From: Marsupella aquatica
Lineage: Eukaryota > Plantae > Marchantiophyta
Assembly (NCBI GenBank): GCA_973895155.1
Contig: OZ316899.1
Span: 13,705,934-13,769,933 of the forward strand
Direction: 5' to 3'
Length of the DNA stretch: 64,000 nt
Below, piece by piece: positions 1 through 64,000 of this stretch (position 1 is its first letter; each line of letters starts with the position of its first letter). The position numbers and the translations under genes were made by a program. The notes under the pieces are model-generated. The model did no database searches. It was not told the origin of the DNA and saw only the letters and a list, made by a program, of their open reading frames with translations.

Positions 1-858
1 TACATCTCTGCATCTCATGAAGGTCTTCTTGAGGTATTTAGCATGTTTCGATGCCTTCCCAAATACTACAAAGTCATCAATGAAGATTTCCATGAACTTT
101 CTCAAGTAGTCATGGAAAATGTTCACCATTAATCATTGGAACATAGCTGGTGCGTTACAGAGTCCAAACGACATACGATTGAAGACATAGATCCCCCATT
201 CCATGATGAAGGTCGTCTTGATTTGGTCCTCTTGCCTAATCCTGATTTGGTTATAACTAGAGTACCCATCCATGAATGAGTATAGTTCATGACTGGCTAT
301 CATGTCTAGTACCATATCAGTAAAGGGTAAAGGAAATTGATCTTTCAACGTAGCCTCATTCAACTTCCTGTAATCCTGACAAACCTGGATCTTGGGTTTA
401 CCATCGAGTCCAGCTTTCTTGGGAACTATCACAATTGGAGACACCCAGTCTGAGTGTAGGACTGGAGTGATGAATCCGGCTTCCACTAGCTTGTTGATTT
501 CAGTTTTGACCATCAGGGAATACTTGGGGTTCATCCTTCGAATTGGTCGTCGAAATGATTTGGCCCCTAACATTAGATCAATTCGGTGTTCTCCTAATTT
601 TGGGTCTACTCCCTTCAGGTCTTGGTGGCTCCATGCAAACACATCCTGAAATTCAACTAGTAATTCACTGATATCCTTCTCAAGCTCAGGTGCTAGGTCC
701 CGCCCTAACTTCAGTTCTCTTCCTTCTCCTAAGTTGAGCTTCTGGTATTGCCGTGGTTGGATCATATTAATCTGCTTCTTCAAATTTGGGTCCAGCTCGG
801 CTTCCAGCCTCTCCAGTCTCATACCTCCATAAACTGGAATCTTGGCTGTACTAGCCAA
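1..858 (-). pseudogene. pol: Gypsy A reverse transcriptase (partial)
   Basis: WVSPIVIVPKK, CQDYRKLN, FMDGYSSYNQI, FGLCNAPAMFQ; FIDD motif near 76-90 after a frameshift. Confidence 0.95.
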
Positions 859-875
859 GTTGGTTGGCCGATCCC

Positions 876-1994
876 TTAGTTTTTAATTGTTGTCGATGAT
901 AGATGGTGTTGTGGATCCTGCCGGCTCTGCCACAACGCCTGAGGAAAATCCACTGTCTCTGGTGCAGCTCCCCACTTAGCTGTTTCATCCAACTGGTCCA
1001 CCTCTTGTGCTTCCTCCGTAATTGAAGCTAAAAAGGTGGACTCTATGGCAAAGCAATTCTCGGTTTCTTCTTTACATTCCTCCAAGTCACTCTCCATAGG
1101 TTCTTGCCATAGTCCACTGGGGGGTACTTCTGGTCCAAAGACACTTTCTTTGGTTAGGTCAGTGAGGCATTCTAGCCAACATACCTCATCGGCTGACTCC
1201 AGTCCATTGTCGTACCCGTCTACCTCCCTGATGCTTCTCCTATGATCATCCTTGGTGTCCCAGGATACTGTGATAGAGGGGGTCCCAAAAGTGAACTCCT
1301 TCTTACCCCAATCCTCTATTACCTTGGCTAGGTAAAGCCATGGCCTGCCAATCAATAGTAAAAATAACGTAGGATTTACCGGGTTCATTACTACATAGTT
1401 AATGCTAAAGAAGATACCTCCTATCTCAGTCTTGATGCCGGTTAACACTCCCGTGGGAATGACCTGATACCCATTGGCCATGTTCAACACTCTTCTAGTC
1501 ATCTCCGGCATTAGACCCCACCCTTTTGTTGTTGAATCAATCATAATACATACCCCTGATCCTCCATCGATGGGTACCCGTAGTAATATTTCTCCATGAA
1601 TCATTAATGGTAATGTTGGGGCTCCTTGATCTTCTTCTATCATCAGCACGTCGGATCTGGTTGCTACCTTGGGTAATCTCGGCTTGCCCAGAATCGCCTT
1701 CCTTAACTGTTTTCAAAAGTACGGGCTATTTTTGAATAGTTGACCTACTATTGCCGAGACTCTAGATTCTAATACATCTTTAGCCAGGTCATAGGGGGCT
1801 ATCGGCTTCTCTTCTAGCGGTGTCTCCATCTTGGCTTTGGCTTGTTTCACGCTAGTTTCCATAGGCGTCGGATCTTTTGAAGCAAACAACGCTTTTGCTC
1901 GTTTCACATCCTTGGCTATGGCTTTGGTATTCTCCAAGGTTTCTAATTCTTGCAGTTGTTCCTTAACACTAGCCGTAATAGAGGGGTAGAACAA
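876..1994 (-). pseudogene. Gypsy A aspartic protease region
   Basis: VPIDGGSG active-site motif and LLIGRPWL. Confidence 0.85.
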
Positions 1995-2059
1995 CTTAGG
2001 GTGATCTCGCTTGAAGTTGCTGTCGTGTGAAGGATTGGGCTCACTAGTGGGCTCATGGC

Positions 2060-3787
2060 TTACCTCTGTTGCCTACGCCTTTCCTTCCTTCTGGTGGATT
2101 GAGTAGAGACCCGGTAGCAATCATGGTCCAAATCCTCTTCTGAGAATGTTGATAGGGCCTGGGCTTCATCATTAGATGGTCCAAACTCTGCCTTGGCATC
2201 CGTTTGCCATCCGAGTTTGATGTGGTTGATTTGAACTCCTCCTGGGGTAGTACCTAGCGGCAAGACCTTGACCGATAAGAGCTTATGATCTGTGGCCAGT
2301 CCTGCCAACCAAGTAGGACATTGTCCTAGCATGTGACCCTCCTGTTGGCATCCCATACATAGCTGAGCTGGTTGTCCATCATCTTGTTTGCGTGCATTTG
2401 GGCATTGTCTAGCAAAATGGCCAGGTTGACCACAATTATAGCATGCCGCAAATCTTTGCACATTTGGCTTAGGAGGTACTGACGGATTCTGAATAATCCA
2501 AGGATACATCTCTCCCGGATTGTTCCTTAATCCTGACCAGAGAGATGCAGGTCGGTTGGATAGGTCTCGTGCTCCAGTCTCACTGGTGCCAAAAACACTA
2601 TCAACGGCATCCCCTAGAAAGTACTCTACTTCTCCCTGACATGGTCTGACCTCAGCTACATGCTGAACATGACTAGTATTGAGTTTAGGACATGCATCTT
2701 TATGGTGTCCGGTTTTATAACATAAGGCACACCATATAGAGCTATCCTCCAGTACTACTTTCTTCTTTGGCTTTACCTCTGCTATTATAGCCTTAAGTTG
2801 CTCGGTAAGAGCTACAATGTTATCTGGCGTTTTAGCCTCTAGCTTGACTTTCAACTTCCCCCTCCTTCTGCCTTTCTTTTTCCTAGATTTTTCTTCTTCA
2901 GAACTAGAAGATGACTCACTCTTGCTACTTCCACTATCCAAGCTTGAGTTATCACTTCTTGACTTCTTAGAATGTTTTTTTTTCTTATCTTTTTTCTTAT
3001 GGGGTGATCCTTCCTCTGATGCGGAACTCTCAGACTTGAGCTGTTTCTTTCGGCTTGTGATATCTGCATTAATGTACAATTGAATATCTCTAATTGCCTC
3101 GGCTAAAGTCTCTGGGTTCTCCTTCCTAATTGCAAAACTCATCTTTTGTGGCAAAGCATTCACCAACCATTGAAGTTGCATACCTTCAGATGCATTGGTC
3201 TTTGTACGTCTTACCAGCTTTTGGAAGCGTTGCAAGAACTTCCTGAAGGATTTGTTCTCCTTGAACCGAAGTCGTCCCAACTTCAGCACTGCTAGCTCTG
3301 AGGTTCCTATGGGTCAAAACTCCTTAACAAATAGTGATTTGAAGGTATGCCATATGTCTTGATCTTCCACATCCAATGCTCTGTACCAAGGCCTAGCCTC
3401 ACCCTTGAACAGGCCGGGAAGAATTTGCATCTTGATGGTTGATTCTCCATTTGCTGTAGCGGTTCCCTCAAAGTCATCCAACCATTCGTTCGGATCTTCA
3501 TCTCCTCTTCCATGAAATGCCTTGTAATGAATGCATGACCGTTGGCTCAGTCTGGTCCCTGGCCTCTCATCTGGCCGTGCCTCTGGTTCCCCCATGTTGG
3601 TTGGGGACTTACTTCTCCTTACCGACTCTTCTTGTGATGTTTCTTCTTCAACCCCACTTTCAGTTACGGAGCTCCTAGCTCTTTCTGCCCCTCTTAGTCC
3701 CTGTGTATCATGCCACCCGACGAGCTGCTGTAGACGAGCTCTCTCCCGTTGAATCGCTCTTTCCTCCCTCAGCGTAGGTTTAGTCAT
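2060..3787 (-). pseudogene. gag: Gypsy A gag, frameshifted near 3300
   Basis: FHGRGDEDPNEWLDDFE capsid-like segment; three CX2CX4HX4C knuckles (CALCYKTGHHKDAC, CYNCGQPGHFARQC, CMGCQQEGHMLGQC). Confidence 0.9.
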
Positions 3788-3834
3788 TACCTACGCTTCC
3801 TTCCTAACTTCATATCTCACGGCTTAAGAAATGC

Positions 3835-3852
3835 CCCCTGCATCTAGCGCCA
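3835..3852 (-). promoter_or_regulatory. Primer-binding site of Gypsy A (TGGCGCTAGATGCAGGGG, tRNA-Asn-like)
   Basis: TGG-starting sequence 4 nt after LTR end ...CCACA and upstream of gag; tRNA identity is from recall. Confidence 0.8.
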
Positions 3853-3856
3853 AAAA

Positions 3857-5950
3857 TGTGGTGCGTCCCATGGCTCCCTAAACCCAAGAAACTCCCCTGC
3901 ACAAGCCGATTCCCGCAGGTTTTGCTCTCGGCGAGGCTGGTTCTGTGGCTTAGCGGCATGGGACGCTGCTAACTTCACTACTAACATTTTACACACATAT
4001 ACTGGACAGATCCTTCATTGGGTCATGAGATACATAGCCGGCCTATTCTATGCCTTCCCTTGTCTTCCTCTCGTAGTTTTCCTTTAGGTATGTTTGGATT
4101 CCGCCGCCGGAATGATCCCCAACTAGCTTGGGTAAGCCGCTAAGACCTCTCTAAGCTTGACACATCCAACTCTTACTACCTTGCTTACTCCCTTCTCTTG
4201 GTTGATGTGGGCAATCTTCAAACAAGTTAATGCAACACACAAATAGTAAAATGACTCCTTCTGACTGAGTTATACCATGCACTTGCCATACAAATAGTAC
4301 TTCTCATACACAAGATCTGCGAACTAAGCCGTGAGGCCAACTCTATTCATCTCTTAGGCATGAGGAAACATGAATATACACAAGGGTCACAGTATAACTA
4401 ACCGAGAGCTTCTTTTACTACTTGATCCCAGCCCTGCTGGTGCACTAAAAACTTGCTAAGGAAGAAGGCCCTGAACTCCCCGCTGCCCAAGTACTTATCT
4501 TGGCAGTGGATCCGCCTAATTCCTTGCAGCATAAGCCTAATCTATCCTAATTGTAATCTACCTATGTACAGCGAGGCAGGACCACAAGTGTTGCTCTTAC
4601 CAGTGGATCCGCAATCCCACTAATCTAAGTGTCAGGGCCGCCTCTTGGTCCTAATCCTAAGTCTAAACTTGGAGATTTGAGCCCGCCCTGCCCACTCACG
4701 CCTCCTCCCTCCACGTTTGCCCTCCTTAAAAGGAGCGGCCCTCCACCACCGTCATGGTAGCGGTGGCTGATCCTCAATGGACGCCCCCAACGCCCCCAAC
4801 GCTTCCTCCGCAGCCACTGCCGTAGGTCCGTCCTCTGACAGATTACCTGCCCCGGACCGAGTCAACTCTCCATCGGCCTGACTGCGTGCACCCTCGGCTT
4901 CGGCCTCAGCATCGGCCACGGCCTCCAAAATGGCTACGGCCTCCCTAGCTTGCTCTAGTGGTGGATTTGGTATACCGGCTTCATCACTGTTTGTTCTGGT
5001 TTCAGCCGTGCCATCCCCGCCTTCTAGGACAGTTGTGTCCTCTGCTGTGACCCTGCCTGAGGTTGGTGCCGGGTTTACCTCCTTGGTTACAACGGCTTGA
5101 GAAGCCGCATTACTCCCTGACCTAGAAGGTTTCCGCTTCTTCTTCTTCCCTATTTTGGCAGCTGGTCCCTTCCCCTTGCCACTTACTTCCGGCACCGGTG
5201 CGAGTGTCGCGGCTTGTCCTTCGGCCAGTACTACCCCTGGCAACTTGGTTGCCCCACTTGGAGTTGGAACTGATGAAGCCAAGCACTTAAATACTGCGGC
5301 TTGTTTCTTCAGCCGCTCCGTTTGGTTGTCGGCCCACCGCTGTAAGTTCTGCATCTTCCTCGTGCTTTCTTCCAACTCCTCCTGCATTTTGTCCAAGTCC
5401 TTTCGCGCCTCCTCTAGCTCCTTCTGGGCTTCCTCCAATTCCTTCTAGGCTTCCTCTGATCCCTTCTTTAAGGTAGCCCTCTCCTCCTCGGTTGCTCTTA
5501 GGTCCTTGTCGAGCTCCGTTATGACCTTAGACTCCATTTTGTTCATCTTGGCATAAGTCTGATCAAGCTGGTCGTCTTTCTCATGCAGGTCGGCCTTGAA
5601 GCTGGCTGTCAGGGATGCAAGCTCCTGCTGCAGCACAATAATCCCTTGATAGGATTTCCCTAACTTGGCCTCCTTCTGCTCAAGGGCTCCACGGATATCC
5701 TCGAGCTCCCCCTTCAACGCCGTCTCCCTCCTTTGGGTCTCCGCCATGGCCCAATTGTTGGTTGCTATGTGGGCCTCCTCTGCGTCCCTCAGCTCTCACT
5801 TCCACTTCTCCCTTTCCTTGACCGAATTGGCCAACTCCCCTTGGGTCCAAGTCAATTTATCCTTGATAATCTGATTATCAGACTGAGCGGTATCCAGTTG
5901 CCCTGCATGATGTTTAGCTCATGCCGCTTACCTTGGGCCCTCAGTCCTAG
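3857..5950 (-). repeat. 5' LTR of Gypsy A (>2 kb, outer end lost), contains an ORF
   Basis: Inner end fixed by CA + PBS; abrupt change to AT-rich sequence near 5950-6000. Confidence 0.7.
4752..5945 (-). pseudogene. LTR-embedded ORF, coiled-coil C-terminal part with NLS-like KKKKRK
   Basis: In-frame heptad-rich ORFs 5445-5747 and 4752-5438 separated by one TAG. Confidence 0.7.
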
Positions 5951-6562
5951 TAAAATATCCAGACCCCCTTGCAATCGGCCACCCTCTTGGTACCCCTTCT
6001 TAATATTTTTTTGATAATTTATATTTCTCTTGTTACTTCTAAAAATCCAATTTTTGGCCTTTGTTTATATCCTTTAGTTATTATAAAATGATAAATTGAG
6101 ATAATTTAATTTACGTTGCTCCGTTATAAAAAAAATCATTCAAAATACAAGAAAAACACCCAAAGCTAACTATGATGAAAATACTTGTATACTTTTATTA
6201 TCTAAGTCTCTTTGGTATAGAGAATTCACTGATGTACTTTCTAGAATTGTATGAAAGAGAACATGCTATTAATAACTACAAGTAAATATTGTCGGCTGCT
6301 AAATCACAACCTTGTTTAGATTTCCTACATCTAGCCTCCATCGCCATTAGGATGCTCTGTTAAGCAAAGCTTTACAGGCAATTCTGCAGGCCAAAAAAAT
6401 TGATTGTAAAAGTGTGTCGGCACAACAGCACACTCATGCTCAGATCTTTCAATCCTAACTAATTATCCTACATAGCCCCTTCACACCTGACTCTAGAAGA
6501 GGAACCACAACATCACAAGCTTCTAAGCCTGTATCAAATATAGACTCATCATCACAATGAAC

Positions 6563-6656
6563 TTCAATCACTTTGGCTTCATCCCCTACAGGTTTCCTCT
6601 TTGCAGGAATTCAATCACTTTGGCTTCATCCCCTACAGGTTTACTCTTTGCAGATC
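6563..6656. repeat. 47-bp tandem duplication
   Basis: TTCAATCACTTTGGCTTCATCCCCTACAGGTTT at 6563 and 6610. Confidence 0.9.
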
Positions 6657-7035
6657 TCCAAATTCCTTTTCTCACTCTGCCTCTTGGTACTGTAGGGCTT
6701 CCACGATCACATCTGCACTTCTTCTTGACTCTAGTAACTAACACCATTTTTTGATTGTAATATACCCCAAGCTGATGTCAATAACCTAATCCACAATGGA
6801 CCAAACCATATTATATCAGCAATATGAACTTAGCAAATCAGAGAATTGAAATGACAATACTATATTGAAGAGTGCAAGAAGTCACATTGTAGGTAGGCAG
6901 GTTTACCAATGAATTGCAGATGAAATGAATAGATTATATACCCTTCCTTACTGCCTTCCCTGCAACCAAACAATGTTTTTTCCACTATGAGATGAAAGTC
7001 TAGGGTAGGGATGTACCTTGGGCAACTCCACCTGA

Positions 7036-10000
7036 TTACACAATGTTGTTCCTTACAAAATTGTCGAGCGCAAGTACATCATCTAGATGTAACTCAAAAC
7101 CTGAAGGATACAATGGATCAACTGTGAAATTGACTGTTGATATGACACAGTTCAAGTCGATGATCTGAGGATCACATATATTGTAGGCAAATTTATGCCT
7201 ACGAGTGCCAATAGGAGTAAACCAATTGAAGACAACTTGACACCCTACTTCAAAACCAGGCCTATCTAGCAGATCTAGTGCTTCTCTTGATCTGGCAATG
7301 GTGCCACCATCTTCCGATGTATGCTCTGTACTCTACCAATCCACCAACCATATTTTGGACCAGGAGCAAAAGATGCAGGTACTGCTTCACCTCTTGGTCT
7401 CCTAGGATTTTGCACCGACTGTTTCCTTTTTCCCCCTTGACCCTTCCCTTTCTGTGCTCTAGAATTGGCCTCTGTGTTTCGAGTAGTTCTGACCTCTTCT
7501 GTTTCATCCAAAAAGAATACCCCATAGTCATTGCCGACTATCATGAACATAGTTGCAACTCCTTCACGAAATGTGGGTTTATCCACCAAGTTATTGAAGT
7601 ATATACTCTGCTTCACTCGGGTCAGCCGGTCCTTACTAAGATGAGGGTTCCCAACAAGCTGACTTACCAACGTACTTTTGTAGATCTCTCATCCATTATG
7701 AGTGACAGTTGGACACACTTCCTGTATGGGCGCCCCATAAACCAAGTTTGAATACATTACATTCATGGTAGCCTCTAGTTCAGCCCCAGCCACCTCTAAA
7801 TCTGGGTCTACCTCCCTATGGACCTCCCTCTCCTTGCCATTAGGAATGACAATAGGGATGACACCCGCCTGCAAGTTTGGGCCAGACATTGGGGTTGAGA
7901 TTGGTGTAGATGATGATGCAGTTCCAAGTACACTTTCAGTGGAGGTGGTTCTAGGGGTGGACTCAAGAGGTAGCGTATCCCGCACATCTACCAAGGTGTC
8001 CACATTGATATTACACCAGCCACCAAACTTGGTGCCTTTCTCCTCAACTTTCCATGGTGAATTCCACCATAGTTTGTTGTTGGCAGATGTTGAAGGATTC
8101 ATTTGCAATTCAGTGGCTGCAGTTTGAGCCAACTTGAACCCCTCTTTCAAAGTTAGGACGATATTTGCATTTGTCTCAATCCCTGTGTAATCTGATTGGT
8201 CTGCCTCTATATCAATCCCCTCTTCTGCAGGATGAAGAGTCATCCAAATGCTCTTATGCTTTTTATGGCTTTGTCCAACACCCATCATTCCCTCTGCCAG
8301 ATCCATTGCAGCCAACCTATTAAGGGAGGTTGCACACTCTATTAATTCTGCTATATCATAGTTCCGCTCATTACCCCGCATACCCCCTACCTTGGAAAAA
8401 AACTGTTCACAAGTATCTGACCCGATCAGATGTAATGGCACTGGCAGATGACGGAAATTAGTCCTAAATTGAATTATCAAGAAGACTGTAAAATGGACTG
8501 ACATCTGTATGTCCAGGAAAGTCTGCATAGGGATGCAACTCTTGGTAAAAGTTATGCTCTGTGTGTTACCTCCCACTGCATGATTACCATGGAAGCACCG
8601 TAGACGCCACAACCTGAACAAGAAACCCACTTTCCCACATAGGACAATTCACTCTCGCAAAGTGAGTCGGGTATTCATAAATATGTCCAAGTAATCAGCA
8701 CATATCCCTGTATAAACCTCAGTCCCAAGTGCCAGCTCCACCTTTGCATCCTTGCGCAATCGTAGCATCTTTAGCATGGAACTCACTTTGCAGCTACACA
8801 GCCTTTGTGCACTTGCCCAATTTTGCCTGTCTGCACGTCTTATGTCCTCCTCGTTAAGACCATGCTCTTCATGGTCATATAAACGGTAGACCTGTCTCAG
8901 GTGACTCAAGTTTGCCACCTGTGACCCTTATTTTAGGATCCGGGCAGTAGAATCCAGTGGATTAACTAGCTTCTTCCCATTGTGGATAAAATCCTGATCA
9001 TGTAGCCCTGTTGCATGCCTCAATGTTCCATCATTGGTCATGGTGTGAGTCAGTTTCCAACCTTCCCACATCAGGTTTGGTGCCCTTGGCCCTGGTACCC
9101 CTCTTCCACTGTAGTCCTCAAGCATGAGTTTTCGTCTTCGCGAATCCTCATCACTTGCGTGGCCTAGTACAGGCCCCACCTTCTCTAGACAACGGGTGGT
9201 CCACATTGAATCCATGTCACTCCACTGTCGCCTGACCCAAGGACTGTCAAACGTATTACAAGTTGACGTGCCCAGTACAGGCAAGCGAGGGAACCCCACA
9301 GCAAGGGGATTCACTATCACACACCTTGCAAGGTGCCCTACCCTTGAATTATCAAAAGCACCTATAATGTTGTTGAAGCCAACTTCTCCCTGCCACACCT
9401 CGATCTGCGATCTTGCCTTACATTCATGGTCGGTTTTTCTTCCACAAACCCAAGAAGTGTATCATCTTTAGGCAACCATCTACAAAGAATGCAAGATGTC
9501 ACTACTTTAGTGTATGTTCAAAGAACTCCACATACTTGAACTAGAGAAGTCATTGAACAGCTTTGACAAATATTCATAAGCTGTTAAAGGCAAATTACCT
9601 TACTGTCCGCTTGACATAGGTCTCGTCCTCTGCCAGAAAGCAGGGAATTGGGCCTGATATATCCAGGCGTTTTTTAATTTTAGAGTAGATCTCTGCAATA
9701 AACTTGAATTGAGATTCATGGATCCCTGCTCTGAACACTGGCATACCTCTCCTGTCTTGTTGCAGGGTGTTTAAACTAGGCCCTATTCCATTAGTGGAAA
9801 GGCAGTCAACTACACGGCGCACACCATGCAAGAACAATGTCTGGCATAGAAGCTTTGTTCCTGGCTTATATCTATAGCCTTCCTTCTCTTTGTTCAAGTT
9901 CAAAGCTATATCTGACAACATATCCCATAGAGCACCCCTTCCACCAAATGCGCCCCTTTTGTGTGCTAAAACTATTGACTGGCAAGTTTTCAAGATAGAT

Positions 10001-11790
10001 GCCTTGTTTGGACCCTGATAGTTGAGGCAGACCTCCCTAACACATGGAACTGAGGACTTAAACATAAGCAATTTGTGGCTAAGGAATCTCTGTAACTTTC
10101 TCTCTCTGCAAAGAGTATTCCTATACACTTTAGCTTGCCTCTGAATCTCAAAAACTGTGAGGTACCCTAAGCGCCTACCCTTCCCGGTCCCTTTGAAACC
10201 CCGTTTCTCAGGGGCTTTATCTTCTCTTGATACCCTTTGTCTAAAGTCGTCTAATGTTTGTATGGAAAAACATTTTGAGCATGTCAAATCTTCAAAACCA
10301 CCCCCTTCTTGTGAAATTTGCCTACATTTGGAATGTCTGAATAAACCCATGATCACACAAGTCTCTTGAGTGGACAAACACCACACCTCTACCCTGACCA
10401 GAGGCTCTGCAAACCAGTTCCCCTCTACTTTGACTTGGTCGTTCAAGACTCCCTTGATAGGCCTGGATTCTGAACCATATTGTACCTCATCCCGCCATAG
10501 ACCCCAACACAACAGTGATAAGTTATCAATAATACCTCTGTCATTGTCTGCTGTAGGCACCCGAGAGGAACTGCTGGAGGCACCTGCAGCGGACGAACGG
10601 CTCAAAAACCCCTGGATTGTCCGTTGTTTGACATCCCTCCTGTCCACAGTTTGGGGTCTTCCAGGACGTCCTGACATAACAGGTTTGTTTCTTGCGGGCC
10701 TCTGACTTTTTGTCACGTAATCAAGATGACTTAACCCACTACAATGAGCGTTCAGGTTGGACTCCAAGTTCCGTTGCTTTGGTATCAATGACATGTGGCA
10801 CAGACAAAAGTTGCAGAAAAGCTTCAACCTCTGCAGCTCCACCGGGTCCTTCTGAACATCACCCACGACAGTAAATGTATCCTGACCGACACTCTGGGAC
10901 TCATTGACCTTTGCCACAATGCTCAGATGCTGGTCTAGTATGGCTCTATCACTCATACTAGTAGCAAGAGCCCTTCTACCAATCTCTCATGGGTCCACAG
11001 TCTCACCCCTGTTTGATGCAACATGGGCTGCATGCTTGGATGAGCGCAAATGCTTGCTCTTGTAGTTTGTGAAAGCATTGTTGATGGATGTCTTATCCAT
11101 CAATCCTCCCTTTGACGTCCCCTCCACCCGAGTGTCACACTCACAACACTCAAGATGTCCCCTTGGCAGGTTGTCTTTGTCCCAGGTTTTGACCTTCCAT
11201 TTGTGGTCACCACATTTAATGGACTCCATGTAAGCCAACAACTTCTCCACAGATGATGTCCATACTCTGTTAAGATCATTGGACATCACTTCTAACAGAA
11301 AGGTGACTTGTAGATCAGGCTCAGGCTTAGGCTCAGATGATGGAGCCCCAAAATCTTGAGTAGGGCCCAATTCCGGTTTGTCCATGATTGGAGAAGTGGC
11401 ACGCTCGTCACTCTCCGTCCAGGAGGGCCCATTTGAGGTATTGCTGCTTCGGAGGACTTGATGCGGTCCTATCAACACATTCTGAATAGAGCATCACTAG
11501 TATTCATGGGGATGATAATGATCTTCCCCCCAAAATCCTCAATGAGATTGAGTTTCTCCCATTTTCTTTGCATTCTCGTATTGAGACTGACATCGATAAA
11601 ATCAAAGTCAAAGTCAAACTATGACTCCAACTTTAGTCTGACATCAGCAAAATATTTGCCTATGAGGTAGCTATATGATGACACAGGCTTCCGCTACCCA
11701 CCTTCTGAGTCTACTTGAAATAATGTGGTGGGCGGCATTCTACCACACCCTCTTCGGGAGCCCTATGCACCTCACATGGGCCTGCAAACA
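7036..11790 (-). pseudogene. P-element/THAP9-like DDE transposase with N-terminal zinc fingers, intron-containing, degenerate
   Basis: Co-linear motifs AEDET, GHASDED, DFIHNGKK, DRQNWASAQRL, GSDTCEQFFS; CxxC...HxxxxxH fingers in ORFs 10987-11478 and 9595-10956. 5' limit approximate; further exons possible to ~12900. Confidence 0.75.
9480..9598 (-). other. GT-AG intron (119 nt) in the transposase gene
   Basis: AG|GTAATT ... TTTGTAG|A; splicing restores KRTVRWLPKDDTLLGF. Confidence 0.8.
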
Positions 11791-14448
11791 TTTGAGAATA
11801 CAAAATGACCATCAACACCGTGAGGGTCAACTTCCTATTTATCATTAAGCAGACAAAGTAGGTTCTACTGCAAAGCGGTGAGTGTGGAAGAACGGAGGAT
11901 AAGTCACTTAGAGGGATTAGATTGACAGAAAGAAAGAGGGATAAGATGGATATATAAAACGACAAAGTCTTCTAGCCCAATAGACATGTGGAGACCGCCT
12001 CCAATGGACCAATTCCACAAGGGCCTTGCCCCATCCTGGCCATTTCTCGTGGAGATTGGCTTTTGCAAGGTCCATTGTTGCTTTCTCCAAGAATTTCGGG
12101 TGGGAAGGGATGTACCCTTTGCAGGCATGGATTCCAATTTTGGCGTAAGCACAAGAGAGCATGGGATTTGCACATGGCCATTTAAGCTTGTCCCTTTTAG
12201 AGCTTGTCCCTATCCCAGTTAATGTGCTAGGTCCATGTACGGTCGGGGCCAAGCCCACACTCCAATCCCTCTCCTCCAATTGATGGTTGGGCCGCACAGA
12301 CTCACTATTGACAACATTGGAGAAGCCCAGACTAGACCACCCAAGCCCTATAATTACGTAATAGGCTTGAAGCACTCAACAGCCCTTATGTATACTTTCG
12401 GGCAACCTACTTCAAAATTAACAGAGCGCTACACTGCCAACGACCAAATCCAGCAGTCTCCAATGGGGGCATTACTTCCCCATGGTCTCTAGTTAATTTG
12501 ATGGGCCCTGCAAACAAGTTCTAAATCTACAGCAACAGTCACAAAGCTGAAATGACAACTTACCTGAGAAACACACAATGCCCTGTACATTATCCTTTGA
12601 AAACAGAAGTGCAAAATACATGGACAGCAAGCACCAGGGAAGAATATTGCTTGGCTGTACCTTGGAGTCCAGATGGCAGATCCGCACAAGAGAGTGCTCG
12701 CAATCCCAGAATGCACCACGCAAATGCCTGAACAACATCATAGAGTTTTAGAACCATGGAACAACATCACGATAATGCTTATTATTCTTCAACTCACAAC
12801 TGTACATCAATCTATCCAGTACATTACTTGAGCAACTAGATGAAACCAAACCTTACCTTTGGTTTGCTAGACAAGCCAACTCATCATCCACAGGTCCATC
12901 ACCACTCGCAATCCTAGGAGGAAAAATGCCAGTGTGTTAGTTTCAAGTATCGGCAAGTCCATCAGCTCGTCAATTTTGATGGCATGCCTTGCAGATACTA
13001 TGATAGGATTGTCATCATAGTTTCTAACGTGAGAAACTCAGACTGCCTAACCCAAGGATGATATAAGAATTGAGAAACTAATGAACACATGATAAGTTAA
13101 TTCCAAAATTGATGTTGGATCAACACCAGATACGTTTTACAAAATGACCCATCCATGCGGTTGTGTAGGCCTAAATTCCATCTAGACCGTAAACGCTGTA
13201 CCTACATGTAGTATCACACTAGGGACATAAATAAACATTTAAGATCCAAAACTCGGTATTCGTTCCCATGGAAGAACATGTAAGGAATGATTTTCTATGA
13301 CTTAGCACTTATGAATGAATAAGATAACAAAAACACAAAGTTGAGCCTTTTATTATGATTGTTCAGCAAGGCATAGTTTTAAATGTCTGCTTGACATTGA
13401 AAATAAAATTAACAAAATGGAAACAATTAATAAAACACAATGAAAACCTTGAGGTATGATGAGGGAGTTAGGAAACAACCAAGGTGACTCCTCAACATAA
13501 CTTCATTTGATATGATTTAGGTGGTATATCCGCAAGAACATTTATGGAAAGGATTACGGTACTAGGATGATTACTAAAATGCCGTCAACATGTTTCAACT
13601 TTTCCTTCCAAGGTACTGAGTGGAGACTAGTAATCAATCACTTCTGTATCCAATCGGTACTTTGTGTCACAAATAAGAGACACCATCATAATCAAATTTG
13701 AAGCCATAAGTAATTGGTAAGTAACAATCTTTGCATCCCGTGCACAAGCAATGTCACGCCAAAAACTATGCATCAAGAACTAAGGAATATGTGAAACATC
13801 ACCAACAAGGAATCTATTTTCACATACTCAAAAGATTTAACAATCACAATAATTTTACTTCAAGGGTCCAAACTTCTCATTCATTTAGACTTGAAGGGGG
13901 AAGAATTCATTTGTATTAAGTACTCATATGCAATGGAGTGCTTGCTACAAATGGAGGTAACAAAGTTGCAATCTTGCAACTGAGCGCTCATGAAATTTTT
14001 TCACACAAAAAGTGGCAAAAACTCTACTACATATAGGGTGGCAGAAACTAAAGGGGAAAAGAGATAATGAAAGGACATGCCCTTTCATATCTTAAGGGTC
14101 ATAAACTAAAGTAAAAAGTATAAAAATATGCTATAAGAGTACTCAAGGTTCACTAGAATGTTGCTGAAATGAAAAACTAACCAAAAGTTATCCCTAGTGT
14201 AAACTGGAGTAAAAGTGTTTTTTGCACTTTTGTGGTAAAACTAATAAATAGTGAGTTTATCAGAATTTTAATTTCTAACATAAAAGTCAAAATGGGGTGA
14301 AACTTTCCTAGGTGGAAGATTTATATACATGCTTCATGCTCGAAAAATTTTAGACTTTTTTGAGGTGTCTAAGTGCCTTAATAAAATAGGTGAAAAGTGC
14401 TGTCGGATATAAAATATACTATTCCGGAAATTTTTCTAAGTGTTGGAA

Positions 14449-14500
14449 GCGCCGTTGCGCCTTTGCGCTTTGGAGCATTAGCGCCGTTGCGCCTTTGCGC
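14449..14500. repeat. GCCGTTGC-type 8-mer array (20-mer GCGCCGTTGCGCCTTTGCGC twice)
   Basis: Direct reading. Confidence 0.85.
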
Positions 14501-14659
14501 ACTCACGCTTTTTACAAAACTAAAAATGCCGATACTTTCAGGGTATGGTCTGCTACATAAGGGCTATCCCCTGAAAAAGTATGAGACTTTTCTAACTATG
14601 ATAACTATTTAACAAAAATGATGGAGATTGACTAATCCTGACTCGAAGGATGAAGTAGG

Positions 14660-17282
14660 TCAATCCTCCTGAAGTAGTGCTGACTGGTCCGGTTGTTGAA
14701 CTCTCCTGAATGTCTCAGTTCGAATCACCTCTCGAAGGAAATCCATAACTTGCGTATCATGTCGAGCGAATGGAAGAGACCTGATTTGTCGTTCAACATT
14801 TAGAATGGGAAGTAGTCTCCTGTGAAACATAGTGTTCACCTTGCTAGCTTGCATATAGATGCCGACCAAATCATAACTACAACAAGTAGTATGGTAGTTG
14901 CGTGGAAACTTGTTGATGAAGGTGTCAGAGTCCTTGGCAAGTGATAGAAGTGGGATGACATGAGGTAACAGTTCTCGCCATTTCAAGGTGTAATCAGTCA
15001 ATCGCTGGGAAGTAATGTTGTTCCAGATTCTCTGACTCTCAGCAACTGGTGAGATAAATTGTTGAACAATAAAAGGTTTCTCTGGTAGGACACCATGGTC
15101 GACCTGATATCGTTTGTTGGTTTGTTTGTTTCAAAAAGTTGATGATGAATTCCAAAACATAGGCAGGTAAGTTCCCGAAGTATGCCAGGGCCAGATCTCC
15201 ATTCTCCAATACAATGTGTCCAACCAAGATTATGACAGCAAGAATAGGGCGAAAATATTTAGCCTCTGTCCAGATCTCATCCATCTCTGCTATCTCTAGG
15301 CGGGTGACATCCTTCAAATGAAGCTTCAGGATATAGAGACATTCAACTCTCTTCTTATGATAGTACTGCCAAAACTCAAAAATGGGAGAGTTCTAAGGTC
15401 TAAAACTCTAACAAACTCAACAAATTGTGTAATATTCTCCTGAGGGGTCTTAGGGTCAATATGCAGTGTAGGGATGAAATTGACCTGGCAGGATTTATCT
15501 TGACCTGGTGGAAGGGTGTCAGGATAAGAAGTGGTAAGATGTTCACCTGTAGGGGTGATCTCAGGTTCTGGAAAACTAGGATAGAGCTGGTCTGGTTGAT
15601 TCGAAGGACTGTAAGGAGAGTTGGGTGAATGACTGGAAGAAGGGGAAGAATAGTAAATGGGAGAGCCAGAGGCTGAGGTATGATAACGGACGGCATAATA
15701 GACTTGCTTCGGGTTGCATCCAAAAATCTGTGTAAGCCTGTGGACTAAATCCTCACAATATTCTCGATGATGATCTCGGGTAAGTAAAGCTGATGTCTTA
15801 TGCAGAAGATCATCCAAGACATCAATTAAGTGTCTCTCATCACACTCCAGCATGTTAGTCATTTTATTAACAAGAGTAGAATGGTGTTCAGCAGAGTGAC
15901 CTGGGGAAGCAGATAGTGTCTGTTGGAGCTCTAACCTGGGTGATGCATCATTTTCCTCCATTGGTTCAGCTTCAGCAATATTTGTAACCCTAATATTGGA
16001 GGTGGGTCGAAATAGCTCCATCATCTCAGGATAGAACTGAGTAGGACCTTGGGTTGGAGAGTATGGAGAGTCGGGACTACTAGGTTCAGGCAGAGTTACA
16101 AAGGCTGCTCTTAACTTCTCAATAGAGTCAACTATCTCCTCAGGTTCACAGATCAATAAGTTGCTTAACTTATCAATAATTTGCTGATTAGATTCTACTC
16201 TCAGTTCATCAGCCGTTGGTTTGTTGAACATGAAGGGTCTCTTACGGGATCTCATAGAAGGGGTCAAGCTGTCTACAGATAAATTCTGAGTTGGGACTGT
16301 GGGTGATCGAAGAGTATTAGGGATAGATATGTCAACTACAGGTACAGAAGGTGGGGACGTTCCTACTGGTTCTGGTTTGGATGTATACTCATCAAGATTG
16401 GAATTGAGGGGGGTGTAAAGTCTTCTATCCTGATTGAGATCTTCGAAAGGGGATAGTGGGTTATCAGGAATTGGTGAAGAGGTTCTTCTGGGTTCCACAA
16501 GTGGTTCTCTATGGGTAAGAGGGGTAACCTCTGAACAGATAGGTGGGGGAACCTCCGGTTGGACTTCATCAGCATCTTCTCCTTCAGTATCCTCGTTTCC
16601 TGATTCACTAAGATCAAATTCATCAAGCAGTCTGATCCGCTCCTCTTGTTCGCCTGGAAGTAAGCAATTCCCATGAAAGTACAATTGGCAAAGATAAGAA
16701 GGGAGAGTAGTGAACTCGTCCATTTTCACCTTCTTTGCTTGAGATAAAATAACCTGTCTTAGCAACAAGGCCCAATTTATCTGAGCAACTCCCTTCCAAC
16801 TTGCCACAATAGTATTGGCAAGTGACATAGGTATCATATGTGGTCGAATGGGATGGAGAATTGGAATCAAAAACTCTAAAATGATTTTAAGAGTATAATC
16901 AGTGCACTGGTCCATTTTCCATCCATGGCGAACGTTTTGAGTTCCAGAAAAATAAGGCCTCGCAATCTCCCCTTGTCGTGAGTGTAAGCTGTCGCCTTCG
17001 GCGGGACAGTCAAAAGCATCAGCAACAAATTGCAGAGTCCAGAATTCTGGATTCGCCCGACAGTTCCCACCATACCGACTTCAATTCGTGCCCCATCACT
17101 GAAATCCTTCAGAAACTCAATGAAGTTGCAGACCAAGGCAGAGTGAGTAATTTACTCAGGTGCATGACTGCCAGTGCTTCCTTCAAAATGTGCAAGCTTC
17201 TTTTCATCATAGGGTATGTCACAGGGACGGCCTTAGGTAGAGGAACTCCTCTCGCAGTCATCTCTCCCCCTTCGTCTGCCAT
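14660..17282 (-). pseudogene. TE-associated gene with N-terminal PMD/Transposase_32-like (LPW) domain and Pro/Ser-rich middle
   Basis: Chained ORFs 17109-17297, 16876-17136, 15326-16915, 15039-15317, 14660-15001; LLTLPW, C-x7-LEFLIPILHP, INWA motifs parallel the solo-LTR ORF. Confidence 0.65.
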
Positions 17283-17345
17283 AGTAACAAGAAACAAGGT
17301 GTTGTCACCAACTATCGATCCAAAGAGAGCAATGCCAAGTGATCC

Positions 17346-17469
17346 GCCGTTGCGCTTTCGCTCTGTTGTGCCTTTGCTCCGTTGCGCTGTTGCGCTTTTC
17401 CGCCGATGCGCCGTTGCGTTGTTGCTCCAAAATGCCGTTGCGCTGTTGCGCCAAAACGCTCTTTGCGCC
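17346..17469. repeat. Degenerate GCCGTTGC/GCTGTTGC/GCCTTTGC 8-mer array upstream of the gene
   Basis: About 14 degenerate units, same orientation as the 14449 array. Confidence 0.85.
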
Positions 17470-17724
17470 CACGGTCAAACGTGGCAGCACCAATCTTCCT
17501 TCCGTGCTTCGAGAACATCGATAGTAGTTTCTTCTGGCTCGTCTCACCCCTACCTAATTACTCAGGGTATTATCCATTAATCCGCCTAACTTAAGTCTTA
17601 ACCTTACTTATATCTAAAAGTAGATTAATTGGCTATGTTTAATCTATTTCTAACTACAAAATTTTTAAAAGTTTTCATTATTTCTAAGTTTCTAATTTAG
17701 ACAGCTATTACACTACACACGTAC

Positions 17725-18123
17725 CTAGTGACCGTCATTAAGCTCTACCTCTCCTAACACAAAGGGGTCAGTGTTCCAAAGCTGGCACACTTTCCACCAA
17801 CACTTCCTAGCAAACACATCATTGTCCTTCACATCTTCATCAGGATGTACATCGCATGCAGGACATCTTGCATTCAGAGCATGGATGCAACCTGCAGCAA
17901 TAGTGTATTGTACGCCTTCTACCTCAAGCGTGAAAAGAATGGACATAGGGTTCATATAATTTTCCCACATAGACACCCGAATCATCCTAGGGGGAGGAGC
18001 AGCCCCAAAAAGGATGGTAACAGGTAACTCCGTTCGGAACAACCCTAAAGCCCTCAATTTATGACGAAACCTTACTGCCTTCTCGTAAAGAAGACCTACT
18101 GATTGGCTTTGAGTGATTACCAT
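17725..18123 (-). CDS. 132-aa uncharacterised Cys/His protein (paralog 1)
   Basis: Intact ATG-to-stop ORF in a terminal exon (acceptor at 18211); co-linear similarity to 57750-58199. Confidence 0.7.
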   Translation of the reverse strand: MVITQSQSVGLLYEKAVRFRHKLRALGLFRTELPVTILFGAAPPPRMIRVSMWENYMNPMSILFTLEVEGVQYTIAAGCIHALNARCPACDVHPDEDVKDNDVFARKCWWKVCQLWNTDPFVLGEVELNDGH

Positions 18124-19019
18124 TGCTGTACCCCTGTGTTACCTCGGTGACAGAAGACTCTTTGACTGTAAACTTCAATTCACAACTTGCACAACGCCGA
18201 GTCCAACCACCTGCACACATCAGATGTATTTGAGTCATTAAACCCAAAATGTAAGCACATGCAATAAATCAGTTAGCTATAGACAAAGATAATATGGAAG
18301 ACCAAAAACCAGCACCGAGAGAATGTAAATGAATTACCAAGGTCTCACGGCTGACTTTTCCAAAAGTCAAAGCTCACTCCGCTATGTAATCCTCAACCAA
18401 GAACTCTTCTGCCGCAAGCAATAAATACCAGATTGTTATGAGTTAAAGCTAACCCTAGATTTAACCCTAAGTACATAGGTAAGGAGCGGTTATAGAACCA
18501 CCTTCCTATAACGTCACATGTGTATCTAAAATTGATATCATTAGTAAATGTTGGAGGTTGGAGTATCTTTTGGCTATGGTATCCTCCTTGTAACACGTTA
18601 TCAACACGTCTCATTTTTTTTTAACAATAGATGTAGGCCACAAAAAAGAGGAAGGATTGATGTGACGCCGCCGGTACGGCGGTTAATGAGTGATTCGGTC
18701 TAACTGCGCTCGGCACGCGCGTTAGGAGTGTCTTAGGCCGCTATTATTAGCATAACGACAGTATTTAGGTAATCATTATGGGTAGGATATCATTAGGCAA
18801 TAAGGGGGAATTCAAGTTCGGACTGGCGGCTGGTCGCTATTCGCACACCCGGGTTACGAGCGTGGAGGGGCCCCTCCCTCGGGTCTGTATAACGAACTTA
18901 AGGAAGCGACCACTGACACGCGCTGACTCAGACCGGCGGAGTGGCCGGCACACCACAAGCGTGAGCGGTTCAGCCTATGGGCGTCGAGGGGACATCGGGG
19001 GATCGACAAGCCCTCAAGG

Positions 19020-19026
19020 TATAAAA
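19020..19026 (+). promoter_or_regulatory. TATA box of LTR B
   Basis: TATAAAA ~100 bp before ATG 19128; conserved in copy 2 (~46333-46339, minus strand). Confidence 0.65.
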
Positions 19027-19127
19027 GGGGAGCCAACCCTTTGTAGTGCACCAGTCCATCAGTCCACGCGCCAGCTTCGACCCTAGCTCTCTCATTCGCT
19101 CTAAGTCGCCACTACTATCTCCTCTGA

Positions 19128-21764
19128 ATGTCGCACATGATCCTCTCCAGATCGGCCATTCGATTCTGGACGCAGTTCCTATCTACCGGAAGGCACTTGG
19201 CCGACTCATTGAAACATGCCAACCCGCGCCGATACGAAATCGAACGCGAGTACGAGAGAGCCATCCGCCTAGCAGGATGACACCACTACATCCTTAACTT
19301 TGACTACCCGTCTCAGAGCGAGCTTTATCGACCAGCAGAGGTATCCGGGTACTTCTTCAACGAAGACAAATATATCGGGTTCTGGGAAGCATTGCTTCGG
19401 CTTCCGGACGAGGTCTTCAATATCCCGGGTACGATCGACTTGCAACGACATCACTTTGACCACATCCCTGCTCAGGTTTGGGCTATCATCAACAGCGAGT
19501 CCAGCTCTACCCGTTTGACAAGGTCGTCTGCACTCGCTTTGGAGAACTTCTACCAGCACCTACAGAGCTTCATAGGAACTCGGCCAGCAACCAACATGAC
19601 CAACTCAGTCGTACCCGTACCCGTACCCATACAACCTCAGGCTCAGCTTCAGCTTCAGCCTCAGCCGCAGCCTAGCCAAACCCCACCACCGATCGCCCAG
19701 CCAGCACAAGTACGCTCTGTCATCAACGCTGTGGATCTTAGCGATGACGACGAGGCTACCCTACCTTTGACCAGGCGGCCCAGAGGAACAAGCGCTCAGG
19801 GGGCCGACACTATATCGTCCCCACCCCCTGCTCTGACCCCAGGAGCGGCCCCGGCAGACAACATGGTGACCGTGGCCGACCCGGGCCCGTTACTAACGGT
19901 AGTGGCACTACCCAGGCCCGATCGGGAGGATGGGGAGGTGTCACCTTCCCCGAGCCAGTCACGGGGGAAGAAGAGGAAGGAATCCGCCACTGCATCCGGG
20001 TTACCGTTGGCCACGGTAGCCGTGGCCAAGGTGACGATGCACCGCATGGGGGAAAACGTTCACAAAAACATCCTCCATCCCAAGCATGCGGTGTACCTGA
20101 AGACTCAGGGATTCGAGCACCTCGCCTCCCTCCCCTGGAACACTTGCAGGTACTACGGGGAGGACATGACGGAGTTCGTCAGGAATTATGATGATGCGCG
20201 TCAACATACTCGGCTGCGGGGAAGGAGTATGTCCCTCACGGAAGAACGGCTCAGGATGATCTTCGGGTTACCCGAAGGTGACCATCGAGTCGAATCACGG
20301 GCTCTCGGGGGCAAGGGAGCCAAGTACCAATCTTCAAGTTTTCCCTCAGAGGGAGCAGTGGACAACGCGTTTGTGATGAAGACCTGCCTCATCCCCGAGA
20401 TAGCTGAGCGACTGGAGTTCCAGAGGTACGCCCTCCACATGATGGAACCACGGGGGGAGATCTCCGCCGCCCAGGTTATCCAAGTCGAGAACTATCGACC
20501 TAGGAGGTGGGCGTCGTACTTCGCTAAGAAATTCCATGAAGAGATGGAGCAGCGAAGGAAGACGCTGTACATTGGCGGGAAGGCATATTTCGCTAGCCAC
20601 ATCGAGATCATTCTTGAGTGGTATGCCCGGTTTGATCGACGAACCCTTCCCCGTGTCAACGTTACAAAGCTGGTCCCAGCTAGGTGGGTTTTCCCGGCCT
20701 TGGAGAGACGGCCCCAACCCGAGGCCCGAAGTCCAGCGGACATGCCAGCTTCATCCACCCCACCTCCACAAGTAGCTGTAGTCGTAACCGAAGAGGTACC
20801 GGATGGGTCGGTCATCGCAACCGTTGATGTGACCCAACAAGCCGGGCTAAGTACAGAAGTCGGTACGACGGAGGTCTTACCCGAGCCAGGGTCTCCCAAA
20901 GACCCACCGGTGGCTATTCCGGAGAACCGGACATTGCTGTAGGAGGACACTCCAGCCCCTTCCAATGTTACGTCCCCAGGGCTGGACGTCACTGCCTCGG
21001 CCCCCGCGCGTGTTGATGTCTGCCCGTGCCCAACTCCGGACAGGCACAACCTGGACCACCCGGAACTCTTCGTACCGGGTACATTTCTGAACGGGCTTCT
21101 GGGAGATTTCTCTCATCAAATTGCCCGGGATACCGGGGAGTTCATGGCCCGGAAGGTAGCCTATTTCTTCAATCAGGAGTTGGTTGCCGCAGTAAAGGCA
21201 GGTCGGGCCCAGTCAGAGGCCCTTCAGAGGATAGAGCGGTACCGAGTGGAGTCCGTGTACCTAAAGAACGAAGTTGCAGCTCAAGAGGCTGAGCTTCTGC
21301 AACTACGACCCAAGGTTGCAGCCGCCGATGAGTTGTTAGCAAAGGCGCACGCTCTTACCGCCCTAGCCGAACAGGCCAAAGCTGGGAACGAGGCCGAGAT
21401 TACACGACTCCGGAACCAGATTGACAGTTTGAAGAATCAAACTGTCACCTGGCAGAAAGACCTGGAGGAGGCCGAGGAACGGGCCCAACGGGACACGGCG
21501 GAGATAGCCACGCTGCAGGCCAAGGTGGCGCGGCTCCAAACCGAGGCCGAGAAGCAGGACCAGCTGGCGGGTAAACTGACAAGTGACGCCCAACAGCTGG
21601 AGGAGGCTTGTCAGGAGGCAGCAGAGGAGACGGACGCGGCGAGGTGAGAGAACGAATCTCTGCTGGACCAGGTCCAGCTCCTCAAGGCAGACAATGACAG
21701 GCTTCGAAGGCAGCGGGATGGCCGCTCCCATTCGGGCGGCTCTGGCAAGCGTTCCAGGCATTAG
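19128..21764 (+). pseudogene. LTR-embedded 878-codon gene (PMD-like domain + coiled coil), three point stops
   Basis: Single frame from MSHMILSRS to KRSRH*; stops at 19278, 20940 and 21645 are each sense codons in another copy. Confidence 0.85.
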
Positions 21765-22798
21765 CAGCGGAGTAGGAATAGATTAGGATTAGGACTGGCT
21801 TAGTCAGGCTCTTGGGACAGGCACCTGCCTTAGGTACAGCAGCGCTGCCGTGCTGTCCAGCCTGCGTAGATTAGGATCTTCTAATAAGACACAGTCGTTT
21901 TCCGGCCTGACTGTCAGCTTAGTTAGGACCTTAGTCAGCGAATCTTCGGCGAGAGGACACCCCATCCCTCATCCCTTAGTATTTAGTGCACCCCTCGGTA
22001 GAGGCAGGGGGGTTTTTAGTTGCAGAGTTGGGCGTCCGCGGTATGTGCGGGGAGTCCCGACCTCTGGGAATGAAAGAGTACCAAGGGGAGGGGGTAGGAC
22101 TAAGCTCGCCGGGTGAGTGCGGAGCCGGGCTCCGTTGTAGTGTGCACCCTCGGCCTTGAACCTGTCGGGTCAACTAAGTGTATGCATATGTTCCCTTTGT
22201 AGTAAAATCCTTTCCCATCATTTTCCTTCGTGTAAATCGAGATTGTATGCATGTGCGTGTGTATGTGTGTGGGTTTCTCGTATATGGGTGGCAGCGCCAG
22301 GCCGAACGCACTACCCGAGACGTGCACAGGGTGCAGCCTGCGGGTAAGTGGTTGCGAGCACGGGTTGAGGACCTGTATCATCGAATCCGGATCGAAGGCG
22401 GACAGCACGAAGGCTTAGAAGCCCTTAAGGCGGGGTCGATCCTGCTATCGACTAAGGTACGTTCCGGCGGCGGAACACAAACCATACCTAGGAGGTGTCC
22501 ATATTTAGCAGTATGCGCACTTAGCGCTAGTTTACAAGAATAAGGTGCATTACGTGCTTCCCTTCCTGCCCGAACCCTCAGATTTACGAGGGATGTGCCC
22601 GTCTAAGCTAAAGTTTGAGTTAAGGCCGCAGCCGATGACGTGACAATTGAAATCGGAAGAATTTCCATTCAATCAAAGAATGAATCGCACGAATTGAAAC
22701 AGCAAAAGTTGCACACAAAATATTGAAGAATATACATTAGGATACTCTCAGATTGAGCGGCAAAGAAATTGAAGGTGACTACATCGATAGAGGCAACA

Positions 22799-25700
22799 AT
22801 GTCTCTAGAAAAACTTAGCTTCCGAGAATTAGCCATTGACGGATCAAATTATTTAACATGGTCAATGGATATGGAGGCCCACTTAGCCGCTAAATCCCTA
22901 CAAGACTCAATAATCACTGACAATGGGCCCACACTTCAAGAGAAAGCAAAGGCACTCGTTTTCATAAGGCATCACCTAGCTGATGCCTTAAAAACTCAAT
23001 ACCTAAACGAATACAATCCGAGAGTGTTATGGGATGAATTGCAACTCCGGTTTGATCATATGTGGCTAATTTCCCTCCCAGCGGCGAGACACGATTGGAT
23101 AAATTTAAGGGTCCAAGACCACAAGACAGTCGCCGAATACAATAGTGAATTGTTTCGAATCGTATCACAACTCACGGTCTGTGGGCACCCGGTAGACGAT
23201 GTTGAGCAGATCGAGAAGACCCTGTCAACATTTCATGCAGCAAATTTGGTATTAGCCTCCCAATACCGGAACATGGCGTTCACAAGATACTCCCAGCTAA
23301 TTGCACATATGCTATTAGCCGAGAAGCACCAAATATTATTGCTTGAAAACTCAAAGACAAGACCCCCAGGTACTCTCCCGCCCATACCAAAACCTGAAAC
23401 ACAAGATAACAGTCAAAACCAAAGGGGATACAGGGGGAGGGGTACCTTCAGGGGGAGAGGTGGACGTTTTGCAGGTAGAGGCAGAACCCAATTCCAAAGA
23501 GGAAGGGGCGCAGGAAGCACGTATACCCGCCCAAACAACCGGCAACAGTGGCAAAATAGAGAAAATGAATGCGGCAGAGGGAGAGGAAGAACTAACAACA
23601 ACGGCATATCAGATAAGAGAAACAACCCTACTAAATGTTTCCAATGCGGTACACTTGGACATGCCAGAAAAGATTGTAGAGCCCCCTCACATCTAGTTAA
23701 ACTTTACCAGGACAGTATTAACAATTCCCCCAAAGAACCTCAGGGAAACTTCCTTGAATTACCACAAGACCTCACACAATATGTGACTGAACCTGCTTCA
23801 CCTGAAACATACATCACTACCCATGGCAAAAACACCACCTACCTAAAAGACCCAACCATTTGTATACTGGACAGTGGCACATCACATACCATCTTAAAAG
23901 AGAGAAAACACTTCAGTCACATCCCACCCTCATCCCGAACCATCACCACGATCTCTGGCCAGAAACAGATTGAACATGGCCACGGACCAGCTACTGTCAT
24001 ATTCCCGAGAGGGACAGTCATCCACATCGAATCAGCCATATATGCACCCTTAGCCACCAGAAATTTGATCAGTTTCCAAGATATAAGGGCAAATAACCTG
24101 CATATTTATACAAGCATACAAAACAGGAGAGAAGTCCTTCAGATTATAAGAAAACTGAACCTCCAGGATTGTATGTCACAAGAATACAATCACACTATAC
24201 AGAACCTAGCAAGCAGAACATATCCATCACCTGGCATAACCACCTGGAACACCCCGGGACAACCATGTACCATAAAATTATTAAAGACTCAGTGGGTATA
24301 CCGCCAGCGGCAAAAACACCCACACAACAGCAACCCTGCCTAGCATGCTCACAAGGCAAACTTATAACTTGCCCATCAATTACAAAAACGGTATATGCTA
24401 TCCCCAAATTTTTAGAACAACTCAACGCTGATGTCTGTGGCCCTATAGAACCACCTAGTGGCCCCTTTAGGTTCTTCCTAGTCATGATCGACTCATCATC
24501 TAAATGGTCACAGGTGTCCCTACTATCCACAAGAAATCTAGTATTCTCACAAATTCTAGTAAATATACTGAAGCTGAAAACGCAGTTCCCGGACAACCCT
24601 ATACGAATCCTCAGAGTAGACGGAGCAGGAGAATTCACCTCAAATACATTCAATGATTTCTGCCTCACAGCTGGGATAGAAGCCCAATACCCTATCCCAT
24701 ATGTCCACTCACAAAATGGGATGGCAGAATTCGTTATTAAACGATTACAACTTATTGCACGCCCACTATTGATGCAAACCAAATTACCAGCCACGGCATG
24801 GGGACATGCCATCCTTCATGCAGCATCCCTACTACAGTACAGGCCTTCATCCTTCAATTCCCTGTCCCCACATCATCTAGCATACGGCTTGCCACCAGAC
24901 GTTTCCCACCTGAAAACATTCTGATGCCAAGTACTAGTTCCCATCTTGGGACCTAAACGAACCAAGATGGGTCCCCAGCGCCAAATAGGAATTTACGTAG
25001 GCTTTGATTCCCCATCTATTATAAGATTTTTAGAACCTACAACAGGAGATGTCTATAAAGCCAGATTTCAGGATTGCCACTTCTTCGAAAATATTTATCC
25101 AAAACTAACAACCAGAAAGCAAGAAGACTCAGTAATAGTACCTCAGCTAAAATGGGAAACAACATCTCTACTACGCAACGACCGAAGGACAAAACAAGTA
25201 GATGAAGAGGTAAGACGTACCTTACATTTAAACCAGATGTTGCACACATTACCTGACGCATTCAATGATGCTGCTACTGTGACCTGCTCCCACATTGAGG
25301 CTACCAATGTACCAGCACAAATTCAACCTCAACAAACAGAAGCAGTCGATGCCCCACCAAGAACTAAGAGGGGCTGCCCCCTTGGAGCTAAAGATAGTCA
25401 ACCTAGGCAGAAGAGGAATGCCATCCCTACAACTACCACACAGAATATTGACAATACCAGTGAAGAAGCAATAACAATCCCATCACAGGACAACAATGAA
25501 ATCTCCATCCAGTATATGCATACAAGAAAAGTGTGGCAGCCAGCATATACCAAAGTCGATGACCAATTCGCCTTCCTCATTTCACATGAAATTACTAACG
25601 ATACCCCTGATCCACTTACTGTATAGGAAGCCCAGAACAGAGAAGACTGGCCACTGTGGCAGGAGGCAATAAATTCGGAGTTAGATTCGCTCATCAAGAG

Positions 25701-27485
25701 ACATGTATTTGGCCCGATCTCACTTGCCCCACCAGAAAGGAGCCTAACGGGATATAAATTCACCTTTGTGCAAAAAAGGAACCCGAAAGGAGAGGTCATC
25801 AGATGCAAAGCTCGACTGGTGGCGAAAGGATACACCCAGATTTATGGTCGAGACTATAACCTCACGTACTCCCCCGTTATGGACTCAATCACATACCGCT
25901 ATATGATCGCTTTTGCCCTGATTCACAAACTAGTAATGCACCTTATGGATGTAGTCACGGCATACTTGTACGGTATTATGGATACTGAAATATATATGCA
26001 CGGCCCCTCCTGAACTAATTACAAGAGTCAAGTTTCATATTCAGGGGGAGAAAACCCGCAACCAACATCCAGACCTGCAATCAGGCCTTAAGCAGATCAC
26101 GGCCAAGCCAAACAAAGGACCTACTGTCCAGAGCACTCATGGGATACGACCCCAACCTAACCAGCCTACAGCCGGGTTAGAAGCAAGGGAAGCTCCTACC
26201 GAGTCCTTGAAATGGTACCAAACAAATAAGGGAAATCCATCCCCAAAAGACAGTGGACTTCATCCACCCCAACATGTCAATCAACAAAATAAGAAGCAGA
26301 TACCAAAGCCAGCATATGCAGTACAAGTAATGAGATCAATAAACGGCCTCAAACAGAGCGGCCGGATCTGGTATAAACGCTTTCGTGATGAAATGTTGAC
26401 TTTACAGTTTACAAATGCAGACATAGCACCCTGCCTATTTCTTAAACATGTTGGCACAGAGTTTGTGATACTCGCCATCTACGTTGATGACATAAACATT
26501 TTTGGAACTCACAACACAACAGTTGAAACACTCAAAAGAATCTTTGAAATGAAAGATATTGGAGTCCCAAGCTACTGCCTAGGCATCCAGTTTAATCATC
26601 TCAAGAATGGCATCCTCATTAACCAATCTACTTACACAGAAAATTCTTAAGCAGTTCAACATGCAGAATTCATACCCGATGAGCACTCCAATGGACCTGC
26701 GTTCTCTTGACCCAGCATGAGACATGTTTAAGAAACGCCAAGAACATGAACAGGTGCTGGGACCAGAGAAGCCATACCTATCAGCGATTGGAGCCCTACT
26801 GTACCTAGAAAATCAGACACGACCTGATATCAACTTTGCAATAAGCCTTCTAGCAAGTCATGGATCACAACCAACAATCCGACACTGGAATGGCATAAAA
26901 AGAGTGTTCCTCTACTTACAAGGAACTACGGATATGGGACTATACTTCCCCAAGAAGACCAACCCGACCTTGACTGGATATGCCGATGCCGGGTACTTGT
27001 CCGACCCAGATGATGCGAAGTCCCAAACGGGATACGTTTTTCTACAGGGCATAACAGCGATTTCTTGGAAGAGCATGAAGCAATCACTGACAGCTACATC
27101 ATCTAACCATTCAGAAATTATAGCATTGTATGAAGCCACAAGAGAATGCGTGTGGCTCAGAAGCTTAATTGACCACATCAACCAGAACACAGGCAAACCA
27201 CCACTGTCGGAACCGACCATTCTTTACAAAGATAACCGACCCTGTGTGGACCAGATAGCGCAAGGCTTTATTAAAGGGGACAGGATAAAACATATTGCAT
27301 CGAAACTATTCTACACACATGAACAACATGGAGATAAGATCCAAGTCCAATGGATATCCACAAAAGAAAATAGAGCCAACCTATTCACGAAGCCCTTGCC
27401 GCCCGCCCTCCATAAAGCGCATACACTCGGGATAGGAATGCGCCAGTTAAAAGACTTACTACGCCAAGACGCAACACAAAATTAA
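22799..27485 (+). pseudogene. Copia 1 gag-pol polyprotein
   Basis: Zinc knuckle, LDSGTSH protease, DVCGP/RVDGAGEF/QNGMAE integrase, YVDD RT, GYADA RNase H. Confidence 0.95.
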
Positions 27486-27896
27486 GACAAAAGGCGCAAG
27501 CACTTATCTCTTCTCACCAAGACGGACCTGATGACTACACACCATCGCAACCTCGCAACAGCAACGTCCCAACACCGCAGAGTTCCCAGCGACCTTCAAC
27601 TCTGGACTTTGCACCCTAAGAAATCCACCCAAAAGAGAACAACGCCTGACTTCAGAGCGCACGACCTTCAAAGAATACATTGTTCTTTATCGAGAGAAAC
27701 CCTTCACTCTGTGTTGAGACTCCAATGCCAACACAACAACTTCGACACTGCTCAGCCAAAGTTTACGCTTTTGACATAGAGCACCCTTTGTACTCTACAT
27801 TAGACTCACAAATTGTTTTAGATACTTAAACTCTAATTAGTCCTAACTCTCACTCTTAAACCTAGTACCCCTTTAATTAATCCCACATTATGTAAT

Positions 27897-27951
27897 GGTT
27901 GTGGCACTCTTTCCCTTATAGCCAGAAGAAGGGTTTTGATGAGACCAAACC
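27897..27951 (+). other. ENE-like U-rich internal-loop stem-loop, Copia 1 3' UTR
   Basis: CACTCTTT-CCCTT..AAGGG-TTTTGATGAG with paired flanks. Confidence 0.7.
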
Positions 27952-28202
27952 AACAATAGATGGGACCTAATACGGCTTACACTTTACATTAGTGTGGTTG
28001 ATTTTTACATATACACAAATCAACCAAGGGGGAGTGTTATGAGTTAAAGCTAACCCTAGATTTAACCCTAAGTACATAGGTTAAGGAGCGGTTATACAAC
28101 CACCTTCCTATAACTTCACATGTGTATCTAAGATTGATATCATTAGTAAATGTTGGAGGTTGGAGTATCTTCTGGCTATGGTATCCTCCTTGTAACACAG
28201 AT

Positions 28203-29946
28203 CAGTATGAATCAACAACTACAGATTTGAACAATGCAGTAGAGCACCTCTAGCAAAAGCATAAAGCCTAACAAATCAGGCAAACATTACAACTTTGCAA
28301 AAACAGCCAAGGAAAAGAGTTCACCTTCTCTTCCACCTTTCGGGTTTCTTGACAGTCACTTCTCTAGCACGAAGATGTTTCCCCAACGCTTGAATACACA
28401 GGAATCCCCGCAATGACCTCAGTCTGCAATGTCCTTCACTCCGCAATGCCTTGCACAATGCCTGGAAAGACAACATTCCAACCCTTAAGATTTCAAACAC
28501 ACAGAATTGAGCCACATGCACTGTAGAACCCGCTGTAGAAGCAACCTATGCAAATAAACCTGTTCTACATGCGACTGTGCAATCCCAATCCTAGGACAGT
28601 GTTTGGCTCAATAGCTCTAAAACATATTACATGGAGGAAAAATGCAAATGTTCATAGGTTGCTGCAAGAGCTCATGTCAACCTAAGCACGGTAGACCTTA
28701 TAACACATGACAGAATACAACAAACCAACATAGGGAGAATCTAAAAGAATTACCGACCTCAAGTCTGAAGGTTGATCTTCCTAGATTGTGGAGGCTCACC
28801 CCGTTTATCAATCGTCAACCAAGAACTCGTCTGTCACAATGTTCAGACCTCATTAGGATGGTGCAGATTATCTATACTTGGATGGTTTGAACATTAGGTC
28901 TCTTTTAGCATAGAAGCCTTAAGAATCCAAGTAAACACTCCCGGTAAACACTACTGTAACTATTTGGAAAGAGCCAAGGAAAAGAGTTCACCTTCAATCA
29001 CACCTTCGGCCCCTTCCCTCCAATGAACTGAGCCTCAATGCCAAAAAACAGAGAAATCCCTTGGATCACCTCAGTCGGGGCCCCCCAATGCCCGAAACAA
29101 ACAACAATCGGCCCCTACAATCACCGACACCCACAGGATTGAAGTGCTTGCAGAAAAAGAAGCAATCTTTGCAAAACAATTGCTACACATGAAATCCCTC
29201 TCATGGGAGGGGTATGGCACGCATGATAGTAAACAGGAAACAAGTTTACTACCAGCAAAAAGTTACTGTTACCAAGAAAAATAACCATGTCAAAATATTT
29301 TCTAAAATGTCACATTTTCCAAAAAAATATTACATTACAACATTTTTTGGCTAGCTTTGGGCGCTAATATAAATAAATAAAATATTGAAAAAAATTTCAA
29401 AAAAATTTCAAAATAAATTGCCACCCATTTTCCTGTTACCAGTTTCTGTTTGTTGTTACTGTTTGATGTTTCCTGTCGTTTGTAAATACCCCTCATGGGA
29501 AGGTGTGCGGCCAAATAATGGTACAGTGAACATGTTGAATGTAAATGTAAAGGTCAGGGGTGCTCACATATGCTTCCACCTTCTTGTCTTGTCGCCGCTC
29601 TCCCTCCAAATGATGGAACCCGCAATGCCAAGAAGAATACTGAATGGATCCCTAAACCACAGAGAAAAATTCACAATTAACTCTGAGAACTTAAAAATGC
29701 CAAATACATATGGTCACAACATGTCTATGTGCAAAGGTCGGGGGTGCTCACCTTCAATTCCACCTTCTCGCCTTATGAGTGCTCCCCAACGATCGACGTT
29801 GCCCCCGATGCACAAAAGAAAATCGAATCACTGGGATCACAACTGCGGGTCTGCAAAACCTGCCGATGGAAATGAGCCAACTGATATTCACATTCTACTT
29901 CTCAATTTGCGCTCCCCTCCAATCAATGGAGCCCCCAATGCCCCGC
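28203..29946 (-). other. Duplicated, apparently non-coding upstream exon-intron units of the 17725-18123 gene
   Basis: Repeated donors (GAAG|GTGAAC at 28324 and ~28991; GTGAGCACC at ~29568 and ~29750); the 28735-29000 unit matches 18318-18433 joined to 28203-28340. Confidence 0.55.
29209..29492. mobile_element. MITE (Mutator-like?), copy 1
   Basis: GGGGTAT...ATACCCC ends; TSD TCATGGGA (8-9 bp). Confidence 0.85.
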
Positions 29947-31087
29947 CACTAGTAGAAACCGAGGAGTATTTAGACCCCATTAAATGACTATTCACTATTC
30001 AGTACCGTATAGGACTTGGAAACGACTGGGAAGGACTCTAGTCCTTTATAGGACTGCGAGTCGTATGTTTTGTTACTATAATCAACTGAGTCCTTTATAG
30101 AACTAGTTTATAAGTCGTTTAATAGACTGGACTTTCAGTCTATTGTAGTCTTTGTGTGGGTAGCTTTGGTGAGTCATTTTCAGTATTTTATGGGCTGCGA
30201 TGGTGAGTCATTGGGAATGACTAAAAAGGTTATGGAGGGTAGTCTTTAAATATACTTTGTGGGTTTATAAAACGACTAAAGTAGACACTTTGTGGGGTAT
30301 GTATAAGTCTTTCATGTCAACTGGAAATGAGTGATGAAGACCCCACTATACTACTTGGAATGAACTCACTCTTGTGCACAAATAACACATTCCATTCATG
30401 TTTTATTGTGTACTTGGAATGAACTCACTCTATAAGCTCACCATTCACCATGTTAACATTAGAACACATAGAGTTTCAGAAAGCCATCTTCTATACCATG
30501 TACACTAATATGAATTCACAGATTCAAACATCATAGACTACAAAGAAGGTCACAAAGCATTCGTCTATACCATACACACTAATACTGAAATGATACAAAA
30601 CAGATTCAAGTATCATAGACAATCACCATAGAGCCATAATTTGACATCAATCACTTGTTTCATACATACAGAATTCAAAAATATACATGTCACACACAAC
30701 GGCTCCTTCATCCTCTTTACCAAATGGAAAAATTGGTACATGTTAGAATATATTTAACCCTTAGTCCATATGATACAAAGAGGTATGCAATACCTAGATA
30801 TAAAGAGACACAAGACTAGGAGAGGGTAGTTACAACTACCCCAATGTACAACATATAATAAGTCACATTGACTTAAGAGAAATTCAATCATCTTTTGTTG
30901 GTGTATATATATTTCATAATTTAACACGTTATCAGCACATGATTTTGCTCCTCCAACAACTCTCGAGCTACTCATAGGCCTCTTGTGAATTTTTTTTCCT
31001 ATTTCTTGTGAACGAAGCATCGAACGAAATTCCCCAAGACACATTTTCTTTTCTTTCGCCAAGTACACCACAAAATTTTCATCGACT

Positions 31088-34000
31088 ATGACAACATTGG
31101 AGAAGCTCCAATTCCCATTGCTCGCAACAGATGGCGACAATTATTTATCTTGGGCACAAAATACAGAAATTGTTCTCAACATGAAAGGCCTCGGCGACAT
31201 TATCTTAGCAGATATCAATGGCACATTACAACAAAAGGCTCAGGCACTATATATCATTCGCCATCACCTCGCTGCTGAACTTCAACTTGAATACCTTACA
31301 GAGTTTAATCCCCGAGCCCTATGGGACGCTCTCAAATTGAGGTTTGACCATCTGCGTCTAATTTCCCTACCAGCTGCACGAAATGAATGGATTCATTTAC
31401 GAGTTCTAGACTACCCTACAATTGCCAAATTCAATAGCGCCTTATTTCGGATAACTGCTCAGCTAGCAGCCTGCGGCGAACCAATTGATGAAGCAGCAAA
31501 GATCGAAAAGACTCTATCTACATTCTCAGCAGCAAACATGCAGTTATCGCAGATTTATAGACAACGCCATTTCACCCAATTCTCAGATTTGATTGCAGTC
31601 ATGCTCCTGGCTGAAAAGAATGACCTCCTCCTTTTGAAGAACTCTCGCGAGCGACCACCAGGCACGCTTCCTAAACCGGAAATACAATTGACGAATACCA
31701 ATAGAGGTAATTCCTCTTACAACCGACCTCGTGGCCAATTTAAAGGCAATCCAAGTCGTTTTAATAAATTCCACAAGAGACAACAATTTCGCACAGACAA
31801 AGGCAAAAACTTCAAGCCCCCCATGAATTCTTGGTATCGTAACCCCAATCAAATGCCAAATAAACCTGCACAGAGTTATCCCACAAATAATCAGCCCAAG
31901 TGTTTCCGTTGCGGTGGGACAGGGCATATCCAAAAGAATTGCAGAGTTCAAGCTCACCTAGTCAAACTATACCAGGCCTCCCTCACAACATCCAACACCT
32001 TAACAGCCGCACATCACTTGGAGATCGATGACGATCTCTCCAAATACACGCTTACACCTCCCCCATCAGAGGTTCATATAATATCACATGAAGTAAATGA
32101 CACATTTCTCGCCGGTGCTGATATTTGCATTCTTGACAGCGGCACTTCTCACTCAATCCTAAAAGACAAATGTTATTTCCAGCACATATACCCATCAAAT
32201 AGACCTGTGACTACTATCACAGGTATAAACCAATTAGAGGAAGGCCATGGACCTGCCCAACTTACCCTTCCTCAAGGCACAACAATTAAAATTGCATCTG
32301 CCATATATGCCCCACTCGCGACACGGAACTTACTAAGTTTCCATGATGTCCGTCAAAACAATCTCCATATACGCTCTGCACCCGACAACCACATAAACTC
32401 TCTACAGATTTTTCGAGAAACTGATAATGGCCCCATCACACTAGAGACATTACCACTCCATCCCCCCGGCGTTTATGCCACTAAGATCATGTCTTACAAT
32501 TCCCAACGACAACAATTATCCCCAACAGAATTATGGCATGTCCGCCTCGGCCACCCAGGCCCAGGGATGTACCATAAAATTATGAAGAACACCATTGGCA
32601 TACCAAAAGGAGTACACCCATCCACGAAGTTAGACACTTGCATCCCCTGTGCACAAGGCAAATTTATCACTCATCCAGCTTCCACTAAGAACACCTATCA
32701 AATCCCTGACTTCCTCTCACAGATCAATGTGGACGTCTGCGGACCTATTGATCCACCAAGTGGACCATTTAGGTTTTTCCTAGTAATGATATGCTCCTCC
32801 ACCAAATGGTCCTCTGTTTCTTTAATTTCCACAAGAAACCTTGTCTTTGCCAGACTGCTAACACAGCTTATACGTCTTCGCACTCAATTCCCTGACTCTC
32901 CTACCAAAATAATTCGAATTGATAACGCTGGCGAATTTACATCACCAACATTCGATGACTTCTGTCAAGTCCTGGGCATCACAATTCAATACTCAGTACC
33001 ATATGTACATTTCCAGAATGGTACTGCAGAGGCATTAATAAAACGTTTACAGATGATCTCAAGACCTATGCTATTACAGACACAACTCCCACTGACAGCC
33101 TGGGGACATGCTATACTCCATGGCGCTGCACTACTGCGATATAGACCATCGGCTTTTAATATTTACACACCACACCAACTAGCATATGGCTCTATACCAG
33201 ATATTACACACCTGAAAGTGTTTGGCTGCCTTGTTCTAGTACCCATTCTTGGCCCCAAGCACACCAAGATGGGACCACAGCGTCGACGTGGCATCTATGT
33301 TGGCTACGACTCTCCCTCGATAATAAGGTATCTCGAACCCACCACTGCTGATGTGTTTCGAGCTCGATACCAGGACTGTAAATTCTGTGAAGACATCTTC
33401 CCAACACTTCTAACTCCAGCACAACTCTCCAAACAGCCTGTCTCAACACACACATTAGAATGGACAACAAAGGATCCATTCTGGAATGATCCTCGTACTC
33501 AATTGACAAACGATGAAGTGAAACGCATTCTGAATCTCCATCAAATTATGGAGAAAATACCTGACGCATTTAATGATGCTACAAATGTAACGAAATCACA
33601 TATAGATGCAGCCAATACTCCTGCGAGAATTCATATACCAGATACACGAGCCACAGACCTCGCTCCCAAGGCTAAGCGAGGCAGACCTTCAGGTTCCAAA
33701 GACTCTAGACCACGACAGAAGACACCTGTATCAACACATTTATCCTTACAATTACCACCAATTATACAGGATGACAATGAAGAAATATCCATCCACTATA
33801 TGCATACTGGACATTTATGGCATCGAAATTTAACTGAACCAGATGAGCATTTTGCTTTTCTTATATCCCAGGATATAACTAAAGATTTACCAGAACCTCG
33901 GACAATTAAAGAAGCACAACAACGACCAGACTGGCCCAAATGGAACTCTGCTATTAACTCCGAGCTTGATTCTCTGATATCTCGCCAAGTTTTTGGAGAA

Positions 34001-35761
34001 CTCCGAATCGTCCCTGCTGCACAACACCTAACTGGGTATAGGATTATATTGATACGCAAACATAATGCCGCAGGTGAAGTAATCCGCTACAAAGCCAGAC
34101 TTGTGGCTAGAGGCTACACGCAAATATATGGCAAAGATTACGACCTTACTCATTCACCGGTCATGGACTCCATTACCTATCGATATCTGATTGCTTTTGC
34201 CCTCACACATCAAATTCGTATGCATCTTATGGACGTGGTAACTGCTTACCTTTACGGTATACTTGATACTGACATACAAATGCAAGCTCCACCTGAATTA
34301 ATTCAGAGGGTAATTTTCCACATTAAGGGGGAGCATACAACCTCCCCAACCCCGGACCTAAAGTCGGGTATTGATAAGATTGTCCCTACACAGGACTTTA
34401 AGGATCATCTCATTCACTCAGGCCAGATGATACCTGCTGAAATGCATGACTCATCAGCGGTCCAAAATAAAAAGGCCCAGCAAATTGCTAATGGTGAACA
34501 GTCAGCGGATTCACCATTGAATTATACTGACTTACTCGCTGAGGTAAATCCTGTTCACCACAGAATCAATAAAGCCAAGAAACCAGAGAAAGCATTTGCT
34601 GTACAGGTTCTTAGGTCACTCTATGGTTTAAAGCAGAGTGGCCGCATCTGGTATAAACGTTTCCGTGCAGAGATGCTTGCACTTGGTTTCGTGAATGAGG
34701 ACATTGCCCCTTGCCTTTTTATCAAAAGACATGGCACTGAATTTATAATCATAGCCATATATGTCGACGATATTAACCTAATGGGTACTAAACTCATTAT
34801 GGATCAAACCATTACCACACTTAAGAGCATATTCGAAATGAAGGATATTGGCCAACCCCTATTTTGTATTGGCATTCAATTTGAACATTTATCCAACGGT
34901 ATTCTTATTCATCAATCTACATATACCAGAAAACTATTAAAACAATTCAACATGGACAAAAGCTATCCAGTCACGACACCTATGGAAATTTGATCTTCAG
35001 ACACATCCAGAGATATGTATAAGCGCAGGACCAAACACGAACCAATCTTGGGCCCAGAGAAACCTTACCTCTCTGCTATAGGAGCCTTGATGTACCTGGC
35101 GAATCAAACCCGCCCAGACATCTCTTTTGCTGTCCACTTGCTTGCTCGCCACAGCTCCCAACCGACTATTAGACATTGGAATGGCATTAAGAGGATACTG
35201 CGCTACCTTCAAGGTACAATCGATACTGGCCTCTATTACCCTAAAGATGTGCCTAACGAATTAATTGGTTACGCAGATGCAGGTTACCTTACGGACCCTG
35301 ATGATGCGAAATCCCAGACGGGATATGTATTTCTACAAGGACATACAGCCATATCCTGGAAAAGTACCAAGCAAACTTTGACGACCACATCCTCCAACCA
35401 TGCGGAAATCATAGCACTATACGAAGCCAGCCGAGAATGCCTGTGGCTTCGACAACTTATCAATCACATCCAGTCGTCTACAGGCCATGCAATTCTTACC
35501 AAGCCTACTATCATCTACGAGGATAACAAGCCTTGTGTTGACCAGATAGTTAAGGGCTTCATCAAGGGCGACCGAATCAAACATATTGCCCCCAAATTTT
35601 TCCACACGCATGAACAGCACGGGGACCAAATCAATGTTCAATGGATACCTTCTAAAGATAATCGCGCTGACCTTTTTACGAAGCCCTTACCTCGCATTCT
35701 CCACGAAGCGCATTCGACTGGAATAGGACTCCGTAGATTATCGGAGTTCACTGCAATCTGA
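31088..35761 (+). CDS. Copia 2 gag-pol polyprotein with one in-frame TGA (34991-34993)
   Basis: Gag, knuckle, PR, IN, RT and RNase H all in one frame. Confidence 0.95.
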
Positions 35762-35968
35762 CTTCCCCACCTCTTCCATAAACTTCTTATTCCATTGCGA
35801 CTCGACAACACTATGTTTCCCCACGATACTTCCTCTGTTCTATGCATATTCTACTGAACGTATGTTCTCCATACTCGAACACTTCGACACATCCTATCAA
35901 ACACTCGTTTAAATTTAGCCATACATGATTACACTCCTTTCTTACTAGTTTTAACTCATTACATGTAA

Positions 35969-36026
35969 GGTAGTGACACTCTTTTTACCCCAGAAGAAAG
36001 CAGGGGGTTTTTAATGAGGTCATACC
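35969..36026 (+). other. ENE-like stem-loop, Copia 2 3' UTR
   Basis: GGTAGTGAC-ACTCTTTTT-ACCCC..GGGGT-TTTTAATGAG-GTCATACC. Confidence 0.75.
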
Positions 36027-36385
36027 CCAATGAGTTTTTCCATTATATTCAGAACTAGGCTTAAATTTATTTCCAAAATGGCTACTTTAAGAAACATAAA
36101 GTAACCAAGGGGGAGTGTTAGAATATATTTAACCCTTAGTCCATATGATACAAAGAGGTATGCAATACCTAGATATAAAGAGACACAAGACTAGGAGAGG
36201 GTAGTTACAACTACCCCAATGTACAACATATAATAAGTCACATTGACTTAAGAGAAATTCAATCATCTTTTGTTGGTGTATATATATTTCATAATTTAAC
36301 AGTACAGATATTTCTTGGATCTTTCCAAGGCAATGTCAAAATGTAATACAATTCACATGATTCTATCTACACTTGCATTCAGTCA

Positions 36386-36690
36386 CTATAGACTAACACA
36401 CTCTGATGGCCAGAGCACAAGAGATCCTACTGCATCTGCAATTATTTCCTGAGGTGGATCATCATCTCTATTCGGAAATGGAAAATTACAATCAGATACA
36501 ATCACTGTAGTCAACAACACTACTACATGGTCATCCGGGACCACTTTGCCATGGAATTTAGCATGATCCGGTCGCAAAATGCTTGTACCCACACATAGCT
36601 GCGAGTCATCCTCCCATGATAGAAGATTATGGACTGGCTCTGCTGTGGCTATCACCTCCACCTTACCCTGGTTGTTTTTCTTGGCTTTCC
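36386..36690 (-). pseudogene. C-terminal domain of a CACTA TnpA/Ptta-like protein
   Basis: FHGKVVPDDHVVV...FPFP...IADAVGSLVLWP. Confidence 0.7.
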
Positions 36691-36917
36691 TGGGTGGCTT
36701 ATACATGACATTATTCATACCTTGGTTGCAAGTCATGACTTTGAGTGGTGGACCTAGCCACCCAGCGCCCTCACCAATCCCAGTACTTGCGCCTAAGTGC
36801 CCTTGGTGCCCGAACGCCTCCACGGAATACCTCGAGCAAGCATCCAAGTGCCTCTAGCACCACCTGCAGCCACTCCCATACAAAGCCGCACTTGCTCACC
36901 TACACGACCGCTACTCA

Positions 36918-38524
36918 CACTAGTACAGAATTCACCCTTAATCCAATTCTCCTCAAATCGGACCCCTTAGGCGGATTGTTGCAGTTTTTATCGATGTACC
37001 GATTGAAGTTGCATCGTATCATCCAATCCCCAAACAATCGGGTTAGCATTATCGGACCGAGATTGGACTTGTCCAATTAAACTAGTATCAGAAAGACGCA
37101 TTCAATTCAAAAGAAATGGCAAACAATTGTCCAATTATGTGAGAATGGCATGACCATTTCCAAGTACTTCGCAATCGGAAACTATTGTGCTATTGTACTA
37201 CAATGGGACAGGGGTCCCAATTAGAATCAAATCAAAAATTGAAGTGCGATTACCCCAATCGGCGACCCTAGCGCTGCGCCGGCCTGATCCTACTCCTCTA
37301 CGGGTTGCATATCACTAGCTAACTGGTGTATTCTTTTGTGTGAGGCTTCAAGTCTTAGCAAGATTGTGGGCTACTAGAGAAGTCAGGTCACCCATCCCAA
37401 ACACTATTCCTCTCAATAGGTGCTTAACTTCCCAGTTCTTAGCTCTTGCGTTGTACATGCAACCTTAGGCACATTTGATGTTTCTTATAGAGTGTCTGGG
37501 GTTTTTATACACCTCTGAGTTCATTTAGATCCACAGTTTGGGCCAATTCTTGATGAATTCTTGCGTATCATGACATTGGGTTGTGTGGTCAATTATGAAA
37601 GCTCTATGTTGACCATATGGGAACCAATTTACCTATCAATGTTAGATCGCCAAACAAACCAATGTCCTCCTCAAATTGCTACAATTCCTTTTGGGGCGTG
37701 GTTAAGTTCATTTAGGGATACAATATATATAGAATTTTGACCTAGATGACAATGAAGACAACTGTTTTTGTTGACCGCAAGAATTTTTTTTCATCGAGTC
37801 AAAAGGCTTTGACTTACAATTTAACGAAAACTTTTGGTAACCATTATAGGGTAGTGCATTGTAAAGATAGGAATGGCCATTGGCATAAGATTTCTCATCC
37901 TAGGAACATGGACTACAAAGGCTATGCTACACATGATTCAGGACCGGTCAATACTTTCCATGAGCAAATGAGGGATGACGCTCTGGCCTTGCCAAAGGTT
38001 CCAATTCTAAATGAATCGTAGACACACTTCCAATTCCCAAAGAGTTGGACCACAAAGTCCATTGCACCAACAATTGGACCAAGATCTCATTGTATTTGTG
38101 TTGCAAATATGAATCCCATTGCCTACCACTTGGAAACAATTGTCCAATCCTGAAAACCTTGGAATATCCAATTCCATGCGCATTGAAAACTTCCAATTTG
38201 TCTTGAATGGCAACTTCCAATTCTAATTTGATCGGAAAACATGCTTACATTTTTCTTTGGAAAGGGGTTCCAATTCATCTAGCATTGGAGAAGAATCGGA
38301 CCAAGCGGTCCAATTGTTTATGGCTTGGACAAACAATCCAACTTTTCCTACATCGTAGTGACGGCCCGTTTGTGATTGGGTTGGAATGGTGATAGTCCGA
38401 TTCTAGTTTAATGGCAAGGTCCGATACGCGTTGGCTTGGACGGTTGGATCCAATTAGAATAGAATCGGAAACCTTGGCATCATCGGAAGGTGAGACTCGG
38501 ACTAGGCCCCAAATTGTACTAGTG
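36918..38524. mobile_element. Non-autonomous CACTA element B (1607 bp)
   Basis: TIRs CACTAGTACA / TGTACTAGTG, 3-bp TSD TCA, CCAATT/ATCGG subterminal repeats. Confidence 0.93.
37385..37439 (-). pseudogene. 5S rRNA-derived internal control region (box A and box C)
   Basis: AGAACTgggAAGTTAAGC...GGATGGGTGACCT matches the plant 5S internal promoter in order and near-identical spacing. Confidence 0.8.
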
Positions 38525-39739
38525 TCAACAGTCCTCACTGTCTGCACAAGCAACCAAGCACCTCGGTAAGTAACCCCGCCGGATCTAGAACTTGCCAAGT
38601 CTAGCATCCTAACTCAAGCTCAACAGACGTTGGTAAATAGGTCAGCGATAGGTCCTCCCAATGCCATAAGCCGGAACCAGAACCCACGCCCACTGTCCGT
38701 CCAGGGCAGCTCCTTCCTTGGGCGCGGCCCGGGTTCCCCCTCATACCTATCCATCACCAACTGACCTCCCTGACCCCAGGACATGCTCATGGCCCAAGTA
38801 GCGTAGCTTGTCCTAAAGCTTGTCCCAAGCTTGTCTCAACACGTCGGGACCAGAATGGCCCCAACTCTAACAACTGCTCCCGGTTTGTTCCACTGATGGT
38901 CTAGGGATCGAGCGCCCTTGGGACTCAGCCTCCATACCTACTTGGCCTTTCCTCCCCAATGCAAGCTCCCTTGGGAGGCTGAACGCGGCTTGGCTGCTGT
39001 TCGGTAGGATTTGGCAAATGGGCAAGCTAACACCCGCAAACCACGAGAACCCATGGCACCCCTAGACCCAGCTGAGCTCAGGAGGGCGTAGCCCTTCTCA
39101 AGAGATTTCCAATGCACCTAAGAAGTCCTCCAAGGGACTTCCCGTTGGGAAGATATCGCCATTTCCGTTTGGCAATTTCCCTTAGTGTCGCGACCGCCGC
39201 GGCTCACGACTTCGGCTCGCCCTTAGCCCCCAGGGAGACACCACTCCCCTCATATATGCTTCTAGAGACCTGCCACCCCCGGAGCAGCTTTGGTCCCTAA
39301 ACATTTGGCCCCCAACCCGGATCCCATCGCGCATAATGGGCGCGCCACCAACTAGCAACGCCCATAACTTTCTTGATAGGCATCCGCAAGCGGAGTGCCT
39401 TAGCCCGTTGTCGCGAGGACTTAAAGTTAGGGGCTCCTTGGGCAAACTATGCATTTTTGGCTGCGATCGGGACAAGTGACAAGCACTTTTTGGAGCAAAC
39501 TCTCACTCCTTTATATTTTTTACTTTTCTCACAAAGGTTACAATAGGTGCCCTCGAGTAAGCTTGCCCGCAAGAGTCTGGTAGCTGGCCCTACGGCGGGC
39601 CGCTACCTCTAACTTGTCGGGTAGAACTCCTCGAGTGACTAACTACTCAAAACCTGACGGAAAAACTATCCTCCTTAGCTCACAAAACCAAAAACTCGAC
39701 TAGCTACTCCACTAGTCTAAAACAGCTTGCACGGAACTC

Positions 39740-39901
39740 GGGCCTGGACCAACGAGGCTCCAAACTCAAGAAATCCTTGCCTGGATCGACAAGACTCCAA
39801 ACTCAAGAAATCCTTGCCTGGATCGACAAGACTCCAAACTCAAGAAATCCCCGCCTAGATCAACGAGACTCTAGACTCGAGAAATTCCCCGTCTGGATCG
39901 A
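39740..39901. repeat. 37-bp tandem repeat inside the LTR (~4 copies)
   Basis: Unit CTCCAAACTCAAGAAATCCTTGCCTGGATCGACAAGA. Confidence 0.9.
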
Positions 39902-40414
39902 AAACTCACTCAGAACTCCAAAATCGCCGCACAACAGTCGAGTTCCGCAGAATGGAGTGAAACTCACAGAACGCAACTCAACAGATCTCAATAGACAACC
40001 ACCAACCTCAATGAGCGGAGGCTCAAGTCTTAAGTAGCATCGGAAACCCAACCATCCAGCCTGAGCCAGCTACCAGCAGCGAGGGTCATCCAAACTCCAA
40101 GCCTGGTGACTCACCCAAACACCAAACCTAGTGATGATGAGTCACCCAATTGCCAAACCTCAATCCATCCAACCAAGCAGCCCCTCCGAGTCAACATGCA
40201 CGCAACCCAACCGGGAGGCCTCGCCCTTCATCCCCTATAAAAGACATTCCTGAGCCGAAATCTTTCGGCACGACATCCTCCCCCAATAAACCTGAGCAGC
40301 CTCCGGTCTGCTCCAATCCATCAGATTTCCTCTAAGTCTGAGTCCGAACTCGAGCCATGCGCCTGGACCACTTCCTCCTCAAGAAACTCAAACCCAAAGC
40401 CTTCAGACTCGGCC

Positions 40415-41624
40415 TTAGGCACTTTCCAGAAACTCGAAGTCCAACTCATCCGAATCAGAACCAGTCAAGCCACTTTGGAAACTCAAGTCCAACGGATGCG
40501 CCTGGACCAGTGCCTCGTCTTCAAATTCACTCAAGTCAGAACTTGAGTCCATTCCATCTCTAGGTTGCACCTTGCAAACCTTCACTCTCTCCCGTATGTC
40601 AACGACTCGATAGTCAATCCGATCAAGCTCTTGAATCTGCCTCTTCAAGTTGTGATGGATCCCTCGATTGTCAGCATACTCCTGAACATCCCAATACAAA
40701 TCTGGCCACCAATACTCCTTTCGGATCCGCTCACAGACCTTCGCCCTTACTCCTTTCAAACCACCTTTGACCTCAGCATCATAGACTTCCTCCAAAATCC
40801 GCTTTTGCTCATCCTTAGAATCGACAACTCTCCTCAGTACTAGCATGGGGCCCTTAGGTTTCTGCCAAAGGTAGCCCTCTCTAAGAATGAACTTATCAGA
40901 TTTCACTCGAATGTCTTTGAACTCTTTACCATCCTGCTTCAGCCGCTTCCCAAAGTCACTCAGATACTTCCCAATGTCCAGTAGCTCTCCTGAGTAACAC
41001 TCTTCCTTGAACACTAGACTCCCCATCTTTCGGTCCGCAATTGGCTCCCCTTTGAACTTTGCACTTAGATCCATCTTAGCATCTCGGTTCTCCCCCATAG
41101 CAATGCCAACTTCTGCCGCTGTTGGATCTCGCAGCTGCTTTTGGTTCCTCTCATTTCCAGGTAGAACCGCCGGAAACTGAACCACCTCCTTATCATCTTT
41201 GCCCCGAACCTTCACCATGAAGGTAGTATCATCCAGAACCTTCGTCTCCATCCTCCATTCAGTGATGAACGGCATGCCCAGTATCACCGGAAATGACAAG
41301 TGCTTATGAACAAAAATGTTACAAGCCTGCTTGACATTCCCAAACTTCACCATCACATTCGGACATCCGCCCCAAAGATAGTCCTTCATTGAACTCACCG
41401 AGTTCACACTCCAAAGCAACTCATTGTCCACCGGCCAATTCCCCTTTTGAAACACCTTTGGATCCATCAAGTTGATCTTCGAGCCAGTATCAATGAGCGC
41501 CTGCACCTTGCCTTCCATTCCTTCCAACTGGCACTCGCTCTCCGGACTTGCTCGAGCCCAGTATCCATCTCGGTAAGCATAACCGTTTCCTTTCATTGAG
41601 CCCATGACATGAATGGTCCTCGAT
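40415..41624 (-). CDS. Protease fused in frame to a degenerate integrase zinc-finger region
   Basis: ALIDTGS, ILGMPF, then FKEECYSGELLDIG...YWWPDLY; RT, RNase H and integrase core absent. Confidence 0.75.
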
Positions 41625-43200
41625 TGCAAATGGTTTGGAGTCGATCGTTTCGACTTCAAGCTCAACTCTGAGTGACAATTGGTGTTTTGTTTCTGATGAG
41701 TTTTGGGCATGCGGAAGCTAAGGAGTTGGGAGTTGGTTGCGATTGGAATGCAAAGGGCTGTTGGTTCATCTTCTGGCAACCAAGAGTCTGGCTATTGAGT
41801 TCTGAACCCGCTTGGCGGTGACTCGTCGGGTGGGGATGCTGCTTCTGAGGCATATTTGAGGGCTAGGATTTAGCTCAATCCTGGGGAGTCAATCATTTAT
41901 GGTGATTTGGATTGAAGATTGGGGTGCTACCGATTGTGGACTAGCAAACCTGAGTGTTGGATCGTTGGTGATGCGAGCTAGAGATTCTGAGTTCTGAGCT
42001 TGAGCACTTGAGTAATTGGATTTCATGGATTTTCCGACTTGATAGCCTTTGAGTGGACGATAGCCCGATGGAAGATAGATAGTAGCCCGCCGAAGGGTTA
42101 GAGATCAGACTTCCATGAGTGACCCGCCCAAGGGCACCCATTGTATTGATAATGAGATTTCCAGAAAGTAAAGTGTTTGAGTTTGGGCCCCGAATTGTTG
42201 TTATTCACTCATCTGGATCACAGCCAGAAACAGTCCGTTTTCCCAAGGTGACCCTTGCATTCAGTCCACGCAACATTGGCGACCATACTAGGGAGACCTT
42301 GGGGCGATTAGGCAAGATGGGTGATAGCAACGAGATTGATCGGATTTCCCACATCGTCATGACAATGATGCGGAGTATAAGGAAAGAGGAGATTGAAGCT
42401 GAGAAGGAGAACAGAGATGCGGGCAGAATGACTCATTGTCTCCAAGAGGTTTTGAGAGTAAAAGGGCAATTTGATGGAAGGAACGTAACGAGTTACCTGA
42501 AGAGTTACTTGACAGAAGCAGCTGTCTACAAGTTCAGTGAGGATACATCCATGAGGGAGTTCCTGGTTTTGGTGGAGCCAGAGCTAACCTCCACGGTAAA
42601 GTTGATCATTGGCTCGGCTGAGAATTGGGATGATTTTGATTCTAGGATGAAGGAAGAGTTCCAGGCTGAGGATGCAGATAGAGTCACTCAAGCCACGTTT
42701 CTTGATTGGGTGAATGATCATAATAAGAAGCTAAAAGGTCCGCAAGAGTTACTAAGGGAGTTCAAGAGTAAGGTGTCCCAATTACCAAAGAGGGATGTTG
42801 GGATAATTGAGATGCAGCGCTCCACTCTATTCTTGAGAGCAGCTGATGAGGATCTCAGGGAAGAGTTGGAAAATGCGATGGAATTGCTCGAACCGACTAG
42901 GGTGACCTTGTTGAATGATTGGAACCAAGTGGAGAAGGCGGTGTCGAAAGTGAGCAATCGGCACCGGAGGCGAGAGTTGGACAGAGAAGCCACGACTCTT
43001 GAGCTGAAGGTGCCTGAACCATTGTTGGCTAAGGCAAAACGGGAACTATCCAAGGACGAAGCGTTGCCGGTAATAGATGATCTTGCGGAAATGATGTAGA
43101 ATTTGAAAATCCTGATTGCACATTTGGCTGAGAAGCCTAAGGTTGGAAGCATCCCAGAGAGGAGACAGGAGACCCAGAGCTGGCCATGCATGTAGTGCGA

Positions 43201-46200
43201 TGTCACATCGTCAGCCTAGGCCTTAACCTGGGCTTCGGCTTAGACAGGCACATCCTTCGTGAAAATGAGGGTTCGGGCAGGGAGGGAGGCACGGCACCTA
43301 ACTCACATAAACTAGCGCTAAGTGCGCCTATTGTCATATACGGACACCTCTTAGGTATGGTTTGTGTTCCGCCGCCAGAACATACCTCAGTCGATAGCAG
43401 GATCAACCCCCGGCTTACGGGCTTCTAAGCCTTCGTGTTGTCCGCCTTTGATCTGGATTCGATGGTATGGGTACTCAACCCGGCCTCGTAGCCACTTACC
43501 CACAAGCTGCACCCCGTGCACGACTTGGGTAGTGCGTTCGGCCAAGCATTGGCACCTATACACGAGATTCACACATATACATACGCACAAGCATATAATC
43601 TCAATTTACACGAAGGAAATAATAGGAAAGGATTTTACTACATAGGAGACATATGCGTACACTTAGTTGACCCGAAAGCTTTGGAATGAACAGGTCCGAG
43701 GCCAAGGGTGTACACTACAACAGAGCCCGGCTCCGCACTCGCCCAGCAAGCTTAGTCCTAAACCCTCCCCTTGGTACTCTTTCACTCTCAGAGGTTGGGA
43801 CTCCCCGCACATACCGCGGATGTCCAACACTAAGACTAAAAATCCCCCCTGCCTCTACCGAGGGGTGCACTAAATACTAAGGGCCGAGGAACGGAGTGCC
43901 CTCTTGCCCAAAGATTTGCTAACTAAGGTCCTAACTAAGCTGGCTGTCAGGCCGGAAAACGACTTGTCTTATTAGAAGATCCTAATCTATGCAGGTTGTA
44001 CAGCATGGCAGTGCTGCTTTAACTAGGGCAAGTGCTTGTCCCTATAGCCTAATTTAGCTACTCCTACTCTATTTTAATCCTACTCCGCCGCTAATGCCTG
44101 GCACGCTTGCCAGAGCCGCCCGAGTGGGAGCGGCTATCCCGCTGCCTTCTGAGTCTGTCGGCGTCCTGCTTGAGTAGCTGGACCTGGTCCAGCAGAGATT
44201 TGTTCTCCCGCTTTGCCGCGTCCGCCTCTTCCGCAGCCTCTTGGCATGCCTCCTCCAGTTGTTGGGTGTCGCTCGTCAGCTTATCCACCAACTGGGCCTG
44301 TTTTGTGGCTTCTCCTTGAAGCCACGCCAGAGGTCTTCAGGGTGTCAATCTTGGTTGTGTCCCACTGAGATCTAGAGTCAGCTTCCTCCAGATCCTTTTG
44401 CCAATTGACGGTTTGTCCCTTCAAACCGTCACTCTTGGCCCGGAGCCGTGCGATCTCGGTTCTCCTGCACCACCGCGGGGGGTGGCAAAATCCCCTCGGC
44501 TACCGTGGCATCTGCTTCGGGTATGGCTTCATCTGGCCCAGCTTCGATTGCATTGTCCCGATTGATTGCATCTAAGGTTGCGATAACGTCAATGGGTATG
44601 CCTGGCGGGGCGGCATCGGCGGGTTACAGGGTCGGGGTAGCAGGACTTGCAGCTGCCAGACTTCGGGCCTTGGGCTGCGATCGCCTCACCTGGCTGGGAA
44701 CACCCATTTTGGCGGGGTCAGCTCGGGCTCGTTGAGATGCGGGAGGCTTCAACGGTCGAAACGAGCATACCACTCGATGATGATTTTGATGTGGCTAGCA
44801 AAGTACGCCCTTCCACCAAGGTACAAAGTCTTCCTTCTCCGCTCCATCTCCTCGTGGAACTTCTTGACGAAGAAGGACGCCCACTTCCTGGGCTGATAGT
44901 TCTCCACTTGGATGACCTGAGCGGCCGATATTTCTCCTCTGGGTTCCATCATGTGGAGGGCATACCGCTGGAACTCCAAGCATTATGCTACCTCCGGGAT
45001 GAGGCACGTCCTCATTAAGAACCCATTATCCACTACCCCCTCGGCCTGGAAACTAGAGGACTGGTATTAAGCTCCTTTGCCCCCAGGAGCCCGCGACTCT
45101 ACTTGGTTTATCCCCTTGGGTAAACCAAAAATCATCTTTAGATGTGCCTCATTGAGACACATCACTCTCCCGTGTGCTCGGGTTTGTTGACGGGCCTCGT
45201 CAAAGTTCTGAATGAACTCCGACATATCCTGTCCCTAGTACCTGCTTGAGTTCCAAGGGAGAGAGGCAAGGTGCTCAAACCCTTGGGTCTTCAGATAGCA
45301 TGCATGCTTGGGGTGGAGGATGTTCTTGTGAACATTGTCCCCCATGCGATGCATGGTCAGCTTGGCTACCGCAACCGTGGCCAATGGCAACCCGGATACG
45401 GCTGCGGGCTCCTTCCTCTTCCTACCCCGAGACTGATTCCCGGGGTGACTAAAAGAGGGGGACACCTCTCCTTCCTCTCGGTCAGGTGGTGGTAGCGCGA
45501 CTGACGTGAGTATTGGTGCCGGGGCCGCTAGAGTTACCGTGTTATCCCCTTGGGCTTGCTGGAGTGGTGCTGGGTTGTTCAGCACTCATTGAGTCGTACC
45601 CCGCGGCCGTCGATTCAGAGGAGGTGAGCCTCCTCGTCTTTGGAGCTAATATTTACCACATTCACCATGGATCGTACTCGGAGAGGCGGTGGAACCGGTG
45701 GCGGGGACCGGCTCGGCTGAGGCCGAGGAGGTGTACGTGCGGGTACGGGCACGAGTTGGCCGACACTGGTCGTTGATGGTAGAGTTGCCATGAAGTTCTG
45801 CAGGTGTTGGTGGAGGTTTTCCGAAGCAAGTGAAGACGGCCCTGTCGATCGGGCAGTGTTGAACTCGCTGTTGATGATAGCCCGGACCCGAGCGGGGATG
45901 TGGTCGAAGTGGTGCCACTGCAAGTCGATCGTGCCCGGGATATTGAAGACCTCGTCCAAAAGCCGAAGCAATGCCTCCCAGAAGCCGATGTATTTGCCTC
46001 CGTCGAAGATACCCTGATACTTCTTCGGGTCGGTAAAGCTCGCTCTGGGATGGGTAATCAAAGTTAAGGAGATAGTGGTGTCTTCCTCCTAGGCGGATGG
46101 CTCTCTCATATTTGCGTTCGATATCGTATCAGCGCGGGTTGGCATGTTTCAATGACTCGGCCAAGTGCCCTCCGATAGACAGGAACTCAGTCCAGAATCG

Positions 46201-47070
46201 TATGGCCGAACTGGAAAGGATCGTGTGTGACATTCAGAGGAGATAGCAGGTGACTAAGGAAAAAGCGAGAGAACCGGGGTCGAAGCTGGCGCGTGGACTG
46301 AAGAACTGGTGCACTGCAAAGGATCGGCCCCCTTTTATACCTTGAGAGCTCATCGATTGCCCGAGGCCTCCTTGTCGCTTATAGGCCGAGCCTTTCACGC
46401 TCGTAGTGTACCGGCTCCTTTGCCGGTCTAGGTCAGCTCGTGTCAGTGGCCGCCTCCTGGAGTTCGTTACACGGACCCAAGGGGGGGAAGGGGGCCCATT
46501 ACACGCTTGCAACCCGGGCGTGCGAATGGCGACCCGCCACCAGCCCGAGGTGTTTACAAAAGATAGCAAACAGGAAACAGGATTTAATAACAGAAACTGG
46601 TAACAGGAAAAAAAACTGGTAACAGGAAAATGGGTGGAATTTTTTTTTGATTTTTTTTGGAAATTTTGTTTGGAATTTTTTTTTCCGGTCGACCAGTTTT
46701 TTTTGCTAGAGCCCGGCGCTGCTAATAGTAGCGCCCAAAGCTAGCCAAAAATGTTGCATTGTTAATTTTTTTTGGAAATAACATGTTTTAGGAGACATTT
46801 TTAAATTGTCGTTTTTCCTAGTAACAGTGATTTTTTCCTGGTAAAAGCATTTTAAAAACAGGAAAAAATAAATCCTATTTACCTGTTTCCTGTCTCCGTC
46901 GCTATACCCACCAGCCCGAACATGAATTCCCCTTATTGACTAATGATTTCCTACTCATAATGGCTACCTAAATACTGTCGTTATGCTAATAATAATGGCC
47001 TAAGATACCCCTAACGCACGTGCTAAGCACGGTTAGACCAAATCACTCATTACCCGCCACATGCGTCACA
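43201..47070 (-). mobile_element. Giant solo LTR, family B copy 2 (divergent subfamily; ORF remnant 44091-46233)
   Basis: TG..CA ends, TSD TGCGA, co-linear with copy 1. Confidence 0.92.
46547..46909. mobile_element. MITE copy 2 (inverted relative to copy 1)
   Basis: TSD ACCAGCCC; absent from LTR copies 1 and 3; shares TAGCGCCCAAAGCTAGCCAAAAA core. Confidence 0.88.
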
Positions 47071-48503
47071 TGCGACAGTAAGGATCATGACAAGAGGGAA
47101 TGTCAGGATCTGAAGGAAGCAGCTGATAAGGGGCTGGTTAAGTTTACCAGAGAGATTGGGCAAAAGAAGATATCGTTTCCGGACAATGAAGAACCGATTC
47201 CCTCCAATTCAAACAAGGGAGGGATGAAGGCATTGGCCGAAAGGCGAGCTGGTAAGAGAGGAAGTGGAGAGGCATCCTCTTCCCATGCGGAAGCAAACAT
47301 TTATAATATCGAGTTAGATGGCCCTATGATCGAGTCAGATGAATATTACCAGAGATTGGCGGGATGGGAAGACCCGGTTCTGATCAACATGATTACAGTG
47401 GAAGTAGGAGCGGCTTGGGACGTAGAAGCAAACTCTAAACAAAGGAAGACTGATGAGGATGATACCCCGTTGCAGTCGGGGGAACAAGAAAGAAGGGAAA
47501 CTCGTGATTGAGAGAGGAAGGTAAGGTTCGAAGAAGAGGAAATCAAGAATCAACCGGCTGCTGAAAAGCCGATTAGGAAGGATCCGGGTTGGGTGCTCGG
47601 AAGAGATTTGGATTAGGCCATGTATCCAGAAATGGTGGCCAAAAAGTTTTGGAGCCAATGAGCTCAAGGGTTTTCCAATGCTTAGCTATTTGGGAGCATG
47701 AAGCGAGAGATCCAGGAAGCCATTTTGGAGAGGTCAAAGAGAAAACGGATATACAAAGAGGGACCTCATACCTTGATGGGGGAGGCCCGAGGGTTGGACT
47801 TGGGTGGATTTTGGACTTATGCGACCATTGCTGATGCGGAAACTGATGATGAGTTTGAGGATGCAAACGAGGAATTCGAAGAGGAAGCTGAAAAGAGCGA
47901 AGTTGGAGTTGCGCTCGACGATAGGCTCGTGGCCAGAGTCAAAAGTCGAGCCACTGAGGTCCAGGTAAGGTCATTTGCAGGCTTTGGAAGGACGAAGGAA
48001 AGTTTCTCTTACCAAGATGGGCATTGGGCAAGGGCTTGCCCAGAAGGCGAATGCGAAATAAGGGGAATGAAAGGCAAAGTGAGGGCCTTGTTTGACTCAG
48101 GTTCCGAGATTAACTTGATGTCTAAAAGTGTTTATGAAAAGGGGCAATGGATGATTGATAAGGAGTTGGTTTGGGCTGTGAATTCCGTGAGTTCCATGAG
48201 GGATTACCTTTGGGGAGGCTGTCCTGATGTTGTTGTGAAGTTCGGGAATGTGGCCCAACCTTGTAATATTTTTGTTCATGAGTTGTTATCATTCCCAGTC
48301 ATTTTGGGCATGCCGTTCATAACTGCGTTGAGAATGAAGACCAAAGTACTTGATGATACTACTTATATGGTGAAAATTTGGAGTAGCAATGGGATCCAGG
48401 TGGTGCAGTTCCCTGCTGTGTTCCCTGGAAATGTGCAAAACCGGAAGGAGTTGCGAGAGCCAAAGACTGAGGTTGAGAGGAACTCTAACAAAGAAAGAGA
48501 ACA

Positions 48504-48570
48504 GGGAAATGGTTTTGCGCTCCGCTGAAGTTCGTGGACCAGCGGAGTGCTTGTGTTTTGGCTCCACGGG
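48504..48570 (+). promoter_or_regulatory. -1 programmed ribosomal frameshift signal (G GGA AAT + H-type pseudoknot)
   Basis: In-phase slippery heptamer, 6-nt spacer, stem 1 48517-48527/48540-48550, stem 2 48533-48538/48563-48568. Confidence 0.8.
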
Positions 48571-51500
48571 ATAACGAGTGTTTTTCCAGTTTGTTTGTAG
48601 GTTGCACTCAAACTAGCCAAGTTACCTATGTTGGTGGGAATGAGATGACCGGGCGGCACAAGAGATATGTGAAAGAAGCAAGTCAGACTTTGGCTGAGTC
48701 TAACGAGCTTGACGATGGTGAGAGTTTGGAAGGGGTTTGGTGGAAACCGGATGTGACGAGCCACTCGAGAGTGTGGTTTCTGACTTGGAATGTGGGAAGA
48801 TGGAGATAGAGTTGAGCGAGTATCAGTACTCGCTTGTCTCTAAGATTGTCCATTCGAACACAAAATACAAGACCGTTGATAAGAAAGTGAGACCCACAGC
48901 GATACCATTACCGGATAATGCGATGGAGGTGATGGAACGAGCCAAACTAGAACCAAGATTGAGACCCGAGGGTCAAATAGGGCATGTGTTTACCCAAGAG
49001 AGTCTAGCGAGGCTCAGAATTGGTTCTGATGGGCTGCTTACTGAGTTGGAATAGGAAGCATTTCAAAGGATGATTATGGAGCATGGCAAAGCTTTCTTGT
49101 TTTTGATTGATGAGATTGGTTGTGCGGATCCAAGTAAGGTGACACCAATGGTCATCTTCACTGTCCCGCATGTTCCATGGGATCTGAAGCCGATTGCCGT
49201 TCCGCGGGCTTTGGCTCCAAAGCTGGCGGAGCTATTGAAGGAAAAGCTAAGTGTTGGGATTCTTGAGAGATTGAATGCTCCATATTCAAACAGATGGTTT
49301 ACCGTTCGGAAAAAGAATGGGAGTTTGAGGTTCATTCAAGACATGCAACCGCCGAACAAAGTGACGATCAGGAACGTGGGAGTAGGACCACTTGTGGATG
49401 AATTTGCCGAGGAGTTTGCCGGAAGGGCAATCTACTCAATGGGTGATCTATTTTTGGGCCATGATCAGTTCCAATTATCGCAAGAAAGTCGGGACATAAC
49501 AACTATGAGGACTCCTTTGGGCCTCTTGCGGATGTGCACTCTTCCGCAAGGGGCAACTAACTCAGTGGCGCATATGCAGAATGCGATGAGTAAAGTTCTG
49601 GAACCGTTCATTCCAGAAAAGGCGAGACCGTTTATTGATGATGTTCCGATTAAGGGATGCTTGGATGAGGCTAAGGATGAGACCTTGAGGAGTGATGGGA
49701 TCCGGAAGTTTGTTTGGGACCACATTATTGATGTTAAGGCCATTCTTGGGAAGCTCATTGAGGTTGGACTTACTCTTTCGGGGGAGAAGTCCGAGTTTGG
49801 AATGAGAGAGGTGAAGGTTGTTGGTCAGATGTGCGGAGCTTATGGCCGGAAGCCAAACATGGATAAGGTGATGGCTATAAGTAAGATGAAGGATTGCAAG
49901 TTGGTGCCGGAGGTTCAAAGGTTTTTGGGTGCTTGTGTGTTTTACAAGATCTGGATTCCTCATTTCTTGCACCTTGCGGATCCACTCTATGAGTCGCTGA
50001 GAAAACGAGTTAAGTGGCGATGGTTACCTGAGCACAGTGAGGCAATGTCGAGGTTGAAGAGTGCTCTCATGAGCCCTCCGGTGCTTTGACCTGCAGATTA
50101 TGAGTGTGGGAGACCGCTGGTAGTTACCGTTGATGCGAGCCCATTCGCGGCTAGATGGGCTATTGGACAGGACGATGAGAAAGGCGAAAGGTATGCGATC
50201 AGATTTGGGGCAAAGATCTTTACGGAAAGACAAAGGAGATATGCCCAAGTGAAACGAGAGCTTTGGGGTGCCAAAAGTGGCACTCCATCAAGAGAGGAAT
50301 TACCTGATTGGATCTCCAGTGGTGATTGAGACCGATTGTCAATCGTTACTGGGAATGATAGCAAACTGCGATACTTCGGATATAGCGATGCTTTCATTTG
50401 GATGTTTGACCCTGAGTTGAGCCATATTGCTGGGAAGGATAACCCGGTTGTTGACATGCTCTCAAGAGCCAGGTTCAGAAATGAGGTCGAGGCTCAAGTG
50501 AGTAGGGCGGCCAGTTCTGAAACTGACGGAAAGCTAGAGTTTAAGGAAGAACTCTATTCAGGGGAGTTGCTCGATGTTGGAAGGTATATCAGTACTCTGG
50601 AGAAGCGACCAGAGTGGGATTACAAGGAGTTTGTGAGAATTTGAAAGAGGTCTTACAAGTTCCTGTTGAAGGAGGGATACCTGTGGCGAAGATCGAAGGA
50701 ACCGGGAGTGTTACTTCAAAGGGTTGTGGGAACAAAGGCTAAGAAGGACCGAATTCTCAAAGAGAGCCATGATGCGGAAGTTGCTGGACACAGAGGGGTT
50801 CAAGCAACTTATGACAGAATCAAGAACCTTTATTGGTGGCCTAGTTTGTACTTGAGCATTCGGGATTATGTGGAGACTTGTGAAGTCTGCCAGTTCTATT
50901 CGAGGATCCAACATGGAGATGGATTGGTTCCGACTTACCCGGTGGCACTACATTTTCAATGGGCAGTTGATGTGGTGTACATGCCAAGGGAAAGCAATGG
51001 GGCGAGATACTTGGTTTTGGCAAGAGAAGACTTGTCTTCTTACGTTGAAGGGAGAGCTTTGGTTACCAATACGACTGCTGCTGTTTGTCAGTTCATTTTG
51101 GAAGATATCATTGCAAGACATGGGTGTTTTACGAGGATGAGAGCTGATAGGGGGGAGCTGAGCTCCAAGAAATCTCAAGAGTTTTTCAACTAGTACCGAA
51201 TCAAGTTGAAGCTTACCTCAAGTTACAATCCGGAAGGCAATGGGAAATCTGAACGAGGTCATGTTCAGATCATTAGTGCATTGGCAAAGGCCTGTGATGT
51301 GGATCTTGGCAGGTGGTCGAGTCTTCTTCCACTTGCCTTGCTTGCTGATCGGATGACTTGCAGTTTTGTTACCGGATATGTTTGCGCTGAGTTGCTTATT
51401 GGACATTTGCCGATGATGCCTCTTGAGGAGGACATTTGTAGTTGGAGATTGATTGGTTGGAAAGATGAAGTTTTGAGAGAAGAGTTGCTGGCTCGAAGGA

Positions 51501-51960
51501 TCGAACATTTTGGGCTGTTACCTGCAAAGATCGAAGTGGCTCGAAAACAATTGAAAATGGCGCGGCTAAGGAACAAGGCAAGGTTCGATCAGACTCATTG
51601 TTTGAGGCCCGTTTTGGTTAAGGAAGGAGATTGGGTTTTGATTTACGAGAGCAAGTTGGACGAGCAACACTTGAGCCAAAACAAGTTTGCTCAAAGGTGG
51701 CAAGGTCCATATGTGGTGGTGACTGTTCACCCAAATGCTACCTATACAATTTGAGAGTTGGATGGGACTATTCACCAAGTACCTTATGCAAGGAAAAGAG
51801 TGAAAGTCTTTAAGAGGAGAACTGATAAAGGAATGGACTCAAGTTTCGACTTGAGTGAAAACAAAGATGAGGCGCTGGTCCAGGCACATTCAAAGGACTT
51901 AGACTTGGATTTGGGCAAAGAGAAGGGAGTTCAGACAGGTTCAAAAAGTTTCCTTGGAAT
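48534..51960 (+). pseudogene. pol: Gypsy C pol (RT, RNase H, integrase)
   Basis: LPQGATNS, FIDD, VDAS, HHCC finger, ADRGE, YNPEGNGKSE, WQGPY. Confidence 0.93.
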
Positions 51961-51967
51961 GGGACCA

Positions 51968-54900
51968 TTTTTATAATTTCTGGTTCCCCCGCGAAAAGCC
52001 CCACGGGGAGGGCAAACAGACAGACCAAAAGGCCAGACCAAGCGACCAAAACAAAGCCAAAAACACAGCGCACAGACACACGTGACCAGCGCATAACACG
52101 CAACCCCCCGCCCACAAAACAGTGGGTGAGGGAACATCAATCACCAACACAAGCCAAAGCGCATCATAAGAGGGCATCGTTCATTCAGATCAGCCCGGAG
52201 CCGCGGTCACCATGATCAAGCAAAAGAATTGACAGCAGTGTTGCCACTGCCCAGGCATTCCCTACGCAGGTCATCAATCCATGCCTTGGCCCGAATCAGG
52301 CGGGTCCACTTCCTGCCCGGGGGGCAGCGCCGGCTAACAGCAAACGCGTTCTCCGCTGCCTCGTTCAGAACAAGCCCTAAGTCAAACACATGTCTCCCCC
52401 CCGACTGAAACATGTGGATGTTCCTTCCCATCCAGAGTCGCCACAGAATTTGATGCAAGACAAAGATCCGAGCCACTTGAACATGCTCCTTCCCGCAGGC
52501 CGCCTCTAAAAGAGCCATCAATCCTTGTCCAATTGGCAAACCCAGACTCCGCAACAAAGCCTGACAGAGGCACCAGCAGCAGACAGCATGTGTATAGTGG
52601 AAAAACAGGTGGGGGATCGTTTCAAGCCAGCCATTACAAAGCTTGCAATCTCCATTACTAACCTCCATTCTGAGTGCACGAGCCCCTGTGAATAGGTCCC
52701 CTACAATGATCCTCCAAAAAAAGGTCTTGCCTCTAATTGGAAGATCAGACCCCCAAAGCTTGGCCCAGCACACATTCCAGCGCATCTCAGGCCAGGACAG
52801 CGACCAGATCCAATTGAGGCGGTCATGGGAAGAATTCATAGGCCTTAAGAAGTCATACACTCTACAATTCTCAATTCTGAAGTCCTTCAGTGGCTCCGAT
52901 TGATCTGTCCATCTCCATTGCTTGGCATACAAGTAGTACTCAGATTGGCAGTTATTAGCATGCCAAAGGCAATCCAAGAATGAGCGTGCCATTGTTCGAT
53001 GCTCATCAGAAAAGCCATGCATGTTGTGCCAACGTAACGGGAGGTCCTTCCAACATCCATCCTCCGTCGACCATCCATCACCAATAGACCTCAATCCCAG
53101 CCTGCCACAAATTGCAGCAATCTCTGTGATTGCCTCATTCGGAAGAGAATTAAAGCCTACCATACATCTGAGGGTATCCATGATGCTCCACCGGGAAGGC
53201 AGCCCCGTCAGGCCAGGATCAAAGGATAAGTGGGCTCTCACTAGCTCCCAGCTTCTCCAGAGACCAGTCGTGTATGGCAGCCCACTAAATGAACGAGGCG
53301 TGCACAACAGAAGCCGGTCCTGGAAGGAGTATCCATTGCGCCTAATAATCTTATAGTTCATCCAACCCATCAAGGTCAGGTTGGCTGCCAGCATCCTAGA
53401 CCATTCCGTCTCAGGCGCGTTAAGTGCCTTAGTAAACCATTGAGAGAGCAATGCATCAGAGTGACAGCAGAAGTCCCGGAATCCCAGCCCCCCCCTCCAC
53501 ACGTGGCAAAGCCATCCAATCCCAGGCCACCAGGGGGACCTTCCGTCCTCCTGTGGCATTATATCCCCATAAAAATTCTCTGCTCAAAGCAATTACCTTC
53601 TTCGCCAGGCCAACAGACGCCTTGCAATACATGACATGGTAGATCGGAATAGCAAGTAGTACCTGTTTGACCAGTAGTGAACGGCCAGTAAAGGAAAGGA
53701 GTTTGTTGGACCAAACTGAAAGCCTGGCACAAATCTTATCAAGGCAGAATTTGTGCAGTTGTTCCGTGCTCAAGCTCTCACCCAATGGTGCCCCCAGGTA
53801 TTTCTGCATCTCACCGCTTTGACTGATAAGGCAGCCCGTGTTATTCAGCCACTCAGGGATCCGATCCATTGCCAATGGAATCACCACGGATTTCTTCAGA
53901 TTCAGTTGGGCCCCACTCGCCTTCTCATAGCATTCAAGAGCAGTGGTTGCTTCCTCAAAGGTGCACTCTGTGGCCGGGACAAACATTCCAACATCATCCG
54001 CAAATAGTCTATAGCAGATAGTGAATCCAGGGGTGATCTGGAAGCCACTAAGTCTGCCCTCCGCCATCTCAGTTTCAAGAAAGTCCATAAGAGGTTGCGT
54101 GGAGATGACAAACAGCAATGGTGACAGTGGGCAGCCCTGTCTTACCCCTCGTTTAAGCTCAAATGTGTTAGATAGTAATCCGTTCACCAAGGCTCTGGAA
54201 GATGCCTGTGCCAGCAGTGCCCTGACCAGCATAGTGAAACGTCCGCAGATACCCAGTAGGTGCATGCATTCCCATAAGTAGTCATGTGAAATAGGTCAAA
54301 AGCCTTTTTCCAAAATCCAGTTTAAGGAACAATGTCTCTCTCCTTTTGTTATGGACCCAGTCCCAGGTAAGCCAGGCGAGGAAAATATTTTCAAGAATGT
54401 GTCTTCCAGGTATAAATCGAGTCTGTTGTGAGCTGATAATCATGTGTAGAATCGGTTTGAGCCGAATAGCGAGGATCTTGGCAATGAGCTTGTATATCGT
54501 ATTTAACATTGTCAAGGGGCGCCAGTCCCTTAAAAATCTTTTGTCAGGTTTCTTGGGTATGAACTTCACAATCCCTTCACAGATGCCAGCGTCCAGAGCA
54601 CTTGTAAGCCAAAACTCCTTTATCATATCCACCAGATCTTGCCCGAGAAACTCCCAGCATGCTCTGTAGACCTCAGCCGTCATGCCATCAGGTCCTGGTG
54701 TTTTGTCGCAAGGCAGAAGCCACAGCACCTCCTTCACCTCCTGGTATGACGGGAGTCTCTCCATCCTCAAAATCTCCGCTCCCAAGAGCGCAAACTGCGT
54801 GTTGCCAAGCAGTCTATCTCTGGCCACACGTACCTCTGCCAACTCCGCCACCGATTGCAGCTCAGGCGAGTATAATGTTTGGCAGAACCTTTCCACCTCC

Positions 54901-56077
54901 TTCAAGATTCCCCCAGGGTCAGATACTGTACTCCCGTCCTCCCTACTCAATGAAGGCATAGACTCACGAGATTGTTTAGCCTTCACTGTGGCAAAGAAAA
55001 ACTTTGTTGATTCGTCTCCTTCACTTAGCCACTTAATTCTGGCTAGCCGTCTTCCTCTGTGCGCTTTCTCCAGCTCAGAAGCATGTAGAGTGTCCTCCAC
55101 GTCCATGAACTCTGCAATGTCTCCCTCTGAATGGTGCTCTATAATGGCCATCTTAAGTACACGCAGCTGAGCTTGCTGCGTAGCCATCTCCATCTTAGTC
55201 GTCCTTGGTTGGGCTTGTATCTCCTTTAGTGTTTGACGCATTTTCCAGCTGCCCTTAGCAAAGCGCAGCCGCGGGTCCACAAAATCTCCCCGTCCCACCC
55301 TCCAAGCATCTTCCAACCGCAGAATGTCCTCCCTTCTTCGCAGAAACGCCGGGTTGGCCATGAGCAATCTCACTTTGCCTCTCTCCACCGTCTCTGTCAG
55401 TCCAGAGAGCCGCACATTCAGCATTACTGGATCATGATCCGAGAGGGCAAAGCCCCCGTCATGTAAGAGTTCCACCTCTCGAAGCCATTCTCCCCTTTCA
55501 CTAACGTAAATCCTGTCAAGTCGAGACTGTGACATCGCTCCATTTCGATTCCTCCTCCACGTGAAGCACGGGCCTACAGCACCTCCCCTAATGTCCCACG
55601 CGTCTGTCAAATTGAATCTCATCTTCAAAAATCTCCAAAACTCAGCCTCTCTACCTCGGATCAGCGGCGATGTACCTGTTGAGTTTGTTTTGTGTTCTGT
55701 CATATTGAAGTCGCCACACAACACCCAGTCGTTGTGTGGCAACATCACCTTAAGATCATTCCATAGCAGAGCCCTTAGTCTAGCTGAATTGGGAGCATAT
55801 ATACACACAATTCCGAATGTCACCGTTCCCTTCTCGACCACCGCCCGTACTGCCCTTCCCATATCCAGTGTTCCCGAGCCCACCACCCTCAATTCTGGGT
55901 GTACCAGAAGAGCCGTTCCTCCCCTTCCCTCGTCTAGCTCAAAAGAAAAGTGTTGATATGAAGGGAGAATAGCCCGTAGAGCCATATCAAGTCTAAATTG
56001 ATCAGTTTTAACTTCTTGTAGGGCCAGAATCCCTAGCTGTACCTTCAGAGATCTTACCCAATTCTTAACAATATGCT
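51968..56077 (-). mobile_element. L1-clade LINE, 5'-truncated, degenerate ORF2 (52216-56077)
   Basis: APE motifs LQE, IYAPN, GDFN, SRLDR, SDH; RT PGPDG, QGCPLSP, FADD, KYLG; C-terminal CKLC..HLFF finger; GT-rich 3' UTR; no TSD seen. Confidence 0.93.
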
Positions 56078-57749
56078 TACGGTTGGGCTTGCAAAGTCCA
56101 CAAACGTTCCAAGACGCTACTTTGAGCCTTTTGTTCGAAAAGTTTAAGTTCTAAAGGAAGAAAGAGGGAAACTGAAGCAGATTCTGAGTACTTGGATTTT
56201 GGATTTCTTGAAGGAGAAGTGGTCCAGGTGCATGGGATAAGTTTGAGTTCCGATTCTGGTTTAGACTTAGACAATTTTGATTAAAGTGGAGCAGACCAGA
56301 GGCTGCTCAGGTTTATTGGGGGAGAATGTCGTGACGAATCGTTTCCGTGCCGCGACCCGGAATGAGAAAGTCGGTTGGTGCTCTGTTTTTTGTGAGTTGC
56401 GAATGGTTTGGAGTCGAATCATTTTGACTTCAAGCTCGACTCCGAGAGTCGATTGGCATTCCATTTTCTGTGAGCTGCGAATGGTTTGGAGTGAAATCGT
56501 TTCAACTTCAAGCTTGACTCTGAGTGACGATTGGTGTTTTGTTTCTGATGAGTTTTGGGCATGCGGAAGCTAAGGAGTTGGGAGTTGGTTGCGATTGGAA
56601 TGCGAAGGGCTGTTGGTTTGTCTTCTGGCGACCAAGAGTCTGGCTGTTGAGTTCTGAACCCGCCTGGCGGTGACTCGTTGGGCAGGGATGCTGGTTCTGA
56701 GGTGTATTTGAGGGCTGGGCTTCAGCTCAGTCTTGTGGAGTCGATCATTTATGGTGATTTGGATTGAAGATTGGGATGCTACCGATTGTGGACCAGCAAA
56801 CCTGAGTGTTGGATCGTTGGCGATGCGAGCTAGAGATTCTGAGTTCTGAGCTTGAGCACTTGAGTAATTGGATTTCGTGGATTTTCCGACTTGATAACCT
56901 TTGAGTGGACGATAGCCCAATGGAAGATAGATAGTAGCCCGCTGAAGGGTTAGAGATCAGACTTCCACGAGTGACCCGCCCAAGGGCACCCATTGTATTG
57001 ATAACAAGATTTCCAGAAAGTAAAGTGTTTGAGTTTGGGCCCCAAATTGTGTTTGTCACTCATCTGGATCGCAGCCAGAAATAGTCCATTTTCCCGAGGT
57101 GACCCTTGCATTAAGTCCACGCGACAACGGACAATACAATTTAGCAGTGTACAAAAAGTACAGTGTAGCATATAGACTAGAGTGGCAATTGCTACTGCAA
57201 TGAAATGATCACACACAGATGTAGAGTAGACATACTTTTTGGTTTGTTGAGCCCACACTGAAAACTGATCGCCTAGTACAATAGCTCCACCTACACCTCA
57301 ATTTTGTGGGCGGCTATGATTCACCAAAGGAGATCTGCAACAAGATGTAATGCATTTGAATCACATACAATAGTCGTGACATGTAAAACAGGAATTTTTT
57401 GAACAGGAGTGGTATCAAGTAGTGTGATCAGGGTTGTAATTTTTACATCCTAAATAGGCTATGATAGTGAATGAGACAAATAAGTTAGGCATAAATCACT
57501 TTTTCCAGGTTATCACATGGCCCATTAATTCCAGTCTTTCTTTTAAGTGAGCTTGCTAGCCTCTTAAATTAGGATATCCTACTTAGTGCAGCCACAATAG
57601 GATAAGTTATGTACTGTTCACCCTAAACCCTGGACCCAAAATTGCTCATAATTCAAAATTTTAAGTAAATATCCTCTCTGTTCAAGTCAGAGTGTTAAGT
57701 TACAGGTCAATGGTCTCTGGTCTATGCATGCGGTGTGACAAGTGGTCCT

Positions 57750-58199
57750 CTAGAGCGTGTGATCCAAACATGTGTAGACACCAAAGTGACCGGTGGTGGG
57801 GTCTGGGAGGGTAGGACAAGTGACATCACCAGACACACTACAGGATGGCGAGTGGTTCCAGATGATACATTGTGCTCTGTGCAAAAACCGACATCCAAGA
57901 GAACGGTCATCCAACTCTGGGCCAGAAGCCCTACAGGCAGGACAGTCATATTGGCAACTGTGCACACACCCTTGGCACCTAATTTGTGGTGGGTCATGTA
58001 CAAGAGACACAAATACCAAGGATGTCGGGAAGGGTACTGAAGCAGGTAGAGGCCAGCTGTAGTTGTTCCTAGCAAGAACAGGGTACTCAAAGTACCATGC
58101 AGACTGGGCTGGAAGGATCCCCAGTCTGACGTACTCAAGGTGCAACATCTATGCCTTGCATGCAAGCCGCACATGTTCAGCGTTGCGGGTCCTCACCAT
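57750..58199 (-). pseudogene. Uncharacterised Cys/His protein (paralog 2), one TAG at codon 17
   Basis: MVRTRN...KA*MLH...GCVHSCQYDCPAC...CIIWNHSP; preceded by intron 58329-58490 and further leader exons. Confidence 0.7.
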
Positions 58200-59049
58200 A
58201 AGTGTTGCTTTTGTTGTGATGTCCTTTGTTCACGTCCTTTGATGAGCAAGGCGAGCAGGAGGTCGACTTGCCTTGCCCACAACAACCAACTTGCACTTAT
58301 CAGTTCCCACTCACTAAATTGGTTCCAACTACAGGTCACAGTATACACATAGCATGAAAAGTGCATAGTACATATTTGATGTTGAGTTCCTAAGACAAAG
58401 AGCATGTATAGAAAACCATGTTCTCCATGGACATGTGCATAAATCATATTTGGATCTTGTTTTTTCATCCAGAAAGATCAAAAGTCTCACCTTGCAGGTT
58501 GCAGCAAAGAGAAAACTCACTGGTTGTCGTGTTGTGCAAGTGAACCTCCACTGAGGTGGTAGAAAGCTGACAAAGCTTCAGGAAGATGTGAAAGCAAAAA
58601 ACTGCTCACAAGCTCAATTCATCCATGGCCCAGTTCAAGGCAAAACAGACTACAACATTCAGAAAGAGTCAACTCTACACTTGGTTGTCCAGATCAAAAT
58701 GTAGCACACACCCTTCGCTTGCTATCCACACTATATTGACATGATCTTTAAAGTAGGCTATCAACCGCAACACAACTCAACGTTCACAGATTTTGAGGCA
58801 ACTCAGTCTCTCACCAATAACAAATGAAGGTCGAGGTTGAGATGAGGTGAAGCGTTGGCTTACCTCCACAGCAAGGCGCCAAAGGAGCTCAACAAGGAGC
58901 TCAGCTGGCAAAGCAATATACAGCTCAATTAGCAATTCCTCCACATGCTAGGTTTGTCAATGGGAAAGCAATAACTCAACTGACAAGCAAACTACTCAAT
59001 ACATGCTGTTGAGAAGGAGCATTTTTTTTAATCTGAAACTATGTAACAG

Positions 59050-59357
59050 TGTCACGATCAAGGAGGGCTGGCCTGAAAGGGAGAAGCAACAACGTGGAGT
59101 CTATTATCAAAATCCAATAAGAACTGGATGAGGTTTAGACAGGAGTTTAGAACTTGCCAATTGAATCCCGGTCTAGACTTGTATCTGCTAGCCTGTAGTT
59201 AGCTGTGACTCCTGTAAGCTTTGTTCACAACCCTCTTAAGATATAAACAATTAGAACAAACACAAGTTGTCAAGACAGATTTCACTGGAGCAAAAAGTCC
59301 AAATCAGGTGAACAAAAACCTAACGAGAGAAAATAACAATGAAACTAAGAAGGCAGG
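59050..59357. repeat. Probable truncated LTR of another family
   Basis: TGTCACG start only. Confidence 0.35.
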
Positions 59358-61814
59358 TGTCACGTCGTCGGCTGCGGCCTTAACTCAGACTTCAGCTTAG
59401 ACGGGCACATCCCTCGTAAATCTGAGGGTTCGGGCAGGAAGGGAAGCACGTAATGCACCTTATTCTCGTAAACTAGCGCTAAGTGCGCATACTGCTAAAT
59501 ACGGACACCTCCTAGGTATGGTTTGTGTTCCGCCGCCGGAACGTACCTTAGTCGATAGCAGGATCGAACCCGGCTTAAGGGCTTCTAACCCTTCGTGCTG
59601 TCCGCCTTTGATCCGAATTCGATGATATAGGTCCTCAACCCGTGCTCGCAACCACTTACCCGCAGGCTGCACCCTGTGCACGTCTCGGGTAGTGCGTTTG
59701 GCCTGGCGCTGCCACCCATATACGAGAAACCCACACACATACACGCGCACATGCATACAATCTCGATTTACACGAAGGAAAATGATGGGAAAGGATTTTA
59801 CTACAAAGGGAACATATGCGTACACTTAGTTGACCCGACAGCCCCGGAATGAACAGGTTCAAGGCCGAGGGTGCACACTACAACGGAGCCCGGCTCCGCA
59901 CTCGCCCGGCGAGCTTAGTCCTACCCCCTCCCCTTGGTACTCTTTCATTCCCAGAGGTCGGGACTCCCCGCACATACCGCGGATGTCCAACTCTGCAACT
60001 AAAAACCCCCCCTGCCTCTACCGAGGGGTGCACTAAATACTAAGGGACGAGGGACGGGGTGTCCTCTCGCCGAAGATTCGTTGACTAAGGTCCTAACTAA
60101 GCTGACAGTCAGGCCGGAAAACGGCTGTGTCTTATTAGAAGATCCTAATCTACGCAGGCTGGACAGCATGGCAGCGCTGCTGTACCTAAGGCAGGTGCCT
60201 GTCCCAAGAGCCTGACTAAGCCAGTCCTAATCCTAATCTATTCCTACTCCGCTGCTAATGCCTGGCACGCTTGCCAGAGCCGCCCGAATGGGAGCGGCCA
60301 TCCCGCTGCCTTCAAAGCCTGTCATTGTCCGCCTTGAGGAGCTGGACCTGGTCCAGCAGAGATTCGTTCTCTCACCTCGCCGCGTCCATCTCCTCTGCTG
60401 CCTCCTGACATGCCTCCTCCAGCTGCTGGGCATCGCTCGTCAGTTTACCCGCCAGCTGGTCCTGCTTCTCGGCCTCGGTTTGGAGCCGCGCCACCTCGGC
60501 CTGCAGCGTGGCTATCTCCGCCGTGTCCCGTTGGGCCCGTTCCTCGGCCTCCTCCAGGTCTTTCTGCCAGGTGACGGTTTGATTCTTCAAACTGTCAATC
60601 TGGTTCCGGAGTCGTGTAATCTCGGCCTCGTTCCCAGCTTTGGCCTGTTCGGCTAGGGCGGTAAGAGCGTGCGCCTTTGCTAACAACTCATCGGCGGCTG
60701 CAACCTTGGGTCGTAGTTGCAGAAGCTCAGCCTCTTGAGCTGCAACTTCGTTCTTTAGGTACACGGACTCCACCCGGTACCGCTCTATCCTCTAAAGGGC
60801 CTCTGACTGGGCCCGACCTGCCTTTACTGCGGCAACCAACTCCTGATTGAAGAAACAGGCTACCTTCCGAGCCATGAACTCCCCGGTATCCCGGGCAATT
60901 TGATGAGAGAAATCTCCCAGAAGCCCGTTCAGAAATGTACCCGGTACGAAGAGTTCCGGGTGGTCCAGGTTGTGCCTGTCCGGAGTTGGGCACGGGTAGA
61001 CCTCAACACGCGCGGGGGCCGGGCCGTGACGTCCAGCCCTGGGGATGTAACGTTGGAAGGGGCTGGAGTGTCCTCCTGCAACAATGTCCGGTTCTCCGGA
61101 ATAGCCACCGATGGGTCTTTGGGAGACCCGGGCTCGGGTAAGACCTCCGTCGTACCAACTTCTGTACTTAGCCCGGCTTGTTGGGTCACATCAACGGTTG
61201 CGACAACCGACCCATCCGGTACCTCCTCGGTTACGACTACATCTACTTGTGGAGGTGGGGTGGGTGAAGCTGGCGTGTCCGCTGGACTTCGGGCCTCGGG
61301 TTGGGGCCGTCTCTCCAAGGCCGGGAAAACCCACCTAGCTGGGACCAGCTTTGTAACGTTGACACGGGGAAGGGTTCGTCGATCAAACCGGGTGTACCAC
61401 TCAAGAATGATCTCGATGTGGCTAGCAAAATACGCCTTCCCGCCAATGTACAGCGTCTTCCTTCGCCGCTCCATCTCTTCATGGAATTTCTTAGCGAAGT
61501 ACGACGCCCACTTCCTAGGTCGATAGTTCTCGACCTGGATAACCTGGGCGGCGGAGATCTCCCCCCGGGGTTCCATCATGTGGAGGGCGTACCTCTGGAA
61601 CTCCAGTCGCTCAGCTCGTAACCCGGGTGTGCGAATAGCGACCCGCCACCAGTCCAAACCTGAATTCCCTCTTATTGCCTAATGATGTCCTACCCATAAT
61701 GATTACCTAAATACTATCGTTATGCTAATAATAGCGGCCTAAGACACTCCTAACGCGCGTGCTAAGCGCAGTTAGACCGAATCACTCATTAACCGCCGTA
61801 CCGGCGGCGTCACA
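59358..61814 (-). mobile_element. Solo LTR, family B copy 3, with ~1.55 kb internal deletion and no TSD
   Basis: Close match to copy 1; deletion junction near 61615 with GCT microhomology; flanks GCAGG / CAAAC differ. Confidence 0.9.
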
Positions 61815-62777
61815 CAAACACTTTGGCAATCACTCGGGGAGTGAGATAGAAATCCTTCCCATACACCCTTGTGGAATTGGTCTCGGGCTCCCATGATCCC
61901 ACGAATTCTAGTAAGTCTGAATCCGGCACCTCCGGCTTCAGCCATGGTAAATTTATGAAGGCTTCCAAGCCGGATCCGGCCATGAAGCCCTGGTATTTTT
62001 GAGTCTGCATAGCCGTAAAGCATGCATCCTCTTCCCGTGCAAAGTGTAATTGCACCTCCTTGGGGAGGGTCGCTGCCCAGCCTTTCTAGGTGTCATCTCT
62101 TGTTGGAACGACATTGATGGGGTCAACCTCCTCCTCTTTGGCTTTCGCCTGCCTCCTGCTTCCCTGCTCTGCTGGTTTCCTGGCTGCCGCCGACCTCATT
62201 CTTTTTGCAGGGGTGGCTTCTTCGTTGTTGTTCCCTTTCCTCTTCATAGCGGCTGCCATGGATGTTTCTCCTAGCATGGTTGCCTTCATCCACCCCTCTG
62301 TGCTACCCTTCAACTCCCAGTGTATGTCGTTGCAGCGGTTGATGGCCTCCTGGATGCCGACTGTTCTGTTCTCACAAAACAGAAGATCGTCGAGTTCATC
62401 GATAGTAGGCGTCCACAAGAGTTCAGCCGTAATGAGTTCTCCTCCTAAGAAGGCAGACTTCTGTAGTTCCCACAGCCGAGCGAGCTCCTGCCGTTCTTGA
62501 GCCGCTCTCTCCGATTCTTCGTCCTCGTAGGTCCCAATGTACTCAGTTGCCCGTTCTAATAGGCATCCCCAAAAATGAGCAGCTTGATTAACGTTGCTCA
62601 TACCCTTCTTGAGTTGATTGTCGGTATCTGCTTCCACCCCAAATGCTTGCCTGAGCAGCGAACAGTAGTTGGCCTCCCGTAGTCGTTCGCTTGGCTCGTG
62701 CTTGCAAATGAGCCGCCATTCCTTGCGCTCGGTCCTTACCCCCCCTTGGCTGGTCTTCCTTCCCGTTGGTTACTCAT
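61815..62777 (-). pseudogene. Antisense ORF with PMD-like (LPW / W.PET) domain, truncated by solo LTR copy 3
   Basis: ORFs 62086-62637 and 61810-62055 are in frame; ungapped alignment to the LTR-B protein. Confidence 0.75.
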
Positions 62778-63196
62778 AGCCGCCGGTACTTAGCGCGCCC
62801 TAACCCTAATCGTGTTCCCTCCCCCGGCATCCTTACTTTCAGCCTTGGCTCGGGTTCCATAGTCACCCTTAATTGTTTATATTTCCCTATTTTTGTTACT
62901 ATACTAAGGTGTTTCCTAGGGTACACTCCTGATTTTACTATTTAAACTGACCTAATGATTCCTGGCTAGGCATCACACATTGCCGCCAGGACGCCCGACC
63001 ACCTGAAATGCAAGAATACAACTCGGACCACGCAGAACACACCATCCGACACCATCAACAAACAACAAAGAACTCTACGACTACGAAGAACCAGTTCACC
63101 AGACTGGACAGTCATAAAAGATACACCTAGTAAAACAAAAAGAAGAACACTTACTGTTACAAACTGACCAAGATAAGGGCAATAGGCCAAACTATC

Positions 63197-63269
63197 AAAT
63201 GGGTGATGGTAACACTCTTTCCCCCCACAAAGGCGGAGGGGGGGTTTTAATGAGGTTACATCCCCATTT
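63197..63269 (+). other. ENE-like stem-loop, Copia 3
   Basis: GATGGTAAC-ACTCTTT-CCCCCC..GGGGGG-TTTTAATGAG-GTTACATC. Confidence 0.75.
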
Positions 63270-64000
63270 AAATAGACACAATAGCTTAGGCCTCAATATA
63301 AAACAGAGTAGACACAAGTGGGAGTATCATTTACCCAGAAATGTTACCCCCAAGGGGGAGTGTTATAACCCTAGTTAGACCTAGTATAACCCAGGGTTAT
63401 GTCTACTCTACCAGGGGCAGGAATAATTGCCTAACTACCAAGTCCTTAGGGACACACTATGTAACACCTCGGAGATGGAATGGAAGGATTGATTCTATGG
63501 AGAACACAACAGTTGTAGAATAAATAATCAAGATTCTTTGTACAAATCTTGAGATATGTAGCTCTAGGTATTTAGCCTAAGGTTGTTAAGAAAGATTCTT
63601 GACCTTAGATGTACTATGGCAATTGAGTGGCTTTGATTGGATTTGAGTGGAGGTCATAGGGCACCAACCATATAAATAAGAGGGAGTGGAGGCTCACTTC
63701 CTCACTTGCTCATTAGTTGCTCACTTGCTTGGAGGGGCGCCACTGGTTGGGACTCAAGGAAGGAGGAGTGGGGATTAGTGAGGAGTCAGAGTGTGTGGCA
63801 CCTTGGGAGTTAGGAGCTAGTGTTCATGAAAGACTCTAGTATTGAAGACCTTGGGTGGAGCCCAAGCTTGTACTAAGTTTACTTGATATAAACCTATGTG
63901 TCTTCTTTCCTTGGACACTCTTATTCTAACTTGTGAAGGGAGTGTGATACTTTCTTTCGACGGTTTTATGACATGTTTTTGACGGTTTTCTTTTGACATT

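Follow-up and report, generated by a model that had tools for sequence, protein, structure and literature searches.

Within the window, i.e. the whole 64,000-nt stretch of Marsupella aquatica DNA that was analysed, a ~4-kb unit with TG…CA ends occurs in three copies. Copy 1 (18661-22645, plus strand; 3985 bp) starts with TGTGAC and ends with GTGACA, and copy 2 (47070-43201, minus strand; 3870 bp) has TCGCA on either side, which reads TGCGA on the plus strand. The 5-bp target-site duplications (TSDs) of the original prediction, ATTGA and TGCGA, are thereby confirmed for these two copies. Copy 3 (61814-59358, minus strand) keeps TG…CA-type ends and lacks the stretch matching copy-1 positions 18862-20401; since its flanks differ, it has no TSD. 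Self-BLAST detected imperfect inverted repeats of ~7 bp at the ends of the unit and no terminal direct repeat, and Pfam recognized no gag or pol family in the read-through protein, in both respects as predicted; no transposase frame lies in the TG…CA unit either. The features of the window are:

3857..6000, minus strand: LTR-like region that bears both 3′ motifs of the unit, a 5′-truncated coiled-coil ORF and a CA end, followed by a PBS-like site and gag-pol
18656..18660, plus strand: left TSD, ATTGA (flank comparison)
18661..22645, plus strand: copy 1 of the unit, likely a solo LTR; it sits in a copia element, within the 5′ leader
19020..19026, plus strand: TATA box, single in the unit and conserved in copy 2
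19128..21764, plus strand: accessory gene of 878 codons, broken in copy 1 by stops at codons 51, 605 and 840
19128..19520, plus strand: conserved helical N-terminal domain, ~aa 1-125 (alignment; model pLDDT 81)
20001..20666, plus strand: core domain, aa 292-513, with a predicted VANC21/DUF1985/PMD-like fold
21228..21722, plus strand: predicted coiled coil, ~aa 700-865, then a basic C-terminal tail (sub-threshold coiled-coil Pfam matches; colinear in the homolog P0045)
21982..21992, plus strand: non-coding motif 1, also in the LTR-like region at 4439-4449 (minus strand)
22461..22490, plus strand: non-coding motif 2, a 6-bp hairpin with a 4-nt loop and a tail, also at 4085-4112 (minus strand)
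22646..22650, plus strand: right TSD, ATTGA (flank comparison)
43201..47070, minus strand: copy 2, a diverged subfamily with a 5-bp TSD; the host site is a gypsy gag
59358..61814, minus strand: copy 3, with the promoter and the 5′ half of the gene missing; 95.5-96.5% identity to copy 1
61816..62860, minus strand: distantly related second gene of this protein family, comprising the N-terminal domain and the start of the core (core iE 1e-10, N-domain iE 5e-5)

A scan of both strands of copy 1 returned TATAAA at 19020 as the sole TATA box, on the same strand as the single long frame 19128-21764, and both elements stand as originally described. The encoded protein consists of a conserved N-terminal domain, a conserved core with a basic KKRK motif ahead of it (aa 281), low-complexity linkers and the coiled coil. 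The three stops of copy 1 had been regarded as lesions that are sense codons in other copies; indeed, for each of them one other copy has a sense codon, codon 840 being a stop in both copy 1 and copy 3. All five synonymous codon pairs quoted for copies 1 and 2 were found (codons 2, 6, 11, 15 and 18). Copy 2 bears seven stops, frameshifts and a ~150-codon deletion, along with a ~370-bp insertion upstream of its TATA box. In sum, stops interrupt the gene in 3/3 copies of the window, two of which also carry frameshifts and large deletions.

The 878-codon gene has evolved under purifying selection. dN/dS amounts to 0.20 between copies 1 and 2 (CI 0.16-0.25, 692 codons) and to 0.22 between copies 1 and 3 (0.10-0.43, 449 codons)—not to ~1—and is 0.08 in the core domain. 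An intact copy had likewise been called for, and an unbroken full-length relative exists: P0045, a stop-free homolog of 906 aa, is colinear end to end (28% identity, E 6e-95). At 50% identity the related sequences form 43 clusters, and the organism-named homologs (6/6) come from the liverwort Calypogeia fissa. The protein is thus almost certainly functional in active elements. Between independent insertions, dN/dS would mostly reflect selection in the transposing lineage rather than on solo LTRs, a reasoning also applied to the sag gene of MMTV in the available text of PMC4667437. Locus scans gave no loci for the core in viral contigs, for the terminal motif in metagenome and genome contigs, or for an alignment of the distant family (A5) in metagenome contigs. 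A word-index search of proteins of 1587-4530 aa found no fusion of the protein with gag-pol, which is weak evidence.

The predicted structure of the core (pLDDT 92, pTM 0.88) resembles VANC21, the DUF1985-domain protein of the Arabidopsis transposon VANDAL21 (PDB 9lnj/9lnk). Foldseek ranked the VANC21-DNA structure 9lnj_A first (probability 0.99, TM 0.52, E 0.011; next E 4), VIA-align superposed the two over 199 residues (Z 7.8, rmsd 4.1), and in a wide structural search of 48,161 PDB representative chains VANC21 was the sole match with Z>=5 (Z 7.7, rmsd 4.0, 196 aligned; next 2.6). The match is a moderate one, with Z under 8, an rmsd of ~4, 10-12% identity and E above 0.001. Conserved basic positions of the core include R391, R428 and R442. 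The language-model neighbours of the core comprised DUF1985 and PMD clusters at 0.87, one of them with 14% PMD, which we treat as a lead only. In Pfam, neither PMD (PF10536), DUF1985 (PF09331), Transposase_28 (PF04195) nor ATHILA (PF03078) matched the protein, the core alone hit 0 families at E<=10, and the same four families were absent from 22 homologs at E<=0.1. The core had nothing at E<=0.001 in BFVD, and its profile found no fold relative among PDB sequences, the matches listed being coiled-coil ones. For the N-terminal domain, Foldseek against the PDB returned no fold match (121 rows at E<=10, best E 2.2).

VANC is reported to bind short motifs and to demethylate its own elements (PMC5735166), and VANC, DUF1985 and MAIN/PMD are reported to have a common fold (PMC13547354; bioRxiv 2024.09.27.615353). 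Like the liverwort protein, VANC21 is an accessory product of a transposon and has a coiled coil (PMC13547354). The liverwort protein differs from it in its additional conserved N-terminal domain. VANC is moreover encoded by a Mutator-like DNA transposon, whereas the liverwort gene lies in a TG…CA unit with a 5-bp TSD, and it is reported to be specific to dicots and to derive from MAIN (PMC13547354). While VANC targets are tandem motif arrays, the non-coding DNA of copies 1 and 2 contains no tandem 8-9-mer arrays of that kind, an 8-mer reaching at most three copies there. The original suggestion of a chromatin or anti-silencing protein thus gains a specific, if predicted, fold match. Judging from the modelled structure, the protein is probably a DNA-binding chromatin factor; that it would be specifically anti-silencing falls somewhat short of even odds.

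Several indirect observations make it very probable that the unit is an LTR, as had been proposed: its ends and TSDs, the lack of terminal repeats, a shared purine flank and 3′ motifs near gag-pol. In four public runs, contig depth climbs steeply at both unit ends; in run X1 it is ~4e4-4.6e5 in bins (mostly) inside the unit vs 270-660 in two outer bins, bearing in mind that the depth of public-run contigs is not copy number. One contig of run X3, which may be the source sample, spans the 3′ junction with 0 differences. Among 24 of 1073 loose ends listed, a purine-rich flank before TG is common to at least nine contigs of X3 (organism A) and at least four of X5 (organism C), and at least four further X5 contigs have unrelated flanks there. 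Such a mixture is the pattern expected of an LTR. In the few contig flanks examined, no tRNA-type (TGG) PBS stands beside the unit on either side, and none of four flank candidates for a self-priming PBS gave a match of 10 Watson-Crick pairs, the best (6-8) being at shuffle level. Nor did a full-length element, with one unit at either end, come to light.

Motifs 1 and 2 each occur four times in the window, i.e. in the three copies and in the region preceding the PBS-like site and gag-pol (shuffle means 0.00 and 0.05, for motifs chosen after comparing the regions that share them). There, the LTR-like region is followed on its 3′ side by a TGG-containing PBS-like site and then by gag-pol, running from 3787 to 133 on the minus strand. 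According to Pfam, this element (133-3790) shows the gypsy order of gag, zinc knuckle and RT; its lineage is presumed from RT motifs only. The local alignment of the unit with the LTR-like region is modest overall, its score of 46 comparing with a mean of 29 (sd 3.6) and a maximum of 46 in 200 shuffles. The motif-2 hairpin folds in 3/3 sequences, in windows no stabler than shuffles (z -0.3 to -0.6).

Could the unit instead be a self-standing non-autonomous element, e.g. a MULE/VANDAL-like or Ginger-like DNA transposon derivative with an accessory gene only? In favour of this, 0/3 copies have an attached internal region, the fold match is a DNA-transposon protein, and the ends form short inverted repeats. 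MULE TSDs, however, are ~9 bp long vs 5 bp here, a one-sided conserved flank in two organisms is unexpected for a DNA transposon, and the 3′ motifs recur in front of gag-pol. Besides, an exact 5-bp TSD together with TG…CA ends is described as the rule in most plant LTR lineages (PMC6317226), and we regard this origin as very unlikely. Rather more credible, though still improbable, is an LTR that reads on the opposite strand: a Retand/Grande-type antisense accessory ORF would have been absorbed into U3 once a new polypurine tract had come to separate it from pol, and the TATA box at 19020 would be the gene's own antisense promoter. Antisense ORFs with TRP28 and SMC-like coiled coils, driven by a promoter of their own, are portrayed as typical of Retand/Grande in the available text of PMC7264820 and PMC11963269, and a C-run opens the flank after CA in two X3 and two X4 contigs (two organisms), which is a polypurine tract, a G-run followed by TG, on the minus strand. 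More contigs carry the plus-strand purine flank before TG, however; in region 3857-4752 the strand that bears the shared motifs also bears the PBS-like site and gag, and the minus strand of copy 1 is devoid of a TATA box. The Del-type att consensus (PMC4029996, in its available part) gave no discrimination of the unit's orientation. Three layouts may be considered: the gene would lie in an R+U5 of 3.6 kb, as originally suggested, it would lie in U3 with the TATA box as a promoter of its own, or it would be antisense to the element. Mechanistically, either a 3.6-kb strong-stop DNA is made in reverse transcription or the LTR contains two promoters.

We propose, with a probability of roughly 55%, that the unit is a solo LTR of an abundant liverwort Ty3/gypsy family and carries a selected gene whose product, with its predicted VANC21-like core, would likely shield the element's copies from silencing. 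According to this model, the core with its predicted VANC21 DNA-binding fold would guard the element's own copies against host silencing, the counter-defence gene would travel inside the terminal repeat, and solo-LTR formation would retain the entire gene. As the three window copies are decayed, selection would act on active elements. A more specific version, in which liverwort gypsy LTRs carry a sequence-specific VANC-like anti-silencing gene and every LTR, solo or paired, is both source and target of the factor, is tentative and on balance doubtful. If true, VANC-type counter-defence would not be confined to eudicot DNA transposons but would reach the retrotransposons of bryophytes. Mobile elements near the land-plant base would then have possessed the PMD/VANC fold, which would favour a retrotransposon origin of MAIN/MAIL and VANC.

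The LTR-borne PMD/DUF1985-fold protein may, as a realistic though not the favoured possibility, have another role, such as LTR promoter activation, integration tethering or handling of element RNA. A common fold proves no function, and no VANC-type motif array was seen in the non-coding DNA of copies 1 and 2; what retrotransposon PMD/TRP28 proteins do is said to be unknown (PMC7264820, PMC11963269, PMC5418596, each in its available text), and MAIN/MAIL1 were originally described as silencing factors (PMC5418596). Against this, the fold relatives characterized in the literature consulted, VANC and MAIL1/MAIN/MAIL2, are reported to oppose silencing at motif-bearing DNA, and the unit exceeds five neighbouring element regions in CpG observed/expected (0.83-1.06 vs 0.44-0.70), a comparison confounded by GC content and age. 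Returning to the solo LTRs proper, the original prediction held that they could keep expressing the protein; they might then supply it to the host or the family. The gene, the TATA box and the 3′ region all lie inside the unit, so that a newly formed solo would amount to a full transcription unit, and mammalian sag copies are mostly located in solo LTRs (PMC4667437). Yet continued expression from solos finds no support here, because 3/3 copies are broken and dN/dS mostly tracks the transposing lineage; orthologous sag LTRs are likewise described as free of selection after insertion (PMC4667437). We therefore consider lasting function of the solos quite unlikely.

Neither accessory ORFs of plant gypsy elements nor LTR-borne genes are new as such. 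The former include Gypsy PMD-A, the Ogre PMD ORF, the Retand TRP28 ORF and Athila ORF-1, and some Retand ORFs combine a globular domain with an SMC-like coiled coil, as does the liverwort protein. The PMD, TRP28 and Athila ORFs are, however, placed within the internal region, either upstream of gag or in the stretch from pol to the 3′ LTR (PMC7264820, PMC11963269, PMC6317226), and not inside a TG…CA unit; they are described in angiosperms (PMC11963269, PMC5418596), whereas the named relatives of our gene are from a liverwort. MMTV sag (the "LTR ORF") is an LTR-carried gene as well, located in U3 with a U3 promoter; its dN/dS of about 0.29 is ascribed to inheritance from active virus (PMC4667437). 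It differs in being a mammalian betaretrovirus superantigen, and no search, none of them a direct comparison, related it to the liverwort protein. As to size and ends, Retrosat2, RIRE3 and RIRE8 resemble the liverwort unit in their LTRs of over 3 kb, TGTnAC…GTnACA termini and many solo LTRs, and Ogre-type LTRs reach about 5 kb; the ORF0 of these elements, in contrast, is described upstream of gag-pol and is handled separately from the LTR, and the available text of these sources reports no long LTR-internal gene (PMC3485330, PMC6317226). Given such long-LTR plant gypsy elements, 4 kb is long but not unprecedented, and the coding content is the unusual part. Our literature search, outside of which most subscription papers fell, found no report of a plant LTR-internal gene.

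What appears new is thus the predicted VANC21 fold in the core of a gene carried by an LTR-like unit. What accessory ORFs do in plant LTR retrotransposons is called an open question (PMC7264820, PMC11963269), and the origin of the PMD fold, from Gypsy elements or host genes, is called fully open (PMC5418596), in what is available of these papers; a VANC-like fold in a liverwort retrotransposon family would bear on both. The protein is a testable candidate for a retrotransposon-encoded anti-silencer. Being located inside the LTR, such a gene would be missed by annotation tools that seek extra ORFs only between PBS and PPT.

Elsewhere in the window, the ORF at 15326-17080 showed no BLASTP similarity to the accessory protein, and a profile gave only iE 0.001. 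A motif common to one loose end and the window at ~51985 was dropped, as the site appears to be a LINE 3′ end. The second, distant gene of the family (61816-62860) is cut off by copy 3.

The window consists of nested retroelements (two copia elements, several gypsy fragments and one LINE), and the gene-bearing unit within it is a real feature. It had been described as a TG…CA repeat with 5-bp target-site duplications (TSDs), a description borne out for copies 1 and 2:

18661-22645 (+): copy 1, opening with TGTGAC and ending in GTGACA, with ATTGA on either side
19128-21764 (+): gene frame, 878 codons with three stops
47070-43201 (-): copy 2, with a 5-bp TSD, breaking a gypsy gag
61814-59358 (-): copy 3, lacking the copy-1 segment 18862-20401, with unlike flanks

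Self-comparison found no terminal direct repeat in the unit, which has a single TATA box, at 19020. Copy 1 sits in a copia element, ~60 bp downstream of its 5′ LTR. The two LTRs of this host element are separated by four base differences and one indel over ~162 bp, and a 5-bp TSD of its own surrounds it. The copia at 18434-28197 and a young one at 30741-36301 (+; identical 186-bp LTR pair, gag-pol open for 1334 aa with a single stop after it) both have a CGTTATCA-type, Bianca-like primer-binding site (PBS). The gypsy element at 41624-57126 (+), with a TGG-type PBS downstream of its 5′ LTR, is split twice, within gag by copy 2 and after pol by the LINE (~52000-56150, -). An AT-rich, MITE-like insertion of ~370 bp in copy 2 (46550-46905), with a short flanking duplication, is 69% related to 29250-29459.

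The 878-codon gene is genuine and under purifying selection. As originally noted, its three stops are lesions: for each of them, one of the other copies has a sense codon, the codon-840 stop being common to copies 1 and 3. Copy 2 has seven stops of its own in 701 aligned codons, along with frameshifts, a ~150-codon deletion and the ~370-bp insertion, and copy 3 has two further stops and one frameshift. With stop- or gap-bearing codons excluded, pairwise Nei-Gojobori dN/dS was 0.20 for copies 1 and 2 (bootstrap 0.16-0.25; 692 codons) and 0.22 for copies 1 and 3 (0.10-0.43; 449 codons), as against the ratio near 1 with no intact copy that had been named as the opposing outcome; a stop-free homolog, P0045, exists. 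By region, the copy 1-2 ratio was 0.27 at the N-terminus, 0.08 in the core (aa 292-513), 0.52 in the second linker and 0.20 in the coiled coil, the core value being rough because dS, which is 0.38 at the N-terminus, is near saturation there (1.7). Such ratios between independent insertions record selection in the transposing lineage and are no evidence for upkeep of solo copies, so the suggestion that these stay functional gains no support, with stops in all three copies here. The 880-bp non-coding 3′ part (21765-22645) diverged by 0.16 between copies 1 and 2, versus a gene dS of 0.98, which points to constraint in cis or to recombination among mosaic subfamilies.

When all 1.84 billion representatives were scanned with HMMER, 43 relatives of the protein emerged at E ≤ 0.001. 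The cluster member P0045 (906 aa) aligned over residues 13 to 877, basic C-terminal tail included (28%, E 6e-95). Organism names were found on six of the 20 representatives looked up, all six Calypogeia fissa, which points to a liverwort or a near bryophyte as the host.

That the unit is an LTR is our main reading, with a probability of about 0.88. In contigs from public runs (labelled X1-X5), depth jumps at both unit ends and is high throughout, reaching 14,870 in one 57-bp X1 contig and 4,999 in one 150-bp X4 contig, with 16 for the locus-specific X3 contig; this suggests hundreds of copies, contig depth not being copy number. In one X2 contig the flanks of the host copia meet with no unit between them, as expected of an insertion. 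A purine-rich 13-14-nt flank before TG is common to at least nine X3 and at least four X5 contigs, from separate organisms and studies, while at least four other X5 contigs have unrelated flanks (both from 24 of 1073 loose ends); together, common and random flanks form an LTR-end signature. Two observations speak against so simple a picture: after CA, the flank in two X3 and two X4 contigs opens with a C-run, a polypurine-tract-like G-run on the minus strand, and no PBS of the family was seen in the public-run flanks. Apart from the copies, the unit's two 3′ non-coding motifs recur in the window only at 4449-4085 (-), with order and strand kept, after a truncated coiled-coil ORF and before a CA end at 3857, a TGG-containing PBS-like site and gag-pol; both motifs were picked after comparing the regions, whose overall alignment is modest, and that ORF has no detectable homology to the 878-codon protein.

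How the gene lies within such an LTR depends on strand and promoter, the sense orientation being the more probable. If the TATA box at 19020 is the genomic promoter, R+U5 would span 3.6 kb; if it serves the gene itself, the gene would lie in U3, as in MMTV sag, an arrangement against which stands the failure to find a second TATA box in the unit. On the opposite strand, somewhat less probably, the gene would be a captured Retand-type antisense ORF.

Pfam gave only sub-threshold coiled-coil matches for the protein. A core model from 34 sequences (pLDDT 92, pTM 0.88) had as its top PDB match in Foldseek the DNA-bound VANC21, the anti-silencing factor of the Arabidopsis transposon VANDAL21 (probability 0.99, TM 0.52, E 0.011; next E 4), and VIA-align superposed the two with Z 7.8 and rmsd 4.1 across 199 residues. 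In a Foldseek-independent search of 48,161 chains, VANC21 was the sole match at Z ≥ 5 (7.7; next 2.6). The core is thus predicted to have a VANC-like fold: the score is moderate, yet the whole domain is covered and there is no second match. The ESM Atlas neighbours are headed by unnamed streptophyte clusters, with DUF1985 and PMD clusters at 0.87 serving as a lead only. The N-terminal domain, kept across distant families, was modelled as helical (pLDDT 81) and had no Foldseek match. Sections of PMC13547354, bioRxiv 2024.09.27.615353 and PMC5735166 describe a fold common to the VANC DUF1985 domain and the MAIN/MAIL PMD, a coiled coil in VANC21, short-motif binding and demethylation of their own elements by VANC proteins, and MAIL1/MAIN/MAIL2 countering Polycomb at motifs.

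The 5-bp-TSD insertion, the promoter-like TATA box, the long selected frame and the domain layout are directly observed. Beyond these, a full element would have two copies of the gene; basic motifs may direct the protein into the nucleus, the coiled coil could mediate oligomerisation, and binding to motifs in its own family's DNA might relieve silencing. CpG retention, a confounded measure, was 0.83-1.06 in the unit versus 0.44-0.70 in five neighbouring element regions, which fits such relief; the non-coding parts of the unit showed no motif array of the VANC type. By sequence and by element type the protein is outside the VANC family, but a VANC-like mode of action is the leading candidate for its function.

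Plant gypsy elements often have additional ORFs, with PMD, TRP28 or Athila ORF-1 domains; these are described in the internal region (PMC7264820, PMC11963269, PMC6317226), as had been stated at the outset, whereas the 878-codon gene lies inside the TG…CA unit. LTRs of 3-5 kb are already known. MMTV sag is a known case of a gene that lies within an LTR and is retained when only a solo LTR is left (PMC4667437). The searched literature, of incomplete coverage, yielded no plant LTR-internal gene, and the accessible text of two liverwort genome papers (PMC12885004, PMC9985172) does not mention one.

Other frames lie nearby. At 61816-62860 (-), a further gene belongs distantly to this protein family (N-domain iE 5e-5, core iE 1e-10); it is truncated by copy 3, with no continuation past that copy; with TATAAA at 62881 and a purine run then TGTTAC at 63214, the region may be another ORF-bearing LTR. 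An orphan 584-aa frame at 15326-17080 (-), weakly matching the core profile (iE 0.001) and preceded by a tandem array of 8-bp units (17341-17468), could be a more remote accessory ORF accompanied by a motif array. The LTR-like stretch 3857-6000 (-) may harbour a second LTR-borne gene: the other coiled-coil ORF, 5′-truncated with ~380 codons visible, lies there directly before the PBS-like site and gag-pol. Four long frames at 7689-11493 (-), two of which were scanned and had no Pfam match, are possibly a decayed DNA transposon.
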